Shown here piece by piece: positions 1 to 64,000 of a stretch of 64,000 bases of DNA (position 1 is the first letter of the stretch; every line of letters begins with the position of its first letter). The stretch lies in contig CAYZRY010000001.1 in NCBI GenBank assembly GCA_964481005.1, positions 6,446 through 70,445 of the forward strand, given 5' to 3'. Under the pieces are notes generated by a model. The model did no database searches and was not told the origin of the DNA. It saw only the letters and a program-made list of their open reading frames with translations. The translations under genes were made by a program, and so were the position numbers. This DNA is from an uncultured Muribaculaceae bacterium (GTDB lineage Bacteria > Bacillota_I > Bacilli_A > RF39 > UBA660).

Positions 1-1
1 T

Positions 2-208
2 GGATTAAGCACCGAAGAATTTTATGTTTATTTGAATTATTTAGATGATTTAAAGGTTAATCACAAGATCCTTGAATCCTTTAGTGATTTATATTGTTAT
101 AGACCAAATAGTAATCCACATGAATATCTAGATGAGTTAGAAAAATTGGATGCTAGAGCGCACTATCCAGTATTTAAACATCGATATCAAAAAGCGAAAG
201 TGCTATAA
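2..208 (+). CDS. 3' end of an ORF truncated by the window edge (69 codons, ends TAA 206-208), product unknown
   Basis: Open frame from position 2 translating to ...LDELEKLDARAHYPVFKHRYQKAKVL*. No recognisable motif. Confidence 0.35.
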   Translation, partial: GLSTEEFYVYLNYLDDLKVNHKILESFSDLYCYRPNSNPHEYLDELEKLDARAHYPVFKHRYQKAKVL

Positions 209-231
209 TATATAAAGAAGGGACTGATTAT

Positions 232-762
232 ATGGTCAAGCTTCGTAAAATGCTCGGATCAGCGGATTCTCCGTACATTGTTTCATTGATGAAACTGATG
301 GAGACCCAAAGTAAAGAGACAGTTGCTAAATGGTGTTTAGATTACACCGAAGAAAATATTTTACCAATTTTTGAAAAGAGGTGTCCGAAAGATGAGCGAG
401 CGCGCCAAGCTATCGATGCCTCTAGGGATTGGTTTTTAGGTAAGAAAAAATTACCAGAAGTAAAAGATATTATTTTAAATAAGTGTCACCAAGCAGCAAG
501 AGAACTAGATAGTGATCCGGCAGCCCAGGCAGCAGCTAGAGCTTGCGGACAAGCGGCAGCATGTTTTCATACGCCAACTCATGCTTTGGGAATGGCTTTT
601 TATGGAGCGGCGGCCATTGCATATGATCAACATGGTCTTGAAGAATCGCCAGTTCTATATGATCGAATTGCCACAATTGAAGTCAGTAAAATGGAAGAAG
701 CCCTTCGTAAAATAGCTGTTCCAGATGAAGAAAACCCAGCAAAATTTAAATGGTTTTGCTAA
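232..762 (+). CDS. Hypothetical alpha-helical protein (176 aa), Ala/Gln-rich, noticeably GC-richer than its surroundings
   Basis: ORF in track. Segment ...AAQAAARACGQAAACFHTPTHALGMAFYGAAAIAY. Local GC about 40% against about 30% for the window. Confidence 0.55.
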   Translation: MVKLRKMLGSADSPYIVSLMKLMETQSKETVAKWCLDYTEENILPIFEKRCPKDERARQAIDASRDWFLGKKKLPEVKDIILNKCHQAARELDSDPAAQAAARACGQAAACFHTPTHALGMAFYGAAAIAYDQHGLEESPVLYDRIATIEVSKMEEALRKIAVPDEENPAKFKWFC

Positions 763-767
763 TTCAT

Positions 768-844
768 GCACCCATAGCTCAACTGGATAGAGTATTTGGC
801 TTCGAACCAAAAGGTTGGGGGTTCAATCCCCTCTGGGTGTACCA
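768..844 (+). tRNA. tRNA-Arg (anticodon TCG)
   Basis: Cloverleaf: acceptor GCACCCA/TGGGTGT. Anticodon stem TTTGG/CCAAA with loop CTTCGAA (U33, anticodon TCG, A37). T-arm GGGGG-TTCAATC-CCCTC, discriminator A, encoded CCA. Confidence 0.7.
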
Positions 845-851
845 AGAACAT

Positions 852-873
852 AAGCCTAACAAGGCTTTTTTTT
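852..873 (+). terminator. Rho-independent terminator after tRNA-Arg
   Basis: AAGCCT-aaca-AGGCTT hairpin followed by TTTTTTTT. Confidence 0.5.
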
Positions 874-957
874 GTGTAAAAATATGGTTAGTATCTACTT
901 TGATTGATAAATTAAAATTATATGTTTATAATGGTATTTATTGAAAGTAGAGGAAGT

Positions 958-1608
958 ATGGAAAAGAAAAAGTATCGTTACAGTTTAGCAGAAGAATTAA
1001 TCAGTTCGATATCACACGGGATTGGAGCTCTCTTTAGCATCGTTGCTTTAGTGCTGCTCATCATTAAAAGTGTTCAACTTGAAAGTGTCAGCGCTCTTTC
1101 ATCATCACTAGTCTATGGTTTTAGTTTGATTATTCTTTATTTGATGTCAACACTCTACCACAGTCTATCACCAAATCTAGTAGCTAAAAAAGTATTTCGC
1201 ATACTTGATCACTGTAGTATCTATCTATTAATTATTGGAACTTATACTCCGATACTTCTCTATGCTATGGGCGATAAAAGAGCATTAATACTATTTGTCA
1301 TCATGCTTGCTATCGGAATAACAGGTATTGTTTTAAATGCAATCAGTATTGAAAAGTTTAAAGTCTACAGCTTTATATCTTATTTATTACTTGGATGGAT
1401 TATCATTTTTTCACTACCAACTTTTTTAAAAGTTATCTCAAAAACTGCCATTACATACATTGTTTGGGGAGGATTAAGTTATACAGTTGGAGCCATTATT
1501 TATCTAATTGGCAAGAAGGTTAAATACATGCACTCAATCTGGCACTTTTTTGTTCTTACAGCAAGTGTCCTGCACTTTATAGCAATATATTTTTATATTC
1601 TAAAATAG
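958..1608 (+). CDS. Hemolysin III / PAQR family 7-TM membrane protein
   Basis: N-terminus MEKKKYRYSLAEELISSISHGIGALFSIV is typical HlyIII. Multiple TM segments. RBS GAGGAAG upstream of ATG 958; the track ORF starts further upstream at 922. Confidence 0.8.
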   Translation: MEKKKYRYSLAEELISSISHGIGALFSIVALVLLIIKSVQLESVSALSSSLVYGFSLIILYLMSTLYHSLSPNLVAKKVFRILDHCSIYLLIIGTYTPILLYAMGDKRALILFVIMLAIGITGIVLNAISIEKFKVYSFISYLLLGWIIIFSLPTFLKVISKTAITYIVWGGLSYTVGAIIYLIGKKVKYMHSIWHFFVLTASVLHFIAIYFYILK

Positions 1609-1631
1609 CGACAAATTATGTCGCTTTTTTT
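1608..1631 (+). terminator. Rho-independent terminator
   Basis: GCGACA-aattat-GTCGC followed by TTTTTTT. Confidence 0.6.
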
Positions 1632-1689
1632 AAAAAACTTATGATAGAGCTTATAGCTATGTTATATTTATAATATAGGTGGTGAATAT

Positions 1690-4323
1690 ATGAACTGGCA
1701 TGAAATGAGTAAAGAAGAGATTTTAGATAAATATAAAACTAGTGTTAGAAAAGGTCTTAGTGATAGTGAGGCTAAAAAGAGATTAACTAAGTATGGTTTC
1801 AATATATTACCTAAAGAAAAGAAAGATAGTATCTTTGTAATTTTCTTTAGGCAACTTATGGATCCAATCGTTTTACTACTTTTAGTAACAGTTATTTTTT
1901 CGCTTTTGATTAGAGAATACATCGATGCGATTGCAATAGCTTTTATTATTCTAGTTGATCTAGTTATGGGAACGCTTCAGGAGTGGAAGGCTGAGAAAAA
2001 TGCCGAAGCTCTTTCGAGTATTATCAAAGTAATGGTTAATGTCATCAGAGATGGCAGAGAAAGATTAATCGATTCATCACTACTTGTTCCTGGCGATATT
2101 GTTGAACTTTCTTCTGGGGTCAAAGTAAGTAGTGATATGCGTATTATCGAAGCACATAATCTCCAGATAAATGAATCGATCTTGACAGGAGAGAGTACTG
2201 CGACTGTTAAAAGTAGTGACGTATTAAAAGGCGATCATTCTATTGGTGATCGATACAACATGGCTTATTCTGGGACTTCAGTCATAACAGGAAGAGGTTT
2301 GGCAGTAGTCGTTGGAACTGGTACAAATACTGAGATTGGTAAGATTGCTGATCACATTATTTCTACTAAAGAAGCACCATCACCATTAACGGTAAGAATG
2401 AATAAATTCTCTAAACAGATTAGTTTGATGGTAGTCATTGTCGCAATCATTATAGCTATTGTTTTAGTAAGTAAAGATGTACCTAGAAATGAGATATTTT
2501 TATCGGTTATTGCTTTGTCGGTATCAGCTATGCCAGAAGGTCTTCCACTGGCATTAACGATGGCTCTTACTATCGCCTCAAACAGAATGGCGAAGAAAAA
2601 TGTCATTGTTAAAAAGCTCAGTGCAGTTGAGAGTTTGGGTAGTTGTACGGTTATTGCATCCGATAAAACAGGAACACTAACAGTAAATGAACAGACAGCT
2701 AAAAAGATAGTTTTACCAGATGATACGCTATTTAATGTAAGTGGAACTGGATATAATGATGCAGGTAAAGTTGAGGGGAAAGACCTTGGCTTGGCTGAAA
2801 AAATTGCTAAACTAGCGGCTCTTAATAACGAGGCACATTTAGATAAAATTGATGGTAAATGGATCAGTCATGGTGATTCGATTGATATTGCTTTTCTAGC
2901 TCTAGCGAAGAAGATGAAAATTGATTTAAGTAATGACATTATCGGTATTATTCCGTATGAGTCAGAAAATAAATATTCGGCAGTATTCTATCGTGATAAG
3001 AATAAAGTATACTGTAGTGTCAAAGGTTCACCAGAAGTCGTTTTAAAATTTTCTGAAACGATGGGAATTAAAAATGAAAAACTAAACATCAAAAAGATTG
3101 TCAAACAAAATGAAGACTTAGCAAAAGATGGTTATCGAGTAATTGCCATTGCTTCGGCCGAAGTAGCAAACTTCAAGGAAAAGGAAAACTATTCTCATAA
3201 AGATATTCCCAAGCTGAACTTCGATGGTTTAGTAGCTTTTATCGATCCGATAAGAAAAGAAGCAAAAAATGCTATTAGCGAATGTGCTAATGCTGGTATA
3301 AAAGTAGTAATGATAACAGGAGATCATCCGCTAACTGCCTATGCTATTGCTAAAGATTTAGAGCTTGTTAAAACTGAAGATGAAGTAGCTACTGGCAGTG
3401 ATGTTCAAAAATATTTTGATATGGGTGAAGCCGAATTTGATAAGTTTGTTGCAAGTAAGAGAATCTTTTCTCGTGTTAGTCCAACTGATAAATTAAATAT
3501 TGTTCAGTCATATAAAAGACAGGGAGAGTTTATTGCTGTTACTGGTGATGGAGTAAATGATGCTCCGGCTATCCGCAGTGCTAATATCGGTATTGCGATG
3601 GGAAGCGGAACAGATGTTGCTAAAGAAACAGCTCGTATGATTATTGTCGATGATAACTTTAACTCGATAGTAGCGGGTATCAAAGAGGGTAGAAATGCCT
3701 ACAGTAATATTCGTAAGGTTAGTTATATGCTACTATCTTGTGGTATGGCTGAGGTTTTCTTCTTTATCTTGTCACTACTTGCTAATATGGAATTGCCACT
3801 GGTTGCTATTCAGTTACTATGGTTAAATATCGTTACAGATGGATTACAAGACTTTGCTTTATCGTTTGAAAAAGCCGAACCAGATATTATGAAAAAACCA
3901 CCGATAAGTACCAAAGAAAATATTTTTAATAATGAACTTATCCGTGAAGTTGCAATAGCGGGTGGAGTAATAGGTATAGTTGTCTTTATAGTTTGGGTTT
4001 ATCTTATTAAAAATGTTGGAATGGAGGCCTATGTCGCTAGAGGTTACATCATGGCTCTAATGGTCTTTATGCAAAATGTCCATGTACTAAATTGCCGTAG
4101 TGAAGATCGTTCTGTCTTTAAAGTACCATTATCAACTAATAAATTAGTGGTTGTTACAATCATTAGTGCAATCGCACTGCAAGTAATTGTCATGGAAGTA
4201 CCATTCCTATCACAGTTTTTGAAAACTACAAGTATTCCATTTATTCATCTAGTATATCTCTTCTTAATATCATTAATTATTCTAGTAATAATGGAAATAT
4301 ATAAAAAATTAAAAAGAACTTAG
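1690..4323 (+). CDS. P-type cation-transporting ATPase (Ca2+/P2-type-like)
   Basis: DKTGTLT phosphorylation motif, TGDGVNDAPA hinge motif, about 10 TM segments, 877 aa. Confidence 0.9.
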   Translation: MNWHEMSKEEILDKYKTSVRKGLSDSEAKKRLTKYGFNILPKEKKDSIFVIFFRQLMDPIVLLLLVTVIFSLLIREYIDAIAIAFIILVDLVMGTLQEWKAEKNAEALSSIIKVMVNVIRDGRERLIDSSLLVPGDIVELSSGVKVSSDMRIIEAHNLQINESILTGESTATVKSSDVLKGDHSIGDRYNMAYSGTSVITGRGLAVVVGTGTNTEIGKIADHIISTKEAPSPLTVRMNKFSKQISLMVVIVAIIIAIVLVSKDVPRNEIFLSVIALSVSAMPEGLPLALTMALTIASNRMAKKNVIVKKLSAVESLGSCTVIASDKTGTLTVNEQTAKKIVLPDDTLFNVSGTGYNDAGKVEGKDLGLAEKIAKLAALNNEAHLDKIDGKWISHGDSIDIAFLALAKKMKIDLSNDIIGIIPYESENKYSAVFYRDKNKVYCSVKGSPEVVLKFSETMGIKNEKLNIKKIVKQNEDLAKDGYRVIAIASAEVANFKEKENYSHKDIPKLNFDGLVAFIDPIRKEAKNAISECANAGIKVVMITGDHPLTAYAIAKDLELVKTEDEVATGSDVQKYFDMGEAEFDKFVASKRIFSRVSPTDKLNIVQSYKRQGEFIAVTGDGVNDAPAIRSANIGIAMGSGTDVAKETARMIIVDDNFNSIVAGIKEGRNAYSNIRKVSYMLLSCGMAEVFFFILSLLANMELPLVAIQLLWLNIVTDGLQDFALSFEKAEPDIMKKPPISTKENIFNNELIREVAIAGGVIGIVVFIVWVYLIKNVGMEAYVARGYIMALMVFMQNVHVLNCRSEDRSVFKVPLSTNKLVVVTIISAIALQVIVMEVPFLSQFLKTTSIPFIHLVYLFLISLIILVIMEIYKKLKRT

Positions 4324-4334
4324 TTCTTTTTTTT
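4314..4334 (+). terminator. Rho-independent terminator
   Basis: AAGAAC-tta-GTTCTT followed by TTTTT, spanning the stop codon. Confidence 0.5.
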
Positions 4335-4382
4335 AGGAAAAAAATTATATATCGTCAATTATTACTTTAAGGAAGTGAATTG

Positions 4383-6449
4383 ATGCTTAGGAAATATCCG
4401 ACTGTCTTGCAGGAGGGAGCAAATGACTGTGGACCTTGTTGCTTGCTTATGATAATAAGGTCTTACGGTGGTGATTACTCACTTGAAAAACTGCGTGAAT
4501 TAACTAAAACAAATCTTGATGGAACAACAGCATTTCATTTGACATCGGCTGCCAATAGTTTAGGTTTTAGTGCTTGGACAGTAAAGGGAAGGATTAGTGA
4601 TTTAAAAAAGGAACTATTTCCGTGCATAGCTCATATCATAAATGACCAAGGATATTTACATTTCATTGTAATTAATCAAATCAAGGGAAAACACTTAATA
4701 GTTTCGGATCCAGCTATCGGTGTTAGAACAATGATGATCGAAGACTTTGAAAAGATAAGTACTGGTAATTTTATTTTGCTCAGTTTAGTTAAACATCTGC
4801 CTAAGATAAAAGAAAATAATTTTGTTAGTAATCAACTAAAAGATTTTATTTATAAGTACAGAAACTTATTCTTAAGTGTTTTAGTGATATCACTAATTTA
4901 TACTTCATTAAATATTTTTCTATCATATAGGCTTCAGCTATATATTGAAACTGTCATAAAGTTTTATTCTAAGAATAATCTTATCTTGATTAGTTTAATA
5001 GTGTTACTTGTATCGATAATAAAAATAATTAGTGATAGATTCAGATTTCAACTTATCAATTATCTTAAACATGAACTGGATGAAAAATTAATGATAGAAG
5101 CCTATGGGCAAATAATTAAGCTTCCTTATTTATACTATAAAAATAGAAGTAGTGGAGAAATAATTGCTCGCTTGCAAGACTTAGGTGAGATTAAAGAATC
5201 GATTAGTCGTATATTTGTTGGAGTATTGGTCGATTTACTTTTATCTGTTTTTGCTTTTGTAATGCTTAATAAAATTAGTTCAAAACTGACAGCAATAGTC
5301 TTAATCACAGCTATCATTTTAGTGTTAACAACTTTGATATTTAGACCACTTAGTAGTTATTATCTTAAAAGTAATAAAGAATTAAGTGCCAAATTAAACT
5401 CATATATGATTGAGTCAATTTCCAGTGTCGATACGGTCAAAGGTTTACACCTAGAAAGTTTGCTGGAAAATAACTTTTTCAAACAGTATAAAAAGCTCTT
5501 AAAAGAAAGCTATAAATTAAATAACTTGTATAGTTATGAGAATATGCTTAGAGAACTTGTTTATGATCTAGCTTTAGTTGTAATTATCTTTGTAGCAAGT
5601 CAGCTAATATTTAAAGGTTTATTAACTTTGCCTAAAATGATCACATATTTATCGTTATTGGTATATTTTTTAGAGCCGATTAAGAGTTTAATTGATATTA
5701 ACTTATCTGTTAAGGAATTAATGCTAACAAGCAGTAGACTCAATCATCTATTTGAAGTTAGTAAAGAAGAGTTAGATATTAAAAACAATTTGATAATTGA
5801 TAATTATGATATTGAGTTTAAGGATTTAAGTTATTCATATGACGGAAATAGAAATGTAATTGATAAGCTTAATTTAAAAATAAAAAGTGGTTCTAAAGTT
5901 TTTATTAGCGGAGAAAGTGGTAGTGGAAAAAGTACTTTGTTTAAACTCTTGATGGCTTATTTTAGTTACGAAGAAGGAAAAATATACATCGGTCAAAATG
6001 AAATTGCTAATTATGATTTAAGAGATCTCAGAGAAAATATTGTCTATGTCTCTCAAAGTGAGGTAATTTACAACGATACCCTATATAATAACGTGACACT
6101 GGGAAGAGTTGTGTCTTACGAAGAGTTTCTTAGCGTAGCAAAGATGACCGATACTTTAGATGTAGGTAAAGTTGCCGGGGCTAACTATAAAATCGAAGAA
6201 GCTGGTTTTAATTTAAGTGGGGGAGAGCGCCAGCGAATAATGTTAGCTAGAGCACTTTTGTCTAAGGCTAAAATATATATTTTTGATGAGAGCTTAAGTC
6301 AGTTAGATGTAGAAAGAGAAAGATTAATTTTAAAAAATATTTTTACCAATTACAAAGATTCAACTTTTATTGTCATTTCACATCGCAAAGTAAATGAAGA
6401 TTTATTTGATGAAAAGTATGTTTTGAAAGAGGGAAGATTACATGCTTGA
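4383..6449 (+). CDS. Bacteriocin/peptide ABC exporter with N-terminal C39 cysteine peptidase domain (processes double-glycine leaders)
   Basis: C39 motif QEGANDCGPCCLLMI (catalytic Cys) plus a downstream His region. TM domain. Walker A GESGSGKST, signature LSGGERQR, Walker B IYIFDES. RBS AGGAAG before ATG 4383. Confidence 0.9.
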   Translation: MLRKYPTVLQEGANDCGPCCLLMIIRSYGGDYSLEKLRELTKTNLDGTTAFHLTSAANSLGFSAWTVKGRISDLKKELFPCIAHIINDQGYLHFIVINQIKGKHLIVSDPAIGVRTMMIEDFEKISTGNFILLSLVKHLPKIKENNFVSNQLKDFIYKYRNLFLSVLVISLIYTSLNIFLSYRLQLYIETVIKFYSKNNLILISLIVLLVSIIKIISDRFRFQLINYLKHELDEKLMIEAYGQIIKLPYLYYKNRSSGEIIARLQDLGEIKESISRIFVGVLVDLLLSVFAFVMLNKISSKLTAIVLITAIILVLTTLIFRPLSSYYLKSNKELSAKLNSYMIESISSVDTVKGLHLESLLENNFFKQYKKLLKESYKLNNLYSYENMLRELVYDLALVVIIFVASQLIFKGLLTLPKMITYLSLLVYFLEPIKSLIDINLSVKELMLTSSRLNHLFEVSKEELDIKNNLIIDNYDIEFKDLSYSYDGNRNVIDKLNLKIKSGSKVFISGESGSGKSTLFKLLMAYFSYEEGKIYIGQNEIANYDLRDLRENIVYVSQSEVIYNDTLYNNVTLGRVVSYEEFLSVAKMTDTLDVGKVAGANYKIEEAGFNLSGGERQRIMLARALLSKAKIYIFDESLSQLDVERERLILKNIFTNYKDSTFIVISHRKVNEDLFDEKYVLKEGRLHA

Positions 6450-6855
6450 AATAATAGATTTTAAAGAAAGAATAAGCTGTAAAAAAATGTATTTAAAATA
6501 CATATTACTTGTATTTTTATTAGTTATGTCACTTTTTTATATAAATGAAAAATTTAAATATGATGATTATATTTTAGTAAATGGCGCATCATTTGGTGAA
6601 AAGAAAGTTGTAGCTATCATTCAAAGTAATAATTTGATTCTTTTTGAGAAGAATAATGAATTATATATTAAAAATGAAAAATTTGCTTACAGAATAAACA
6701 GTATCAAAAAAGATAAGATTATGATTGATGGTAATTATAACCAAGAAGTTATTATTGACTTAGATAAGCCAGTAAGTGATGAAGTATTTGAGCTCAAACT
6801 AATTACTTCATCAGAGCCATTTATAAATCATCTATTAAGAAAATTATGGAGGTAA
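6442..6855 (+). CDS. Small membrane-anchored protein (137 aa), possible minimal accessory or immunity factor of the exporter
   Basis: Start overlaps the ABC gene stop (ATGCTTGA). One N-terminal TM helix (YLKYILLVFLLVMSLFYI). No catalytic motif. Confidence 0.5.
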   Translation: MLEIIDFKERISCKKMYLKYILLVFLLVMSLFYINEKFKYDDYILVNGASFGEKKVVAIIQSNNLILFEKNNELYIKNEKFAYRINSIKKDKIMIDGNYNQEVIIDLDKPVSDEVFELKLITSSEPFINHLLRKLWR

Positions 6856-6856
6856 A

Positions 6857-7003
6857 GTGAAAGAGTTAAACGAAAGAGAAAGTATGGATATTATGGGTGG
6901 AGCAATGCCTTGGTGGATACCGCTTAGTATTGGTCTTGGACTACTTGCTGTCTTTGGCATCGGAGTTTGGTCAGGTTATACTCGTCCGATGAAGTGTCAT
7001 TAG
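6857..7003 (+). CDS. Double-glycine-leader bacteriocin-like precursor peptide 1 (48 aa)
   Basis: GTG start 1 nt after the upstream stop, with GGAGG 4 nt upstream. Translation MKELNERESMDIMGG|AMPWWIPLSIGLGLLAVFGIGVWSGYTRPMKCH. Leader fits L(-12) E(-8) I(-4) GG. Core is hydrophobic with GxxxG motifs. Too short for the ORF track. Confidence 0.7.
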   Translation: MKELNERESMDIMGGAMPWWIPLSIGLGLLAVFGIGVWSGYTRPMKCH

Positions 7004-7174
7004 ATGAAACACTTAAAAGTAGATGAGATGCTCCAAATTAGGGGCGGTGCAAAACTATCTGGGACATATATTAATGCCATTGTCGGAGCCGTTAAAATAG
7101 TCTTTGAAATAGGAAGAGCTTTCGGTTCATCGATAAGACGAAGCATCACGGGAACGCTATGTCAAACAAGGTAA
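7004..7174 (+). CDS. Double-glycine-leader bacteriocin-like precursor peptide 2 (56 aa)
   Basis: ATG immediately follows the TAG of peptide 1. Translation MKHLKVDEMLQIRGG|AKLSGTYINAIVGAVKIVFEIGRAFGSSIRRSITGTLCQTR. Leader has L(-12) E(-8) M(-7) I(-4) GG. Amphipathic cationic core with GxxxG. Confidence 0.7.
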   Translation: MKHLKVDEMLQIRGGAKLSGTYINAIVGAVKIVFEIGRAFGSSIRRSITGTLCQTR

Positions 7175-7293
7175 AGAGTGTTATCCTAAGCATTTTAATT
7201 CTACCTGGAATATCGTTAATCTTTACTGATCTAATTAAAAATAGTTTTATTCTCGGGGAGATACTTGGAACTATTTTACGAAGAGCTTTTTAG
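7159..7293 (+). CDS. Small hydrophobic protein (44 aa), candidate immunity protein
   Basis: Translation MSNKVKSVILSILILPGISLIFTDLIKNSFILGEILGTILRRAF. Overlaps the 3' end of peptide 2. Ends just before the terminator. Confidence 0.4.
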   Translation: MSNKVKSVILSILILPGISLIFTDLIKNSFILGEILGTILRRAF

Positions 7294-7320
7294 CAGCACA
7301 ATTGTGCTGCTTTACTTTTA
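7294..7320 (+). terminator. Rho-independent terminator closing the peptide operon
   Basis: GCAGCAC-aatt-GTGCTGC followed by a T-rich tract (tttacttttactttt). Confidence 0.6.
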
Positions 7321-7361
7321 CTTTTGATAATGATATATTAGACCCATGTTCGGAGGGTTTT

Positions 7362-8117
7362 ATGATTAAAAAAGTAGAGATCAATTACTGGAAGTTAAAA
7401 GAGTTGGTCGGTACAAGTCAAAACTATGATGAAGGATTCAATTGGCTTAGTTTTAAGTATGATGATGAATATTTAATCAAACTTGAAAAAAGCCTTTTTG
7501 GAAAAGATAAATTAATGAGTGAAGATGACTTTTCCAGATATTTAGCTTGGCGCAAGGAGCATTATCAAAGCAATCAGTTATTTGATTGCAATATTGTTCT
7601 CCAGCAGGAAGCGTTATCAAAATTACAAAACAAAGTTAAATTGACAACTTTTCCACAAGCGATTGTTTTTGTTGGACCAGCTCCATTTGGATTACTAGTT
7701 CCAAAATATGAAAACTATCAAACAATGGATAAACTAAAGTTATCATATGATGAAATGAAAAGTGCTTTCGATGCTGTTATCGATGCAAATGAAGAACTGC
7801 TTGAAAATCGTATCTATGCTAGTGAATCAGCTTATCCAGAAAATGTTGCTATCGATAGAAATAGTGGCGATGTGAAGTTAGTTGGACTTTATGGACCAAA
7901 CATTAAAACCAGTCTAATGCGCAGTAGTGGAAACGAAAACAAAGTATATGAACAAATGGTTGTAGCATACCAACTATTAAATCAGCAGTATGTAAGTAAT
8001 CCAATGGAATTTGCTAAAGAAATGGATAATACTAATCTTTATCGTATTACTGCCAAGACATTTGGCGAGAGTTTAAATCAAATAGATGTCGCTGTAAAAA
8101 AGATAGGAAGAAGATAA
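7362..8117 (+). CDS. Hypothetical protein (251 aa)
   Basis: Track ORF 7302-8117, but its first 60 nt lie inside the terminator hairpin. ATG 7362 (MIKKVEINY...) is preceded by GGAGGG. No recognisable motif. Confidence 0.55.
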   Translation: MIKKVEINYWKLKELVGTSQNYDEGFNWLSFKYDDEYLIKLEKSLFGKDKLMSEDDFSRYLAWRKEHYQSNQLFDCNIVLQQEALSKLQNKVKLTTFPQAIVFVGPAPFGLLVPKYENYQTMDKLKLSYDEMKSAFDAVIDANEELLENRIYASESAYPENVAIDRNSGDVKLVGLYGPNIKTSLMRSSGNENKVYEQMVVAYQLLNQQYVSNPMEFAKEMDNTNLYRITAKTFGESLNQIDVAVKKIGRR

Positions 8118-8140
8118 TTTTTCTATCTTTTTATTATTTG
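8098..8140 (+). terminator. Terminator-like hairpin
   Basis: AAAAGATAG...CTATCTTTT 9-bp stem with a long loop that includes the stop codon, then a T-rich tract. Confidence 0.3.
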
Positions 8141-8165
8141 TATCAATAGCTAGGGCTATTTGTAA

Positions 8166-8194
8166 TTGCATAGATTATAATTTAATAGTATAAT
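8166..8194 (+). promoter_or_regulatory. Candidate sigma-A promoter upstream of ftsA
   Basis: TTGCAT, 17-nt spacer, TATAAT. Confidence 0.4.
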
Positions 8195-8224
8195 TAATTT
8201 AAATAATATAGGAGCTGATGCAAG

Positions 8225-9463
8225 TTGAGAAACATATATACTGGTATTGATATTGGCAGTGATAGTATCAAAATAGTTATTGCTGAAAAGACCGAAGATC
8301 GCTATCTTGTTTTGGCGACTGTTAATAGTAAAGTTGAAGGTATAAGACGTGGTCTAATTACCGATTTAGATAAAGTCGAAGACAGTATGAAAATAGCGCT
8401 TAGTGAAGCGGAACGTAAAATTGGTTTTAAGCTTACTAAGGCACTTGTTTCTATACCTAGTTTAGAACCTAAAATTATAGTTGAAAAAGCTAAAATTAAA
8501 ATATATGGTGATGAAGTTAGCAGTAGAGATATCTCTAATGTTTTAGAAGAAGTTAGCAAAGGAGCAGTTGATCCAAAAGATGAATTAGTGTGTGTAACAC
8601 CAATTATGTTTAGTATCGATAAAAAAGAAAATATCAAAAAACCACTTGGTCAAAGTGGGAAGAGTCTTGGTGTAAATGCTGTGATTGTCAGTACTCCGAA
8701 AAAATATCTATATCCATATTTCAGTTTGTTTAATGATCTAGATATTGAGATTATCGATTTGACTTTAAATACAATTGCAGACTATGCGACAGCACGAGAT
8801 AGCAAGAAAGATGATGGTCTTGGAGCAGTTGTCAATATCGGCGAAGATATGATCGATATAGCTGTCTTTAATAAAGGAATAATGATTAAAACTGACAGTA
8901 TAAAACTCGGTAGTAGAAATGTCGATCGTGACATATCTTATGTATATGGGGTTGAGCTAACAACATCGAGAAAACTTAAAGAACGTTTTGCTTATGCTAG
9001 TAAAGCTGAGGCCGATGCCAATGATACTTTAGATTTGCCATCAGTTGATGGGGGAACTATCAGTATCAATCAAAAGGAAGTTTCAGAAGTTAGTCATGCA
9101 CGCATTAAAGAAATGTTAGAGCTAGCAAAAAAATCAATAAATAACTTAACAAATCGTAAAATAAGTTATATAATTGTAACAGGCGGTCTAAGTGAATTGC
9201 TTGGGTTTGAAAAAGTTGTCGATGAAGTCTTTGGACTTGTTGCTAAAACTTTGAAAATTAGTGAGCTTGGAATTAGACACAATAGTTATTCAAGTGCTTA
9301 CGGAATCATTAAATACTACAACGATAAAATGGATCTAAGGGGAAGAAATTACTCTATGGTCAGTGAAGAAGATGTCGTACTTATGATGAATAATATAAAT
9401 GAGAATGTAATGGATACTAAAGTAGAGAAGATTAGTAAAGTATCTAATTACTTCATTCAATAG
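8225..9463 (+). CDS. ftsA: Cell division protein FtsA
   Basis: Actin-like ATPase N-terminus GIDIGSDSIKIVIAEK. TTG start. Immediately upstream of ftsZ. Confidence 0.9.
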   Translation: MRNIYTGIDIGSDSIKIVIAEKTEDRYLVLATVNSKVEGIRRGLITDLDKVEDSMKIALSEAERKIGFKLTKALVSIPSLEPKIIVEKAKIKIYGDEVSSRDISNVLEEVSKGAVDPKDELVCVTPIMFSIDKKENIKKPLGQSGKSLGVNAVIVSTPKKYLYPYFSLFNDLDIEIIDLTLNTIADYATARDSKKDDGLGAVVNIGEDMIDIAVFNKGIMIKTDSIKLGSRNVDRDISYVYGVELTTSRKLKERFAYASKAEADANDTLDLPSVDGGTISINQKEVSEVSHARIKEMLELAKKSINNLTNRKISYIIVTGGLSELLGFEKVVDEVFGLVAKTLKISELGIRHNSYSSAYGIIKYYNDKMDLRGRNYSMVSEEDVVLMMNNINENVMDTKVEKISKVSNYFIQ

Positions 9464-9472
9464 GAGGTTTAA

Positions 9473-10606
9473 ATGTTTAGTGAATTAGCTATGGACCAAT
9501 TGGCCAAAATTAAAGTAATCGGTATTGGTGGTGGCGGAGGAAATGCTGTCAATCGCATGATTGAATCCGGTGTAAAGGGTGTTGAGTTCATTGTAGCTAA
9601 CACTGACTTACAGGTTTTGAATAATTCGAAAGCAGAACATAAAATTCAGCTTGGATCAAAACTGACAGATGGACTAGGAGCAGGGGCTAAGCCAGAAATT
9701 GGTAAAGAAGCTGCACTAGAATCAAAGAAAGATATCGAGGAAGCGCTTGATGGTGCTGACATGGTCTTTATTACCAGTGGTATGGGTGGAGGAACCGGAA
9801 GCGGAGCTGCACCAATTATTGCTGAAATTGCTCAAGGGCTTGGAGCTCTTACCGTAGCAATCGTTACCAAACCATTTACTTTTGAAGGTAAAAAGAGAAT
9901 GGCTAACGCTTTGGCAGGTATTGAAGAACTTAGAAAACATGTCGATACATTGATTGTTATTCCAAATGATAGACTTAGAGAAATCATCGATAAATCAACT
10001 CCGATGTTAGATGCTTTCCAAGAAGTAGATAATGTCTTACGTCGTGGTGTTCAGTCTATTTCAGACTTGATTGCTGTCGTTGGACTTGTCAACCTTGACT
10101 TTGCTGACGTAAAAGCAGTTATGGAAAAATCAGGAAATGCTATTATCGGTATCGGTATTGGAATGGGTGAAGAACGCGCTATCGAAGCGGCTAAACAGGC
10201 TGTTTCATCACCACTTCTCGAAACATCAATCGAAGGAGCAACCGATGCTATTGTCAATGTAACTGGTGGAACAAACTTGACCCTCTTCGAAGCTGAACAA
10301 GCTGCTGAAGTAGTAAGAGCTGCAGCTAAAACAGATATCAACACAATCTTTGGATCAGTTATCAATGAAAACTTGACCGAAGAAGTAATTGTTACTGTTA
10401 TCGCTACTGGATTTGATAAAAATAAGGAACGCCCTGAGCCACTTCCTGTTCGTGAAGAGATGCCTCTTCCAACAAGAAGAAGTGAAGCTCCGGTGGTAAA
10501 AGAAGAAATTCCAGTACCAAAACCAGCAGTAGACTATGGTGATGATGAGGAAGACGAAGATAACGATTTGATACTTCCATCATTTCTAAGAGATAGAAAC
10601 TATTAA
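9473..10606 (+). CDS. ftsZ: Cell division GTPase FtsZ
   Basis: [13 protein letters not shown] and the tubulin signature GGGTGSG. Acidic C-terminal tail. Confidence 0.95.
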
Positions 10607-10611
10607 TATAA

Positions 10612-10640
10612 AAAACATTAGCTAAGCTAATGTTTTTTAA
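10612..10640 (+). terminator. Rho-independent terminator after ftsZ
   Basis: AACATTAGCT-a-AGCTAATGTT perfect stem followed by TTTTTT. Confidence 0.7.
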
Positions 10641-10690
10641 TCATTAACAGTTAAATGTATATAAAATAATCTTAATAAAGATTTTTTTCA

Positions 10691-10699
10691 TGTTATAAT
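10691..10699 (+). promoter_or_regulatory. Extended -10 element (TGtTATAAT) upstream of ftsK
   Basis: TGn plus TATAAT about 27 nt upstream of ATG 10726. Confidence 0.4.
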
Positions 10700-10725
10700 A
10701 TATAATGTAAGTATATGGAGGATAT

Positions 10726-12957
10726 ATGGCAAGAAGAGGACGTAAGAAAAAATTTAAATTTGAGTACAGTTTCGAACTTTGGGCTGTCATTTTTATGTTG
10801 ATGTCAGCTTTAGGTATAGGACTTGGTAGTCCTGTTGGACTTCTTGGTAGAGTAGCCAAAGCAATTGCTGTATTCTTTTTTGGTTCTTGGAATTTACTAT
10901 TCATGTTACTATTTTTAAGTTTAGGAATATACATGATTATTAAAAGAGAAATGCCGAGAATATTTGATAAAAAATTAATTGGAATATATCTATTTATTAT
11001 TGGTGTTCTAATTTTATCACACAGTTTATACATTAAAAATGACTTTACTATTTCAACAGTATTATCTAATAGTTTTAATGATTTAAAGAGTATTATGACA
11101 AAGTTAGTCAGAGCTCATGATTATAATCTTATTGGTGGGGGAATGATTGGGGCACTATTTGCTGCTGGACTAAATGCTTTGGTCGATTATTCAGCTACTA
11201 AAATAATAGCAATAATTATTATTATAATTGGTTTATCAGTCTTCACTGGAGTTTCTATTTTAGAACTGATTCGAAGTGGTTTCTACAAAGGAAAAGAGCT
11301 CTTAGTTCGTGAAACTGATGGTGAAGAAAAAACCGTAATAAAACAAGCTGACCCAGGTGAAGAAGAAAGCGATGAACCTGTTAAAGTTCCAATTAAAAGT
11401 TTGGCTGAGCTAGAAGAGCTAACTGCAGTCAAAGAAGAAAAAGAAGCATTAAATGCTAGTCGTGAAGTAGAGCTTGTTGGCGATGAAAAAGAAACTAGTA
11501 AAGGTAATTACAATTATCAATTACCTCCGTTAACACTTCTGAATAATCCACAAGATAAGAATAAAAATGTTATCGATGTCGATAAATATTCTAAAATAAT
11601 CGAAGAAGTCTTAAGAGAGTTCGGTATCATTGGTAAAGTTGTGGCATATCACATCGGACCTAGTGTTACCCAGTATGAACTTGAGTTAAAAGCTGGAACT
11701 AAGCTTAGTAAACTAGTCAGTATTAATAAAGAAATATCGCTAGCTTTAGCTAAAAAAGATGTCCGTATCCAGGCCCCAATTCCCGGTAAGAGTACTGTCG
11801 GAATCGAAGTTGCTAACGATAAGATTTCACCGGTTTCATTAAAGGAAATTTTAACTGATGAACCACGTGATGCCAAAAGCAAGAAATTATTTGTTGCCTT
11901 AGGTAAAAACATTATGGGTGAATCACGCTTTACTGAAATTGATAAGACCCCGCATTTACTTGTTGCCGGAGCAACTGGTTCAGGAAAAAGTGTTTGTATC
12001 AACTCTATTATTGCATCAATTTTAATGAGATCAAAACCAGACGAAGTTAAACTGGTCATGGTCGATCCTAAGAAAGTTGAACTTAGTATGTACAACGGTA
12101 TTCCACATTTGTTAATGCCAGTTGTTACCGATCCAAGAAAAGCTAGTGTTGCTCTTCAAAAGATTGTCCAAGAGATGGAAAATAGATATGTTCTATTTAG
12201 TGATAAGAATGTTAAAAATATCAGTGGTTATAATGATTTAATCGACAAAGAAAATAAAAAACGCGGTCCAGATGATCAAATATCGAAAATGTATTACATT
12301 GTTGTCATTGTCGATGAGTTAGCAGACTTGATGCTTGTTGCAAGCCGTGAAGTTGAAGACTCAATTATGCGAATTACACAGATGGCTAGAGCAGCTGGTA
12401 TCCACTTGATTGTTGCTACTCAAAGACCTTCGACTGATGTCATTACAGGTCTAGTTAAGTCTAATATTCCTTCGCGTATATCATTTGCTGTTTCATCATC
12501 GATCGATTCACGTACTATCCTCGATATGGGTGGTGCTGAAAAACTTCTTGGTAAAGGAGATATGCTATATTTCCCAATGGGAGCTAGCAGTCCAGAGCGT
12601 GTTCAAGGAGCCTTTGTTTCTGATGAAGAACTGCAAAGTATAGTCAATCATACTGTTGCACAGCAGAAGGCTAAATACGATGAAAACTTTATGAATTTAA
12701 GTGTTGCTCAGGCCCAAGGAAATGCTGGTGGAGCAGTTTCGACAACCGAAGAAGAATACGATGATCCACTTTACAATGAAGCTCTAGATTTTGTTATACA
12801 AACACAAAAAGCTAGTGCCTCAGCTCTTCAACGAAGATTTAAAGTTGGTTATAACCGAGCAGCTAGAATTATCGATTTGCTCGAAGAAAGAGGAATTGTC
12901 GGACCATCTAGTGGTTCAAAACCTCGCGAAGTATTAGTAAAAGAAGACGACAATTAG
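10726..12957 (+). CDS. ftsK: DNA translocase FtsK/SpoIIIE
   Basis: N-terminal TM segments. Walker A GATGSGKS. C-terminal gamma winged-helix domain (ALDFVIQTQKASASALQRRFKVGYNRAARIIDLLEERGIV). Confidence 0.9.
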   Translation: MARRGRKKKFKFEYSFELWAVIFMLMSALGIGLGSPVGLLGRVAKAIAVFFFGSWNLLFMLLFLSLGIYMIIKREMPRIFDKKLIGIYLFIIGVLILSHSLYIKNDFTISTVLSNSFNDLKSIMTKLVRAHDYNLIGGGMIGALFAAGLNALVDYSATKIIAIIIIIIGLSVFTGVSILELIRSGFYKGKELLVRETDGEEKTVIKQADPGEEESDEPVKVPIKSLAELEELTAVKEEKEALNASREVELVGDEKETSKGNYNYQLPPLTLLNNPQDKNKNVIDVDKYSKIIEEVLREFGIIGKVVAYHIGPSVTQYELELKAGTKLSKLVSINKEISLALAKKDVRIQAPIPGKSTVGIEVANDKISPVSLKEILTDEPRDAKSKKLFVALGKNIMGESRFTEIDKTPHLLVAGATGSGKSVCINSIIASILMRSKPDEVKLVMVDPKKVELSMYNGIPHLLMPVVTDPRKASVALQKIVQEMENRYVLFSDKNVKNISGYNDLIDKENKKRGPDDQISKMYYIVVIVDELADLMLVASREVEDSIMRITQMARAAGIHLIVATQRPSTDVITGLVKSNIPSRISFAVSSSIDSRTILDMGGAEKLLGKGDMLYFPMGASSPERVQGAFVSDEELQSIVNHTVAQQKAKYDENFMNLSVAQAQGNAGGAVSTTEEEYDDPLYNEALDFVIQTQKASASALQRRFKVGYNRAARIIDLLEERGIVGPSSGSKPREVLVKEDDN

Positions 12958-12990
12958 AGAAATCTAATTGTCTGTTTTTAAAGGAGAAGA

Positions 12991-14238
12991 ATGAATTACA
13001 CAAAAGAAGAATACAAAAATTATACCCTTCACATATACCAAACTAAAAAGTTTAAAAAAGTAGATATAAGTCTATTTCTAAGTAATAATATAAAAGGAAA
13101 AGCAAGCTACCGATCACTACTTAATAATGTACTTGGTCAAAGTAGTAAAAAATATGATACTAAAAGAAAATTAGCAATAGCTCTCGAAGACAATTATAAT
13201 CCAATAATTGATTTTAGTAGTGAGCGTTTAGCAAATGTCTATTTAAGCAGATTTAATATTTCTTATTATAATAAAGAATATATTGGCGAAGATCTTCAAG
13301 AAGAAATTAGTAAAATGCTTTATGAACTTGTCTATAATCCTAATGTAAATGATGAATCTTTCGAAGAAAACAGTTTTAAAATTGCTAAGGAAAAATACTT
13401 AGAATTTTATAAAATAAAGAAAGAAAATAATCATGAAATAGCTAGTGATGAATTCTACAAGTTGTTTGATAAAGAGGGACCACTTGCTGAAAATCCATTA
13501 GGTGAGTTAGATATTTTAAATGAAATTAATGCAAGTAGTTTGTATCAATATTACAAACAGTTTATTGCAAACAGTAAAGTAGATATCTTTGTAGTTGGCG
13601 ATGTCGATATTGATGTTACTAAAAAAATAATTGCAAATTATTTTGATAATATTCCAAGTGTTAAGTCGTTTGAATTTGCTTTGCTTGAAAGAAGTAAAAA
13701 AGATCTTAACGAAGTTATTAGTGAGAAAGATAGTCTTCAAAATATTTCAATTGTGGCCTATGAGTTTAAAGGTTTAAACAGTTATGAAAATCAAATAGTT
13801 TTAAAACTATACAACGCAATCTTTGGTGGGGAAGTTTTTTCAAGACTATTTAACATTGTCAGGGAGAAGCATTCACTTTGTTATTCAATTGGATCTAGAT
13901 CATCATCATTTGATAACTACATGATGGTAATGACTAGTTATTCTAAAGAAAACTACGATAAAACGATTAATTTAATCGAAGAGATAAAAAAATCGATGAG
14001 TCAATCGATAACTGATGAGGAACTAACAAATGCTAAAGCAACGCTTTTAGCAGATTTAAAGAAAGTCTTTAATAACAGTAACTTACTTGCTAAAACTAAG
14101 TATTATGAATTATATTTTAATATTTATCCACTTGATGAGTATGAAAACTTAGTTGATAAAGTTAGGCGCGAAGATATCTTAGCTTTAAGCGATAAGATTG
14201 TTCTAGATACAATATATACACTAGGAGGTAAGTCATGA
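12991..14238 (+). CDS. M16-family peptidase homolog, non-catalytic (no HxxEH)
   Basis: Insulinase-like length and architecture (415 aa). Paired with and overlapping the next gene by 4 nt (ATGA). Lacks the inverzincin motif. YmfF-like position downstream of ftsK. Confidence 0.7.
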   Translation: MNYTKEEYKNYTLHIYQTKKFKKVDISLFLSNNIKGKASYRSLLNNVLGQSSKKYDTKRKLAIALEDNYNPIIDFSSERLANVYLSRFNISYYNKEYIGEDLQEEISKMLYELVYNPNVNDESFEENSFKIAKEKYLEFYKIKKENNHEIASDEFYKLFDKEGPLAENPLGELDILNEINASSLYQYYKQFIANSKVDIFVVGDVDIDVTKKIIANYFDNIPSVKSFEFALLERSKKDLNEVISEKDSLQNISIVAYEFKGLNSYENQIVLKLYNAIFGGEVFSRLFNIVREKHSLCYSIGSRSSSFDNYMMVMTSYSKENYDKTINLIEEIKKSMSQSITDEELTNAKATLLADLKKVFNNSNLLAKTKYYELYFNIYPLDEYENLVDKVRREDILALSDKIVLDTIYTLGGKS

Positions 14239-15479
14239 AAAAAGTAAGTTTAGTTAATAGAGAAGTATACTGTAAAACTTTGACCAATGGGCTTGAGGTA
14301 TTACTTTTTCCAAGTCATGACTTAGATGATTATTACATTAGTTATTTCACTAAGTATGGGGGAGTAGACTTGAGCTTTTATGATAAAGATGGAAAGCTGT
14401 TAAATACTAATCCTGGGATTGCTCACTTTTTAGAACATAAACTATTTGAAAGTGAAGGACCAGGGCCATTTGAATTCTTTGCTCAAAGTGGTAGTGATGT
14501 AAATGCATATACTGACTATCGTCAGACGGCTTATATCCTCTCTGGCAATAGAGATTTTCTTAAAAATTTAGATTATGTTTTAGACTACGTCAATACAATT
14601 AATTTAACTGAAGAAAATGTCGAAAAAGAAAAGGGCATCATTGCCGAAGAGTTAAAGATGTACGAGGATATGCCAGAGTGGCAAATAGATGAAGCTCAGA
14701 CGAAGATGATATTTTCTAAAAGTAATATGCTCCATGATGTCGGTGGAAAAGTTAGTGACATTATGAAAATTACCAAAGATGAACTGACTAAATGCTATGA
14801 AATATTTTATCAACCATCGAATATGAAACTTATCATAAGTGGTAATATCGATGTCGATGATACATTTAAGCTGATTGAAAACCACCAAAAATCAAATTCT
14901 AAAGTGAATAACTTTGAAATTAAAAGAGTTGATCCAGTCGAACCACTTCCAGTTGCCGAGAAAGAAAAGAGCATAACTATTAAGGACATTCAAAATCCGC
15001 GCATGTATTATGTTTTCAAGTTTGATGGTCTTGATAATAGTCATAAAAATAATATGATTGCTCGTATGTTTAACAATTGCTTATTTGGTCGCAGTTCAGC
15101 TTTTGTCGAAGATGAAGAAGGAAAAAGTTTCACCTATTTTTATTCGGGAACTACTTATGCATCAGGCTATTATCTTTTTGAACTGGTGGCTAATCCAAAA
15201 GATATCAAATCCTTTATAGATAAAGCAAATAGGGTAATTAAAGAAACAGTCATCGATGAAGAAATGTTATCTCGGGCTAAAAAAATAGAGAAGTCTTTGA
15301 CCCTAAGAACATATGAAACTAACGAAGCACTTTGCCGCGTTTTATCATATGAACTTATCGATAATGAACTATTACTTGATCCACTTTCATTGATCGATTC
15401 AATTACATTGGAAGATTTAGAAGACTTTAGAAATAAGATAAATCTTGATAATTATTCATTACTTAAAGTTAATTACTAG
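14235..15479 (+). CDS. M16-family zinc peptidase (active subunit)
   Basis: HFLEH inverzincin motif with downstream Glu. 414 aa. YmfH-like. Confidence 0.8.
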   Translation: MKKVSLVNREVYCKTLTNGLEVLLFPSHDLDDYYISYFTKYGGVDLSFYDKDGKLLNTNPGIAHFLEHKLFESEGPGPFEFFAQSGSDVNAYTDYRQTAYILSGNRDFLKNLDYVLDYVNTINLTEENVEKEKGIIAEELKMYEDMPEWQIDEAQTKMIFSKSNMLHDVGGKVSDIMKITKDELTKCYEIFYQPSNMKLIISGNIDVDDTFKLIENHQKSNSKVNNFEIKRVDPVEPLPVAEKEKSITIKDIQNPRMYYVFKFDGLDNSHKNNMIARMFNNCLFGRSSAFVEDEEGKSFTYFYSGTTYASGYYLFELVANPKDIKSFIDKANRVIKETVIDEEMLSRAKKIEKSLTLRTYETNEALCRVLSYELIDNELLLDPLSLIDSITLEDLEDFRNKINLDNYSLLKVNY

Positions 15480-15483
15480 AAAA

Positions 15484-15506
15484 TGCTCTAAAAAGAGCGT
15501 TTTTTA
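15484..15506 (+). terminator. Rho-independent terminator
   Basis: GCTCT-aaaa-AGAGC followed by GTTTTTT. Confidence 0.55.
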
Positions 15507-15558
15507 TTTTATTTTTATTATTATATGCTATAATTTTATATAGAATAGGGTTGATAGT

Positions 15559-17328
15559 ATGATAGGTAAAATATTAAATATTGATGGTGATCACGTAACA
15601 ATTAAATTAGCTATTGATATTACGGCACAGACTAACTTAGTCGGTGTCCATGTTGTCTTTGAAGATGGCAATGTAAAAATAGTCGGAGAGATTGTTTCGA
15701 TTTCTAAAGAGACAGCGGTAATAGCCATTGCTGGAGAAATAAAGGATACATATTTTGTTCCTGGTTCTTCGTCTAAACCATCATTTAAGTCTACATGTAG
15801 AGTCATTATTATGAATGAATTGGCTCTTATTTTAGGAGATCAAAAAATTACCGATACTACCCGTACATACTTTGGTAAATCAACCATTTATAAAAACTAT
15901 CAAATTAATGTTGAAATAGATAAATTCTTTTCTAATCACTTTGCTATTTTAGGTAACACTGGTTCAGGAAAGAGTCACACTACAGCTAGAATATTCCAAA
16001 ATGTTTTCAGTAGTAGTGAATATCTGCCTATTAATTCGAAGATTATTATCTTTGATGCTTTCGGGGAGTATGTTGATGCTTTTTCTAATGTTTCAGCTAT
16101 ATCACCGATGCTAAATACGAAAATTTATACAACTAATATTTTAGATGGATCTCATGAATTACTGAGAATACCAACTTGGTTTTTAGGAGTAGACGATGTC
16201 GCCTTACTACTTGGAGCAACTGATCATAGTCAGCTATCAATTATTGAAAAGACTTTGAAGCTTGCCCCAATTTTTAAAGGAACTGAGGAATCGGTTATTA
16301 GAAATCGTAATGACATTATCGCTAGAGCGTTACTAGATATTTTAAGAAGTGGTAATGACTCAGCTAAAATAAGAGACCAACTTACAGCTATTTTAACTAG
16401 TTATAACACACCACAATTAAACCTTGATGCAACTGTCTATCAACCAGGTTATTCAAGACCGCTAAAGCAGTGTATCTTTGTTGATAAGACTGGTAAGATG
16501 ATGGATATGGAACTAGTTGTATCGTTCATTCAAACGTTTGTTGTCGAAGGACTCGAAATACCTGATCCAGACGGAACGATAGCGTACAGTTTGAAAGATC
16601 TTGAAAAAGCCTTAGACTTCGCTATGATCTCTGAAGGTGTTCTAAAAAGTGATAAAGTCTTCGATTATGCTAACATTTTAAGTGTAAGACTGCATTCACT
16701 TATCAACTCAACCGCATCTACTTACTTTGATTATGATAAGTACATTTCAAAAGATGAATACATGAAAAAGTTCTTTTTAACCGCTGATGGTAAACCATCT
16801 CAGATTGTCGATATCAACATCAACTATGTCAATGACCGTTTAGCTAAGAGTATCGCTAAGATAATCTCAAAAATGTTCTTTGACAAAGCAACTGATTCAA
16901 GTATGCGCGGAACTGAACCAATTCACATTATTATCGAGGAGGCTCACCGTTATGTTCAAAACGATAACGATGCATTCTTACTCGGTTACAATATCTTTGA
17001 CCGTATCACTAAAGAGGGTCGTAAATATGGAATTATCTTGGGACTTATTACCCAGCGACCTAGTGAACTTAGTGAAACAAGTATTTCTCAGTGTTCTAAC
17101 TTTGTCATTCTAAGAACACTCCATCCGAAGGATTTAACCTTCATTAGAGAGATGGTACCAAATATTACCGAAGAGGGGACAACTCAACTTAAGAATCTTC
17201 AACCAGGAACAGCTCTAGTCTTTGGAAGTGCTTTCCCAATCTCTCTAAATATAGCCTTTGATAAACCAGTACCAGAACCTAACAGTAGTAATAGTGAGGT
17301 TGGTAAGATATGGTTCAATCAAAAATAG
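15559..17328 (+). CDS. HerA/DUF87-like ATPase (FtsK-HerA superfamily) with N-terminal HAS-barrel-like domain
   Basis: N-terminus MIGKILNIDGDHVTIKL...VGVHVVFEDGNVKIVGEIVSI (barrel-like). Walker A AILGNTGSGKSHT. Walker B/DEAH-like HIIIEEAHRYV. 589 aa. Confidence 0.7.
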   Translation: MIGKILNIDGDHVTIKLAIDITAQTNLVGVHVVFEDGNVKIVGEIVSISKETAVIAIAGEIKDTYFVPGSSSKPSFKSTCRVIIMNELALILGDQKITDTTRTYFGKSTIYKNYQINVEIDKFFSNHFAILGNTGSGKSHTTARIFQNVFSSSEYLPINSKIIIFDAFGEYVDAFSNVSAISPMLNTKIYTTNILDGSHELLRIPTWFLGVDDVALLLGATDHSQLSIIEKTLKLAPIFKGTEESVIRNRNDIIARALLDILRSGNDSAKIRDQLTAILTSYNTPQLNLDATVYQPGYSRPLKQCIFVDKTGKMMDMELVVSFIQTFVVEGLEIPDPDGTIAYSLKDLEKALDFAMISEGVLKSDKVFDYANILSVRLHSLINSTASTYFDYDKYISKDEYMKKFFLTADGKPSQIVDININYVNDRLAKSIAKIISKMFFDKATDSSMRGTEPIHIIIEEAHRYVQNDNDAFLLGYNIFDRITKEGRKYGIILGLITQRPSELSETSISQCSNFVILRTLHPKDLTFIREMVPNITEEGTTQLKNLQPGTALVFGSAFPISLNIAFDKPVPEPNSSNSEVGKIWFNQK

Positions 17329-17331
17329 TCT

Positions 17332-17360
17332 TTGCAAGCATAAAATAACTATGGTATAAT
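17332..17360 (+). promoter_or_regulatory. Sigma-A promoter for sepF
   Basis: TTGCAA, 17-nt spacer, TGgTATAAT (extended -10). Confidence 0.55.
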
Positions 17361-17385
17361 TTTCATATACGATATCGGAGGAAAT

Positions 17386-17781
17386 ATGGCATTTAACAAA
17401 TTGAAAAAAATTATGGGTGTTGAACCCACAGATGTCGAAATGGACGAAGAATTTGATGATGATCAAGTAGAATACAGTTCAGAAGGATCTAATAAAATGA
17501 TTCTGGTTGAACCACGTGCTTATTCAGAATCACAACAGATAGCAGATCACTTAAAAAGAAAGAGTGCCGTTGTGGTTAATCTTAAGAGAGTAACACCAGA
17601 TCAAGCTAAGCGAATAGTTGACTTCCTAAGTGGAACACTATATGCAATTGGAGGAGAAATCCAAAAGCTTGGTGGCGGTATTTTCCTATGCACACCTAGA
17701 AATGTCAACGTCGAAGGATCAATTACTGAAGAAGCATCTAAATCAAGTAAAAAAGTCGAAGACGACGATTTTAATTTCTAA
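17386..17781 (+). CDS. sepF: Cell division protein SepF
   Basis: Conserved core [32 protein letters not shown]...[18 protein letters not shown]. Confidence 0.85.
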
Positions 17782-17802
17782 TAATATCTATGAGGTGATA
17801 AC

Positions 17803-18234
17803 ATGGAAAGGTTTTCCCGTGAAGAAAACGGTTACAATAAACAAGAAGTAAACAAGTTTGTCGACGATGTTATCGCTCAGACAGAATCTATTGTAACTAG
17901 AGTAAAACGTCAACAAAATGAAATAAATAATCTAAACAAAGAGTTAGAGGTATACAGAGGTCTTGAAAAGACTTTGAATTCATCTTTATTAAAAGCTGAA
18001 GAAGCTTCGAATAGCATTAGAAAAAATGCCCTAGATGAAGCTAAGATAATTGTTGATGATGCCAAGGGTAATGCTTCTCGCATAGTTAATGATGCCTTAA
18101 TAAGAGCTGAAAAAATTGAAATTAAAGCAGACACCCTAGAACGAAACATAATTGTCTTTAAGAGAAAATTAAAACTGATTGTCGATCAACAACAATCAGT
18201 CATCGAAGATATTGAAGAATTAGACTTAAAATAG
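17803..18234 (+). CDS. divIVA: DivIVA-domain protein (DivIVA/GpsB family)
   Basis: N-terminus MERFSREENGYNKQEVNKFVDDV matches the DivIVA lipid-binding domain. Coiled-coil remainder. Confidence 0.7.
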   Translation: MERFSREENGYNKQEVNKFVDDVIAQTESIVTRVKRQQNEINNLNKELEVYRGLEKTLNSSLLKAEEASNSIRKNALDEAKIIVDDAKGNASRIVNDALIRAEKIEIKADTLERNIIVFKRKLKLIVDQQQSVIEDIEELDLK

Positions 18235-18260
18235 ATAGAAATATCTATTTTTTTTATAAG

Positions 18261-18286
18261 AAAAAAGATATCTAATTAGATATCTT
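18261..18286. terminator. Bidirectional terminator palindrome between divIVA (+) and rpmB (-)
   Basis: Perfect palindrome AAAAGATATCTAATTAGATATCTTTT with U-runs readable on both strands. Confidence 0.6.
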
Positions 18287-18461
18287 TTACTTTACTTGCT
18301 TTTTTAGCTGTTCTTAATTCTTTATTTGAAACTCTAACTTTTTCTCCGTTATCTAGTCTTACTACTTGTAAGTTTAGTCCCTGTTTCTTTCTAGTTGCAT
18401 TTAGTGCATGTGAACGTGTATTTTTAAAATTAGGTTTTCTACTTGTTACATTAACTGCCAT
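18276..18461 (-). CDS. rpmB: 50S ribosomal protein L28
   Basis: MAVNVTSRKPNFKNTRSHALNATRKKQGLNLQVVRLDNGEKVRV... matches the L28 pattern. GAGGGAGG RBS 5 nt upstream of ATG (the track ORF starts 15 nt earlier at MREDQ). Only minus-strand gene in the window. My hand count of the 3' end differed by 2 nt from the track coordinate; the track value is used. Confidence 0.8.
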   Translation of the reverse strand: MAVNVTSRKPNFKNTRSHALNATRKKQGLNLQVVRLDNGEKVRVSNKELRTAKKASKVKDI

Positions 18462-18554
18462 TTGGTCCTCCCTCATTTGTTTCTCGCTTTATAACTTTAT
18501 CACAGAGCTTAGTTTTAGTCAAGTCAAAGAAAAGAGTTAGCTCAATTATTTTCT

Positions 18555-18583
18555 TTGACTTTCAATAGTATATATAGTATAAT
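18555..18583 (+). promoter_or_regulatory. Consensus sigma-A promoter
   Basis: TTGACT, 17-nt spacer, TATAAT. 30 nt upstream of ATG 18613. Confidence 0.6.
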
Positions 18584-18612
18584 GTACGAGCTTTGCAAAG
18601 GAGGGCAAAAAA

Positions 18613-18963
18613 ATGAATAAAATATTTGAAGTGGAATTAAAATACGTAGTTGATGGTCAGGTCCTTGACTCCGATGCTAAAAAAATTTTGGCACTAGTAA
18701 GTAAGTTTGGTTATGCGATTGAAATCTTTACAAAGAAGAAATACAAAGTACTAACAGATATCGAAGGTGCAAAAAACGGTGTATATGTCGCAAGTGAAGG
18801 AAAACTAATCGCTAATAGAATTGGTGAGAAAATTGATATTGATTCAAACGGTTTAGATATATTTAAAACTAAGTACGAAGAGTATCAAGAAAATCCTAAA
18901 GCTTACGCTAAATCAATCAGTTTAATCCCAGCTAAAGAACTTGTCAAAACAATAAAAAGATAA
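18613..18963 (+). CDS. Hypothetical small protein (116 aa)
   Basis: ORF with RBS AAGGAGGG. No recognisable motif. Confidence 0.55.
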   Translation: MNKIFEVELKYVVDGQVLDSDAKKILALVSKFGYAIEIFTKKKYKVLTDIEGAKNGVYVASEGKLIANRIGEKIDIDSNGLDIFKTKYEEYQENPKAYAKSISLIPAKELVKTIKR

Positions 18964-19023
18964 GTTCTTTTTTTGTTCGATACTTTAAATGAATAATTTG
19001 TGTTATATTATATGTGAGGAAAT

Positions 19024-21957
19024 ATGTATAGTAATTTATTTGTTAAGACAAATTATTCACTATTATCTAGTCTAGTTCAGATTGAAGAACTAGTTACTTT
19101 TGCGTTGCAAAATAATATTGGTTCACTAGTTGTTTGTGATGATAACTTAAATAGTTCGATGAACTTTTATAAAGCCTGTAAGGCCAAAGGAATCAATCCT
19201 GTCATTGGTCTTGATTTAAAGTATGCTGATGGGCATATACTTATGTATGCTAAAAACTATGAGGGATATTTAAACTTAGCTAAGTTAAGTACTATTTTAG
19301 AAAGCAGATCAGTTAACTTAGAAGATATAAAAACACATGCTAAAAATATCATTGCCGTACTTCCTGCTGACAGTTTGTTATACTTCGAAGAATTAGAGGC
19401 AATATTTGAAGATTTTTATCTTGGTTTTAAAGATAAAATTGAAGAACAAAAATTACTTAATTATAGTAATAATGTTGTCTTTATTAATGAGACTAGAACA
19501 CTAGAAGCCGGAGATCGTGAATATTTAAAATATTTATACATGATTAGAGATGGAAAGACTATTGCTGATGATTTTTATTACGATACGCTTGATAAACATT
19601 ATTTTAGTGATGATGAGGCAAGTAGTAAGTCTTCTAGCAAAGGACTTAGAAATTCTAAACTGATTGCTGATAGTTGCCATGTTGAAATGGTCAAAGATGA
19701 GCACTTGTTACCAGTTTTTGATAACAAACTAGGTGATAGTAATAAGTATCTTAAAGAACTTAGTATTAAAGGTTTAGAACTTAGGCTGAAGGGCAATGTC
19801 AGCAACGAATATAAAGAGCGTCTCTTACATGAACTTAGTGTCATTGAAAAGATGGGTTTTCCAGATTACTTTTTAATTACCTATGACTACATTAGATATG
19901 CTAAGAAAGAGGGTATACTGGTTGGTCCTGGCCGTGGTTCAGCTGGTGGTTCACTAGTTGCATACTGCCTAGGTATTACCGATATTGACCCACTTAAATA
20001 CAATTTATTATTTGAAAGATTTTTAAATATTGAAAGGGTAACAATGCCCGATATTGATACTGATTTTCCCGATAGTTATCGCGATCAAGTAATTGATTAT
20101 GTTACCAAAAAATATGGTGAGAAAAAAGTAGCAGGTATTATCACTTACGGTACTTTAGCAGCCAGGCAGGTCATTAGAGACTGTGGTAAAGTATTAAATG
20201 CTAGTACTAGACTAGTTGAAAAACTATGTCAGATTGTTCCAAGCAGCAACAGTAATAAATTGAGTTTTTATTATGCTAACGACAAGAACTTTAAAGACGT
20301 CATCGATAGTGATGAAAAGATGGGTCTACTTTATAAATTAGCCCAAAAATTTGAAGGCTATCCAAGACACACATCTATTCATGCTGCAGGTATTGTCATG
20401 AGTCGTAAAGATTTAGATGAAGTTCTTCCACTAGTTAAATCAAATGAAATGTATTTGACTGCTTATACCCTAAATTACCTTGAGGATATAGGTTTATTAA
20501 AAATGGATTTCTTAGGTATTAAGAATCTTACAACAATTATGAATATCATCGAAGAGATAAATAAAGAAGAGAAACTAAAGTTAAACTTTAATGATATTCC
20601 GCTTGAGTCAAGCGAAGTATTAGATCTCTTTTCAAGAGGAGATACACTTGGGGTTTTCCAGTTTGAAACGGATGGCATGAGAAAATTCTTAAAAAGTTTA
20701 AAACCATCTTCTTTTGAAGAGGTTGTCGATGCGATAGCTCTATTTAGACCAGGACCAAATGAAAATATTCCTTCATACATTGCTAGAAAAGAGGGAAGGG
20801 AAAAAGTAGAGTACTTAGATCCTTCACTTGAAAGCATTCTTAAAACAACTAAAGGAATAATTATCTACCAGGAACAAATTATGCAAATAGCCCATGATTT
20901 TGCTGGTTTCACGATGGCTGAAGCTGATATTTTGCGAGTAGCGATGAGTAAAAAGAAAAAAGATATACTTGCTTCCTACAGTAAGAAATTTATAAGTGGA
21001 GCAGTAGCCCTTGGTCATGATCAGAGCTTAGCGGAAAAGCTATACGAGCTGATTCAGAAGTTTGCGGGATACGGTTTTAATAAATCACATTCAGTTGCTT
21101 ATTCGATTATTGCTTTTAGAATGGCTTACTTAAAGACTCACTATCCTAAATATTTCTTTAGTAATTTACTATCTAGTACCCTTAGTAACAGTAAAAAGAC
21201 TAGTGAATATATAGCCGAAGCTAAAAGACTTGGTATCGAGGTTCTTCCTCCGGATATCCAGCTAAGTGGCAGCACTTACCTTGTTGAAGATGCTGGCATT
21301 CGTTTTCCGATATCAGCCATAAGTGGAATTGGCGCTATCACTGCTAGAAATATTAGCATTAAAGAAAAATACAAAGATATTTATGAAGCTTTCAGTCATT
21401 TAGCATCTAGTGGCGTTAACAAGAAGATGTTTGAAGACATGATATATGTTTCATGCTTTAAGTCTTTTGGTTTTAATAACCAAACACTTATTACTAATTT
21501 AGACAAGATGTTAAACTATGCTAATTTAGTCAAAGATTTAGATGAGTCATTGATTACTAAACCAGAAATTGATCAAAAAGAAGAGTATTCCAAAGAGTTT
21601 TTAATGACTAAAGAAAAAGAAATATTTGGCTTTTATTTGAGCAGTCATCCATCAGTTCAGTACAAAGAAAAATATCGTGCGATCGATCTTATCGATATTG
21701 AAAAGTTCTTCGATAAAGTTGTCGATTCAGTAATTCTAGTTGAATCTATCAAAGAGATTAAAACGAAGAAGGGTGATGCGATGAGTTTTGTTTTAGGTAG
21801 TGATGAAACATCTAGTGCCGATTACACATTGTTCCCAGAAAAGCACAGTCGCTTTGCAATAAAACAGGGCGATCTCTTGCTAGTCAAAGGAAAAGTAGAA
21901 AAGCGTCTGGATAAATATCAAATTATTGTTCAAAATATTAAAAAACTTAATGATTAA
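19024..21957 (+). CDS. dnaE: DNA polymerase III alpha subunit DnaE (977 aa)
   Basis: PHP-fold N-terminus and polymerase core (GFPDYFLI, LVGPGRGSAGGSLVAYCLGITDIDP, MPDIDTDF). OB-fold C-terminus. Confidence 0.9.
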   Translation: MYSNLFVKTNYSLLSSLVQIEELVTFALQNNIGSLVVCDDNLNSSMNFYKACKAKGINPVIGLDLKYADGHILMYAKNYEGYLNLAKLSTILESRSVNLEDIKTHAKNIIAVLPADSLLYFEELEAIFEDFYLGFKDKIEEQKLLNYSNNVVFINETRTLEAGDREYLKYLYMIRDGKTIADDFYYDTLDKHYFSDDEASSKSSSKGLRNSKLIADSCHVEMVKDEHLLPVFDNKLGDSNKYLKELSIKGLELRLKGNVSNEYKERLLHELSVIEKMGFPDYFLITYDYIRYAKKEGILVGPGRGSAGGSLVAYCLGITDIDPLKYNLLFERFLNIERVTMPDIDTDFPDSYRDQVIDYVTKKYGEKKVAGIITYGTLAARQVIRDCGKVLNASTRLVEKLCQIVPSSNSNKLSFYYANDKNFKDVIDSDEKMGLLYKLAQKFEGYPRHTSIHAAGIVMSRKDLDEVLPLVKSNEMYLTAYTLNYLEDIGLLKMDFLGIKNLTTIMNIIEEINKEEKLKLNFNDIPLESSEVLDLFSRGDTLGVFQFETDGMRKFLKSLKPSSFEEVVDAIALFRPGPNENIPSYIARKEGREKVEYLDPSLESILKTTKGIIIYQEQIMQIAHDFAGFTMAEADILRVAMSKKKKDILASYSKKFISGAVALGHDQSLAEKLYELIQKFAGYGFNKSHSVAYSIIAFRMAYLKTHYPKYFFSNLLSSTLSNSKKTSEYIAEAKRLGIEVLPPDIQLSGSTYLVEDAGIRFPISAISGIGAITARNISIKEKYKDIYEAFSHLASSGVNKKMFEDMIYVSCFKSFGFNNQTLITNLDKMLNYANLVKDLDESLITKPEIDQKEEYSKEFLMTKEKEIFGFYLSSHPSVQYKEKYRAIDLIDIEKFFDKVVDSVILVESIKEIKTKKGDAMSFVLGSDETSSADYTLFPEKHSRFAIKQGDLLLVKGKVEKRLDKYQIIVQNIKKLND

Positions 21958-22004
21958 GATTTTAAAATCTTTCTATTTATGATATATTTAATTATGAAAG
22001 AAGG

Positions 22005-22844
22005 ATGGTTATGAATATAAAGTTTATCGATAATGATTATTTGTTAGCATGGTACTTATTATTTAAACCATCTTTTTGTTCTGAGATGCAAAGTTTAAAG
22101 GAACGTGTTTGGAAAAATCACAATCAAATATATCTTCATATGGAAAGTGAAAATATTGAAATACTTAAATATGGTGAAGATTTTATCCCTGATGATAATA
22201 CTATTTATGATATAGTTTTTGATAGTGAAATCTTTGCTTTATTGAAAAAGGAAACGGAAAAGCATCGTAACTTTCTAATGGATGCTTGGGATAGCAAAAA
22301 GAAAGAGATTACCGAATCTTTTAAGAAGGTCTGTCGTATCAAGTTAGCTGATCAGTATAGCATTGTCGTTATTCATCCGCTTTTAGATAGTGTTGAATAT
22401 ATGAAATCAAATCCTATTAAGAGTATTGCTTGGGGTAAAAAAGATGATCGTGAAGATTCTTTTACAACTCTTATGCGTATTGTCTATACCGTTTTAAAAT
22501 ACGAAGTTGGAGATTTTCAAAAAGAAAATAGAGAGATGGTCTCAGCTATAATTGATATGGCCATTACTAATGAAGTAGCTACGCAAGTCTTAGAAGAAAC
22601 GCAGTACGAAAAGGGCTTCAAAAAACTAAAGTTACTACGTAAACAACTATACCCATATTGGCTTATGTATCTAGGAGCAGATAAAGAAAAGATGCTTAAT
22701 TATATGATGCGTGATAAAACTTCATTTGAACTAGATCAGTATCAGTTAGAGCCACAGCTAGCCAAAGTAGATATATATGGTTTTATAGATTTCTGCTGTA
22801 GAAATCAAAAATATATAATAAGATTAAACAATTTGAATAATTGA
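22005..22844 (+). CDS. Hypothetical protein (279 aa)
   Basis: ORF between dnaE and polC. No recognisable motif. Confidence 0.5.
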   Translation: MVMNIKFIDNDYLLAWYLLFKPSFCSEMQSLKERVWKNHNQIYLHMESENIEILKYGEDFIPDDNTIYDIVFDSEIFALLKKETEKHRNFLMDAWDSKKKEITESFKKVCRIKLADQYSIVVIHPLLDSVEYMKSNPIKSIAWGKKDDREDSFTTLMRIVYTVLKYEVGDFQKENREMVSAIIDMAITNEVATQVLEETQYEKGFKKLKLLRKQLYPYWLMYLGADKEKMLNYMMRDKTSFELDQYQLEPQLAKVDIYGFIDFCCRNQKYIIRLNNLNN

Positions 22845-22878
22845 TGGGGAAACCCATTTTTCTTCAGGGGAGGGAAAC

Positions 22879-25800
22879 ATGAGTGAACAACTAAAAATAG
22901 TACTTGAAAAATTGAATATAGACAAAATATATGAAGACGAATTTAGTGACGCTTCCTTTTCTGAGATTTCTTTAGATGAAAAGAAAAAGATTGTTAAAAT
23001 AACATTACAAAATAAAACAAATCTATCATGTGATTTGTATTTTGCTTTGAAAGAAAAACTTAAGACTTATTTCTCTGGTTATAAAGTACATCTAAGGGTC
23101 GAAGCTAAAGAAATAGAAAATAAGTTTTTTAAAGATTACTTTGATAAGTGTGTGGCAACTATTTCTCAAAAGAATCCACTCATCGATGTTTTTAGTGATC
23201 GTTTAATTAGTGAAGAAAATAATTTTTCGGTCGAAGTAATAAACAAAGCCGAAGAAAAACAAGTTTCAGCTTTTCTAAAAGACTTGAACAATCAAATGAA
23301 AATATATGGTTATACTCCAAATATTAAAATTGCTTTTAATGAAGAAAAGAGAACGCAGATTGTTGAAAATATCATCAATGATATGAAGGTCGAGGAAGCA
23401 CCGCTTATAAAAGAAACTAAGACGGAAAAGAAAACAGTTAGAAAAACTGCCAAAGATGACAGTGTTATTTTTGGTTATCCAATCAAAGAAGACGCTGTTC
23501 CAATACGTAGTATCATCGGTGAAGAAAACCGTATTACGATCGAAGGTTTAGTTTTTGGACAAGAAGACTTTGTTCCTCGAAGTAAAGAATTTAAAATTAT
23601 TACGTTAAAAGTAAGTGATGAAACAGATAGTATCTACTGTAAGATTTTCACTAGAAAAGACGAAGACTTTGACAATATTATGAGCAATACTAAAGTTGGT
23701 ACTTTTGTCAAATTACAAGGTCGTACTAAGTTTGATGATTTTAGTGGTGGAGAAATAGTTTTAAATGTTAATAACATTGCTAAAAGTGATAAAAAGAAAA
23801 CTAGTCGTGAAGATAAGTCACCAGAAAAACGTGTCGAATTACATGCTCATACGCAGATGAGTCAAATGGATGGAATAGTCAGTGCTAATGACTTAGTAAA
23901 TCAAGCATATAAATGGGGACATAGAGCTATCGCTATTACTGATAAAGATTCTTGTCAGTCTTTTCCTGATGTCTTTAAAACAATTAATAATATCAATAAA
24001 AAGATCGAAGATGAAAACGCAAAGTTTAAAGCACTATACGGGGTTGAATTAACATTGATCGAAGATAGTGTCAATATCGTTCAGCGTCCTAATGATACTA
24101 ATATGTTACTTGATCCTTTTGTTGTCTTTGACTTTGAAACAACAGGGTTTAATGCAGCAAGCGGGGACTCTATTATCGAAGTAGGAGCAGTCAAAATTGC
24201 CGAAGGAAAAATACTCGATAAGTTTTCGATGTTAATTGATCCTAAACGTCCACTTCCTGCTAAAATTACAGAGATTACTGGAATTACTCAAACTATGCTC
24301 GATGGACAAAAAGATGAAGAAGAAACAGTTAAGTTATTCCTCGAGTGGATAGGGGATCTTCCAGTTGTAGCCCACAATGCTAAATTTGACATGTCATTTT
24401 TAGAGATGGCTATTAAAAAATACAAGTTTGAAAAATTTAATAATCCTGTTATCGATACATTAGAGTTATCGAGACAATTAGATAAAGAATTTTCTCGTCA
24501 TGGACTATCAGCTCTTGTTAAAAGATATGAAGTTCCATTCGATGAGTCTTCTCATCACCGTGGTGATTACGACGCCGAAGCAACGGCACTAGTCTTCTAC
24601 CGCATGGCTCAAAAGTTATCTAATCAGGACATTCTATTACTTAGTGATTTAGATAAATTAATTAATATTGATGAGATATATAAATATGGTCGTTCATACC
24701 ATGTTAACTTAATTGCTAAAGACGAAGTAGGTCTTCGTAATATGTATAAATTAGTTTCACTTGCCAGTACTGATTATCTTCACCAAGGTAGTGCGAGAGT
24801 ATTACGTAGTGTGTTAAATGCTAATCGTGAGGGAATTCTCGTTGGTTCAGGATGCTATGCTTCAGAAGTTTTTGTCGAAGCTAGATCTAAAACTGAAGAA
24901 GAACTAAAAGATATTATAGCTTTTTATGACTATGTTGAAGTTCAACCACCAGAAGTCTACGATCATTTAATTCAAATGAGTGATTTTGAAAATGTTCAGG
25001 ATTTAAAACAACACATTCAAAAAATTATTCGTGTTGTCAAAGAAACAGATGCTTTAATAGTTGCTACTGGTGATGTTCATCACATGGAGAAAAATGATAA
25101 GATCTTCAGAGAAATAATTGTCAATCAAAAAGTACCAGGTGGAGGAAGACATACTTTAGCTAGATCTAATATAACTTCGATTCCTAGTACTCATTTTAGA
25201 ACAACTGATGAGATGCTAAGTGACTTTGCTTTTATTGAAGAACAGTTAAGAAATGAAATAATTATTACTAATCCTAATAAACTAGCCGATATGTGTAAGA
25301 TAATCGAAGTTATTCCTGATACTAAGGGAATACCATTTTCACCGATTATTGAAAACAGTCGAGAGACAACTAAGGAGTTAGTCTATAACAAAGCTCATCA
25401 AATATATGGTGAAACACTTCCTAAGATTGTTGAAGATAGAATTAGTGGAGAACTTGAAGGTATCTTTAAGGGTGGCTTTGATGTCATTTACTTAATTGCT
25501 CAAAAGCTTGTTAAAAAGAGTAATGATGATGGTTACCTAGTTGGATCTCGTGGTTCGGTGGGATCATCATTTGTTGCATATTTAATGGGAGTTTCGGAGG
25601 TTAATCCGATCGAAGCTCACTATGCTTGTCCGTCTTGTCAGCATTCTATTTTTGAAGAAGATGGCAAAATGTTGTCATTCACTTACTCAAGTGGATATGA
25701 CTTGCCAGAAAAGAAATGTCCTAAATGCGGAACAGTTATGAACCGTGATGGTCACGATATGCCGTTTGCGACTTTCCTTGGTTTTAAAGCTGATAAAGTT

Positions 25801-27240
25801 CCGGATATCGATTTGAACTTCTCTGGTGAATATCAGTGGAAAGCTCATGAATATACAAAGGAACTGTTTGGAATAGATAATGTCTTTAGAGCAGGTACTA
25901 CGGGAACAGTTGCTGATAAAACAGCTTATGGCTTTGTCAAAGGTTACTGTGAAGATAAAGGTATCGAAATGCGTCAAGCTGAGATAGAAAGATTAGCCGC
26001 TGGGGTAACCGGTGTCAAACGTACAACTGGTCAACATCCTGGAGGAATAGTCGTTGTTCCTAATTATAAAGAAATATATGACTTTACACCTTTCCAATAT
26101 CCAGCAGGTGATAAAAATTCACTTTGGCGTACAACTCACTTTGATTATCATGCTATCGAAGAATGTCTATTAAAACTAGATATACTTGGTCATGATGATC
26201 CGACTGTTTTAAAAATATTGCAGGATTTATCTGGTATCGATGTTACTAAACTTGATGTAGCAGATCCAAAAGTTATCAGTTTGTTTACTTCGACCGAAGC
26301 CCTTGGTGTTAAAGCAGATGATATCGATTGTGAAATTGGTGTCCTTGGACTGCCAGAGTTTGGAACAGATAATACTATCAACATGCTACTAGATACTAAA
26401 CCTAAAGATTTTGCCGGTCTTGTCAAAATTTCCGGACTATCTCATGGAACTGATGTTTGGGCAGGAAATGCTTCGGATTTAATCAAGAATGAAATAGTCA
26501 CATTCGACCAGGTAATTGGATGTCGTGATGATATCATGGTATACTTGATTAAACATGGCATGGATTCACTCGATGCTTTCAAGATTATGGAATTCGTCCG
26601 TAAAGGAAAAGCAAGTAAGGAAAAAGAAGAGTGGGCAAAGTGGACTGAAAAAATGCGAGCAAGTAAAATACCAGAGTGGTATATTGAATCTTGCCACAAA
26701 ATTAAATACATGTTCCCTAAAGCTCATGCTTGTGCCTATGTTATCAGTGCCTTGCGTATAGCTTGGTTCAAGGTCTATCATCCGCTTTGGTACTATGCAG
26801 CTTATTTCTCAGTAAGAACTACTGATTTTGATATTGAATCGATGATTAAAGGTTACAATGCTATCAAGATTAAAATAGCCGAGATAGCAGCCAAAGGCTA
26901 CGAAGCTAGCAATAAAGATGCTGGTATTCTTGTTGGACTTAGATGTGCTCAAGAAGCAACGGCTAGAGGAATTAAATTTGCACCAGTCAGTCTAGAAAAG
27001 AGTCATCCAAATCGTTTTGTCATCGAAAATGAAACAACTCTTATTCCATCGTTTAACACAATCGAAGGATTGGGTGTAACTGTTGCTAATGCAATAGCCG
27101 AAGAACGTGAGAAAAGACCGTTTATTAGTATCGAAGACTTACAAAAGAGAGCCAAAGTATCGAGCACACTACTTGAAAAAATGCGCCTTATGGGAATGCT
27201 CGACGGACTTCCTGAATCAAGTCAATTAAGTTTATTTTAA
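22879..27240 (+). CDS. polC: DNA polymerase III PolC-type (1453 aa)
   Basis: PHP motif ELHAHTQMSQMDG. DEDDh exonuclease FVVFDFETTGF. Zn-finger CPSCQH...CPKCG. Polymerase core. Confidence 0.95.
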   Translation: MSEQLKIVLEKLNIDKIYEDEFSDASFSEISLDEKKKIVKITLQNKTNLSCDLYFALKEKLKTYFSGYKVHLRVEAKEIENKFFKDYFDKCVATISQKNPLIDVFSDRLISEENNFSVEVINKAEEKQVSAFLKDLNNQMKIYGYTPNIKIAFNEEKRTQIVENIINDMKVEEAPLIKETKTEKKTVRKTAKDDSVIFGYPIKEDAVPIRSIIGEENRITIEGLVFGQEDFVPRSKEFKIITLKVSDETDSIYCKIFTRKDEDFDNIMSNTKVGTFVKLQGRTKFDDFSGGEIVLNVNNIAKSDKKKTSREDKSPEKRVELHAHTQMSQMDGIVSANDLVNQAYKWGHRAIAITDKDSCQSFPDVFKTINNINKKIEDENAKFKALYGVELTLIEDSVNIVQRPNDTNMLLDPFVVFDFETTGFNAASGDSIIEVGAVKIAEGKILDKFSMLIDPKRPLPAKITEITGITQTMLDGQKDEEETVKLFLEWIGDLPVVAHNAKFDMSFLEMAIKKYKFEKFNNPVIDTLELSRQLDKEFSRHGLSALVKRYEVPFDESSHHRGDYDAEATALVFYRMAQKLSNQDILLLSDLDKLINIDEIYKYGRSYHVNLIAKDEVGLRNMYKLVSLASTDYLHQGSARVLRSVLNANREGILVGSGCYASEVFVEARSKTEEELKDIIAFYDYVEVQPPEVYDHLIQMSDFENVQDLKQHIQKIIRVVKETDALIVATGDVHHMEKNDKIFREIIVNQKVPGGGRHTLARSNITSIPSTHFRTTDEMLSDFAFIEEQLRNEIIITNPNKLADMCKIIEVIPDTKGIPFSPIIENSRETTKELVYNKAHQIYGETLPKIVEDRISGELEGIFKGGFDVIYLIAQKLVKKSNDDGYLVGSRGSVGSSFVAYLMGVSEVNPIEAHYACPSCQHSIFEEDGKMLSFTYSSGYDLPEKKCPKCGTVMNRDGHDMPFATFLGFKADKVPDIDLNFSGEYQWKAHEYTKELFGIDNVFRAGTTGTVADKTAYGFVKGYCEDKGIEMRQAEIERLAAGVTGVKRTTGQHPGGIVVVPNYKEIYDFTPFQYPAGDKNSLWRTTHFDYHAIEECLLKLDILGHDDPTVLKILQDLSGIDVTKLDVADPKVISLFTSTEALGVKADDIDCEIGVLGLPEFGTDNTINMLLDTKPKDFAGLVKISGLSHGTDVWAGNASDLIKNEIVTFDQVIGCRDDIMVYLIKHGMDSLDAFKIMEFVRKGKASKEKEEWAKWTEKMRASKIPEWYIESCHKIKYMFPKAHACAYVISALRIAWFKVYHPLWYYAAYFSVRTTDFDIESMIKGYNAIKIKIAEIAAKGYEASNKDAGILVGLRCAQEATARGIKFAPVSLEKSHPNRFVIENETTLIPSFNTIEGLGVTVANAIAEEREKRPFISIEDLQKRAKVSSTLLEKMRLMGMLDGLPESSQLSLF

Positions 27241-27248
27241 GGAGTAGT

Positions 27249-27722
27249 ATGAAAAAGATATTATTGATTGTCATAATGATTTTTGTCGTTGCTTGTACCA
27301 AGCAAAATGTTTTCACGCCGTCACAAAACAAAGAAAAGATTAAACAAGTAGATTATTTTGAGTTTAATTTTGGTAGTGAAGACGAAGGTTTTTACGAATA
27401 CATTATCAAAGAAGATCAATATTATCGTCTAACAATTAGCACTAGTGGTAATGTTAAAACACATTACGCTATCGATAAATATATCAAAGAGAAAGATGTC
27501 AATGAACTTAGTAAATTAGTTCACGATTTATCTTTGATTAAATGGAATAACTATAATGAACGTGGTGGTAACGATGCAGCGGGAAAATCTTTCAACCTGC
27601 GCATCGCTTTTCGCGATAACTCATATATTGGAGCTAAAGGATTTATGAAGTTTCCAGATGACTATGAAGAAAAAAGTCAAAAAATAATTAAATTTTTAGA
27701 TAATTTAAGTAAAAAAGTATAA
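27249..27722 (+). CDS. Putative lipoprotein (157 aa)
   Basis: Signal peptide with lipobox MKKILLIVIMIFVVAC. Confidence 0.6.
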   Translation: MKKILLIVIMIFVVACTKQNVFTPSQNKEKIKQVDYFEFNFGSEDEGFYEYIIKEDQYYRLTISTSGNVKTHYAIDKYIKEKDVNELSKLVHDLSLIKWNNYNERGGNDAAGKSFNLRIAFRDNSYIGAKGFMKFPDDYEEKSQKIIKFLDNLSKKV

Positions 27723-27745
27723 TATATATTGATGAGGGCTTGTGT

Positions 27746-29473
27746 ATGGCAAATCAAGAGACCATTAATGAAATTAGATCGAAGATTGACTTAGTCGATT
27801 TTATCGGAGAATACGTACCTTTAGTTCAAAAAGGAAAGAACTATTTTGGGGTATGTCCTTTTCATAATGATACAAATCCTTCGCTTAGTGTCAGTCGTGA
27901 AAAACAAATTTACAAATGTTTCTCTTGTGGTGCAAGTGGTAACGTCTATACCTTTCTAATGGATTATGATCATATCGATTTTCCGACAGCCCTAAGTATC
28001 TTGGGACGTAAAGCAGGAGTCGATGTCGCTGACAATTCGGTGGGTCTTAAAACAAGTAAATATTCTAAGTATTATGAGATATATAATTTTGCTAGCAAGT
28101 ATTTTCAAAATAATTTAAATACCCCGTCTGGTTCAAGAGCTAGAGCTTATTTGAATAATCGTGGCATAGACGATGAAACAATCAAAGAGTTTGAAATAGG
28201 TTTATCTCTTAGCGAAAAAGATGCCCTAACTAAAATATTTAAAGATAAAGAATATAACTTAGTTGAACTAGAAAATATTGGTTTAATTGCTGATGGACAT
28301 GATATGTACATCAATCGTATTATGTTTCCACTATACGATCCAAGCGGCAATGCTGTCGGTTTTTCTGGTCGCATTTATGATGATAGTAAAGATAATAAAT
28401 ATGTTAATACCAAAGAGACGGTTATCTTTAAAAAGGGACAGTGTCTATACAATTATCATCAAGCCAAAGACCATGCTCGCAAAGAGCGACATGTCATTTT
28501 AGTCGAAGGATTCATGGACGTAATTAGACTTTCGACAATAGGTTACAAGAACGTTGTAGCCTTAATGGGTACAGCAATGACTAGTGAGCAAGTCAGTCTG
28601 TTAAAAAAACTATCACCTAATGTCTTACTTATGCTAGATGGTGATAACGCTGGACAAAATGCAAGTTTATCAATTGGTGAAATGCTCGAAAAAGAAAACG
28701 TCAATGTCAAAGTAGCTTTGCTTAAGGATGATGATGACCCTGATACTTTCATTGTCAAAAATGGCAAAGAACGTTTTAACTCACTTGTTGAATCAGCAAT
28801 TGATTTCTATGATTTCAAAGTAGCTAATATGCGTAAAGATGTCAATTTTGATAACGACATTTCCCTGGCTGCATATGTCGATAAAGTACTCAAGGAAAGT
28901 ATCTCAATAAACGATGAACTGCGCCTGGAGATAATCCTTAAAAAACTTGCAAAAGAATCGAATATAAGTTATAATACACTGGAAAAACGTTTGCAAGAAT
29001 ATAAAAAGAGTCAAAAACCTGAGACTAAAATAGTCGCTGAGCAGAAGACTAAAAAAGATAATCTTAGCAAATATGATAAAGCAGCATACGGACTTATACA
29101 TGCAATGTTAAACAGTGAAACTGCCATTGCTAAATACAAGAGTGCCAATGTGCAAATGACTAGTAAAGTTCTAAAGGGATTAGCCGATGAGATTTGTTAT
29201 TATCAAAATAAATTCGGGAATGTAAATGAAGCAGACTTTTACTCGTATTTGCAAAATCAAGATGATTTATTAGAAATGTATAATAAAGTAGTTGCAGAGA
29301 ATTTTGATTTTCCAATCACTGATCAATTGGTAGATGATTTAATCGGAGTAATTGATGAATATGTAAAGAGGCAAGAAGTATCACGCCTAAAGAAATTAAT
29401 TGAAGAAGAACAAGATCCGATTGAGAAGGCAAAAATCAGTGATAAGATAAGAAGATTGAGAATAGGGGAGTAG
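27746..29473 (+). CDS. dnaG: DNA primase DnaG
   Basis: Zinc ribbon [13 protein letters not shown]...CFSCGASGN. Toprim domain EGFMDV...DGDNAG. Track ORF starts at TTG 27740; ATG 27746 is preceded by GAGGG. Confidence 0.9.
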
Positions 29474-29474
29474 A

Positions 29475-30566
29475 ATGTTAGATTTAATTAAAACTATTGA
29501 TGAGCGAAAAGCAGACCTGATTAAAAAGGGTAAAGAAAATGGTTTTGTAACTTATGAAGAAATAGCGGATGAGTTAAAGGGACTAGATGTCGATAGTGAT
29601 ACACTTGATGATTTATACAATGCGTTAGTTGATAACCAAATTGATGTTATCTCTGATTCAGCGGATAATGATGTCAAGGAAAGTGAAACTCCGGAAGAAA
29701 TAGTGGTCGAAGATTTAACTTTTTCTAAGGATATTAAAATCAATGACCCAGTTAGAATGTACTTGAAAGAAATTGGACGAATTAATCTTTTGACAACTGA
29801 AGAAGAATTCGAATATGCTAGATTAGCTGGAGATGGTGATGAACGTGCTAAACAGATGTTGGCCGAGTCAAACCTTCGTCTAGTTGTCAGTATTGCTAAA
29901 AGATATGTTGGACGTGGAATGTTATTCCTAGATCTAATTCAAGAAGGTAATATTGGACTTATGAAAGCTGTTGAAAAGTTTGACTTTTCTAAAGGGTTTA
30001 AGTTTTCAACTTATGCTACTTGGTGGATACGTCAAGCGATAACAAGAGCTATTGCTGACCAAGCTAGAACTATCAGAGTTCCAGTACATATGGTCGAAAC
30101 AATCAATAAGTTAGCACGTGTTCAGCGTCAGTTAACACAGGAATTAAACCGTGAACCAAGCGATGATGAGCTTGCTAAGAAACTTGGAATTACAGTTGAG
30201 AAGGTCAGAGAAATATATAAGATTTCACAAGATCCAGTCTCACTTGAAACACCAATTGGTGAAGAAGATGATTCACATCTTGGAGACTTTATCAAAGATG
30301 TAAATACTATGTCACCAGAAGAATATACAACAATGGAAATGCTTAAAAATGAACTTTCAGATGTCCTACTTACTTTGACTGATAGAGAAGAAAAAGTTTT
30401 ACGCCTTCGCTTCGGACTAGATGATGGACAATGTTTAACTCTTGAAGAAGTTGGTCAAATTTTTGGAGTAACGCGTGAGCGTATTCGTCAGATTGAAGCC
30501 AAAGCGCTAAGAAAGCTTAGACATCCATCTAGAAGTAGAAAACTTAAGGATTTTCTAATCGACTAA
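29475..30566 (+). CDS. sigA: RNA polymerase sigma factor SigA (RpoD)
   Basis: Regions 2 to 4: [76 protein letters not shown]. Confidence 0.9.
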
Positions 30567-31210
30567 TGATATCAAAAAGATTAAAATCCTTGGCTAACCA
30601 TGCCAAGGATTCTATGTTTATATTGGATGTCGGCTGTGATCATGGGCTGCTAAGTATTCATTTAGCCCAAGCAGGCAAAAAGTTGATTGCTTCAGATATT
30701 GCCAAAGAACCACTAGAAGTAGCTAGAAGAAATATCAAACGAGCAGGACTTGATAATATTCAAGTAGTTTTAGCTCCAGGCTTAAAAGCCATCGATGAAA
30801 AAGTTGATACAGTCATCATCGCTGGAATGGGTAATGCGACAATGCAAAATATTATCGAAGAAGATTATCATCTTCTAAAAAGTGTCAATAAATTGATTGT
30901 TTCACCACATACAGAAGTCGCAGACTTTCGCAAATATATAACCAATAAAGGTTTTTATATAACTGATGAAGAAGTAGTCTATGATAAAGGTAAATACTAT
31001 ACCATCATTGTTTTAGAAAAGGGCAGTCGCAGTTATAGTGAAAAAGAGTTATTTCTTGGGCCAGTACTGATGAAAGAAAAAACTAAAACTTATTTAGAAT
31101 ATTGTCAGCAAGAGTTACTAAATAAAAGAAAAATTTTAGATAAATACGATGCTAAAAATAAAGAGTTAATCGAAGAAGTAAAAAGACTTGAGGAATTAAT
31201 AAATTCCTAA
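30566..31210 (+). CDS. trmK: tRNA (adenine22-N1)-methyltransferase TrmK-like SAM-dependent methyltransferase
   Basis: ILDVGCDHGLLSIHLAQAG...ASDI SAM-binding fold. Conserved dnaG-sigA-yqfN synteny. Confidence 0.75.
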   Translation: MISKRLKSLANHAKDSMFILDVGCDHGLLSIHLAQAGKKLIASDIAKEPLEVARRNIKRAGLDNIQVVLAPGLKAIDEKVDTVIIAGMGNATMQNIIEEDYHLLKSVNKLIVSPHTEVADFRKYITNKGFYITDEEVVYDKGKYYTIIVLEKGSRSYSEKELFLGPVLMKEKTKTYLEYCQQELLNKRKILDKYDAKNKELIEEVKRLEELINS

Positions 31211-31220
31211 GTCTTTTTTT
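31191..31220 (+). terminator. Rho-independent terminator
   Basis: AGGAATT-aata-AATTCCT followed by aagtcTTTTTTT. Confidence 0.65.
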
Positions 31221-31264
31221 ATGTCAATGAATAGTAATTTTTAACTATTATTTTTTATAAAGGG

Positions 31265-31273
31265 TGGTATAAT
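31265..31273 (+). promoter_or_regulatory. Extended -10 (TGgTATAAT) upstream of the pilin-like gene
   Basis: TG-extended TATAAT 25 nt upstream of the start codon. Confidence 0.4.
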
Positions 31274-31297
31274 TATATATAATAGAGGTGGTTTAGT

Positions 31298-32980
31298 TTG
31301 AAGAAACAAGGTTTTACTTTAATTGAAGTAATTGGTGTAGTAGTAATCATTGGTTTAGTTCTTATGATTGTTTTTCCTACGCTTTCTAAACTTATGTTAA
31401 ATAATAATACTAAGAAGTTTGATAATTATTACATGATGATTGAAGAGGCATCTAAAGTATATGCCGGAACACTTAAAGATAAGATGGGACCAGCAACACA
31501 AAATGGTTGTGCTGAGTTTACCTTGACTGATTTAGTTAGTAGGGACTACATCAAAGAATATAAAGATAAGAGAACTACTTGTAGTATAACTTCGACTAAG
31601 ATAAGAGTTAAAAATACTAGAGGTAAGATTGAAACATTTTTTAAACTTAAATGTTCTGATCAAGTTCCTAGTACTAGCGATTATATTAAAGGAGTAGATG
31701 ATGTAGCTAACTGTATTGCTTACACTAAAAATGAAGCTAATACTTTGTATAATGCTGTCAAAGTAAATAGTGCTCAAACAACTAGAGATGTAAATGTAGT
31801 ATATATTACCAATGATCCAGTTAAGGCTTTAAATAAATACTTATACTATTCTGGTGGTCTTTGGCAAATTGTCAGCTATGACGAGTTGCAAGAAACAGTC
31901 AAGGTCTTAAGTCTAGATTACACTGCAGCTCTTCCGTTTAATGCTAAACAAAATAATAATTATGTTGGAAGTACTATTTCAAAATGGCTTGAAAATGTCT
32001 ATTTACCAACCTTAAAAAATCATGAAGAGTATCTGACAATCAGTAATTATGATACAACCCCTAGTGCAAACTTTGATTTACCGACTGCTACTAATCCAGC
32101 CAAAGTAGTCAAGTCAAAAATTGGACTATTAAGTGCTTATGAAGCTCGTAAGATTAAACATCCAACAGGAAGTGGAATACTAAATCGTTGGACTTTGAGT
32201 GAGGGAGCAGCCGGAACAAACGTAGCCTTTACTCAGGATAATATGAACTTATTTGATAAGCTATCTCACAGTTATGGAATGGTTATTCCTGTTATTACTT
32301 TTGCTGCTGATGTTGAATTGTTAAAGGGAACAGGAACACAAGCCGATCCATATATAATTGAACCAGATTACAAAGGGGAAAAAGGTCAAACTATCGATAG
32401 TAGACCAGCTGGAGAATATGTTTATCTTAATTATGGAGGAGCAAATGCAGCCTTTAGAATAATGGGTAAAGACGTCGATGGTAACGTCAGAGTTAATCGT
32501 TATACTGGAACTGCTATGAAATTTGATGAGACTACTTTTGATTTTTCAAGTAGTGATATACAGCAATATTTAAATACGACTGAATATAATAAATTCTCTG
32601 CCGCAGCTAAAACACTACTAGTCGATGGATATTTCTGTAATGACGTTATAAATGATACAATCATGAAAACTAACGATTCATTCTTTACAACAACTTGTAC
32701 TGATCCAGGTAAAGTTAAAATGTATAAAGTAGGACTTTTCAGAGTAGGGGAGCTTTATTCACAACAGGGACTTACTCAAAAAATATGGACCTTAAATCCT
32801 AATAATGCTTCGCCTGATCAATTTGGTTCAACTATCAATGTCATAAATGGTGACTATACTGTCACTCCAGAACTAGTCAACAATGTGTCTATTAGTTACA
32901 ATATCGTCGTAACTATCAATAAAGCCGCTTTAATTGATAGTGGTGAAGGTACTAAAACATCACCGTATGTTATAAAATAA
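31298..32980 (+). CDS. Large modular type IV prepilin-like protein (560 aa)
   Basis: Class III signal MKKQG|FTLIEVIGVVVIIGLVLMIV (Gly-1, Phe+1, Glu+5, hydrophobic helix), followed by about 520 aa of unrecognised beta-rich sequence. Initiates at TTG with GAGGTGG RBS. Confidence 0.7.
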   Translation: MKKQGFTLIEVIGVVVIIGLVLMIVFPTLSKLMLNNNTKKFDNYYMMIEEASKVYAGTLKDKMGPATQNGCAEFTLTDLVSRDYIKEYKDKRTTCSITSTKIRVKNTRGKIETFFKLKCSDQVPSTSDYIKGVDDVANCIAYTKNEANTLYNAVKVNSAQTTRDVNVVYITNDPVKALNKYLYYSGGLWQIVSYDELQETVKVLSLDYTAALPFNAKQNNNYVGSTISKWLENVYLPTLKNHEEYLTISNYDTTPSANFDLPTATNPAKVVKSKIGLLSAYEARKIKHPTGSGILNRWTLSEGAAGTNVAFTQDNMNLFDKLSHSYGMVIPVITFAADVELLKGTGTQADPYIIEPDYKGEKGQTIDSRPAGEYVYLNYGGANAAFRIMGKDVDGNVRVNRYTGTAMKFDETTFDFSSSDIQQYLNTTEYNKFSAAAKTLLVDGYFCNDVINDTIMKTNDSFFTTTCTDPGKVKMYKVGLFRVGELYSQQGLTQKIWTLNPNNASPDQFGSTINVINGDYTVTPELVNNVSISYNIVVTINKAALIDSGEGTKTSPYVIK

Positions 32981-32982
32981 CT

Positions 32983-33010
32983 TTACAAACAAGGCTTATT
33001 TGTATATAAT
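32983..33010 (+). promoter_or_regulatory. Sigma-A promoter for the T-box leader
   Basis: TTTACA, 16-nt spacer, TATAAT. Confidence 0.5.
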
Positions 33011-33019
33011 TACTCTAGA

Positions 33020-33216
33020 ACTTTGATCTTGAGGGGTCATGCAGTAATTTTAAAGAGACTGGGTGTTTGGTGTAAACCTAGAAATGAGAGCATGATTTGT
33101 AGCAAGGGAGTTGAAAGACTGAGCTTAGTAAGTTTTTCCGGTAATGCGTTATAGTAAAGAGAAGTAATTAAGGTGGTACCACGATCATTCGTCCTTTGGG
33201 ATGAATGATTTTTATT
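33020..33216 (+). promoter_or_regulatory. T-box riboswitch leader (Val-type by context) with intrinsic terminator
   Basis: Conserved T-box sequence AATTAAGGTGGTACCACG at 33166-33183. Terminator ATCATTCGTCC-tttg-GGATGAATGAT followed by TTTTATTT. AGAGA-containing stem-I region upstream. Confidence 0.7.
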
Positions 33217-33227
33217 TGGAGGAAATA

Positions 33228-33968
33228 GTGTTATACGAAGAATTAGAGAAGAAGTTTGATGAATATGTCAGTAGTTACAATTTGAGCCAGAAACACGTTG
33301 CTTTAAAAAATGTTCATACTCACGAGGTAGCCAAGGTAATGAATTTACTTTGTGAAAAACTAAAGTTAAATGAAAGAGATAGATACTTAGCTTTGGTAAT
33401 TGCTTTCTTCCATGATGCTGGAAGATTTCCTCAGTTAATTGAAACAGGCAGCTATTCAGATTTTAATTACAATCATGCAATAAAATCATGTGAAGTAATT
33501 GCTGAAAGAAATGTTTTAGAAGAGCTCGGTTTAAATGAAGAAGAAAAAACTCTAGTAAACAGGGCAATCTTTAACCACAATCGTCTATATCTAGAAGAAG
33601 ATTTAAATGAGCGAGAAAAGCTCTTTAGTAAAATGATTAGAGATGCCGATAAGATTGATATCTTTAGAGTAGCAGTCGATAATTTTAGAGATTATTTTGA
33701 TGATGATCCTAGTCCTAAAGTAATGGAGGACTTCCTACTAGAGAAATCGATAGATAGTAACGATATAAATAATCAAGCAGATAAAATTATGCAACGTTTA
33801 GCATTTCTATACGACATAAATTTTAAAGAAAGTTTTGAAATATTATCTGAAAATAAGTATTTTATACTTTATGTTGAAGACATCAAATACAATGAAAATA
33901 AAATAGAATCATATAATAAAGTAATGAGTAAAACATTAACTTACTATGAAGGGAGAATACTATGTTAG
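33228..33968 (+). CDS. HD-domain phosphohydrolase-like protein
   Basis: H...HD motif ([16 protein letters not shown]). GTG start after GGAGG; the track ORF start at 33201 lies inside the terminator stem. 7-nt overlap with valS. Confidence 0.65.
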
Positions 33969-36487
33969 ATAAAAAATATAATCATAGAGAAGTAGAAGAA
34001 AACAAGTATCAAGCTTGGCTAGAGGCTGATTTGTTTAAGTCTGGAAAAGATTTAAGTAAAGAGCCATTTTGTATTGTTATACCACCACCAAATGTCACTG
34101 GGAGATTACATTTAGGACATGCTTGGGACGTAACACTTCAAGATATAATAATTAGATATAAAAAACTAAAGGGTTATGATGTTCTTTGGCTTCCTGGAAT
34201 GGATCATGCTGGTATTGCAACGCAGGCTAAAGTAGATGCTAGACTTAAAGAAATGGGAATAGCTCCTCGTCAATTAGATAGAGATAAATGGCTTGAATAT
34301 GCTTGGGATTGGAAAAAGGAATACAGTGAAAGTATTCGTCAGCAATGGGGAAAACTAGGGTTGCACCTAGATTATTCGAAAGAAAGATTTACTTTAGATG
34401 AGGGCTTAAACAAAGCTGTCAATCATGTATTTATCAAGCTTTACGAAGATGGTTTAATATATCGCGGAGAACGTATTATTAACTGGGATCCTGAAGCGAT
34501 GACAGCTCTTTCAAATGAAGAAGTTATATATAAAGATGTCGAAGGGGCTTTCTATCACATAAAGTATTTTTTAGAAGATAGTAATCAGTATTTAGTTTTA
34601 GCAACTACGAGACCTGAGACAATGTTTGGAGACGTAGCAGTAGCAGTTAATCCAAATGATGAACGTTATCAAGAGATGATAGGTAAAAATGTCATTTTGC
34701 CTGTTGTTGGTAAACTTATTCCGATTATCGCTGATGAACATGCTGATCCAGAGTTTGGAACGGGTGTTGTTAAAATAACTCCGGCTCATGATCCTAACGA
34801 TTTTGAAGTTGGTAATAGACATAATCTCGAAAGAGTAGTTGTTATCGACAATGATGGAAAGATGAACGACAAAGCTGGTAAATATGCTGGAATGGATCGC
34901 TTTGCTTGTCGAGAGGAAGTTGTCAAAGAACTCGAAGCTAGTGGCAATTTACTAAAAGTTGAAAAGATGGTTCATAGCGTTGGACACTCAGAGCGTACAA
35001 ATGTCATGATTGAGCCATACTTATCTAAACAATGGTTTGTTAAAATGAGGCCACTTGCTGATAGAGTACTAGAAAATCAAAAAGATAAGAAAAACAAAGT
35101 TAATTTTGTTCCAAGTAGATTTGAAAAAATTATGAATCACTGGATGGAAATAACATATGACTGGTGTATATCTAGACAGTTATGGTGGGGACATCAAATA
35201 CCTGCTTGGTACCGTGAAGAAGAAGTTTATGTTGGCGAAGAAGCACCAGAAGGTGATGGTTGGGTGCGAGATCCAGATGTTTTAGATACGTGGTTCTCAA
35301 GTGCTCTGTGGCCGTTTTCAACACTAGGCTGGCCTGAAGAAACAGCTGACTTTAAAAGATATTATCCAGGTAATGTACTAGTTACAGGTTATGACATTAT
35401 TCCATTTTGGGTTAATCGTATGACTTTTCAAGGGTTACACTTTACTGGTCAAAGACCTTTTGAAGATTGTTTAATCCACGGACTTATTCGTGATAAAGAA
35501 GGCCGTAAGATGAGTAAATCACTTGGTAATGGAATAGATCCGATGGATGTCATTGACCAGTATGGAGCGGACTCACTTAGATTCTTTGCAACGACCAGTA
35601 CTGCACCAGGACAAGACTTAAGATTTGACGAAGAGAAAGTTGCTTCGACATGGAATTTTATCAACAAACTATGGAATGCTTCACGTTTTGTCTTCATGAA
35701 AACCGAAGGAATTAGCAAAGAAGATCTTACAATGGATGAACTATCCCTTAGTGATAAATGGATATTAACAAAACGTAATAACGTGATTAAAAATGTTCAA
35801 AAAGCTATGGATAAGTATGAGTTTCATACAGCTGGAAACATGCTTTATGAATTTATTTGGAACGATTATTGTGACTGGTATATTGAACTTACAAAAAATA
35901 CTGAATCAAGTACTAGTAAAACAGTCTTATTGACAGTTCTTAAAGATATTTTAGTTATGTTATCACCATTTATGCCACATGTTTGTGATGAAATATATGC
36001 TAAACTACTTATCAAAGATCAAGACTTTATCTCTGAAGAGACATATCCAGTTGTATCATCTTCTTACGATGAAGAAATGGAACTAGTTGAAAAAGTTATT
36101 GCTGACATAGTTGCAATCAGAAATATGAAAGCTAAAAATAGTGTTACTAAAGATGCTAAAGTGATGGTACAAGTTAGCGATGACCTAAGAGATATATACT
36201 TTAGTCAGCTTAAGATAAAAGAAGAAAATTTAGCTCAGTTAAGCGAAGAACAAATTGTTTATAAATCAGAAAGAATAGCGATTGTTTATCAGCAACAAAG
36301 TACATTAAATGTCGAAGAGTTAAATAAAGAAATAGAAAATTTGAAAGCCATTATTGCTAAAAGAAAAGCTTTACTAGCTAATGAAAATTATCTAGCTAAA
36401 GCCCCTAGTAATATTGTTGAAGCAGACAGATTAAAATTAGCCGAAGAAGAAGCACAGTTACAAGTTTTAGAAGATAGAGCTAGATAA
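33962..36487 (+). CDS. valS: Valine--tRNA ligase
   Basis: HIGH motif ([14 protein letters not shown]), KMSKS (RKMSKSLGN), editing domain, C-terminal coiled coil. Confidence 0.95.
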
Positions 36488-36505
36488 TAGCTCTTTTTCT
36501 TTTTA
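36476..36505 (+). terminator. Rho-independent terminator after valS
   Basis: AGAGCTA-gataa-TAGCTCT followed by TTTTTCTTTTT. Confidence 0.65.
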
Positions 36506-36538
36506 TTAAAATACTATATAATGAAGTAGGTGATAAAG

Positions 36539-37474
36539 ATGGAAAAAATTAAAGTAGTATTTATGGGAACACCTGAGTTTGCTACTAGACCCCTTGAAGT
36601 TTTAATCAATAATTATGATGTTGTCGCAGTTGTAACACAGCCTGATAAAGCAGGTAATCGTGGGAAAGTAATATATTCACCGGTTAAACAGTTAGCACTA
36701 GATAAAGCTATTAAAGTTCTCCAGCCAGAGAAAATTAGAAGTAATTATCAAGCAGTACTTGATACAAATGCTGATGTTATTGTGACCTGTGCATACGGAC
36801 AAATTATTCCAAAAGAGATATTAGATGCACCAAAATATGGATGTATCAATATTCATGCGTCACTCCTTCCAAAGTTGCGTGGTGGGGCACCGATTCATCG
36901 AAGTATTATAAATGGTGAAGAAAAAACTGGTGTGACAATCATGTACATGGATGAAAAGATGGACGAAGGTGACATGATTTGTGCTAAAGAAGTAGTTATT
37001 ACTGATAGTGATACCGTAGGTACTATTCATGACAAATTAAGTGAAGTCGGAGCAGCTCTAATAAAAGAGACTCTTCCTAAAATTATCGCTGGAACAAATG
37101 AAAGACATGGTCAAGATCATAGCCAGGCAACCTATGCTTACAACCTAAAAAAAGAAGATGAACTAGTCGATTTTAATAAACCAGCTCGTCAGGTATTTAA
37201 TCAAATTAGGGGACTAAATCCCTTTCCTGGAGCATATGCTATTTTAGATGGAAAAGTTATCAAGTTTTATGAGTTAGAACTAAGTGATAGAGCGTCTTCA
37301 ACCACTGGCATAATCACGGATATCGAGGATGATAAAATGTTTGTCTCGTGCCTAGACTATGATATAATTATTAAAGAAATAAAATATGAGGGGAGTCGCA
37401 AGATGACAGTCAAAGAATTCTTTAACGGTCGTTCCAAAGCCGACTTTATTGGTAAAGTATTTAATGGAAAATAA
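36539..37474 (+). CDS. fmt: Methionyl-tRNA formyltransferase
   Basis: MEKIKVVFMGTPEFA N-terminus and formyltransferase core (HASLLPKLRGGAPI). Confidence 0.85.
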   Translation: MEKIKVVFMGTPEFATRPLEVLINNYDVVAVVTQPDKAGNRGKVIYSPVKQLALDKAIKVLQPEKIRSNYQAVLDTNADVIVTCAYGQIIPKEILDAPKYGCINIHASLLPKLRGGAPIHRSIINGEEKTGVTIMYMDEKMDEGDMICAKEVVITDSDTVGTIHDKLSEVGAALIKETLPKIIAGTNERHGQDHSQATYAYNLKKEDELVDFNKPARQVFNQIRGLNPFPGAYAILDGKVIKFYELELSDRASSTTGIITDIEDDKMFVSCLDYDIIIKEIKYEGSRKMTVKEFFNGRSKADFIGKVFNGK

Positions 37475-38156
37475 AATTGAAACATTAAAAGAAAGATTCA
37501 CTGGCGATAAATTTAAATTAATATTTAATGTCGTTTTTTATGCACTGATGTTTATTCTTTTGTTTATGACACTTACATCAAGACAAAAAGCGACCAATGT
37601 TAAACCACAAAACAAACCAGATTACGAAGAGGTAACACTCGAAGGATTTGAAACTATCGATAAAAAGAATTTTGAATACAGTTATTCACTAGTTGTTGAT
37701 GATTCGACCTATGTATATAGTGGTAAGAAAAATAGTAACAAAGATATCTTTGCCGTTACTAATAAGGGACAAATTCAGAATTATTTTACTATTGATGATG
37801 TTGCCCTAATTCAAAATGGTGACAAATGGGAATTAGCTGAATACCCAATTATGTACTTTAATTATTTCAATACTGATCTAATTGAAAAAATAATTAATGC
37901 TAGTTTATTTTCTAAAAGTAAAAACCGCTATGAAATTACAACTAGTGCCATGCTAAGTATTTTTGATCCAGCCATTAGACTTGATAACAAATCTATAAAT
38001 ACAATTAATCTTGTTTATACCAATAAGACAATAAGTAGTATTGAAATGGATATTAGTGAACTAGCTAAACACTATGATAGCAATGTAACAAGTGCTAAAT
38101 TAAGCTTAAATTACTTAAAATTTGGTGAAGTAGAGCCAATAAATATCGAAAAATAA
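37464..38156 (+). CDS. Hypothetical membrane-anchored protein
   Basis: Single N-terminal TM (LIFNVVFYALMFILLFMTL). Overlaps the fmt stop. Track ORF begins at TTG 37449. Confidence 0.5.
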   Translation: MENKIETLKERFTGDKFKLIFNVVFYALMFILLFMTLTSRQKATNVKPQNKPDYEEVTLEGFETIDKKNFEYSYSLVVDDSTYVYSGKKNSNKDIFAVTNKGQIQNYFTIDDVALIQNGDKWELAEYPIMYFNYFNTDLIEKIINASLFSKSKNRYEITTSAMLSIFDPAIRLDNKSINTINLVYTNKTISSIEMDISELAKHYDSNVTSAKLSLNYLKFGEVEPINIEK

Positions 38157-38238
38157 CTATTGAATTATTAAAATAGCTAAAAAGGCTTGCAATTTCAGTC
38201 ATTTTATTATAAGATTTAGTAGTATTATTTTTCAGTAT

Positions 38239-38315
<77 letters not shown>

Positions 38316-38331
38316 TATTGAAGTAATCAGT

Positions 38332-38358
38332 TCAAACCTTCGTGTTTGACTTTTTTTT
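38332..38358 (+). terminator. Terminator after tRNA-Ile
   Basis: TCAAAC-cttcgt-GTTTGA followed by cTTTTTTTT. Confidence 0.45.
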
Positions 38359-38411
38359 GAAAAGTAATGAGAGCAGTAATTTTAAGCTCTAAATTATCAA
38401 ATTATATATTT

Positions 38412-38445
38412 TTGACTTGCAATTACTGGTTAATTATTATATAAT
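38412..38445 (+). promoter_or_regulatory. Candidate promoter for the tRNA-Asn/Glu pair
   Basis: TTGACT with downstream TATTAT/TATAAT candidates. Spacing 16 to 22 nt is ambiguous. Confidence 0.35.
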
Positions 38446-38453
38446 TTCTTTGT

Positions 38454-38530
38454 GCCTCAATAGCTCAGTTGGTTAGAGCACTTGACTGTTAATCAAGGGG
38501 TCCTAGGTTCAAGTCCTAGTTGAGGCGCCA
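38454..38530 (+). tRNA. tRNA-Asn (GTT)
   Basis: Acceptor GCCTCAA/TTGAGGC perfect. Anticodon stem CTTGA/TCAAG with loop CTGTTAA. Encoded CCA. Confidence 0.9.
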
Positions 38531-38538
38531 TTATAAGT

Positions 38539-38615
38539 GGCCAGTTGGTGAAGTGGCTTAACACACCGCCCTTTCACGGCGGCATTCACGGATTCGAATT
38601 CCGTACTGGTCACCA
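38539..38615 (+). tRNA. tRNA-Glu (TTC)
   Basis: GGCCAGTTGGTGAAGTGGCTTAACACACCGCCCTTTCACGGCGG... Anticodon loop CTTTCAC. Encoded CCA. Confidence 0.9.
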
Positions 38616-38625
38616 AATTAAAAAT

Positions 38626-38648
38626 AGCTCTGCGAAGAGTTTTTTTTG
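38626..38648 (+). terminator. Terminator after the tRNA cluster
   Basis: aGCTCT-gcga-AGAGt followed by TTTTTTT. Confidence 0.5.
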
Positions 38649-38696
38649 TGCTTAAAATATGCTATAATTTAGCTACTGGAAAGAAGGAACTATATT

Positions 38697-39167
38697 ATGA
38701 AATATACTAAAAATAGAATATATATAATGGGATTTATCCTGCTTATTATTGATCAAATAAGTAAGTTAATTGCTCTTAAGTTTTTTAAAAATGAAATAGT
38801 TATCATAAATAATTTTTTAAGTTTAGATTTATCGAAGAATAGTGGGGCAGCTTTTGGTATTTTAGCTGATAAGCGTTTCTTTTTACTAATGATTACGGCA
38901 GCTATATTAATTGTCATATCTAGATTAATTAGAGATGAAGTATCGGTCGATCGTTTATCATTTTGGTCTTACGCTTTGCTTGTCGGAGGAATTCTAGGAA
39001 ACTTTGTCGATCGTTTGATAAATGGTTATGTCGTTGACTTTGTCAGTTTCAAATTATTTGGTAATCAAATGCCTATCTTTAATTTAGCTGATACATTTAT
39101 TGTGTTTGGGGCTATGTTAATATTATGGGAATTTTATAAGGAGTATCATGAAAATAGAAGTAAATAA
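38697..39167 (+). CDS. lspA: Lipoprotein signal peptidase II
   Basis: NxGAAFG and FVDRLINGYVVDF motifs. 4 TM segments. Confidence 0.9.
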   Translation: MKYTKNRIYIMGFILLIIDQISKLIALKFFKNEIVIINNFLSLDLSKNSGAAFGILADKRFFLLMITAAILIVISRLIRDEVSVDRLSFWSYALLVGGILGNFVDRLINGYVVDFVSFKLFGNQMPIFNLADTFIVFGAMLILWEFYKEYHENRSK

Positions 39168-40017
39168 AACAGGTGAGCGAATCGATACATTTCTTGCCGA
39201 AGAGTTATCGGTCAGTAGAACTAAAATTCAAAATATGATTGATGAAATTAAAGTTAATGATCAAACTATTACAAAAAATTATCGTCTTGCCGAAGGTGAT
39301 GTTATAACAATGCCTGAGTTAGTTCCTGAATCAAATGAGATAGTTGCCGAAGATATACCACTTGATATTGTCTATGAAGATGAAGATTTGATGGTAATAA
39401 ACAAAGCTAGTGGCATGGTTGTTCATCCAGCCCCAGGTAACATGAGTGGAACTTTGGTCAACGCGCTTTTGGCAATGGGTGATATGCCTGGAGATGAAGA
39501 TCGCCCAGGGATAGTTCATCGCCTCGATAAAGATACCAGTGGTTTGATGATTGTCGCTAAAAGTGAATTTGCTTACCAAAAACTAATTGAAATGATGGCT
39601 AAAAAGAAAGTTGTTCGCAAATACCTTGCTTTGGTCGATGGCATTATTCCGCATGAGACCGGAACGGTCGATGCTCCGATTGGAAGAGATGAAGCTAATC
39701 GCCAAAAGATGGCTGTTACCGCAACTAACAGTAAAGAAGCAGTGACACACTTTAGAGTTTTAGAGCGTTTTCCTAATAACACTTTGCTTGAATGCACACT
39801 TGAAACAGGACGAACCCATCAAATAAGAGTTCACATGGCCTATATCGATTTTCCAATAACTAACGATATTTTATACGGTAAAAATATTATCGATAAAGAT
39901 TTTGGTCAAATGCTACATTCATACTATATAGCATTTAAACATCCACGTAGCAAGGAACAGTTAAGCTTTGAAGTTAAGGTGCCACAAGACTTTGAAAAAA
40001 TATGTAATAATCTATAA
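39148..40017 (+). CDS. rluD: 23S rRNA pseudouridine synthase, RluD/RluA family
   Basis: S4-like N-terminus. HRLDKDTSGLM catalytic Asp motif. Confidence 0.9.
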   Translation: MKIEVNKTGERIDTFLAEELSVSRTKIQNMIDEIKVNDQTITKNYRLAEGDVITMPELVPESNEIVAEDIPLDIVYEDEDLMVINKASGMVVHPAPGNMSGTLVNALLAMGDMPGDEDRPGIVHRLDKDTSGLMIVAKSEFAYQKLIEMMAKKKVVRKYLALVDGIIPHETGTVDAPIGRDEANRQKMAVTATNSKEAVTHFRVLERFPNNTLLECTLETGRTHQIRVHMAYIDFPITNDILYGKNIIDKDFGQMLHSYYIAFKHPRSKEQLSFEVKVPQDFEKICNNL

Positions 40018-40075
40018 ATTTATTTATTTTAATAGTTAAATAATATATACTTTTATTAGTAGGAAGGAGAGAAAT

Positions 40076-41221
40076 ATGGAACATACAATAGATGAGAAAA
40101 ACGAAATAATTATGAAGATGCTTCATTATTTTATCGTTGAGAAAAATTACAACCCAATTATTCTTCAGGGAGCAGAAAATGAGATTTGGCTTGAGAATCT
40201 TGAAAGTGATGATTACAAGATAGTTAGAATAGTTTCAAATCGCATTATCAATGAAGAACAATTCTCTTATGACCTATTTAAAACAAAGAGAGTAGTATCT
40301 AAGATTAAAAAGAAAACCTTTACTTTAAAAATGCCAGTTCTAAGTATCTTTACTGATTTAGATAAAAAAGTTAGTGTCCCTGAGCAAAAGAATATATCTT
40401 TTGTTACATTGGAAAAAGATGGAGATGTGGCAACTAATTTAGTCTTAAATGAAAAGTTTCCCGATATGAAAAAGAAACTTAAATTTACTGAAGAGGGGAT
40501 GCAATTATTTATGAAGATTACTGCCGATATAAATCGTAAGAATAAAAATGATGCTGATCGCGTCAATAATGTTTTTAAAGAAAAACCAGCAATTGTTACA
40601 AAAATAATTATGACTATCAACATTGCTTTGTTTATTCTTTTTGCCGTATCTAGTTATGATATGGTATCTAGTATGGGAGTTAACAGTTTAGCTGTTATTA
40701 ATGGTAAAGAGTATTACCGATTATTTACATCGATGTTTGCTCATGTCAATTTAGTTCATTTGATTGTCAATATGTATTCACTACATATAATTGGTACACA
40801 GATTGAAAGTTACATGGGTAAAACTAGATATATTGTCATATATCTCTTTAGTGGCTTTTTAGGAAGTTTGTTATCAATTGCCCTAAACGATACTAATGTT
40901 ATTAGTGCTGGAGCTAGTGGTGCACTATTTGGACTAATGGGATCACTGTTATATTTTGGTTATCATTACCGTGTTTATTTAAGTGGCGCACTAAAGAGTC
41001 AAATTATTCCGCTTATCGTCGTTAACTTAATGTTTGGATTCATGGTCCCAGGTATAGATAACTTTGCTCATATCGGTGGATTAATTGGTGGGATTACCGC
41101 GACAATGGCCGTCGGAGTTAAGTATAAAAGCAGTACTATAGAAAAGATAAATGGCTTTATAATATCATTCATTTTAAGTGCTTTCTTCATCTATTTAGCA
41201 GCGATGAAGGTAAGTAGTTAA
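40076..41221 (+). CDS. Rhomboid-family intramembrane serine protease with N-terminal cytoplasmic domain
   Basis: GASGALFGLMG (catalytic Ser) and AHIGGLIGG (catalytic His) in the C-terminal 6-TM core. Confidence 0.85.
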   Translation: MEHTIDEKNEIIMKMLHYFIVEKNYNPIILQGAENEIWLENLESDDYKIVRIVSNRIINEEQFSYDLFKTKRVVSKIKKKTFTLKMPVLSIFTDLDKKVSVPEQKNISFVTLEKDGDVATNLVLNEKFPDMKKKLKFTEEGMQLFMKITADINRKNKNDADRVNNVFKEKPAIVTKIIMTINIALFILFAVSSYDMVSSMGVNSLAVINGKEYYRLFTSMFAHVNLVHLIVNMYSLHIIGTQIESYMGKTRYIVIYLFSGFLGSLLSIALNDTNVISAGASGALFGLMGSLLYFGYHYRVYLSGALKSQIIPLIVVNLMFGFMVPGIDNFAHIGGLIGGITATMAVGVKYKSSTIEKINGFIISFILSAFFIYLAAMKVSS

Positions 41222-41266
41222 TTCTTGATTATAAATATAATAAGTGTTAAAATTGACCTAAGGTAG

Positions 41267-41524
41267 GTGATTGATGTGATTGACGCAACCAGTGTATATA
41301 ATGTTGATGAATTTGAAAGAGAGCGAATCAAGAATGTTCTTGAGGAAGTTTTTTACATTCTCGAAGAACGCGGTTATAATCCGATGAATCAGCTGATAGG
41401 TTATCTCACAAGTGGAGATCCTGGCTATATTTCATCACATCGCGATGCCCGTAAAAAGATTACTTCGATTGAAAGAACTAAGATTCTTGAAGTTATGCTC
41501 CTAGAGTGTGCAAGAAAGAAATAA
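41267..41524 (+). CDS. IreB-family regulatory phosphoprotein (UPF0297)
   Basis: 85 aa, ...EERGYNPMNQLIGYLTSGDPGYISSHRDAR. Conserved position upstream of ruvX. Confidence 0.7.
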   Translation: MIDVIDATSVYNVDEFERERIKNVLEEVFYILEERGYNPMNQLIGYLTSGDPGYISSHRDARKKITSIERTKILEVMLLECARKK

Positions 41525-41934
41525 TGAAGTATTTAGGATTAGATTTAGGAAGTAAAACCTTGGGTATTGCAACTTCCGATGCTTTAGGAATGATTGCAAG
41601 TAGCAATGGAACTTTAAGACACGATGGCAACTACGATAAGTTAATTGATGAAATTGCTATCATAGTCAAAGAAAAGAAAATTGATGAAATAGTCTTGGGT
41701 TTACCTAAGAATATGGATGGAAGTCTAGGAGAAAAGGCTCTTTTATCTCAGGACTTTGCTAAAAAAATAGAAGATAGATTATCGCTTAAAGTACACCTTA
41801 TCGATGAACGTTTATCGACAAGAGAAGCTCAGCGCATGTTAATTGCAGGTGATGCTTCCAGAGCTAAACGTAAACAGGTAATCGACGGAGTGGCTGCGAC
41901 GATAATATTACAGTCATATTTAGATAGAAAATAA
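41524..41934 (+). CDS. ruvX: Holliday junction resolvase-like nuclease RuvX/YqgF
   Basis: MKYLGLDLGSKTLGIA N-terminus (RNase H fold). ATG overlaps the ireB stop. Confidence 0.85.
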   Translation: MKYLGLDLGSKTLGIATSDALGMIASSNGTLRHDGNYDKLIDEIAIIVKEKKIDEIVLGLPKNMDGSLGEKALLSQDFAKKIEDRLSLKVHLIDERLSTREAQRMLIAGDASRAKRKQVIDGVAATIILQSYLDRK

Positions 41935-41943
41935 GGAGAAAAT

Positions 41944-42249
41944 ATGGAAAACAACACATTTAAAGTAATTAATGAAGATGGTAGAGAAATAGTCTGTGAC
42001 ATTTTATTTACTTTCGACTCAGAAGAAACTAATAAGAGTTATATGGTATATACGGATAATAGTAAGGATGAGCAGGGGAATATCCAAGTTTTTGCTTCGA
42101 CTTATGACCCAGCCCAAGATCCTACTAAGGGTGTAACTAGATTAGAGCCAATTGAATCTGAAAGAGAATGGAAGATAATTGATTCAATTCTTGGAGCACT
42201 TCAAGAAAAAATTAGAGAAACAGTAAGCGCAGCTGGAGAAACTGAGTAG
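41944..42249 (+). CDS. DUF1292-family small protein
   Basis: Conserved ruvX-downstream position. Acidic 101-aa protein. Confidence 0.65.
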   Translation: MENNTFKVINEDGREIVCDILFTFDSEETNKSYMVYTDNSKDEQGNIQVFASTYDPAQDPTKGVTRLEPIESEREWKIIDSILGALQEKIRETVSAAGETE

Positions 42250-42256
42250 TATTTAT

Positions 42257-43336
42257 ATGAAACTATTACGCAATGTCATCATTGTTTTTTTCTTTGTGAT
42301 GCTAGCAGCCGTCTTGGTGCTCGGCATTTTTTGGCGTTATAATGTTTCAGCCGTAGATAAAAAGAATGATAGTATAATAAAAGTCGTTATTCCAAGTGGA
42401 AGTACCAGTAAATCAGTAGCTAAAATACTAAAAGAAAAGAAACTAGTTAAAAGTGATCAGTTTGTCTATGTTTATTTAAGACTTATGAAGATAAACGATA
42501 TCAAAGCTAGTACTTATGAACTTCGTCAAAATATGTCACTTGAAGACTTGATAGAAGAACTTCGTAAAGGTAATTCATACAACAAAGATCAAATAGAGAT
42601 AACCTTTAAAGAAGGTTTAAACATCAAACAAGTTGCTGATATCATTGCCTCACATACTAATAATACTACTGACGATGTATACAACTTACTAAAGAATCAA
42701 GAATATCTAGAAAGTCTAATTGCTAAGTATTGGTTCATTGGTGAAGATATAAAAAATCCTTATATTTTCTATTCGTTAGAGGGTTATCTTTATCCTAATA
42801 CTTATTTCTTTAAAAATGCTGAGGTAACAGTCGAAGATATATTTAAAGAAATGCTTGGGGCTATGGAGAAAACATTAAACAAATATAAAACTGTTTTAAA
42901 TGAAGATCCTAAATTAGTTCATCGCACACTTACACTTGCATCAATAGTCGAGTTAGAGGGTGTTCGTCAAACTGATAGACAGTTAATCGCTGGGGTTTTT
43001 GAAAATAGATTAACTAAGAAAATGTCTCTTGGTAGTGATGTCACTACTTACTATGGAGCTCGCTTAGAAATGTCAGAGCGCGATCTAACTATTCATGAAA
43101 TAAACGGTGTTAACATGTATAACACTAGACCAGCTTCGATGGCTGGAAAATTGCCAGTTGGACCTGTTGCTAATCCTTCGCTTTCGGCAATCGATGCAAC
43201 TCTAAATCCAACGACAAGTGATTATTTATACTTTGTAGCAGATAAATACAGACGAGTATTCTTCACTAAAACATATGAAGAACATCTAGCTAAAGTAGCC
43301 GATATCAAGGCTAAAGGAGAATGGATACAATGGTAG
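42257..43336 (+). CDS. mltG: Endolytic murein transglycosylase MltG (YceG-like)
   Basis: N-terminal TM. YceG domain (LTLASIVELEG, SDYLYFVA). Confidence 0.85.
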   Translation: MKLLRNVIIVFFFVMLAAVLVLGIFWRYNVSAVDKKNDSIIKVVIPSGSTSKSVAKILKEKKLVKSDQFVYVYLRLMKINDIKASTYELRQNMSLEDLIEELRKGNSYNKDQIEITFKEGLNIKQVADIIASHTNNTTDDVYNLLKNQEYLESLIAKYWFIGEDIKNPYIFYSLEGYLYPNTYFFKNAEVTVEDIFKEMLGAMEKTLNKYKTVLNEDPKLVHRTLTLASIVELEGVRQTDRQLIAGVFENRLTKKMSLGSDVTTYYGARLEMSERDLTIHEINGVNMYNTRPASMAGKLPVGPVANPSLSAIDATLNPTTSDYLYFVADKYRRVFFTKTYEEHLAKVADIKAKGEWIQW

Positions 43337-43932
43337 AACAAAGTTATTCAATGATTAAAGAACTTAAAAACTATGCTCGAGAAGAAAATGTTCCAATCAT
43401 GAACGATGATGGAATAAATTATTTGACTAACTTTGTCATCAAGCATAAAGTGCAAAATGTCCTAGAAGTGGGAACCGCTATTGGTTATTCAGCCATCATG
43501 ATGGCTCTGGCTAATCCGAGCCTTAAGATTGTCAGTATCGAAAGAGATGAACATCGCTATTTAGAAGCAGTTAAAAATATTAAAAAATTTGACTTGGAAG
43601 AGAGAATAACACTAGTCTTTAGCGATGCCTTAACAACTGGTATAAAAGATAAATTTGATTTAATTTTTATCGATGCAGCCAAAGGACAAAACAAGAATAT
43701 CTTCAACTATTTTGAAAACAATCTTGAAAATGATGGATATATCATTACCGATAACATGAATTTTCACGGTTATGTCGATATGCCAGAAGAAGATATTGAA
43801 AACAAAAACCTACGTTCACTAGTTACTAAAATAAAAGCTTATCGAACTTTTTTAGAAGAACACGAAAACTTTTCAACTGATTTTGTTGAAGTAGGTGACG
43901 GTCTAGCTGTCAGTACTAAGAAAGAGGTATAA
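43321..43932 (+). CDS. Class I SAM-dependent O-methyltransferase (YrrM-like)
   Basis: VLEVGTAIGYSAI SAM fold. Position after mltG as in Bacillus yrrL-yrrM. Confidence 0.75.
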   Translation: MDTMVEQSYSMIKELKNYAREENVPIMNDDGINYLTNFVIKHKVQNVLEVGTAIGYSAIMMALANPSLKIVSIERDEHRYLEAVKNIKKFDLEERITLVFSDALTTGIKDKFDLIFIDAAKGQNKNIFNYFENNLENDGYIITDNMNFHGYVDMPEEDIENKNLRSLVTKIKAYRTFLEEHENFSTDFVEVGDGLAVSTKKEV

Positions 43933-43933
43933 G

Positions 43934-45274
43934 ATGGATACAAAAAAGAAAATACTATTAGTTAGTTTATTATTAATTATCGCTGTAGTCATCTTTTTTG
44001 TTTTTTTCTTTTCAGGAAGAAATTACAAAATAAAAAATGTTAGTACCTATACTGATAATTACAACATGACTATCTTTGCGCCAAATAAATTACCTAAATC
44101 GATCAGTAAAAAAGTTAAAGAAATGGTCTCTAAAGAAAAGAGAGATTTTTTTAGCGAGTTAAAAGATAAAAAAGATGATTTTCAATATGAATTACTGATT
44201 AACTATGAAACTAAAATACATGGTAAATATCACTTTGTAACATTTAATGTCTATAAATATGTAGGACAAAATCATGCTGATGAATATTACTATACATACT
44301 ACTATGACGATGATAAGGGCGAAGAGCTTGAAGCTGATTATTTCTTTAAAGAAGACTATTTGGAAGATTTATCTAGATTATCTAAGATATATCTTAGAAA
44401 TGAATTTAAAAAAGAAGGATCCGAAGTTTATGAAGAATTCTTAAATGATGGAACTAGTGAGAAAATAGAAAACTTTCAGCATTTCTATTTTGATGAAAAT
44501 GGTTTGAACATCATGTTTCCACCATATCAAGTAGCACCTTGGTCAGTTGGTAGTTCTGCTATTACCATCAGTAAAGAAGATATTCGAACATTTATAAGAA
44601 GTGACTTATACAAATTTAAAGAAGAAGATAACAGTGTTACTATCCCAAGAGTTCGTGATTTAAGTGCTTTTGCTGGTAAAAAAATGATTGCTATTACTTT
44701 TGATGATGGACCATCGAGAGATAGTTTAGACTTGCTTAACTATGCTAAAACTTCGGATGCTAGGTATACTTTCTTTTTACTAGGAGCCAGAGTAGCAGAG
44801 CATAGTAATGTATTAAAAAGACAGTATAGCGAAGGTCATCAAATATGTGGGCATTCTTATACTCATCGAAATTTTTTAAGATTATCACTTGATAATGTTA
44901 AAGATGAAATAGATAGAACTGGATATGCTGTCAAAAGAGAAATTGGTTTAATGCCAAACTGTTATAGACCTCCTTATGGATCAACTAACAATGATATTCG
45001 TCAAAAGACAGGTCTACATGAAATTATATGGAACGTCGATACGCTCGATTGGAAGCATCGCAATGAAGATGCAGTCTACAAAAACATCATAGCTGGTGCT
45101 GGAGACGGGAACATCATTTTATTACATGATATATATCCAACATCAGTAAGAGCAGCTATTAGGGCATCTAAATATCTAATTGATAATGGTTATGCCTTGC
45201 TAACAATAGATGAACTAGCTAGAGCTAAAGGAATAGAACTAAATAGTAATCAAAAATATTTTCAAATAAGATAG
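43934..45274 (+). CDS. PdaC-like membrane-anchored polysaccharide (peptidoglycan) deacetylase
   Basis: N-terminal TM. DUF3298/DUF4163-like middle region. NodB motifs IAITFDDGP and HSYTH. Confidence 0.75.
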   Translation: MDTKKKILLVSLLLIIAVVIFFVFFFSGRNYKIKNVSTYTDNYNMTIFAPNKLPKSISKKVKEMVSKEKRDFFSELKDKKDDFQYELLINYETKIHGKYHFVTFNVYKYVGQNHADEYYYTYYYDDDKGEELEADYFFKEDYLEDLSRLSKIYLRNEFKKEGSEVYEEFLNDGTSEKIENFQHFYFDENGLNIMFPPYQVAPWSVGSSAITISKEDIRTFIRSDLYKFKEEDNSVTIPRVRDLSAFAGKKMIAITFDDGPSRDSLDLLNYAKTSDARYTFFLLGARVAEHSNVLKRQYSEGHQICGHSYTHRNFLRLSLDNVKDEIDRTGYAVKREIGLMPNCYRPPYGSTNNDIRQKTGLHEIIWNVDTLDWKHRNEDAVYKNIIAGAGDGNIILLHDIYPTSVRAAIRASKYLIDNGYALLTIDELARAKGIELNSNQKYFQIR

Positions 45275-45324
45275 ACTATGTCTATTTTATTTATTGTAGT
45301 AAATAAGATATAATGTAAGAAGAG

Positions 45325-46176
45325 GTGGACATGAAGATAATTATTATTCCAGATAAATTAGAAGACTTAAACTTAAGTGACCATTATGATGCAATCATTG
45401 TTGGACTTGAGGGTTTTGCAGTACATAGCGGAATTAACTTAAATTTAGAAGAAATAAAAAAACTGATAAACAGTACTTCAAAAGAAGTTTTTATCAGTAT
45501 TAATAAAAATATTTTTAATAAAGAAATGGATGAGTTATTAGCTGCTTTAAAAGAGTTAGCTAAAACTAGTGTAAAAGCTATTTTATTCTATGATCAAGCT
45601 ATTATGCAATTAGTCAAAGAAAACGATATTAAGCTTGATTTAGTATGGAATCAAACACACATGGTAACTAACTATCAAACAGTTAATTACTATTTTGATA
45701 AAGGGGTTAAATATGCCTATTTATCAGCAGAGATAACTCTTGAGGAAATGCTTGAAATTAAGAGTAAAACAAAGAGTACTCTAATGGCAAATTTATATGG
45801 AAGAGCCATTATGTCATTTAGCCGAAGACATTTACTTGATAACTTTTATAAGAGTATTAACAAAGAAAAAGATCAAATTAGAACAGTTGTCAAAGATAAA
45901 GAAAAATCTTATCTTGTCGAAGACAAGCAAGAAGGAACAGTCTTTATGAGTGATAACTTTATCAATGGATCAGTTATTTTGGATACTGATATAGATTATG
46001 GAATTATTAGAAAAGACGGGTTAGATGATAGACAGTTTAAAAAGTTATTAGAACTAACTAAGAATTATTTAGAAGGAGATAAAACAGTTTTAGACGAAGT
46101 TGAAACACTAATTGGTAGCGATACTGGTTTCTACTTTAAGAAGACTATTTTCAAGGTAGGTAAAAATGCAAAATAG
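45325..46176 (+). CDS. U32-family peptidase-like protein (YrrN-like)
   Basis: Synteny with the following U32 gene. Weak family resemblance. Confidence 0.6.
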   Translation: MDMKIIIIPDKLEDLNLSDHYDAIIVGLEGFAVHSGINLNLEEIKKLINSTSKEVFISINKNIFNKEMDELLAALKELAKTSVKAILFYDQAIMQLVKENDIKLDLVWNQTHMVTNYQTVNYYFDKGVKYAYLSAEITLEEMLEIKSKTKSTLMANLYGRAIMSFSRRHLLDNFYKSINKEKDQIRTVVKDKEKSYLVEDKQEGTVFMSDNFINGSVILDTDIDYGIIRKDGLDDRQFKKLLELTKNYLEGDKTVLDEVETLIGSDTGFYFKKTIFKVGKNAK

Positions 46177-47356
46177 AATAGAATTATTATCTCCGGCTGG
46201 AGATTTAGAAAGATTGAAAGTTACTCTTTTATATGGAGCAGATGCTGTCTATATAGGGGGTAGAGAATATGGACTTAGGGCCAATGCTCAAAACTTTTCA
46301 CTCGAAGAAATAAAAGAGGGGTGTGATTTTGCACATGCCCTAGGAAAGAAAGTTTATCTGACCCTTAACATCGTTTTTCACAATGAAGATTTAGATGGAG
46401 TAGACGAGTATATTAAAGAAGTTTACGAAGCTGGAATAGATGCTTTTATTGTCAGTGATCCATTTATTATTAGTCATATTAAAAGTAAATATGATGTCGA
46501 AGTTCATACATCGACGCAGAACTCTACTTCAAACTATCAAGCTGTCAATTATTTAAAGAGTGAAGGAATAGACAGAGTAGTTTTAGCTAGAGAGTTATCA
46601 CTTAATGAAATAAAAGAGATAATTGATAAAACCGGAGTGGATATCGAGGTTTTTATTCACGGAGCAATGTGTACTTTCTACAGTGGGAGATGTTGTCTTT
46701 CCAACTATTTTACTAATCGTGATGCTAACCGTGGGGGATGTGCTCAAATATGTCGTTTTGCATTTGATGCCGATGAAGAAAAAAGTTTTACAATGGCAAC
46801 AAATGACTTAAACTTAAGCAGGCAGATAGCTAGTTTAATTGAGATAGGTGTTAAAAGCTTAAAAGTCGAAGGAAGAATGAGATCGCTATATTACTTAGCA
46901 ACAGTTATCGGTTCTTATCGCAAGATAATCGATAGCTACTATGATGGTAATTTAGACGAAGAAATTCTAGCAGCCGAAGAAAAAAGACTATCGAGTGTAG
47001 CTAATCGCACAACTAGTACCCATTATCTTGAAAAAGAAGCAGATGAGAGTGATCAGTATTATTCGGGAAGACAAGAGATGTCTAACCAGGAGTATTTAGG
47101 ACTAATTTTATCCCAAGAAAATGACCTAATAAAACTTACTCAACGTAATTATTTTGGAACTGGTGATAAAGTAGAAATATTTACTCCAGAGGGAAAAAAT
47201 TATAGATTTATCGTCAAAGAGTTGTATAATGAAAATATGGAAACTATCGATGTTGCAAGACATCCAGAAGAGATAGTTTACATTCGTGAGGAGTTGCCAT
47301 TTAAGGTTGGTGATTACTCGATGATGAGAAAGGTAAATGATGATAGAGAGAATTAG
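46166..47356 (+). CDS. Peptidase U32 (collagenase-like, YrrO/PrtC-like)
   Basis: U32 signature region with Cys-rich HGAMCTFYSGRCCLSNY and EGRMRS. Confidence 0.8.
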   Translation: MQNRIELLSPAGDLERLKVTLLYGADAVYIGGREYGLRANAQNFSLEEIKEGCDFAHALGKKVYLTLNIVFHNEDLDGVDEYIKEVYEAGIDAFIVSDPFIISHIKSKYDVEVHTSTQNSTSNYQAVNYLKSEGIDRVVLARELSLNEIKEIIDKTGVDIEVFIHGAMCTFYSGRCCLSNYFTNRDANRGGCAQICRFAFDADEEKSFTMATNDLNLSRQIASLIEIGVKSLKVEGRMRSLYYLATVIGSYRKIIDSYYDGNLDEEILAAEEKRLSSVANRTTSTHYLEKEADESDQYYSGRQEMSNQEYLGLILSQENDLIKLTQRNYFGTGDKVEIFTPEGKNYRFIVKELYNENMETIDVARHPEEIVYIREELPFKVGDYSMMRKVNDDREN

Positions 47357-48476
47357 TAACGACGTTTTAGAGCGTGAAAAACATCTCAGTAAATATGCTT
47401 GTAAAAGCCAGGACGTAATTAGACTTAAGGAAGAAAAGGAAGATATGCGTCCGGCTTTTTTTCATGATGCAGACAGGATAATTTATTCACTTTCTTACAG
47501 TCGATATATTGATAAGACTCAAGTCTTTTCATATGAACACAATGACCATGTCAGTCATCGTATGATCCATGTTCAGTTTGTCAGTAAAATAGCTAGAACA
47601 ATTGGAAGGATGTTATCACTTAATGAAGACTTGATCGAAGCTGCGGCTCTAGGACATGATCTTGGGCATACACCGCTTGGTCATCTAGGGGAAAAAGTTT
47701 TAAATAAGATTTCCCAAAAAGAATTAGGACAGAACTTTTTACATAATATTCAAAGTCTTAGAGTAATGATGGTTCTTGATAAAAATGGTGAGGGAAGTAA
47801 TATCTCGGTCCAGGTTATGGATGCTATTATGTGTCACAATGGTGAGATAATTGACAATATCTATAGACCAGTAAAAAAGACGAAAGAAGATTTTCTAAAA
47901 GAATATGAAGGAAGCTACTATAACAGTCAAATAGCTAAGACGCAGCACCCAATGACTCTCGAAGGTTGCGTGGTGCGCATTGCCGATGTTATCGGTTATA
48001 TTGGCAGAGATATCGAAGATGCTATTCAAGTTGGAATATTAAAGCGTGAAGATTTACCTAAACAAATAACCGATGTCCTAGGTGATACTAACAGTAAAAT
48101 AGTTAACACAATTGTTACCGATATCATTGAAAACAGTTACGGTAAAAACTATATTGCGATGAGTGAAAAAGTTTTTAAAGCCTTAGATGAGCTAAAGAAC
48201 TTTAATTATAAACACATCTATGAAAAAGCCAACAGCGCCGAAGATTTAGAAAAGTATGAAAAACAAATAACTTATCTATACTACAAATATCTAGAAGATT
48301 TAGAAAGTAAAAATTATGATAGTTTCATTTACAGAAACTTTGTCAAGCATATGAACGAAGACTATAAAAATAATAATCCAAATGCTAGAATTATCTTAGA
48401 TTTCATCTCGGGTATGACTGATGATTATTTGCTTACCCAATATGAGTATGAACAAAAGAGGGAAAATAAAAAGTAA
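47337..48476 (+). CDS. HD-domain dNTP triphosphohydrolase (dGTPase-like)
   Basis: HSLRVM... HD motifs (HRMIHVQFV, LGHDLGHTPLGH). Confidence 0.8.
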   Translation: MMIERISNDVLEREKHLSKYACKSQDVIRLKEEKEDMRPAFFHDADRIIYSLSYSRYIDKTQVFSYEHNDHVSHRMIHVQFVSKIARTIGRMLSLNEDLIEAAALGHDLGHTPLGHLGEKVLNKISQKELGQNFLHNIQSLRVMMVLDKNGEGSNISVQVMDAIMCHNGEIIDNIYRPVKKTKEDFLKEYEGSYYNSQIAKTQHPMTLEGCVVRIADVIGYIGRDIEDAIQVGILKREDLPKQITDVLGDTNSKIVNTIVTDIIENSYGKNYIAMSEKVFKALDELKNFNYKHIYEKANSAEDLEKYEKQITYLYYKYLEDLESKNYDSFIYRNFVKHMNEDYKNNNPNARIILDFISGMTDDYLLTQYEYEQKRENKK

Positions 48477-49095
48477 AAAAGGTTTTACATTAATTGAATT
48501 ACTTGCTGTTATTATAATTTTAGGATTGTTACTAGTCATAGCTGTGCCTGCTGTTACTAAATACATTGAAAAATCGAGAAAGAACTCTTACAAAGCAACT
48601 GTTTCAGCTTATGCTGGTGGTCTAATGAATGAGATCAGCAGTGGCAATCTGCCATCGATGACTGATGAAGATACAATCTATTACATTCCATTTAAGTGTA
48701 TTAATCTTGAAAAGGGTGGTACGACGATGTATGGAACTGGTGATTGGGACTTTGCCTATGTACTTATGACTATTACTAATGGTCAACGAAATTATTCGAT
48801 TTATTTGAAAGATAGCAAAGGTATGGGAATAGTTGGAATCGATGTCGATAAAATAAAACAAAGTGATATTTACAGCATCTGGTATAAGTCAACCGACTAT
48901 ATACCAGTTGATGGAAAAACTAAGATCAAATTAGTTGACGATGCTTGTAACTTTGCTGGAATGACTAAAATTGATAGTAGGGCTTTTGGCTACAATCAGA
49001 TAAATGATATATATATTCCAAATACAGTAACAAATATTAGTTCAGCAATACTTAATCAAAATGTTGGTAGTTCTAGAATACATATGCAAGGTTGA
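48448..49095 (+). CDS. Type IV prepilin-like protein with C-terminal BspA-type leucine-rich-repeat fragment (215 aa)
   Basis: Signal MNKRGKIKSKKG|FTLIELLAVIIILGLLLVIAVPAV (G-1, F+1, E+5). C-terminal FAGMTKIDSRAFGYNQINDIYIPNTVTNISSAIL resembles an LRR_5/BspA repeat. 5' end overlaps the upstream gene by 29 nt. Confidence 0.6.
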   Translation: MNKRGKIKSKKGFTLIELLAVIIILGLLLVIAVPAVTKYIEKSRKNSYKATVSAYAGGLMNEISSGNLPSMTDEDTIYYIPFKCINLEKGGTTMYGTGDWDFAYVLMTITNGQRNYSIYLKDSKGMGIVGIDVDKIKQSDIYSIWYKSTDYIPVDGKTKIKLVDDACNFAGMTKIDSRAFGYNQINDIYIPNTVTNISSAILNQNVGSSRIHMQG

Positions 49096-49237
49096 AGTGA
49101 TACAACAGGTATGACATTGACCAGTAACTGGCATTCTTTAATGGATGGATATTCTTGGCCACAAGCTGTGGTGCTATTTGAACCATAATCAAATAAATAA
49201 TGAATAATTGATGGGTTTTCCTGTCAATTATTTTTGG

Positions 49238-49266
49238 TTGACAAATAGAATAAATCATGGTATCAT
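49238..49266 (+). promoter_or_regulatory. Sigma-A promoter for greA
   Basis: TTGACA, 17-nt spacer, TGgTATCAT (extended -10). Confidence 0.6.
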
Positions 49267-49297
49267 TTAATACGATTATTAAAAGAGGTACATAAAA

Positions 49298-49765
49298 ATG
49301 AGTGATAAGAAAGTCTATTTGACACAAGAGGGCTTTGATGAACTAAAAGCTGAACTTGATGAACTTATAAACGTTCAACGCCCAGAAAATATAGAAGCTA
49401 TCAAAGAAGCTAGAGCATTAGGAGATCTTTCTGAGAATGCTGATTACGATGCAGCTAAGAACGATCAAGCAGTTATTGAAGCTAAAATTAAGAAGATTGA
49501 AAAGATGCTTGAAAACGTCGAAATTATCAAGGAAAAGTCTACTGGTAAAGTAGGTCTTGGTAATACTGTTGAAATCATTTATGTTGATGATAAAGACAAA
49601 GACGTATATAAAATAGTTGGAAGTCAGGAAGCTGACCCTTTCATGAGTAAAATATCAAATGAGAGTCCAATTGCTTTGGCAATCATCAATAAAAAAGTTG
49701 GAGATATTGTCGAGGTTGACAGTCCAAATGGAAAGTATAAAATACAGATAACAGAAATAAAATAG
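49298..49765 (+). CDS. greA: Transcription elongation factor GreA
   Basis: N-terminal coiled coil with acidic tip (LTQEGFDELKAELDEL...DLSENADY). FKBP-like C-terminus. Confidence 0.9.
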   Translation: MSDKKVYLTQEGFDELKAELDELINVQRPENIEAIKEARALGDLSENADYDAAKNDQAVIEAKIKKIEKMLENVEIIKEKSTGKVGLGNTVEIIYVDDKDKDVYKIVGSQEADPFMSKISNESPIALAIINKKVGDIVEVDSPNGKYKIQITEIK

Positions 49766-49786
49766 AGAAATCTATTTTATTTTTTA
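49759..49786 (+). terminator. Rho-independent terminator after greA
   Basis: AAAATAGA-gaaa-TCTATTTT followed by aTTTTTT. Confidence 0.6.
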
Positions 49787-49820
49787 GGAAAAAGTTAAAA
49801 AATTTGCTAAGATGATAATG

Positions 49821-49849
49821 TTGACAATTTAATTTATAACTTGTATAAG
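49821..49849 (+). promoter_or_regulatory. Sigma-A promoter for topA
   Basis: TTGACA, 17-nt spacer, TATAAG. Confidence 0.5.
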
Positions 49850-49869
49850 TAAAGAAAGATGGTGAAATT

Positions 49870-51891
49870 ATGACAAAGAATTTAGTTATTGTAGAGTCTC
49901 CGAGTAAGAGTCATACAATTGAAAAATATTTAGGTAAAGACTATAAAGTTACTGCTTCGATGGGACATATTCGAGATTTAGCTACTAGTGGTAAATATGG
50001 TTTAGGAGTAGATACTGAAGGTGATTTCAAGGCTACTTATATACCTGTTGATGCTAAGAAGAAGGTTATCAGTCAGCTGAAGAAAGAGATTAAAGATGCT
50101 GATAGAATTATCCTGGCAACCGACCCGGACCGTGAAGGGGAAGCTATATCTTGGCATTTGAAAGAAGCATTAAATATCTCAGATGATAACTATGAGCGAG
50201 TTCTTTTTAATGAGATTACCAAAGATAAAGTATTAGAAGCTATTGCCAATCCTCGTAAGATTGACAATGATTTAGTTTTATCACAAGAAACACGTCGTAT
50301 TCTAGATCGCATTATTGGATTTAGATTATCTAAACTAATGCAGAGTAAAACAGGCGGTAAGAGTGCTGGTAGGGTGCAGAGTGTTGCACTTAAACTAATT
50401 GTCGATAGAGAACGTGAAATAGATGCTTTTGTGCCTGTTGAATACTGGACGATAACGGCTATTTTTGATGATTTTGAAGCGAAACTTTTTGCCTTTAATA
50501 ATAAGGATATAGAATTATCAAATGAAAAAGATGCTGATACTGTTTTAGCAGCACTTAGTAAAGAATTTAAAGTAGTTAATGTTGAAAAGAAATTAAAGGC
50601 TAAAAAGTCTAAATTCCCATTTATTACTAGTACACTTCAACAAGATGCAGCTAACAAACTGAACTTCTCTTCTAAAAAGACAATGACTGTTGCTCAAAAG
50701 CTCTATGAAGGAAAAGATATCGGTAGTGAAACAACTGGTCTTATTACTTACATGAGAACTGATTCGACTCGTCTTTCTGAAGAGTTCAGTAAAAGCGCTT
50801 TTGCTTACATTGCCAAAGAGTATGGTAAAGACTACATGGGTTATGTTAAGAAAGCTAAAGAAAAAGATAATGTTCAAGATGCCCATGAGGCAATTAGACC
50901 AACTTCGGTCAATAGGACTCCAGAGTCAGTCAAAGAGCATTTATCGACAGATGAATATAAGTTATACAGTTTAATCTACTATAGAGCGCTTGCTTCGCTA
51001 ATGGCTGATGCCAAAGTAAATGCTACTTCGATTGTTTTAGATAACAATAACTATCAATTTAAAGCAACTGGTCAAACACTAGTCTTCGATGGTTATTTGA
51101 AGGTCTACTCTGACTATGAGAGCAGTGAAGATAAAATTCTTCCAGAATTAAAAGAAGGAGAAGTCAGAAAAACTGATACGGTTGAAAAAGAACAACACTT
51201 TACTCAGCCACCAGCTAGATACACTGAAGCTCGTCTTGTCAAAGAGTTAGAGGACTTAGGTATTGGAAGACCATCTACCTATGCTTCGATTATTGACACT
51301 ATTAAAACTCGTGAATATGTCTATCTTGAAGATAAAAAGTTCAGACCTGCCGAAGTAGGTTATGAAATAACTGATCGCTTGCAAGAAGGATTTAAAGATA
51401 TCATCAATGTCGAATATACTTCCAATATGGAAGAAGACCTCGATAAAGTTGCCGAAGGAAGTATCAATAACGTTGAGTTCCTAAAAGCTTTCTGGGAGAA
51501 GTTTGAACCAATGGTCAAAACAGCTTTCAAAGAGATGGAGAAAAAACCTGCCGAAGAAGTCGGTGAGAACTGTCCTGAATGTGGTCATCCATTAGTTAAA
51601 CGTAAGGGTAAATTTGGCGAGTTTGTTGCTTGCAGCAATTATCCAACTTGTAAATATATCAAGAAAGAAAAGAAAGAACAAAAGATAATAGGTAAATGTC
51701 TAAAGTGTGATGGAAACATCATTGAAAAGACTACTAGAACTGGTAAAACTTTCTATGGATGTAGCAATTATCCTAAATGTAAAGTTGCAACCTGGGATAT
51801 GCCTATTATGGAAAAGTGTCCAGAATGTGAAGAAATGCTTGTCGAAAAAGATGGGAAAGTAAAATGCAGTAGCTGTGACCATACTAGATAA
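49870..51891 (+). CDS. topA: DNA topoisomerase I
   Basis: Toprim N-terminus (LVIVESPSKSHTIEKYLG). Catalytic Tyr region. Three C-terminal C4 zinc ribbons (CPECGHP...CSNYPTCKY). Confidence 0.95.
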   Translation: MTKNLVIVESPSKSHTIEKYLGKDYKVTASMGHIRDLATSGKYGLGVDTEGDFKATYIPVDAKKKVISQLKKEIKDADRIILATDPDREGEAISWHLKEALNISDDNYERVLFNEITKDKVLEAIANPRKIDNDLVLSQETRRILDRIIGFRLSKLMQSKTGGKSAGRVQSVALKLIVDREREIDAFVPVEYWTITAIFDDFEAKLFAFNNKDIELSNEKDADTVLAALSKEFKVVNVEKKLKAKKSKFPFITSTLQQDAANKLNFSSKKTMTVAQKLYEGKDIGSETTGLITYMRTDSTRLSEEFSKSAFAYIAKEYGKDYMGYVKKAKEKDNVQDAHEAIRPTSVNRTPESVKEHLSTDEYKLYSLIYYRALASLMADAKVNATSIVLDNNNYQFKATGQTLVFDGYLKVYSDYESSEDKILPELKEGEVRKTDTVEKEQHFTQPPARYTEARLVKELEDLGIGRPSTYASIIDTIKTREYVYLEDKKFRPAEVGYEITDRLQEGFKDIINVEYTSNMEEDLDKVAEGSINNVEFLKAFWEKFEPMVKTAFKEMEKKPAEEVGENCPECGHPLVKRKGKFGEFVACSNYPTCKYIKKEKKEQKIIGKCLKCDGNIIEKTTRTGKTFYGCSNYPKCKVATWDMPIMEKCPECEEMLVEKDGKVKCSSCDHTR

Positions 51892-51898
51892 TAAAATA

Positions 51899-51926
51899 AA
51901 ATCTTAGTTAAACTAAGATTTTTTTA
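51899..51926 (+). terminator. Rho-independent terminator after topA
   Basis: ATCTTAGTT-a-AACTAAGAT followed by TTTTTTT. Confidence 0.65.
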
Positions 51927-51937
51927 GTGTCATTATA

Positions 51938-51946
51938 TGTTATAAT
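51938..51946 (+). promoter_or_regulatory. Extended -10 (TGtTATAAT) upstream of polA
   Basis: About 18 nt upstream of the start codon. Confidence 0.4.
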
Positions 51947-51963
51947 TTTGATAGGTGATAAAT

Positions 51964-54570
51964 ATGAAAAAAGTTATCTTGATCGATGGGAATAACATTT
52001 TGTTTCGCAGTTATTATGCAACGGCATATACAGGAACAATAATGAGAAATAGTAAAGGTTTTCCAACTAATGGTTTATACGGTTTAATTAATATGTTAAA
52101 TAAAATAATAGCTGAAGAAAAACCAGTATATGTCATGGTTGCTTTTGATAAGGGCAAAACTTTTAGACATGATAAATATGAATCTTATAAAGATGGTCGT
52201 CAGGAAACGCCAAATGATTTAAAACTGCAGTTTCCTGTTGCTAAGAAATTAGTCGAAGCTATGGGGATGACCTATCTAGAAATAGATAATTATGAAGCTG
52301 ATGATATCATTGGAACATTTGCTAAGTGTGCCGCTGATGATCCAGAATATGATGCAACTATTATAAGTAGTGATAAAGACTTGTTACAGTTAATTACTGA
52401 TGATGTCGATGTCAAGCTTTTGAAACAAGTTGGTTTTGTTCGTATGAATAAAACTGAGTTTTTAAATACTTATGGAATAGAGCCAAAGCGCATGATTGAT
52501 TTGAAGGCTTTGATGGGAGATGCTAGTGACAATATTCCAGGTGTCAAAGGAATAGGGGAAAAAACGGCTTTAACGCTTCTTAAAGATTATCAAACATTAG
52601 ATGGTATTTATGAAAATATCGATAATATCAAAGGTAAATTGCAGGAGAAGTTAATCGAAGGTAAAGAATCAGCTTACATGAGTTATGATTTGGCAACTAT
52701 TCATACTGAAGTTCCAATTGATACTGATTTTGAAAAGATTACATACAAGGGATATGATCCATTAAAATACATTGAAATACTCGAAGAGTTAGAGTTTAAT
52801 TCACTAATTAAAAAACTTAACATTGAAAAAGATTTGATCAGTGGTAAAGCAACACCCCTTGAATATGAAATAATAAATGATATGAAAGATTTAAAGGTAA
52901 CTGATAACTTCAGTATCTATGCTGAGATTTTTGGTTATTCATATCAAACTGATGAACTACTTTCATTTGCCATTTATGATGGAAAAAAAGCATATTACAT
53001 ACCACTAGAGGTCATGTTAAAAGATCCAAAAATACTTACTAGTAAATATAATAAATATACATATGATGCTAAACGTTTGATGTATATACTTAAACGCTAT
53101 AATTTAGAAATAAGTAATCTAAGTGATGATATCTACATGGCTGCTTTTCTATTAAATTACAATGTCAAAGATGATATGACATATTTTATGAATAGTGAAG
53201 GAGAGCAGTTACAAAGTTATGAATCGGTCTTTGGAACTAAGCTTAAGTTAAAGATGCCTGATGGTGCTTTACTTGCTGAAACAGTTTCTAAGAAAGCTAA
53301 GTTTATCTATGATTACTGTGATAAGTTAGTAGCAGAGCTAAAAGAAGACTTACAATATGATCTATACAAAGATATTGAAATGCCCCTGGCTAAAGTACTG
53401 ATGGAAATGGAGTACGAAGGCATTAAAGTAGATGAACAAGAACTTGATAAAATCGGTGATAAGATATGTAAACGAATCGAAGAGTTATCAGAAAATATCT
53501 ATGCGATAAGTGGAGAAAAGTTTAACATTGCTTCGCCTAAACAATTAGCTGATGTTCTCTTTAAAAAGATGGAGATACCTTATCCTAAGAAAATCAAAGA
53601 TGATAACTATTCGACAAGTGTCGATATTCTTGAAAAGATAAGATTTGTCAGTCCTATTATCGATGATATTTTAGAGTTTAGAATGCTCAGTAAAATACAA
53701 GGTACTTATGTAAATGGACTAAAACAAGAAATAACTAGTGATGGAAGAATTCATACTATCTTTAATCAGATGTTGGCAAGAACTGGTAGACTTTCTTCAT
53801 CTAATCCTAATTTGCAAAATATTCCAATTAGAAGTGAAGAGGGAAGATTAATTAGGAAAGCTTTTGTGGCTGATAAAGATTCAGTAATTCTATCAAGTGA
53901 CTATTCACAAATTGAGTTGCGAGTTTTTGCACACATGTCCGAAGCTAGCAATCTAACTGATGCCTTTATACAAAATAAAGATATTCATACTAAGACAGCC
54001 ATGGATATTTTCAAAGTAAAAGAAAGTGAAGTGACAGCTAATATGCGCCGTGAGGCTAAAGCTGTAAACTTTGGAATAATATATGGAATATCAGCTTTTG
54101 GTTTATCCGAAGACTTGGGAATTGATATTTCCAGTGCAAAAAAGTTCATGGATGATTACTTAGCTACGTTCCCAGGAATTAAAGACTATATGGATACTTT
54201 GATTGCTGTTGCTAAACGTGATGGTTACGTAAGAACACTCATGGGCAGAAAACGTGTTATACCAGAGCTTCAAGATAAGAATTTTATGGTTAGATCAAAC
54301 GGTGAAAGAATGGCTCTAAATACTCCGATTCAAGGAACTAGTGCCGATATTTTGAAAAAAGCAATGATCGATATATATGAGAAATTTAAAGATAAGAACT
54401 TAAAGAGTAAAATGCTGCTTCAAGTTCATGATGAACTGGTCTTTAATGTTTTAAAGAATGAGCTGGAAACAGTTAAAAAGATTGTCGAAGATTCAATGGA
54501 AAATGCTTACAAACTATCTGTTCCATTAAAAGCGTCAATAAATGTCGGAGGTGACTGGTACGATGCATAA
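51964..54570 (+). CDS. polA: DNA polymerase I
   Basis: 5'-3' exonuclease N-terminus (VILIDGNNILFRSYYA). Polymerase motifs RRxxKxxNFGxxYG (REAKAVNFGIIYG) and HDE (LQVHDELVF). Confidence 0.9.
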   Translation: MKKVILIDGNNILFRSYYATAYTGTIMRNSKGFPTNGLYGLINMLNKIIAEEKPVYVMVAFDKGKTFRHDKYESYKDGRQETPNDLKLQFPVAKKLVEAMGMTYLEIDNYEADDIIGTFAKCAADDPEYDATIISSDKDLLQLITDDVDVKLLKQVGFVRMNKTEFLNTYGIEPKRMIDLKALMGDASDNIPGVKGIGEKTALTLLKDYQTLDGIYENIDNIKGKLQEKLIEGKESAYMSYDLATIHTEVPIDTDFEKITYKGYDPLKYIEILEELEFNSLIKKLNIEKDLISGKATPLEYEIINDMKDLKVTDNFSIYAEIFGYSYQTDELLSFAIYDGKKAYYIPLEVMLKDPKILTSKYNKYTYDAKRLMYILKRYNLEISNLSDDIYMAAFLLNYNVKDDMTYFMNSEGEQLQSYESVFGTKLKLKMPDGALLAETVSKKAKFIYDYCDKLVAELKEDLQYDLYKDIEMPLAKVLMEMEYEGIKVDEQELDKIGDKICKRIEELSENIYAISGEKFNIASPKQLADVLFKKMEIPYPKKIKDDNYSTSVDILEKIRFVSPIIDDILEFRMLSKIQGTYVNGLKQEITSDGRIHTIFNQMLARTGRLSSSNPNLQNIPIRSEEGRLIRKAFVADKDSVILSSDYSQIELRVFAHMSEASNLTDAFIQNKDIHTKTAMDIFKVKESEVTANMRREAKAVNFGIIYGISAFGLSEDLGIDISSAKKFMDDYLATFPGIKDYMDTLIAVAKRDGYVRTLMGRKRVIPELQDKNFMVRSNGERMALNTPIQGTSADILKKAMIDIYEKFKDKNLKSKMLLQVHDELVFNVLKNELETVKKIVEDSMENAYKLSVPLKASINVGGDWYDA

Positions 54571-55510
54571 TATAGTAGGTAAATATATGTTTTTTAGTGT
54601 ACTAACTAATTCAGTATTATCTTTACTAAAGATATTATTTGGTTTCTTAGGACATAGTAATGCTCTTTTTGTCGATGGTTTCCATTCACTATCAGATTTG
54701 ATTTCTGATTTTATTGCTATCTTTGGTGGAAAACTATCAGCAGCCAAAGAAGATGATAAACATCCTAAAGGTCATGGCAAAATTGAATACTTAACTAGTA
54801 TCGTCATCGCTATTATCATCACGGCGATGGGCTTTACTTTGCTACGCAACTCTTTCCTTGGTGCTAAAAAAGTCATACCTGATAACTATGTAATTATCGT
54901 TGCTTTAATAACGATAATCTCTAAATATGTTTTATCTAGATTACTAATTAGTAAGGGTAAAAAACATTCAAGCAATATACTTATTACATCTGGCCGAGAA
55001 TCATTTACCGATGTTTATACGACATCACTTGTTTTGATATCGGTAATTGCTAGTCAGTTTTCAAAACAGTTTTCATTACTTTCTTATGCTGACTTTGTCA
55101 GTTCGATCATTATCAGTGTCGTTATCATTGTCATCGGAGTTAAATTACTCGTTGAGAATTTATCACTGACAATAGGTGAACGAGAAATGGATTTGACTAA
55201 GCTTGTGGCCGTCGAAGAGTATCTTACTAAACTTCATCCCGATGTTACTTTGGGAGGCTTGGAACTAATTAAACTAGGTCAGTACTACGATGCTGAACTG
55301 ACAATACTACTGCCAAAGAAAACATCACTTGTCCATTCCCATGCTATATCTCATGAAATGGAAGAAAATTTAATTAATAGTGATTTTAATATAAGTCATG
55401 TGAATATTCATATCGAACCGAAAGAAGGTGAAGTAAATGCCGGAACTACCAGAAGTAGAAACAGTAAAGGAACGACTAAAAAAAGTAGTCCTAAACAAAA
55501 AAATAAGTAG
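54563..55510 (+). CDS. Cation diffusion facilitator (CDF) family metal efflux transporter
   Basis: 6 TM segments. HSLSDLISD and HxxxD motifs. GGAGGTGA RBS upstream of ATG 54563. C-terminus overlaps mutM by 74 nt. Confidence 0.8.
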   Translation: MHNIVGKYMFFSVLTNSVLSLLKILFGFLGHSNALFVDGFHSLSDLISDFIAIFGGKLSAAKEDDKHPKGHGKIEYLTSIVIAIIITAMGFTLLRNSFLGAKKVIPDNYVIIVALITIISKYVLSRLLISKGKKHSSNILITSGRESFTDVYTTSLVLISVIASQFSKQFSLLSYADFVSSIIISVVIIVIGVKLLVENLSLTIGEREMDLTKLVAVEEYLTKLHPDVTLGGLELIKLGQYYDAELTILLPKKTSLVHSHAISHEMEENLINSDFNISHVNIHIEPKEGEVNAGTTRSRNSKGTTKKSSPKQKNK

Positions 55511-56261
55511 CATTGATATATACTGGGATAATATTATTGCTGGTATTGATGCCGAAGAATTTAAAAACAAGTTAGTTGGTCAAACAATTAACGATATCAC
55601 CAGAAGAGGTAAATGGTTAGTTTTCCATTTGGATGATTATGTCATGCTTTCTCATCTTCGAATGGAAGGGAAGTATTTCTTAAAGGACCAAAATGAAGAG
55701 TTAGAAAAACATGAACATGTTGTCTTTAACTTTGATGATGGGACCAATCTTCGTTATCATGATACTCGTAAATTTGGTAAGATGCATCTAGCAAAAATGA
55801 GTGCTTGGACAAGCTATCCGGCACTAATGAAACTTGGATTGGAGCCTTGGGATGAAGAGCTGACTTCCGAGCATTTGAGAAAAGTTTTCAAGAGCAAGAG
55901 TCTGCCAATTAAAACAGTCTTACTAGATCAAAGTATCATTACTGGTATTGGTAATATATATGCTGATGAAATACTTTTTGCCAGCCGCATTTCACCGTTT
56001 AGAAAAGCCAACAAAATAACGCTCAAGGAAGCAAAGCTGATAATTGAAAATACTAAAAAAGTACTAGCAAAGGCCGTTTCAGAAAATGGAACAACCATCA
56101 GATCTTATGTTTCAGCCAAGGGCGTTACTGGTCATTTTCAAAATGAACTAATGGTTCATACAAAAGTAGGGGAGCCTTGCCCAGTTTGTGGGACAACTAT
56201 TATTAAAACAACTATCGGAGGACGTGGGACATATTACTGTCCTAAGTGCCAGGCAAAATGA
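55437..56261 (+). CDS. mutM: Formamidopyrimidine-DNA glycosylase (Fpg/MutM)
   Basis: MPELPEVETV N-terminus (catalytic Pro2). C-terminal zinc finger CPVCG...CPKCQ. Confidence 0.9.
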   Translation: MPELPEVETVKERLKKVVLNKKISSIDIYWDNIIAGIDAEEFKNKLVGQTINDITRRGKWLVFHLDDYVMLSHLRMEGKYFLKDQNEELEKHEHVVFNFDDGTNLRYHDTRKFGKMHLAKMSAWTSYPALMKLGLEPWDEELTSEHLRKVFKSKSLPIKTVLLDQSIITGIGNIYADEILFASRISPFRKANKITLKEAKLIIENTKKVLAKAVSENGTTIRSYVSAKGVTGHFQNELMVHTKVGEPCPVCGTTIIKTTIGGRGTYYCPKCQAK

Positions 56262-57109
56262 AAGATGGATTTTTAATAATTAATAAAGACGCTGGTATGA
56301 CTTCTCGCGATGTCGACAACATTATCATGCATAGCTTTGCTACTAAAAAAGTGGGACATCTTGGCACTCTTGATCCTTTGGCTACTGGTGTGCTTGTTTT
56401 AGCTCTAGGTAAAGCTCTTAAAGTAGTTTCATTAATCGAAGAACATGAAAAAAGATACAGAGCAACAATTACCGTTGGACTGCAGACAGACACTCTTGAT
56501 ATTACCGGTGAAGTGCTAAGTAAATCAGATGAACGCCCCTCTAAAGAAGAAATAATCGAAGTATTAAATAGTCTTCTTGGAGAAAATCTTTTAGAAGTTC
56601 CAAAATACTCAGCAATTAAAATAAATGGTAAAAAACTTTACGAATATGCTAGAGCTAATTTACCAGTCGAACTTCCAAAAAAGAGCATGACTTTAATAAG
56701 TTACAGTTTACTTGATTTTAATAAAGATAGTTTTGAAGTTGAAATGCATGTCAGTTATGGAACCTATATCCGTAGTTTAATTAATGAAATAGGAAAAAGA
56801 TTAAATGTTCCTATGACGATGAGTCAGTTAGAGCGCATATCTTCCGGAGACTTTCATATTGATAATTCAGTCCTAGCTGGCGAAGCTAGCCCTAAGAACC
56901 TTATTAGTATCGAAGAGATACTTAGCAAGTATCAAAGCATCAAAGTAGATGATGATCTAAAATCAAAGATATTAAATGGACAAATATTGCCTGATATATA
57001 TCATCAGTATCCAATTATTTTTCTTGATGAAGATGATAAGGTCATAGCTATTTACAAACAATATGAAAAAGATGAAAACTATGTAAAGCCACATAAAATA
57101 ATTAGTTAG
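56258..57109 (+). CDS. truB: tRNA pseudouridine(55) synthase TruB
   Basis: GFLIINKDAGMTSRDV...HLGTLDPLATGVLVLALG catalytic Asp motif. ATGA overlap with mutM stop. Confidence 0.85.
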   Translation: MKDGFLIINKDAGMTSRDVDNIIMHSFATKKVGHLGTLDPLATGVLVLALGKALKVVSLIEEHEKRYRATITVGLQTDTLDITGEVLSKSDERPSKEEIIEVLNSLLGENLLEVPKYSAIKINGKKLYEYARANLPVELPKKSMTLISYSLLDFNKDSFEVEMHVSYGTYIRSLINEIGKRLNVPMTMSQLERISSGDFHIDNSVLAGEASPKNLISIEEILSKYQSIKVDDDLKSKILNGQILPDIYHQYPIIFLDEDDKVIAIYKQYEKDENYVKPHKIIS

Positions 57110-57146
57110 AACTAGTTATTTTTTTTACTTAAATAATGTTATAATT

Positions 57147-57155
57147 AAATAGGTG
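57147..57155 (+). promoter_or_regulatory. Extended -10 (TGtTATAAT) upstream of the C1 peptidase gene
   Basis: Located 6 nt before the GTG start with AGGTGA RBS. Confidence 0.4.
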
Positions 57156-57160
57156 ATAAT

Positions 57161-59269
57161 GTGAATAATAGTAGAGTTAAAATATTATTTTCACTTTTGG
57201 CGATAGCTTTTTTGATATTGCCTTTTTATCGTGTCAAAGCTTTGGAACTTTGTCCTAAAAGTTATGAATATCAGTTATGGGAACAACGCAGTGATAGGGA
57301 TAAGTTCATAGCTCCCAAGTACTGTATGGAAAAGCGCGCAGTCCAGGAAGTATCAAAATTCACTGCGGCTAGAGCAGATATTTTACCAAGTAGTTTTGAC
57401 CTTCGTAATGAAGGAGGACAAAACTATACAACCGCAGTCAAAAATCAAGGTTTAACTGGTCAGTGCTGGGCTTTTACCACAACATCAGTGCTCGAGTCTA
57501 AGATGAAAAAAAGTGGTGATAGTGCTATTACTTTTAGTCCAAGACATATAGAGTATGCAACTAGTTATCAATTTACTGATGGAATAAATCCGCTTGGTTA
57601 TAACCGAACTGTTGATCAGGGTGGAAACTTTTACTATAGTTCTAATTATTTAATTAAAAATATCGGACCTGTCAAAGAAACTGACATGCCATTTTCTAAT
57701 GATGTATCATTAATTCCTTTAAGTGCAATCGATAAAGCTAATGTCCTAGATATCAATGAAGTTACATTCTTAGATTCATCAAGTGGATGCTCTTTGGTAA
57801 GTAGTGATATGAAAAAGAAAATAATGGCTAATGGTGCCATTGGTTCTCTAATATATTATGACAGCGCATATTACGACAGTTTTAGAGCTTCTTACTTTTA
57901 CGATGGAAGTAATTACAGTAATCATGCTGTAACGATAATTGGCTGGGATGACAATTATGATAGAACAAGATTTAAAAATCTTCCAAGTGCTAACGGTGCT
58001 TGGCTTGTCCAAAATTCATATGGAACAGCTTGGGGAGATAATGGGTATTTTTATATCTCTTATGAAGACGATAGAGTTTGTTCAAGTCTTTTCTCAGTTG
58101 ATAGCTACGACAAAGATTTAGAGAGAAATAACTATCGCTCGGATGTTCTAGGAATGAATTCAGCAATCGGTTATACAAACACAGATAGTACTTATGCAGC
58201 TTATACTTTTAGTCGCAAAACAAGTGATAGAGAAAAACTAAGTGAAGTTACTTTTGCTACAAATATAGCGGGTACATATGCAATATATTTAATCGATGGT
58301 GAAGAGAAAAACGTTACTAGTTTAACTCCTGACTATGTTGGGACAAGCACTGGACCATCGTATAAGACAGTTAAATTTGACAATGTCTATATGACTGGTT
58401 CTAAATATACAGTTATTATAAAGTATAGCGGAGCAGTTGGTTCTTATCATGTTCCTATCTCGCTAAAGATTCCTGGTAGTTATAGTAATTTCACTGTAAA
58501 AACAGGTGAGGGATTTGTCTCACGTGATGGAATAACTTGGACTGACTTAGCCGAAGAAAATGCTGCGCTTGTAATCAGTGTAAGTAGTGATAACGCTGAC
58601 TTAAAACTAAGTAATTTCAGTCAAAGTATCATTGATAATAAAACAGTTATTAACCTAGATGCCAACTATATAAAAGCTCCGAACAGCTTAACTTATAAAT
58701 TATTAAATGAAGCCAAAGAAGAATTAAGTATTACTACAGCTAATACCTTAGTTGAAAATAGACTAGAGGATATAACAATTACAAGCAGTAATATTTTAGG
58801 AGCAGGTCAATATGATCTAGTTATCAATTATGATGGAAGAGAGCTTGTTTATCAGTTTGTCATAGGTGAGCTTAGTCCATATAATTACAATGATTCAAAT
58901 ATAGTAAGAAGTAATTTTGATTTAAATTTTTATGTTCCAGGAGTCGATATAGCTACATTGAAGCAAGTCATTGGTGATAAAATTTTAGTTAATCAAGATG
59001 GAACTAATATAACTAGTGGGATACTAACTAGCAAGATGACAGTAAATTATCTTAGTGATACATTTAAAGTAATTATCAAAGGTGACGTGACAAGTGATGG
59101 CTTTGTCAAAATAAATGATTTAGCTAAACTGTCTAATTATCTTGTCAATGGTAATGGTTTAACAGCTGAAGAAATAATAAGTGCTGATATAACTGGCGAT
59201 GCAGTTTTTAAAATAAATGATTTAGCTAAGATGTCTAAATACATAGTAGATGGAGGTAGTTTAAAATGA
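57161..59269 (+). CDS. Secreted papain-like (C1 family) cysteine peptidase with C-terminal tandem dockerin module (702 aa)
   Basis: Signal peptide. Catalytic Cys NQGLTGQCWAFTT, His SNHAVTIIGWDD, Asn/Trp NSYGTAWGDNGYFYI. C-terminal duplicated Ca-binding dockerin segments GDVTSDGFVKINDLAKLSNYLVNG and ADITGDAVFKINDLAKMSKYIVDG (20-nt identical DNA repeat). Confidence 0.8.
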   Translation: MNNSRVKILFSLLAIAFLILPFYRVKALELCPKSYEYQLWEQRSDRDKFIAPKYCMEKRAVQEVSKFTAARADILPSSFDLRNEGGQNYTTAVKNQGLTGQCWAFTTTSVLESKMKKSGDSAITFSPRHIEYATSYQFTDGINPLGYNRTVDQGGNFYYSSNYLIKNIGPVKETDMPFSNDVSLIPLSAIDKANVLDINEVTFLDSSSGCSLVSSDMKKKIMANGAIGSLIYYDSAYYDSFRASYFYDGSNYSNHAVTIIGWDDNYDRTRFKNLPSANGAWLVQNSYGTAWGDNGYFYISYEDDRVCSSLFSVDSYDKDLERNNYRSDVLGMNSAIGYTNTDSTYAAYTFSRKTSDREKLSEVTFATNIAGTYAIYLIDGEEKNVTSLTPDYVGTSTGPSYKTVKFDNVYMTGSKYTVIIKYSGAVGSYHVPISLKIPGSYSNFTVKTGEGFVSRDGITWTDLAEENAALVISVSSDNADLKLSNFSQSIIDNKTVINLDANYIKAPNSLTYKLLNEAKEELSITTANTLVENRLEDITITSSNILGAGQYDLVINYDGRELVYQFVIGELSPYNYNDSNIVRSNFDLNFYVPGVDIATLKQVIGDKILVNQDGTNITSGILTSKMTVNYLSDTFKVIIKGDVTSDGFVKINDLAKLSNYLVNGNGLTAEEIISADITGDAVFKINDLAKMSKYIVDGGSLK

Positions 59270-60810
59270 AAAAATATTTATTATTAATTATTCTTTTGAT
59301 TGTTCCTCTAAAAGTATCGGCTGCTAGTTCTAGTATTTCTTGTCCAGCATCGGCTACTATCGGTCAAAATGTTACTTGTAGTGTCAATGTTACTCACAGT
59401 GGTTTAACTGGTGTTAGCTTAAAGTTTTCCCTAACTGGTGCGAGCTTTGTATCGTGCTCACCAGCAGCTATCTTTAATGGTAGCAGACTCTGCTCAGCAA
59501 ATGGGGCAGCTCTAACGACAACGCAAACTACAAATGGTGGAACAGTTCTAACCTTTGTTGTCAAAGTAAATAGCGCATCTCAAATAGCGATCAATACAGT
59601 TGAGGTATCAGACAGTGCTTACAATAATTTTACTGCTAATAATAGTAGTGCTAGTATTAGAATAAAATCCACAGATAATGTTCTAAGTAGTATAACCGTC
59701 GGGAGCCAGGTTTATAACAGCCCAGCCCAGACTATTAACCTAAGCTTAAATGCAGCAAGTACAAATATTAGTGCTGTGGCACCAGCCGGAGCAAGAGTTA
59801 GTGGAACAGGTTATAAAGCTTTAAATTATGGACTTAATAAATTTGTTCTAACATCAACTAGTGAAAGCGGGTCACCTAGATATTACACAATCAATATCAC
59901 AAGACCTGACAATCGAAGCTCAAATAATAATTTGAAGACTTTGACTACGACTCCAGGCTCACTTAGTTTTAATTCGTCTACTTTAAAATATAAAGTCGAA
60001 GTAGCAAGTAGCGTAAGTAGTGTTAAAATAGCAGCTACTTTAGCAGACACTAAAGCTAAGTTTGTCAGTTATCCGCAGAGCCTAAATTTAAACTATGGAT
60101 CTAACTATGCTAATATTAAAGTTCAAGCTGAAAACGGGGCGGTTAAAACATACACTATCGAAGTAGTTCGCAAAGATGATCGAAGTAGTGACAATCTACT
60201 TAAAAGTTTAACAATCAAAGACTTTGATATAGATTTTAGTAGTGATAAGACTAGTTATGAAATGACTGTTCCAAATGAAGTTACTAAATTAGAATTAGAA
60301 CCAATAATTAATTCTGAAGTAGCTAAAATGAATATCACTAATCCAGATTTAACAGTTGGTCTAAACAAAGTAACAATTGTTGTTACTGCCGAAAATGGTA
60401 GTGCTAAAACCTATGAGATAAATGTTACAAGAAGCCAAAAGGGAGTTAAACTCTCCGATGATAATTATCTAAAATCACTTGAGGTATCAGGTTACCAAAT
60501 AGATTTTAAAAAAGATAAACTAAAATATGAGTTACTAATCAAACAAGACTACGATTTAAATATTAAAGCTACTACTCAAAGCTCAAAAGCTAAATATGAA
60601 ATAACGGGTAATAAGTCATTAAAAAATGGTAGCAGAATAAAAATAACAGTTCTATCTGAAAGTTCTAAAAAAAGAACATATGAAATACTTATCAAACAAA
60701 AGAGAGAACTTCCATCATCAGTCTTAATATCGATGGGTGTAGTAGCTGGTCTAATTCTAGCAATTGTACTTAATAAAATAATTGTAAAAGTCTTGAAAAA
60801 AGGCCAATAA
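59266..60810 (+). CDS. Membrane-anchored surface protein: putative cohesin-like N-terminal domain, four cadherin-like beta-sandwich (PF12733-like) repeats, C-terminal TM anchor (514 aa)
   Basis: ATGA overlap with the peptidase gene. Signal MKKYLLLIILLIVPLKVSA. About 130-aa beta domain (SISCPASATIGQNVTCSVNV...GVSLKFSLTGASFVSCSP...TVLTFVVKVNSASQIAINTVEVSD) with cohesin-like strand pattern. Four repeats ending (R/K)(Y/T)YTI(N/E)V(T/V)R and starting NNLK(T/S)L. C-terminal LISMGVVAGLILAIVLNKIIV followed by KVLKKGQ. Confidence 0.7.
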   Translation: MKKYLLLIILLIVPLKVSAASSSISCPASATIGQNVTCSVNVTHSGLTGVSLKFSLTGASFVSCSPAAIFNGSRLCSANGAALTTTQTTNGGTVLTFVVKVNSASQIAINTVEVSDSAYNNFTANNSSASIRIKSTDNVLSSITVGSQVYNSPAQTINLSLNAASTNISAVAPAGARVSGTGYKALNYGLNKFVLTSTSESGSPRYYTINITRPDNRSSNNNLKTLTTTPGSLSFNSSTLKYKVEVASSVSSVKIAATLADTKAKFVSYPQSLNLNYGSNYANIKVQAENGAVKTYTIEVVRKDDRSSDNLLKSLTIKDFDIDFSSDKTSYEMTVPNEVTKLELEPIINSEVAKMNITNPDLTVGLNKVTIVVTAENGSAKTYEINVTRSQKGVKLSDDNYLKSLEVSGYQIDFKKDKLKYELLIKQDYDLNIKATTQSSKAKYEITGNKSLKNGSRIKITVLSESSKKRTYEILIKQKRELPSSVLISMGVVAGLILAIVLNKIIVKVLKKGQ

Positions 60811-60844
60811 TGGTTTATTATATAGGTGTATTCAAACAAGAGGA

Positions 60845-61024
60845 GTAATCTAGTTGATACTTATAGAGAGAGTATGGTTGTTGTAAATACTCAGTTAAAC
60901 TAGGCGAAGACACTTGAATAAATTTGAAACGTGACATCGCGTTAAGATGAATAAGCATATGGAAATATGGAATTAAGGTGGTACCACGGGTTATGCTCGT
61001 CCTTTGGGTGACTACCTTTTTTGT
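60845..61024 (+). promoter_or_regulatory. T-box riboswitch leader upstream of hisS
   Basis: T-box sequence AATTAAGGTGGTACCACGG at 60971-60989. Candidate His specifier CAC at 60911-60913 in GAAGACACTTGAA. T-tract CTTTTTTG before the RBS AAGGAGG. Confidence 0.65.
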
Positions 61025-61037
61025 TTAAGGAGGAAAT

Positions 61038-62342
61038 ATGATAACGAAAGCAAAAGGAACAATTGATCTCTATGGAGTAGAGGCTAAAAAGTGGCAATAT
61101 GTATCGAAAGTTATTGATTCATTAATGGAAAAATATAACTACGATCTTATTAGAACGCCAGTTTTTGAGCCGAGTGAGCTTTTCCATCGTGGCGTCGGAG
61201 AAACAACTGATATCGTCATGAAAGAAACTTATGACTTCAAGGACCGTGGAGATCGTGATATGACTCTAAGACCTGAAGGAACAGCTGGAGTAGTTCGTAG
61301 CTTTATTGAAAATAAAATGTACGGTAACCTAAGTGGAGCACTTAAGTTCTATTACAATGAGACAATGTATCGCTATGAAAGACCACAAGCTGGAAGAGAT
61401 AGAGAATTTACTCAGTTTGGAGTCGAAGCCTTTGGAATAGATGATTCATCTATCGATGCTGAAGTTATTTCAATCGCAGTAAATCTATTCAAAATCCTAG
61501 GCTTAAAACAAATTAAAGTAAGAATTAATACTTTGGGAGATAAAGAAAGTAGAGCAAATTATGAAAAGGCTCTAAAAGATTATTTAAAGCCAAATCTACC
61601 TAAATTATGTCCAGATTGTAATGATCGATTTAATAAAAATCCACTTCGTATCTTAGATTGTAAATTTGATGCTGAAAGTGATGTCTTAAAAAATGCTCCA
61701 AAGACAATTGACTATTTAAATGAAGAGAGCGCTTTTCGTTTCAAACAGTTAAAAGCTTATCTAGATATTCTAGAGATAGAATATGAAGTTGATCCAAGTA
61801 TTGTCCGTGGACTAGATTACTATGATCACGTTGTCTTTGAAGTTGAAGCCGAGGTCAAAGACTTTGGTTCAAACAACGTCTTAGCTGGTGGAGGAAGATA
61901 CAACGGATTAGTTGAATCGCTAGGTGGACCTAGTACTCCAGGAGTTGGTTTTGCCATCGGTATGGGAAGACTAGTTAGAGCTCTTGATCTCGAAGAGATA
62001 GAATTGCCACTTGAACTAGAAAATGAAATCTATGTCATGAGTGTTTCTGAAACAGAGAGAGAATATGCAGTTTCACTAATGCAAGTTTTACGTATGAATG
62101 GTTTCAAAGTAAGCGGAGCATACGATAACAAGGGAATTAAAGCTCAGTTTAAACAAGCTGATAGAGAGCAAAGTAAGTACTTGATTATTCTAAATGATGA
62201 AGACTTAGCAAATGACGAAGTTAAAGTTAAAAATAATAAAACAAAAGAAGAAGAACTAGTATCAGTCGATTATTTAATATATTACTTTGATGAAAAATTA
62301 AGTGAGGCAGGTGATCATCATGAAGCAAGTCATGAATGGTAA
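61038..62342 (+). CDS. hisS: Histidine--tRNA ligase
   Basis: Class II motifs (MTLRPEGTAGVVR, FQFGVEAFG, GGGRYNGL) and anticodon-binding C-terminus. Confidence 0.95.
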   Translation: MITKAKGTIDLYGVEAKKWQYVSKVIDSLMEKYNYDLIRTPVFEPSELFHRGVGETTDIVMKETYDFKDRGDRDMTLRPEGTAGVVRSFIENKMYGNLSGALKFYYNETMYRYERPQAGRDREFTQFGVEAFGIDDSSIDAEVISIAVNLFKILGLKQIKVRINTLGDKESRANYEKALKDYLKPNLPKLCPDCNDRFNKNPLRILDCKFDAESDVLKNAPKTIDYLNEESAFRFKQLKAYLDILEIEYEVDPSIVRGLDYYDHVVFEVEAEVKDFGSNNVLAGGGRYNGLVESLGGPSTPGVGFAIGMGRLVRALDLEEIELPLELENEIYVMSVSETEREYAVSLMQVLRMNGFKVSGAYDNKGIKAQFKQADREQSKYLIILNDEDLANDEVKVKNNKTKEEELVSVDYLIYYFDEKLSEAGDHHEASHEW

Positions 62343-64000
62343 TTTTACAATTAAAGATATTGGTAAAGAAGTTGAACTTTATGGATGGGTTGCTAGAAGA
62401 AGAAGTCTTGGCGGACTAGTCTTTATCGATTTACGTGATCGAAGTGGTATCATTCAGTTAGTTATTCGTCCGGAAGATAAATTTATCGAGCTGGCTGAAA
62501 GCTTAAAGACCGAAGCTGTTATCAAAGTAAAGGGAGTTATTTTAGAGCGTGAAAGTAAAAATCCTAAACTTGCAACTGGTGATATCGAAGTAGCGGTCAA
62601 AGATTTAACTTTGATTAACAATGCTGCCGATATTCCGTTTGAGCTAACCAAAGATACAACTGCTCTAGAAGAGACAAGACTTAAGTATCGTTATTTAGAT
62701 CTCCGTAGAGAAAATATTAGAGACAATCTAATTCTTCGTCACAAGGTCGTACTTGCAGCTAGAAACTATCTTTCAAATCTTGGATTTATCGAAGTTGAAA
62801 CACCAATTCTTTGTAAGTCGACTCCTGAAGGAGCAAGAGATTATCTAGTACCTTCAAGAATATTTAATGGTAAGTTTTATGCTTTGCCACAATCACCACA
62901 GATTTACAAACAATTACTTATGGTCGGTGGTATGGAAAAGTATTTTCAGATTGCTAGAGCTTTCAGAGATGAAGATCTTCGTGCTGACCGCCAACCAGAA
63001 TTTACACAAATTGACCTCGAGATGAGTTTTGTCGAAGAAGAAGATGTCTGGCAGGTAGTTGAAGGCTTATTTAGAGAGATGTTTAGAGAAGGCAAAGGCG
63101 TAGAACTGGGTGAGTTTGCTCGCATGAAATATGTCGATGCTATCGAAAAGTACGGAAGTGATAAACCAGATACACGTTTTGATTTTTTCATCGAAGATAT
63201 CAGTAATATCTTTGAAAACACTAGTTTTGAAACCTATCAAGAAATACTTAAAAGTGGCATGATTAATGCTATTAAAGTTAACCTAGCTGATAAATATTCT
63301 CGTAAAGATTTAGATGAGTTAAGTGACTTCGTTAAAATCTATGGAGCTAAATATCTATCATACTTAAAATATGCCGATGGTCAGTTAAGTGGTTCTATAG
63401 CTAAGAATTTATCTGAAGAAGAAACTAACAAATTAATCCAGCAATTGGCACTTGAAAATAATGACCTAGTACTTATTGTTGCCGACAAGAAAAAGGTTGT
63501 CAAAGCAGCACTTGGAGCACTTCGTAATAAAATAGCTCATGATCATAATCTAATTGACAAGAGTAAGTATAACTGTCTTTGGATTACTGATTTCCCAATG
63601 TTTGAGTATTCAGAAGAAGAAGCTCGCTATGTACCAGCTCATCATCCATTTACTTCACCAAAGAAAGAAGATATGGATAAGCTCTTAAGCGATAAAGAAA
63701 ACTGTTATTCTAGAGCCTATGATTTAGTTATCAATGGTTATGAAATATTAAGTGGTTCAATTCGTATTCACGATGGACAAATGCAAAAGAAAGTTTTCGA
63801 AGCTATCGGTATGAGTGAAGAAGAAGCTAAAGAAAAATTTGGATTCTTCATCGATGCTTTCAAGTATGGAACGCCACCACACGGCGGAGTTGGAATTGGT
63901 CTTGAAAGAGTCATCATGCTTCTTTGTGAAACAGATAACATCAGAGATGTCATCGCTTTCCCTAAGACAGCTAGCGCTAATGACCTAATGAGTCAGGCAC
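62332..64000 (+). CDS. aspS: Aspartate--tRNA ligase (partial, 3' end beyond window)
   Basis: ATG overlaps the hisS 3' end. OB-fold N-terminus (GWVARRRSLGGLVFIDLRDRSGIIQLV), class II core (FRDEDLRADRQPEFTQID), C-terminal NIRDVIAFPK. Not in the ORF track because no stop occurs within the window. Confidence 0.9.
   Translation, partial: MNGNFTIKDIGKEVELYGWVARRRSLGGLVFIDLRDRSGIIQLVIRPEDKFIELAESLKTEAVIKVKGVILERESKNPKLATGDIEVAVKDLTLINNAADIPFELTKDTTALEETRLKYRYLDLRRENIRDNLILRHKVVLAARNYLSNLGFIEVETPILCKSTPEGARDYLVPSRIFNGKFYALPQSPQIYKQLLMVGGMEKYFQIARAFRDEDLRADRQPEFTQIDLEMSFVEEEDVWQVVEGLFREMFREGKGVELGEFARMKYVDAIEKYGSDKPDTRFDFFIEDISNIFENTSFETYQEILKSGMINAIKVNLADKYSRKDLDELSDFVKIYGAKYLSYLKYADGQLSGSIAKNLSEEETNKLIQQLALENNDLVLIVADKKKVVKAALGALRNKIAHDHNLIDKSKYNCLWITDFPMFEYSEEEARYVPAHHPFTSPKKEDMDKLLSDKENCYSRAYDLVINGYEILSGSIRIHDGQMQKKVFEAIGMSEEEAKEKFGFFIDAFKYGTPPHGGVGIGLERVIMLLCETDNIRDVIAFPKTASANDLMSQA

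Follow-up and report, generated by a model that had tools for sequence, protein, structure and literature searches.

Does the group of small genes behind a C39-peptidase ABC exporter encode a two-peptide bacteriocin, and how closely does it follow the systems already known? The question was raised by a first-pass annotation of the 64-kb window, by which we mean the whole stretch of DNA analysed. The evidence makes it fairly probable that the genes are a complete unit for making and exporting a two-peptide bacteriocin, class-IIb-like in type and from a sequence family not characterised before.

The five genes run in the same direction, are translationally coupled, and form one cassette at positions 4383–7311 of the window, all on the plus strand; the host is an uncultured low-GC Bacilli bacterium. 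The first gene (4383..6449; alternative TTG start at 4380) encodes the 688-aa exporter, PCAT, recognised by its Pfam domains, and its stop is overlapped by 8 nt by the gene of a 137-aa single-pass membrane protein (6442..6855). Then comes pepA (6857..7003), which has a GTG start with a GGAGG ribosome-binding site upstream and encodes a 48-aa precursor composed of the leader MKELNERESMDIMGG (6857–6901) and the hydrophobic 33-aa core AMPWWIPLSIGLGLLAVFGIGVWSGYTRPMKCH (6902–7000). The ATG of pepB (7004..7174) stands immediately after the pepA TAG and in frame with it; the 56-aa precursor comprises the leader MKHLKVDEMLQIRGG (7004–7048) and a cationic amphipathic core of 41 aa, AKLSGTYINAIVGAVKIVFEIGRAFGSSIRRSITGTLCQTR (7049–7171). 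The last gene, orf44 (7159..7293), shares 16 nt with the 3′ end of pepB and encodes a leaderless, hydrophobic protein of 44 aa. An intrinsic terminator (7292..7321) closes the cassette with a hairpin at 7292–7311, AGCAGCACAATTGTGCTGCT, whose 8-bp stem contains five GC pairs, and the T-rich tail TTACTTTTAC. The five-gene layout given by the first-pass annotation was correct in every coordinate, as was the direct abutment of pepA TAG and pepB ATG that it had taken as tight coupling. At the matching place in the syntenic sister locus L018, an equivalent hairpin was observed with a changed stem sequence (AGCAGTGCGCAAGCACTGCT), and L036, L039, and L064 likewise carry a terminator after the last cassette gene. 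Upstream, the spacer between a P-type ATPase gene and the PCAT gene (4305..4382, plus strand) holds a weak hairpin with a T8 run and the PCAT ribosome-binding site; its segment AAAAAGAACTTAGTTCTTTTTTTT and the ribosome-binding site AAGGAAGTGAA are kept in L018, L037, and L028, and no conserved −35/−10 pair was recognisable in this spacer on comparison with the same three loci.

Both strands of the whole window were scanned for GG-leader ORFs, defined by a start codon, a leader of 13–25 aa with the pattern hydrophobic −12, E/D −8, hydrophobic −4, and GG, and a core of 20–80 aa. Exactly two ORFs were returned from the 64 kb, pepA and pepB, while the chance expectation from 100 second-order Markov randomisations was a mean of 0.02. 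Comparison with L018 gave 76% amino-acid identity and dN/dS of 0.12 for pepA, 75% identity with saturated synonymous sites for pepB, and 52% identity with equal length and kept position for orf44. By these alignments with the syntenic sister species, all three genes are evidently under purifying selection. One could still argue that the ABC transporter is the only real gene here and that the small ORFs are open by chance, pointing to the public gene finders that did not call pepB and orf44. With 0.02 such ORFs expected by chance, protein sequence conserved while synonymous sites are saturated, and dozens of orthologous pairs carrying invariant residues, this explanation is refuted by the conservation data and deserves practically no credence.

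Each of the two leaders is 15 aa long, ends in GG, and carries L−12, E−8, and I−4. The leader spacing proposed at first pass holds in both peptides for L−12, E−8, and GG; its hydrophobic −7 is limited to pepB because pepA carries Ser −7 and Met −6. The two leader profiles are alike (hhalign 2e-9). The pepA core has a net charge of +2, a GRAVY of 0.76 (about 1.2 for pepA cores family-wide), and a helical hydrophobic moment of 0.06, and it displays an aromatic N-terminus, a Gly-rich membrane-length helix, and a basic RPxKC tail. For the pepB core, the corresponding values are +5, 0.41, and 1.04, and the pepB cores of the family measure 35–43 aa. This division of labour between a hydrophobic pepA and a cationic-amphipathic pepB supports the class IIb reading.

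The predicted GxxxG motifs are present in both mature peptides (G36xxxG40 in pepA, G37xxxG41 in pepB), and each core has the single Cys ascribed to it. Family alignments of 28 members for pepA and 28 for pepB revealed how strictly these features are kept. In pepA, all members share the leader Gly −1, the second Gly of the motif (G40), one Pro, and one Cys, and at least 90% of them also keep the first Gly, G36. The pepB invariants are I36, G37, G41, I44, and C53, with S42, R45, and R46 nearly invariant; a pepB relative outside the main alignment, that of L064, has SxxxG in place of GxxxG. The Cys lies exactly 7 residues past GxxxG in the 26 pepA cores that have the motif pattern (27 scanned) and exactly 12 residues past it in every complete pepB member. 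An adjacent pair with GG leaders, GxxxG in both cores, and a C39-ABC exporter is the two-peptide class IIb architecture that had been claimed, from which an antimicrobial activity may be predicted.

Searches against family models require careful reading. The full-length window pepA scores 23.5 bits against TIGR03949 (lactobin A/cerein 7B; cut-off 21.5 bits), a model matched by 26/28 full-length pepA (E ≤ 0.1; best E 6e-8) and 6/28 pepB. Across the family, the lactococcin G-beta model is matched in 20 of 28 members, TIGR01847 in 16 of 28, and PF10439 in 12 of 28; full-length members also give weak matches to the lactococcin G/enterocin 1071 alpha and beta models NF038035, NF038034, and PF11632, and one pepB member to the EntF induction-factor model. 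At the family level, the sequence evidence is that these matches are leader-driven. The window pepA core alone does not match TIGR03949 at E ≤ 10, nor does the full-length L018 ortholog, the closest one, match this model, and 40 family cores searched alone against NCBIfam matched no bacteriocin model at E ≤ 1. The window pepB precursor found no family in Pfam/NCBIfam-type model searches, and with the full-length precursor profiles of both peptides no related solved structure was recovered at E ≤ 10. Since the match is lost without the leader and the L018 ortholog is unmatched, the lactobin A/cerein 7B label describes a leader plus a Gly-rich hydrophobic stretch, and the TIGR03949 match does not by itself demonstrate homology of the mature peptide. 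The impression that the cores do not resemble named bacteriocins was thus borne out by the HMM search that the first-pass annotation had proposed and by the structure search. Because the mature cores match no known bacteriocin, the class assignment is based on architecture and leaders. PGAP-type models pick up pepA far more often than pepB, and several pepA homologs have already been auto-named lactobin A/cerein 7B or class IIb bacteriocins by NCBI and JGI in public MAG annotations. The operon had been described as unannotated, which is true of the exact pepB and orf44, both absent from the protein collection, but not of the exact pepA, which is on record there, nameless, from an NCBI source. 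The gene finders behind this public collection left pepB and orf44 of this genome uncalled.

The exporter is PCAT1-like. PCAT matches Peptidase_C39 (2e-35), ABC_membrane (1e-27), and ABC_tran (2e-27), which correspond to an N-terminal C39 leader peptidase, a six-helix ABC membrane domain, and an ATPase domain. Its best solved relative is PCAT1 (4RY2; 9e-106, end-to-end alignment), followed by ComA (1e-88). The motif columns Q10, C16 (DCG), H93 (HFIVI), and D109 (SDP) are conserved, as are Walker A/B, the signature, and the H-loop. The scores of 386.4 bits against TIGR01193 (bacteriocin_ABC; cut-off 523.85 bits) and 301 bits against NF045998 (Mycoplasma Mbov_0121 family; cut-off 500 bits) are both below threshold, and from its sequence PCAT is a divergent member of its superfamily. 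It is 59% identical to the L018 ortholog and shares an operon with the peptides in the window and in all sufficiently long related loci except L041.

It was suggested at first pass that a HlyD-size accessory protein is missing, and indeed no HlyD-family gene of about 450 aa is found in the cassette. This is true of size only, however, as the 137-aa protein itself is probably a miniature accessory or adaptor of the exporter. Its predicted model consists of one long helix and one β-barrel that may be membrane-fusion-protein-like, and the α-helical hairpin and lipoyl domains of HlyD adaptors are absent from it; Foldseek support for the candidate adaptor assignment is weak, and the related cassette L052 has no gene of this type. 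Identity to the L018 ortholog is 42%. Nine of the 12 members of the 137-aa family match the MAG1140 family (NF045999; best E 1.2e-5), while the L018 ortholog reaches 12.7 bits (cut-off 35 bits) and the window protein gives no match at E ≤ 1, so that these matches point only to a distant relationship. Together with the PCAT score on NF045998, they suggest that the same pairing of exporter and mini-protein exists in Mollicutes. No published function for either Mycoplasma family was found in the library searched.

The small hydrophobic ORF and the terminator proposed at the end of the operon are both present and orf44 is conserved, but as a candidate immunity gene it is not a constant part of the cassette: an ORF of the orf44 type (family name orf3) occurs in 15/29 related cassettes, always across the pepB end, and is missing from the other 14/29. 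A Pro in the membrane helix and G37 and R41 of a (G/A)xxxG[TS]xxR motif are invariant in this family. An hhalign comparison of the C-terminal halves of orf44 and pepB scored 31.1 (E 1.5e-6), while 200 column shuffles gave a mean of 8.4 and a maximum of 18, the reversed profile 14.1, and pepA versus orf3 6.8. Judged by profile similarity, the resemblance is specific to the pepB C-terminal half and orf44 is a pepB paralog. It is a candidate immunity or decoy factor.

The cassette was found in 29 further metagenomic loci, and a pepA profile search returned at least 272 pepA-type clusters. In 29/29 other pepB loci (24 from the JGI scan plus L018, L036, L037, L039, and L064), pepA lies directly upstream of pepB. 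The order ATPase/cassette/ftsA is identical in the window, L018, and L037, and the cassette adjoins ftsA in L055; adjacency to division genes is not universal, and some other cassettes sit amid sporulation and housekeeping genes (SpoIIIAH, GerE, YabP, YqfD). Between the window and L018, identity is higher for the peptide cores (75–76%) than for the exporter (59%) and the accessory protein (42%). With its syntenic position kept and its peptides conserved beyond the exporter, the locus behaves like core genome, which is unusual, as bacteriocin loci as a rule vary between strains. No copy of the cassette was found on 72,556 plasmid records. The absence of a pheromone, kinase, or regulator module noted at first pass was confirmed: HK, RR, and LytTR domains are absent from the 39 window proteins scanned, and the ±10 kb around the cassettes of L018, L037, and L064 contain no kinase or regulator gene either, a result that speaks against the peptides being pheromones. 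The cassette has no conserved neighbour that could serve as a membrane-protein partner.

Such a locus invites explanations other than a weapon. The peptides may be a lineage-wide, vertically inherited pair whose target is the population of the producer itself, for instance through cell–cell signalling or through developmental or cannibalism-type control during sporulation or division. The syntenic position by ftsA/ftsZ in at least three species, the members among SpoIIIAH, GerE, YabP, and YqfD, the conservation of the cores above that of the export machinery, the lack of an immunity-like ORF in half of the cassettes, and the zero count on plasmid records would all suit this view. Nevertheless, we regard it as unlikely: the cassettes examined have neither a sensor kinase nor a response regulator nor any other receptor gene in or near them, the pepA core is in essence a membrane-spanning helix (family GRAVY about 1.2) and would make a poor diffusible signal, paired GxxxG peptides are the signature of pore-forming pairs, and adjacency to division genes fails in some loci. 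The same hydrophobicity of pepA has been weighed for a rather improbable alternative, in which the processed peptides stay in the producer membrane as small subunits or regulators of a complex, possibly with orf44 and the 137-aa protein. The kinship of the membrane peptide orf44 with pepB and the co-conservation and strong constraint of the parts would fit, but known PCAT cargos are released products (bacteriocins and pheromones), inserting a 33-aa helix by way of an ATP-driven exporter plus leader peptidase is costly, and the cassette lacks a conserved neighbouring membrane protein as a partner.

It is more doubtful still that pepA alone is a one-peptide class II bacteriocin and pepB an induction factor or helper exported by the same PCAT. 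The better detection of pepA by PGAP-type models and the weak EntF match of one pepB member could be quoted in its favour; this and the other matches are leader-driven, though, and known induction peptides are short and unstructured, unlike pepB, which is 35–43 aa long, amphipathic, and endowed with an invariant GxxxG and Cys of its own. In addition, pepA and pepB always form an adjacent pair, and no cognate kinase or regulator was found.

For the class IIb reading, which we favour, the following mechanism can be proposed. A single mRNA would supply pepA and pepB in roughly equal amounts through their adjacent, coupled genes. The C39 domain would bind the 15-residue leaders and cleave after GG, and the transporter would expel the mature peptides with the help of the 137-aa protein, whose membrane helix and extracellular β-barrel probably make it a stripped-down exporter adaptor. 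Outside the cell, pepA and pepB may pack helix-to-helix through the invariant GxxxG motifs, insert in the membrane of a target cell, and make it permeable; a membrane protein would probably serve as their docking site first. The invariant Cys of each peptide, in fixed register behind GxxxG, may link both chains, although in anaerobic habitats such as these (biogas digestate) a disulfide outside the cell is less obvious. As a membrane-anchored copy of the pepB C-terminal module, orf44 would most likely shield the producing cell by sitting on the surface with which pepA, or the receptor, binds pepB. The lack of core matches, the gaps in orf44 distribution, the core-genome locus, the weak adaptor assignment, and the anaerobic habitat were counted against this reading. 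Only tentatively would we join all of its parts: a disulfide-linked pepA–pepB heterodimer through the C-terminal Cys, decoy immunity by molecular mimicry, with orf44 as a copy of the pepB C-terminal GxxxG module titrating pepA or its receptor, a PCAT with a minimal one-domain adaptor common to Mollicutes, and vertical, near-core inheritance in a clade of uncultured Bacilli.

Should the peptides prove active, they would give access to a large family of two-peptide bacteriocins that is as yet untapped; it comprises at least 272 sequence clusters, and its members come from uncultured Bacilli in biogas reactors and in other metagenomes. Its clear sequence rules, namely invariant GxxxG, Pro, and Cys at fixed spacing, make it a good system for studying peptide pairing and immunity, and the apparent descent of orf44 from pepB suggests a simple, directly testable decoy mechanism. 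The 137-aa partner would define a minimal adaptor for a peptidase-ABC exporter and give the first functional lead on the unannotated mycoplasma MAG1140/Mbov_0121 gene pair. For annotation, gene callers regularly overlook genes of the pepB and orf3 types, and the name lactobin A/cerein 7B now given to pepA relatives is carried by the leader only.

Among known systems, PCAT1 of Clostridium thermocellum and ComA of Streptococcus align with the window PCAT over the full length and share its C39 catalytic and ATPase motifs. PCAT1 exports just one cargo, the longer CtA, and lacks an accessory gene, and the partner of ComA is ComB of roughly 450 aa, whereas the window PCAT is coupled to a 137-aa protein. 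For the latter, the HlyD/membrane-fusion adaptors, including LcnD, ComB, and PlnH, are the comparison class. Closer in size is the product predicted by NF045999, a 126-position model that belongs with NF045998 to the Mycoplasma pair MAG1140 and Mbov_0121, against which the window PCAT and the 137-aa family score below both curated cut-offs (500 and 35 bits, respectively).

The class IIb bacteriocins of lactic acid bacteria, lactococcin G/enterocin 1071 and plantaricins EF and JK, are encoded by two adjacent, co-transcribed genes with double-glycine leaders, followed by a small immunity gene, and are exported by a C39-ABC transporter. Both mature peptides carry a GxxxG motif to which helix–helix pairing in the membrane is attributed, and in one of the two the N-terminus is aromatic and the C-terminal tail basic. 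The cassette shares with them the adjacent genes, the GG leaders, GxxxG, a partner with aromatic N-terminus and basic tail, and C39-ABC export; the mature cores have no detectable similarity. It differs in one invariant Cys per peptide at fixed register, an accessory protein of 137 aa instead of about 450 aa, an immunity-like ORF that is a pepB paralog and often absent, and a chromosomal locus syntenic across species. On sequence grounds, pepA and pepB thus represent a large, uncharacterised family that departs from textbook class IIb in its accessory protein, its immunity-like gene, and its conserved Cys.

The cassette is a real, well-defined feature, a single co-directional gene string at 4383-7311 of the window. 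It begins with a C39-peptidase ABC exporter (PCAT, peptidase-containing ABC transporter) of 688 aa (4383-6449, +) with an N-terminal C39 domain, whose stop codon is overlapped by the start of a 137-aa ORF (6442-6855, +). The two small precursor genes follow: pepA (6857-7003, +) has a GTG start with a GGAGG ribosome-binding site upstream, and the ATG of pepB (7004-7174, +) comes directly after the TAG of pepA. The third small ORF, orf44 (44 aa, 7159-7293, +), overlaps the last 16 nt of pepB, and a GC-rich hairpin with a T-rich tail, read as a terminator from its sequence, closes the string (7292-7311, +). The leaders of pepA and pepB are MKELNERESMDIMGG and MKHLKVDEMLQIRGG, respectively. The predicted mature pepA is a hydrophobic peptide of 33 aa with net charge +2, and that of pepB is an amphipathic peptide of 41 aa with net charge +5; each contains one Cys. 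Cleavage behind the GG would give predicted N-termini AMPWW... for pepA and AKLSG... for pepB.

A pattern scan of both strands of the whole window returned pepA and pepB as the only two small ORFs with GG leaders, against a chance expectation of 0.02 from 100 Markov randomisations of the window. The two-peptide GG-leader operon reported behind the exporter by the first-pass annotation is therefore confirmed, and the reading of the small ORFs as chance ORFs was rejected. The leader spacing claimed there holds in part: both leaders are canonical GG leaders, while the hydrophobic residue expected at -7 fails in pepA, which has Ser at that position. A lantibiotic or other modified RiPP was also rejected, a modifying enzyme being absent from every cassette. 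No RNA element was found within the cassette using Rfam, and exact look-ups of the window PCAT and pepB sequences returned no record.

Comparison with a syntenic sister species (L018) showed the same gene order: HlyIII, P-type ATPase, exporter, ORFs of 140, 47, 57 and 44 aa, terminator, a 251-aa ORF, FtsA and FtsZ. L018 is a Logan assembly; its run accession falls within the block that holds the biogas-plant digestate runs of PRJNA533495. Amino-acid identity between window and L018 is 95% for FtsZ, 80% for the P-type ATPase, 76% for pepA (dN/dS 0.12), 75% for pepB (synonymous sites saturated), 59% for the exporter, 52% for orf44 and 42% for the 137-aa protein. It follows that the three small ORFs are conserved as proteins. 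Across the cassette region, contigs from the window's own species match the window at 99.4-100% identity. The 251-aa ORF (7362-8117, +), located between the cassette terminator and ftsA, has an L018 ortholog (45% identity, dN/dS 0.22) and no Pfam or NCBIfam match; it is missing from the related metagenomic loci L037 and L055, where ftsA comes directly after the cassette.

The peptide families could be defined from 28 sequences each. In pepA, the leader Gly at -1, G40, P44 and C47 are invariant within the consensus ...F.IG(V/I)(I/L)DG(Y/F)xRPxKC(N/R), and Cys lies exactly 7 residues past the second Gly of GxxxG in the 26 cores with the motif pattern (27 scanned). In pepB, I36, G37, G41, I44 and C53 are invariant; the consensus (E/D)IG(R/K)(S/A)(L/F)GS(A/S)IRR is followed by five variable residues and then C, exactly 12 residues past the GxxxG motif. 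Some related loci carry variant leaders: those of pepA in L040 (449-768), L061 (3866-4167) and L062 (292-596), and of pepB in L061, end in A-G instead of G-G, the L062 pepB leader ends in A-R, and L040 pepB retains G-G. In this sub-group, the exporter presumably tolerates a different cleavage motif.

Of 29 cassettes, 15 carry the third ORF, which overlaps the pepB 3′ end in each; where it is absent (14 cassettes), pepB is directly followed by a terminator or an unrelated gene. Across its family, a Pro in the membrane helix is invariant and a (G/A)xxxG(T/S)xxR motif lies towards the C-terminus. In profile-profile alignment, its C-terminal 27 columns match the C-terminal half of pepB with a score of 31.1 (E 1.5e-6, probability 90%), far above the controls (200 column shuffles, mean 8.4 and maximum 18.0; reversed profile, 14.1; pepA against the third ORF, 6.8). 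The third ORF thus encodes a relative of the C-terminal pepB module that is leaderless and anchored in the membrane.

Over its whole length the exporter can be aligned with PCAT1 (9e-106) and ComA (1e-88). All ATPase motifs are conserved, as are the oxyanion Gln, the Cys of DCG, the His of HF.VI and the Asp of DP. Its TIGR01193 score is under the curated cut-off, and among lineage-specific NCBIfam models it best matches that of the Mycoplasma Mbov_0121 family (NF045998). For the 137-aa protein, Pfam gave no match; 9 of 12 members of its family weakly match the neighbouring NCBIfam model, NF045999 (MAG1140 family). The AlphaFold2 model of the 137-aa protein (pLDDT 83.9) consists of a beta-barrel and a single long helix at the N-terminus, which is the membrane anchor. 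A PedC-type thiol-disulfide accessory protein was rejected, as there is no CxxC motif and the model is a beta-barrel. We infer that it is probably a one-domain remnant or minimal form of an HlyD-type accessory protein. In the related locus L052 (2825-4995), the exporter stop codon overlaps the pepA start and the ~140-aa accessory gene is missing; hence the accessory protein is not universal in the family. A pepA/pepB pair in L041 (2319-3004) has no exporter or ~140-aa gene within 2.3 kb upstream; a 376-aa signal-peptide protein is encoded upstream of the pair, and an unrelated ORF of 120 aa begins 7 nt downstream of pepB.

Relatives of the 137-aa protein number only 11 among 1.8 billion representative proteins. 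Their contigs hold the exporter, the ~140-aa ORF and a GG-leader peptide in the same string, complete through pepB wherever the contig is long enough. Scanning JGI metagenome contigs for the pepB motif added 24 loci, with pepA directly upstream of pepB in all 24. With the pepA profile (28 sequences), at least 272 clusters were retrieved at E ≤ 1e-3 from a collection of 5.8 billion proteins. A few of these clusters already bear the lactobin A/cerein 7B label from NCBI or JGI, and others are "hypothetical protein [Bacilli bacterium]". Word-indexed searches with single peptides of 48-56 aa gave one match each despite hundreds of relatives, which reflects the limited sensitivity of the tool and is not to be read as rarity. 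A scan of genome contigs with the window PCAT found only distant transporters (23-34% identity), and the plasmid collection (72,556 records) contained no relatives of pepB or the 137-aa protein. In the related locus L064, sporulation genes (SpoIIIAH, GerE, Germane, YabP and YqfD) surround the cassette, and a PBP transpeptidase and a Mur ligase are also encoded there. Genes for YceG, SepF, DivIVA and a polysaccharide deacetylase are present in the window. It follows that the hosts are uncultured Bacilli that have a cell wall, with at least some forming spores. In L064 (6156-7328), as in L065-L067, a gene with both a Phage_holin_5_2 (holin-like) and an Amidase_3 domain lies directly upstream of the exporter.

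As the first-pass annotation had stated, no kinase/response-regulator module accompanies the cassette: scans of 39 window proteins, and of the 10 kb on either side of the cassette in L018, L037 and L064, revealed no histidine kinase, response regulator or LytTR domain. Upstream of the exporter, a 59-nt spacer contains a weak hairpin with a T8 run and a ribosome-binding site, both conserved, and no conserved -35/-10 promoter pair. This AT-rich hairpin (4305-4335, +), right after the P-type ATPase stop and kept in L018, L028 and L037, could be a leaky terminator setting the cassette expression level. Nothing around the cassette in the window points to a mobile element. All window ORFs (1-64000) of at least 110 aa that are not nested in a longer one lie on the + strand, and the content is housekeeping (ftsA/Z/K, sepF, divIVA, dnaG, sigA, topA and hisS, with a hisS T-box leader at 60831-61007). 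An Imm-5-like putative immunity protein (232-762, +; PF21805, 1.5e-39) is encoded immediately upstream of a tRNA gene (768-841, +); immunity proteins of this kind are linked to polymorphic toxin systems.

The earlier interpretation as a class-IIb-like cassette is supported with corrections, and a class-IIb-like two-peptide bacteriocin system is the best-supported reading, one we hold to be probable. In such a system, PCAT would cleave the leaders and export the peptides with assistance of the 137-aa mini-adaptor, pepA and pepB would pair GxxxG-to-GxxxG within the target membrane, and orf44 may serve as a protective decoy derived from pepB. Four points are atypical for a bacteriocin locus. The position is syntenic and core-genome-like, the order ATPase, cassette, ftsA being common to the window, L018 and L037, with the cassette adjoining ftsA in L055; conservation of the peptide cores exceeds that of the export machinery; the immunity-like ORF is missing from half of the cassettes; and an invariant Cys pair in fixed register is present in organisms of anaerobic habitats, with an oxidoreductase absent from the cassette. 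These points keep two other readings alive: that the peptides are not weapons and act within the producer population, which is unlikely, and that they are retained in the membrane, which we consider quite improbable. The finding is directly testable and should be useful to specialists in bacteriocins and peptide export; it would change a paradigm only if the peptides proved to form a covalent dimer with decoy immunity, or to have a role other than an antimicrobial one.

Comparison with known bacteriocin families separates the leaders from the cores. Full-length pepA sequences match TIGR03949 (26/28), lactococcin G-beta (20/28), TIGR01847 (16/28) and PF10439 (12/28), and full-length pepB matches lactococcin G-alpha (9/28). 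Without leaders, none of 40 cores matches any bacteriocin model at E ≤ 1; this means that the leaders are canonical and that the mature peptides represent a new sequence family. The window pepA core and its L018 ortholog do not match TIGR03949, and pepB and orf44 of the window have no Pfam or NCBIfam match. Among solved structures, the full-length pepB family profile found nothing; that of pepA found no relative, its matches being limited to PsbJ-like membrane helices that arise by chance and to the CtA leader, which was not significant. The earlier impression that the cores are unlike named bacteriocins is thus borne out, and the existing automatic bacteriocin label on pepA relatives rests on the leader. 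Within the open-access library searched, no paper dealt with Mbov_0121/MAG1140 function, Mycoplasma GG-leader bacteriocins or disulfide-linked two-peptide bacteriocins; RPLKCN, GVIDGF and GRSLGSA occur in none of its papers, and GSAIRR only in two unrelated immunology papers. In architecture and leaders the system is classical; it departs from the known kind in its mature peptides, miniature accessory protein, pepB-derived third ORF and invariant cysteines.

Follow-up and report, generated by a model that had tools for sequence, protein, structure and literature searches.

A predicted modular type IV pilin carrying tandem DUF6273 lectin-like domains at a conserved locus of uncultured Bacilli

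What is the role of a large protein which begins like a type IV prepilin and whose gene has no pilus assembly genes nearby? This question was raised by one gene in a 64-kb stretch of DNA (hereafter the window), which the initial annotation had taken for an orphan modular type IV pilin with its own promoter. The 560-aa open reading frame claimed there was real, running on the forward strand from a TTG start to a TAA stop (31298–32980) and encoding a protein of 62 kDa. As an in-frame stop lies four codons upstream of the TTG, this codon is the sole possible start ahead of the class III signal, and a TTG start was also found in a relative with 68% identity (L010).

An intrinsic terminator was found at the end of trmK on the forward strand (31180–31226), made of a stem-loop (31180–31218) and a following U-run. 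RNA folding gave −17.1 kcal/mol with a z-score of −4.35, and 0 of 200 shuffles folded as well. The stem-loop overlaps the trmK stop codon. The same trmK-end hairpin was carried by L010, and from its sequence the terminator is predicted to insulate the pilin gene from the dnaG-sigA-trmK transcript. Downstream of it, an extended −10 element (TGgTATAAT, 31265–31273, forward strand) was read directly, and TGnTATAAT was present upstream of the orthologue in five of six aligned loci. No good −35 element was found for this promoter; a weak or absent −35 is usual among extended −10 promoters. A consensus promoter scanner chose another, overlapping TATAAT (31278–31283), and the number of sites it returned equalled the shuffle expectation; it is therefore the conservation of TGnTATAAT, and no output of the scanner, that supports the promoter call. 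With the TG-extended −10 in place and the terminator separating the gene from trmK, the claim of an own promoter was upheld, and this promoter is probably the one used by the pilin gene. A Shine-Dalgarno sequence, AGAGGTGG, was read 6 nt upstream of the TTG (31284–31291, forward strand), and relatives keep GGTGG-type Shine-Dalgarno sites.

The N-terminus of the protein consists of a prepilin leader, MKKQG (31298–31312, forward strand), and a pilin alpha1 helix at aa 6–57 (31313–31468, forward strand; helix 8–56/57 in the AF2 model), whose hydrophobic alpha1N segment carries Phe+1, Glu+5, Gly+14 and Pro+22. The class III signal (IPR012902) with Glu+5 that had been noticed at first sight (MKKQG/FTLIEV) passed both curated cut-offs, with 24.8 bits against 21.2 for PF07963 (N_methyl) and 21.5 against 16.3 for TIGR02532, and cleavage is predicted between Gly5 and Phe6. 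In 46 full-length family members, position −1 was Gly in 36 and Ala in 10, the leader had a net charge of +1 to +8, and Phe occupied +1 in 45 of the 46. Glu+5 was found in 46/46, Gly+14 in 36/46 and Pro+22 in 44/46. Gly+14 and Pro+22 are helix-breaking alpha1 positions typical of type IVa and Com pilins, and together with Glu+5 they act in the packing of subunits against each other and in the melting of alpha1 within filaments. Even the 14 closest relatives share no more than 30–68% identity with the window protein, and if neither a prepilin peptidase nor assembly through alpha1 were involved, it would be difficult to account for the conservation of these canonical residues.

This conservation bears on a competing explanation, in which the protein is a class III-signal surface protein that is never polymerised, its N-terminus being a cleavable signal or anchor, or the stub of a very short pseudopilus. 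Its lectin-like domains would then simply be held at the surface, like archaeal sugar-binding proteins with class III signals. An anchor would not need Glu+5, Gly+14 and Pro+22 at the frequencies given above. Cleavage would also still need a prepilin peptidase, and in bacteria such a peptidase generally accompanies a filament machine.

Behind the helix, AF2 predicted a small globular pilin head at aa 58–145 (31469–31732, forward strand; pLDDT about 80–95) with a five-stranded sheet formed by residues 69–74, 93–97, 102–107, 110–121 and 129–133. The family alignment showed that Cys71, Cys95 and Cys139 of the head are invariant and that Cys119 is conserved in at least 90% of members; the maintenance of a head with these four cysteines also speaks against a protein that is merely anchored. 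When the isolated pilin module was searched against the PDB with Foldseek, no pilin and nothing significant was retrieved, and where the profile matched pilins of solved structure, such as GspG and S. sanguinis PilE1, it did so over the alpha1N stretch only. The full-length model (pLDDT 84, pTM 0.71) ordered the protein as a helix of about 50 residues, a small sheet and two globular domains. The modular architecture proposed before, a class III signal and pilin-type alpha1 fused to large extra modules, is what was found. The protein joins an N_methyl pilin module to two DUF6273 domains, and a pilin module with at least one non-filament domain is what defines a modular pilin in the sense of Raynaud et al. 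2021 (PMC8179133).

The initial annotation of the cargo had to be corrected. About 520 aa had been described as unassigned and beta-rich, but the 415 C-terminal residues are two alpha/beta DUF6273 domains. The first, D1 (aa 146–356; 31733–32365, forward strand), is a DUF6273, C-type-lectin-like module with a pI of 5.6, which scored 29.4 bits against PF19789 (gathering cut-off 23.5) and folded as an alpha/beta domain in AF2. The second, D2 (aa 357–560; 32366–32977, forward strand), is a diverged DUF6273-like module with a pI of 5.0 and conserved Cys447 and Cys467. Comparison of D1 with D2 by hhalign gave a probability of 98.7% and E = 3.7e-16 over 173 aligned columns, and BLASTP gave 28% identity across 107 aa. 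The repeated GxGTxxxPYxI segment that had been placed near the C-terminus does occur twice, but only one copy is C-terminal and the other lies mid-protein, each closing one domain. GTGTQADPYII closes D1 (aa 344–354; 32327–32359, forward strand), with G346 and P351 invariant and G344 present in at least 90% of the family, and GEGTKTSPYVI closes D2 one residue from the C-terminus (aa 549–559; 32942–32974, forward strand), with G549, G551 and P556 present in at least 90%.

Foldseek matched D1 to the N-terminal domain of the Thomasclavelia ramosa IgA peptidase (9qa6; E = 9e-6, probability 1.0). According to its authors, this domain has a C-type-lectin-like core resembling the C-terminal domain of Legionella Lcl; the canonical calcium/carbohydrate loop is missing from it, and neither a function nor a ligand has been assigned to it (PMC12237041). 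The entry 9qa6 is the only solved DUF6273. Lcl itself recognises sulphated glycosaminoglycans (PMC11162425). DUF6273 occurs in peptidases as well as in phage proteins (PMC12237041, PMC10743442), and gut-phage DUF6273 proteins, which are receptor-binding modules, matched the cargo down to E = 9e-14. Judging from the modelled fold, the tandem DUF6273 modules of the window protein may bind a ligand.

In the viral library, no structures matched better than these gut-phage proteins. As DUF6273 is moreover often the target of diversity-generating retroelements in gut phages, and is hypermutated in phage tentaclins (PMC10743442), the gene might also be read as one for a receptor-binding protein which the chromosome acquired from a phage or which a retroelement has diversified. 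The surroundings of the gene make this highly improbable, for its neighbours are core housekeeping genes, no phage genes lie nearby and the position is kept over deep divergence. A role as target of a diversity-generating retroelement was rejected, since the Pfam scans of the 64-kb window detected no reverse transcriptase domain and a repeat search of the window revealed no pair of template and variable repeats.

The gene order dnaG-sigA-trmK-[pilin]-HD-valS was kept in genomes labelled as uncultured Bacilli or Erysipelotrichaceae in which the pilin shares about 30% identity, and this fixed position indicates a maintained, vertically inherited gene of the lineage. The initial annotation had set the gene between trmK and the valS T-box, and this position is right, except that the HD-domain gene comes between the T-box and valS. 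The T-box (33014–33199) scored 88.2 bits, just below the Rfam gathering score of 93, with E = 3e-19. The description of the gene as an isolated orphan holds only in part: assembly genes are absent from the window, but the syntenic position is fixed and a second prepilin gene, identified by motif scan and Pfam, lies 15 kb away (48421–49095, 224 aa). These two were the only sites at which a six-frame scan of the 64 kb found a prepilin motif with a hydrophobic helix, and a 35-nt leader match to the second pilin was the sole repeat of the window pilin gene within the window.

As had been claimed, none of the open reading frames searched in the 64-kb window encodes PilB, PilC, PilD or a ComG assembly protein; in Pfam searches of the window frames of at least 90 aa, together with the partial aspS at the 3' end, neither a T2SSE ATPase nor a T2SSF platform nor an A24 prepilin peptidase was detected. 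Likewise, no PilB/ComGA, PilC/ComGB or PilD/ComC gene was found within 10 kb of the orthologues examined. When metagenomes were scanned with the alignment of the family, 54 loci were retrieved. Almost all of them were generic pilins matching only residues 1–40 to 1–170, and the two that lay near T2SSE-like ATPases were unrelated to the window lineage. Pilin genes away from their machinery are common. The lack of nearby assembly genes in the window or in any relative examined is a point in favour of a surface protein that is not polymerised. Another is that these lineages encode several large proteins of prepilin type at separate places among their housekeeping genes: the 224-aa product of the second window gene, proteins of 786–862 aa adjoining the orthologue in two relatives (L004, L012) and one of 671 aa after mutL in another (L016).

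Among the homologues of the window protein, one was 100% identical (P0001), 13 had 537–582 aa and one had 441 aa (76% query coverage); the 14 closest relatives shared 30–68% whole-length identity with the window protein. At E ≤ 1e-30 there were 479 cluster representatives, and the full architecture was found in at least 46 clusters at 50% identity. In hundreds of proteins the 400-aa tandem cargo was joined to other surface-targeting N-termini, which fits a portable binding cargo. Since some of these N-termini are not pilin-like, a filament is not required for the function of the cargo, and its presence on other membrane-anchoring N-termini again favours the unpolymerised protein. Taking the evidence on both sides, we consider that explanation possible but doubtful.

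One type of alternative N-terminus is marked by a SYAFF...GxLxL motif that follows a transmembrane segment and faintly resembles TasA/camelysin and archaeal pilins. SYAFF-type N-termini of the cargo paralogues gave no NCBIfam match, reached Pfam Peptidase_M73 below threshold in 5 of 15, and gave weak archaeal-pilin matches against PDB profiles (E = 0.007–0.6); they may resemble SipW/TasA signals. It is conceivable, if rather unlikely, that tandem DUF6273 is an exchangeable adhesin cassette carried on several display scaffolds, with the window pilin as a core attachment organelle. Three scaffolds would be involved: type IV pilins of the canonical form, N-termini that look like a pilin but lack Glu+5, and the class with a transmembrane segment and SYAFF...GxLxL. 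A constitutive, syntenically fixed pilin of this sort might borrow the competence machinery and do without a dedicated pilus operon.

Competence also offers a more specific role, that of a minor Com-pilus pilin which captures DNA, like the large modular ComZ of Thermus. Com is the commonest type IV filament in Bacilli, present in 88.7% of them (PMC7212644), its comG operons have been passed on vertically within Erysipelotrichales (PMC12786226), and the first 53 residues of the window pilin resemble ComGC (25.5 bits over residues 4–56). This ComGC score was far under the equivalog cut-off of 75, as were those for ComGE (15 against 49), ComGF (13.1 against 80) and GspG (27.5 against 88.85), and all these matches were limited to the shared N-terminus. 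The gene is not part of a comG operon, and inspection by eye of an upstream alignment of about 140 nt showed no regulatory element of the competence type. The cargo has a lectin-like fold and no known DNA-binding fold; because both of its domains are acidic, which is unfavourable to DNA binding, a DNA-receptor role is unlikely. We regard a DNA-capturing Com pilin as quite improbable.

On balance, we consider it somewhat probable that the product is a minor type IV pilin of the modular kind, which displays tandem lectin-like modules as an adhesin. Under this explanation the sigma-A extended −10 that follows the trmK terminator would drive transcription of this gene alone, and translation would begin at the TTG behind a strong Shine-Dalgarno sequence. 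The product would insert into the membrane with its basic leader MKKQG on the cytoplasmic side, where a PilD/ComC-type peptidase encoded elsewhere would, as motif conservation suggests, cut after Gly5 and methylate Phe6. If the protein behaves like PilB and PilC of S. sanguinis, alpha1N with Glu+5, Gly+14 and Pro+22 would allow a type IV filament machine to pull the subunit out of the membrane and incorporate it into a filament. Candidates for this machine are a type IVa pilus and a Com-type system, the latter being near-ubiquitous in Bacilli. With some 45 kDa of cargo to carry, the subunit would be a low-abundance minor pilin, most probably located at the tip. There, the fold suggests, its two acidic lectin-like modules may attach to a ligand, either glycan or protein, that is presented by mucus, the host, plant fibre or another microbe, and the filament would so act as an adhesin. 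Both polymerisation and the adhesin role are what we infer for the window pilin. Several points count against this explanation. No assembly genes were found in the window or within 10 kb of the orthologues, Foldseek matched the isolated pilin module to no pilin in the PDB, the scores for ComGC and GspG fall far short of their cut-offs, the cargo also sits on N-termini that are not pilin-like, and the only solved DUF6273 domain has no canonical calcium/carbohydrate loop. The constitutive-looking sigma-A promoter, too, is unlike what is expected of a competence-regulated Com pilin, and a promoter of that kind would suit an unpolymerised surface protein.

That modular pilins act as adhesins is established for those bearing a lectin or a vWA module (PMC8179133, PMC9934059), and two of them, both from S. 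sanguinis, resemble the window pilin. PilC, which together with the minor pilin PilA belongs to a complex that binds glycans (PMC9934059), likewise unites a class III signal, a small pilin module and a bulky carbohydrate-binding-type module in a monoderm Bacillota host. The module of PilC is a concanavalin-A-like lectin, whereas tandem C-type-lectin-like DUF6273 domains are found here (PMC9934059, PMC8179133), and the window gene, known from its sequence alone, lies outside any pil operon. The concept of the "modular pilin", now comprising more than 1,200 proteins in 264 architectures, was founded on PilB, with its pilin module, short linker and adhesive cargo; the frequent architectures named in the text of that survey do not include DUF6273 (PMC8179133). 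PilB carries one vWA module with a MIDAS site as its cargo, in contrast to the two lectin-like modules here.

Further known systems share features with the window protein. The IgA peptidase domain (9qa6) and the phage tentaclins have the same PF19789 fold, a surface-exposed C-type-lectin-like core with decorations, and like the window pilin they all come from gut Bacillota or their phages (PMC12237041, PMC12402451, PMC10743442). Those proteins have a Sec signal and a sortase anchor or are part of a phage tail, whereas here the domain is duplicated on a pilin. The N-terminal domain of the IgA peptidase is dispensable for catalysis (PMC12237041, PMC12402451) and has no known ligand, so that function cannot be transferred directly. 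ComGC and other Com pilins have a similar leader and alpha1N, and if this lineage has a prepilin peptidase, it most likely comes from the Com system. In contrast to the window pilin, with its 560 aa and its solitary gene, ComG pilins are of small size and encoded in the comG operon (PMC7212644). CofB of ETEC and ComZ of Thermus are large pilins with extra C-terminal domains for which a role in ligand interaction is proposed, and CofB is predicted at the filament tip (PMC8179133). They differ from the window pilin in their diderm hosts, their other cargo folds and their location inside pilus loci.

The window gene is a further example of the known modular-pilin design and not a new kind of system, and no concept is overturned by it. 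In the searchable literature we found no description of a pilin with a C-type-lectin or DUF6273 module. Modular pilins are a recognised route to adhesive type IV filaments; only a handful have been studied, all of them from cultured pathogens or commensals, and the present family belongs to abundant yet uncultured Bacilli of the gut and rumen. Its value lies in providing a testable target with defined domain boundaries. If the protein is borne on a filament, it would be a candidate colonisation factor of these Bacilli and would give DUF6273 its first functional context.

The gene at 31298..32980 (+) is a 560-codon open reading frame with a TTG start, as the initial annotation had read it, and no earlier start is possible because an in-frame stop lies four codons upstream. 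The TTG was shared by the orthologue in L010, the locus of the closest relative (68% identity), and ATG was found in more distant relatives. The N-terminus of the product, MKKQG|FTLIEVIGVVVIIGLVLMIVFP, was matched by Pfam N_methyl (PF07963, 24.8 bits, cut-off 21.2) and NCBIfam TIGR02532 (21.5, cut-off 16.3), which confirmed the proposed class III prepilin signal. When the whole window (33% G+C) was scanned in six frames for a G-F-T-L-I-E type motif with a hydrophobic stretch, only two genes were obtained, this one and 48421..49095, so the signal is not a chance match in AT-rich DNA. As the narrower claim, it is very probable that the product is a protein with a prepilin-peptidase-dependent class III signal.

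The signal residues were counted among 46 full-length family members, with positions numbered from the predicted cleavage site Gly5|Phe6. Position -1 was Gly in 36 and Ala in 10, position +1 was Phe in 45/46, Glu+5 was present in all 46, Gly+14 in 36/46 and Pro+22 in 44/46; whole-length identity to the window protein was only 30-68% in the 14 closest relatives. Judged from the sequences, the hallmarks of a pilin are fully present and strongly conserved. In pilin filaments, the roles of Glu+5, Gly+14 and Pro+22 lie in the packing of subunits and in letting alpha1 melt in part; a mere membrane anchor does not need them. Their retention argues against the protein being an anchored, non-polymerised surface lectin, a reading that we consider unlikely.

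The structure prediction called for by the initial annotation was run with AlphaFold2 (14 homologues; pLDDT 83.9, pTM 0.71), and the confident model consisted of a continuous helix (residues 8-56), a small sheet domain (residues 69-133) and two globular alpha/beta domains (about residues 150-350 and 370-560). Matches of the family profile to solved pilins (geopilin, PilA, MshA, S. sanguinis PilE1 and GspG) were limited to the first 30-50 residues. Cysteines 71, 95 and 139 in the head and 447 in the second C-terminal module were invariant, and Cys119 and Cys467 were at least 90% conserved in the family.

The C-terminal part had been described as unassigned; instead, 415 residues of it form a tandem of DUF6273, as PF19789 matched two stretches above threshold (29.4 bits). 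Residues 141-356 and 357-560 matched each other in a profile-profile comparison (98.7% probability, E = 3.7e-16, 173 columns), which identifies the region as a tandem duplication whose copies have diverged. The repeated G(T)GTxxxPY(I/V)I motif reported near the C-terminus does occur, once at the end of each copy (GTGTQADPYII, aa 344-354; GEGTKTSPYVI, aa 549-559), which places one of the two mid-protein. With the whole model, Foldseek gave one significant PDB match, the Thomasclavelia ramosa IgA peptidase 9qa6 (E = 9e-6), whose N-terminal domain is the sole solved DUF6273 (PMC12237041), and the weaker, non-significant matches included several C-type-lectin-domain proteins. [quoted passage not shown] Both modules are acidic (pI 5.6 for aa 146-356 and 5.0 for aa 357-560); that the protein is a DNA receptor of a Com pilus seems to us quite improbable.

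Among predicted viral structures the top matches were gut-phage DUF6273 proteins, down to E = 9e-14, and in phages such domains act in receptor binding and are targeted by diversity-generating retroelements (PMC10743442). Descent of the protein from a phage or retroelement is nevertheless given hardly any credence, as neither a reverse transcriptase nor a template/variable repeat was found in the window. For the same reason, diversification of this gene by a retroelement was rejected, the mechanism being inapplicable here.

The tandem DUF6273 unit (about 400 aa) stood at the C-terminal end in all of the best-scoring 160 proteins of the profile search, on different N-termini. A class III signal with Glu+5 was carried by 77 of these 160, a pilin-like N-terminus without Glu+5 by 6, and 29 were other types or fragments. 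In the remaining 48, a transmembrane segment was followed by the conserved motif SYAFF...I.xGxLxL and a domain some 150 aa long; these proteins fall within P0036-P0159 (for example P0076, P0082 and P0093, from other genomes). These SYAFF-type N-termini had no match in NCBIfam, produced just sub-threshold Pfam matches to camelysin/TasA (Peptidase_M73), in 5 of 15 members, and gave weak archaeal pilin matches in a PDB profile search (6nav and 8tib, E = 0.007-0.6). They may represent a third display scaffold for this cargo, and the simplest reading of these sequences is that tandem DUF6273 is a binding cassette shifted between scaffolds.

A word-indexed search returned the identical protein and 13 homologues, 12 of them 537-582 aa long and one of 441 aa (76% query coverage), and when 1.8 billion cluster representatives were searched exhaustively with a profile, 479 proteins were obtained at E<=1e-30. 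Orthologues at 28-31% identity were found in the same order, polC-x-dnaG-sigA-trmK-gene-HD-(serpin)-valS, in metagenome-assembled genomes whose labels read Erysipelotrichaceae, Bacilli or Firmicutes; a 663-kb scaffold was among these sequences. Across these syntenic loci, with L010 left out, identity was 84-85% for SigA, 60-67% for ValS, 40-43% for TrmK, 33-37% for the HD protein and 28-31% for the prepilin. Judged by this conserved place at such low identity, the gene is old, vertically inherited and fast-evolving; the shared order ruled out a recent insertion. The serpin gene between the HD gene and valS was seen in L001 (12646..13956) and L007 (12605..13885), and is absent from the window.

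In several relatives the orthologue is accompanied, next to it or two genes off, by another prepilin-type gene of larger size (786-862 aa). Very large prepilin-type proteins were encoded in L004 (786 aa, 12591..14951), L012 (862 aa, 11660..14248), L016 (671 aa, 4406..6421) and L017 (997 aa, 324..3317), all among housekeeping genes, one directly 3' of the orthologue and one after mutL; one is a family member lengthened by Flg_new repeats. From these sequences, class III signals appear to serve many big surface proteins in these lineages.

The window itself is a run of plus-strand housekeeping genes (dnaE, polC, dnaG, sigA, trmK, valS, fmt, lspA, ruvX, mltG, greA, topA, polA, fpg, truB, hisS and aspS, with the cell-division genes ftsA, ftsZ, ftsK, sepF and divIVA) and a few surface proteins. 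A Pfam scan of all its ORFs of at least 90 aa and the partial aspS ORF at the 3' end found no T2SSE ATPase, T2SSF platform or A24 peptidase. The gene had been called an orphan, which holds for assembly genes and fails for prepilins, since a second prepilin gene, also standing alone, lies at 48421..49095 (+), adjoined by an HD/HD_assoc phosphohydrolase gene and greA. Its product, 224 aa as listed (KKGFTLIELLAVIIILG...; N_methyl E = 3.9e-7), has the leader ...KSKKG|FTLIELLAVIIILG and a C-terminus (AFGYNQINDIYIPNTVTNISSAIL) that may be a lone BspA-type leucine-rich repeat. As listed, the gene begins within its upstream neighbour; the true start is likely at 48442 or 48448. The leader DNA of the two prepilin genes was 86% identical over 35 nt.

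Elsewhere in the window, 57161..59269 encodes a papain-family protease that has a lectin-like domain and weakly matches a type I dockerin. The ORF after it (59266..60810) encodes a protein with a Sec signal, cadherin-like repeats and a membrane anchor at the C-terminus. The dockerin-bearing protein suggests that this organism of the gut or rumen has a surface assembly of the cohesin-dockerin kind. At the left end, an Imm5-like immunity protein (232..762) and a C39-peptidase ABC exporter with a small membrane-protein ORF after it (4380..6855) look, by sequence, like a bacteriocin or toxin export/immunity set.

The final 30 nt of trmK, with the bases after them, fold into a strong terminator hairpin (31180-31218; -17.1 kcal/mol, z = -4.35) that a U-run follows; the hairpin is conserved in L010. 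Between it and the prepilin start lie TGgTATAAT (31265-31273) and the Shine-Dalgarno sequence AGAGGTGG (31284-31291), and TGnTATAAT was kept at the equivalent position in 5 of 6 aligned orthologous loci. This bears out the promoter of its own proposed for the gene, with its use in the cell predicted; a generic promoter scanner gave no more sites than in shuffled sequence. The stop codon is followed by no terminator. A promoter close to consensus, TTTACA-17-TATAAT, occupies 32982-33010, and a T-box leader spans 33014-33199, with its terminator at 33183-33210; the T-box scored 88.2 bits (E = 3e-19), slightly short of the Rfam gathering score of 93. Transcripts that read through from the prepilin gene would therefore stop in the T-box or come under its control. 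The placement between trmK and the valS T-box was correct, with the addition of an HD-domain gene between T-box and valS that overlaps the valS start. Another T-box leader, at 60831..61007, precedes hisS-aspS and exceeds the gathering score (95.9 bits).

With slightly better than even confidence in the whole chain, we favour a modular pilin carrying lectin-like cargo on a filament. The gene would be transcribed alone from the sigma-A extended -10 promoter, and the protein would enter the membrane with its basic leader on the inner side. A prepilin peptidase encoded elsewhere would cut after Gly5 and methylate Phe6, and a type IV filament machine would take up the protein via alpha1. Given the 45 kDa cargo, the subunit is expected to be scarce and to sit, most probably, at the filament tip, where the two lectin-like domains would bind a glycan or protein ligand. 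The machine may be the Com system, the likeliest in the lineage, or equally a dedicated type IVa pilus; a survey found Com in 88.7% of Bacilli, and in 6 of the 14 Erysipelotrichia genomes that it covered (PMC7212644), and Com is inherited vertically in Erysipelotrichales (PMC12786226).

The product fits the definition of modular pilins by Raynaud et al., who counted >1,200 proteins in 264 architectures (PMC8179133), and belongs to no named pilin equivalog. The tip position proposed here is that modelled for S. sanguinis PilB (PMC8179133), and PilC of the same species joins the minor pilin PilA in a complex that binds glycans (PMC9934059). The text of PMC8179133 does not list DUF6273 on a pilin with the frequent architectures that it names, and searches of the literature on DUF6273 and on pilins with C-type lectins found no DUF6273-bearing pilin; automatic database annotation already assigns both Pfam domains to such proteins. 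Rather than a new type of system, the protein is thus a candidate adhesin, well defined, widespread and unstudied, from uncultured gut Bacilli.
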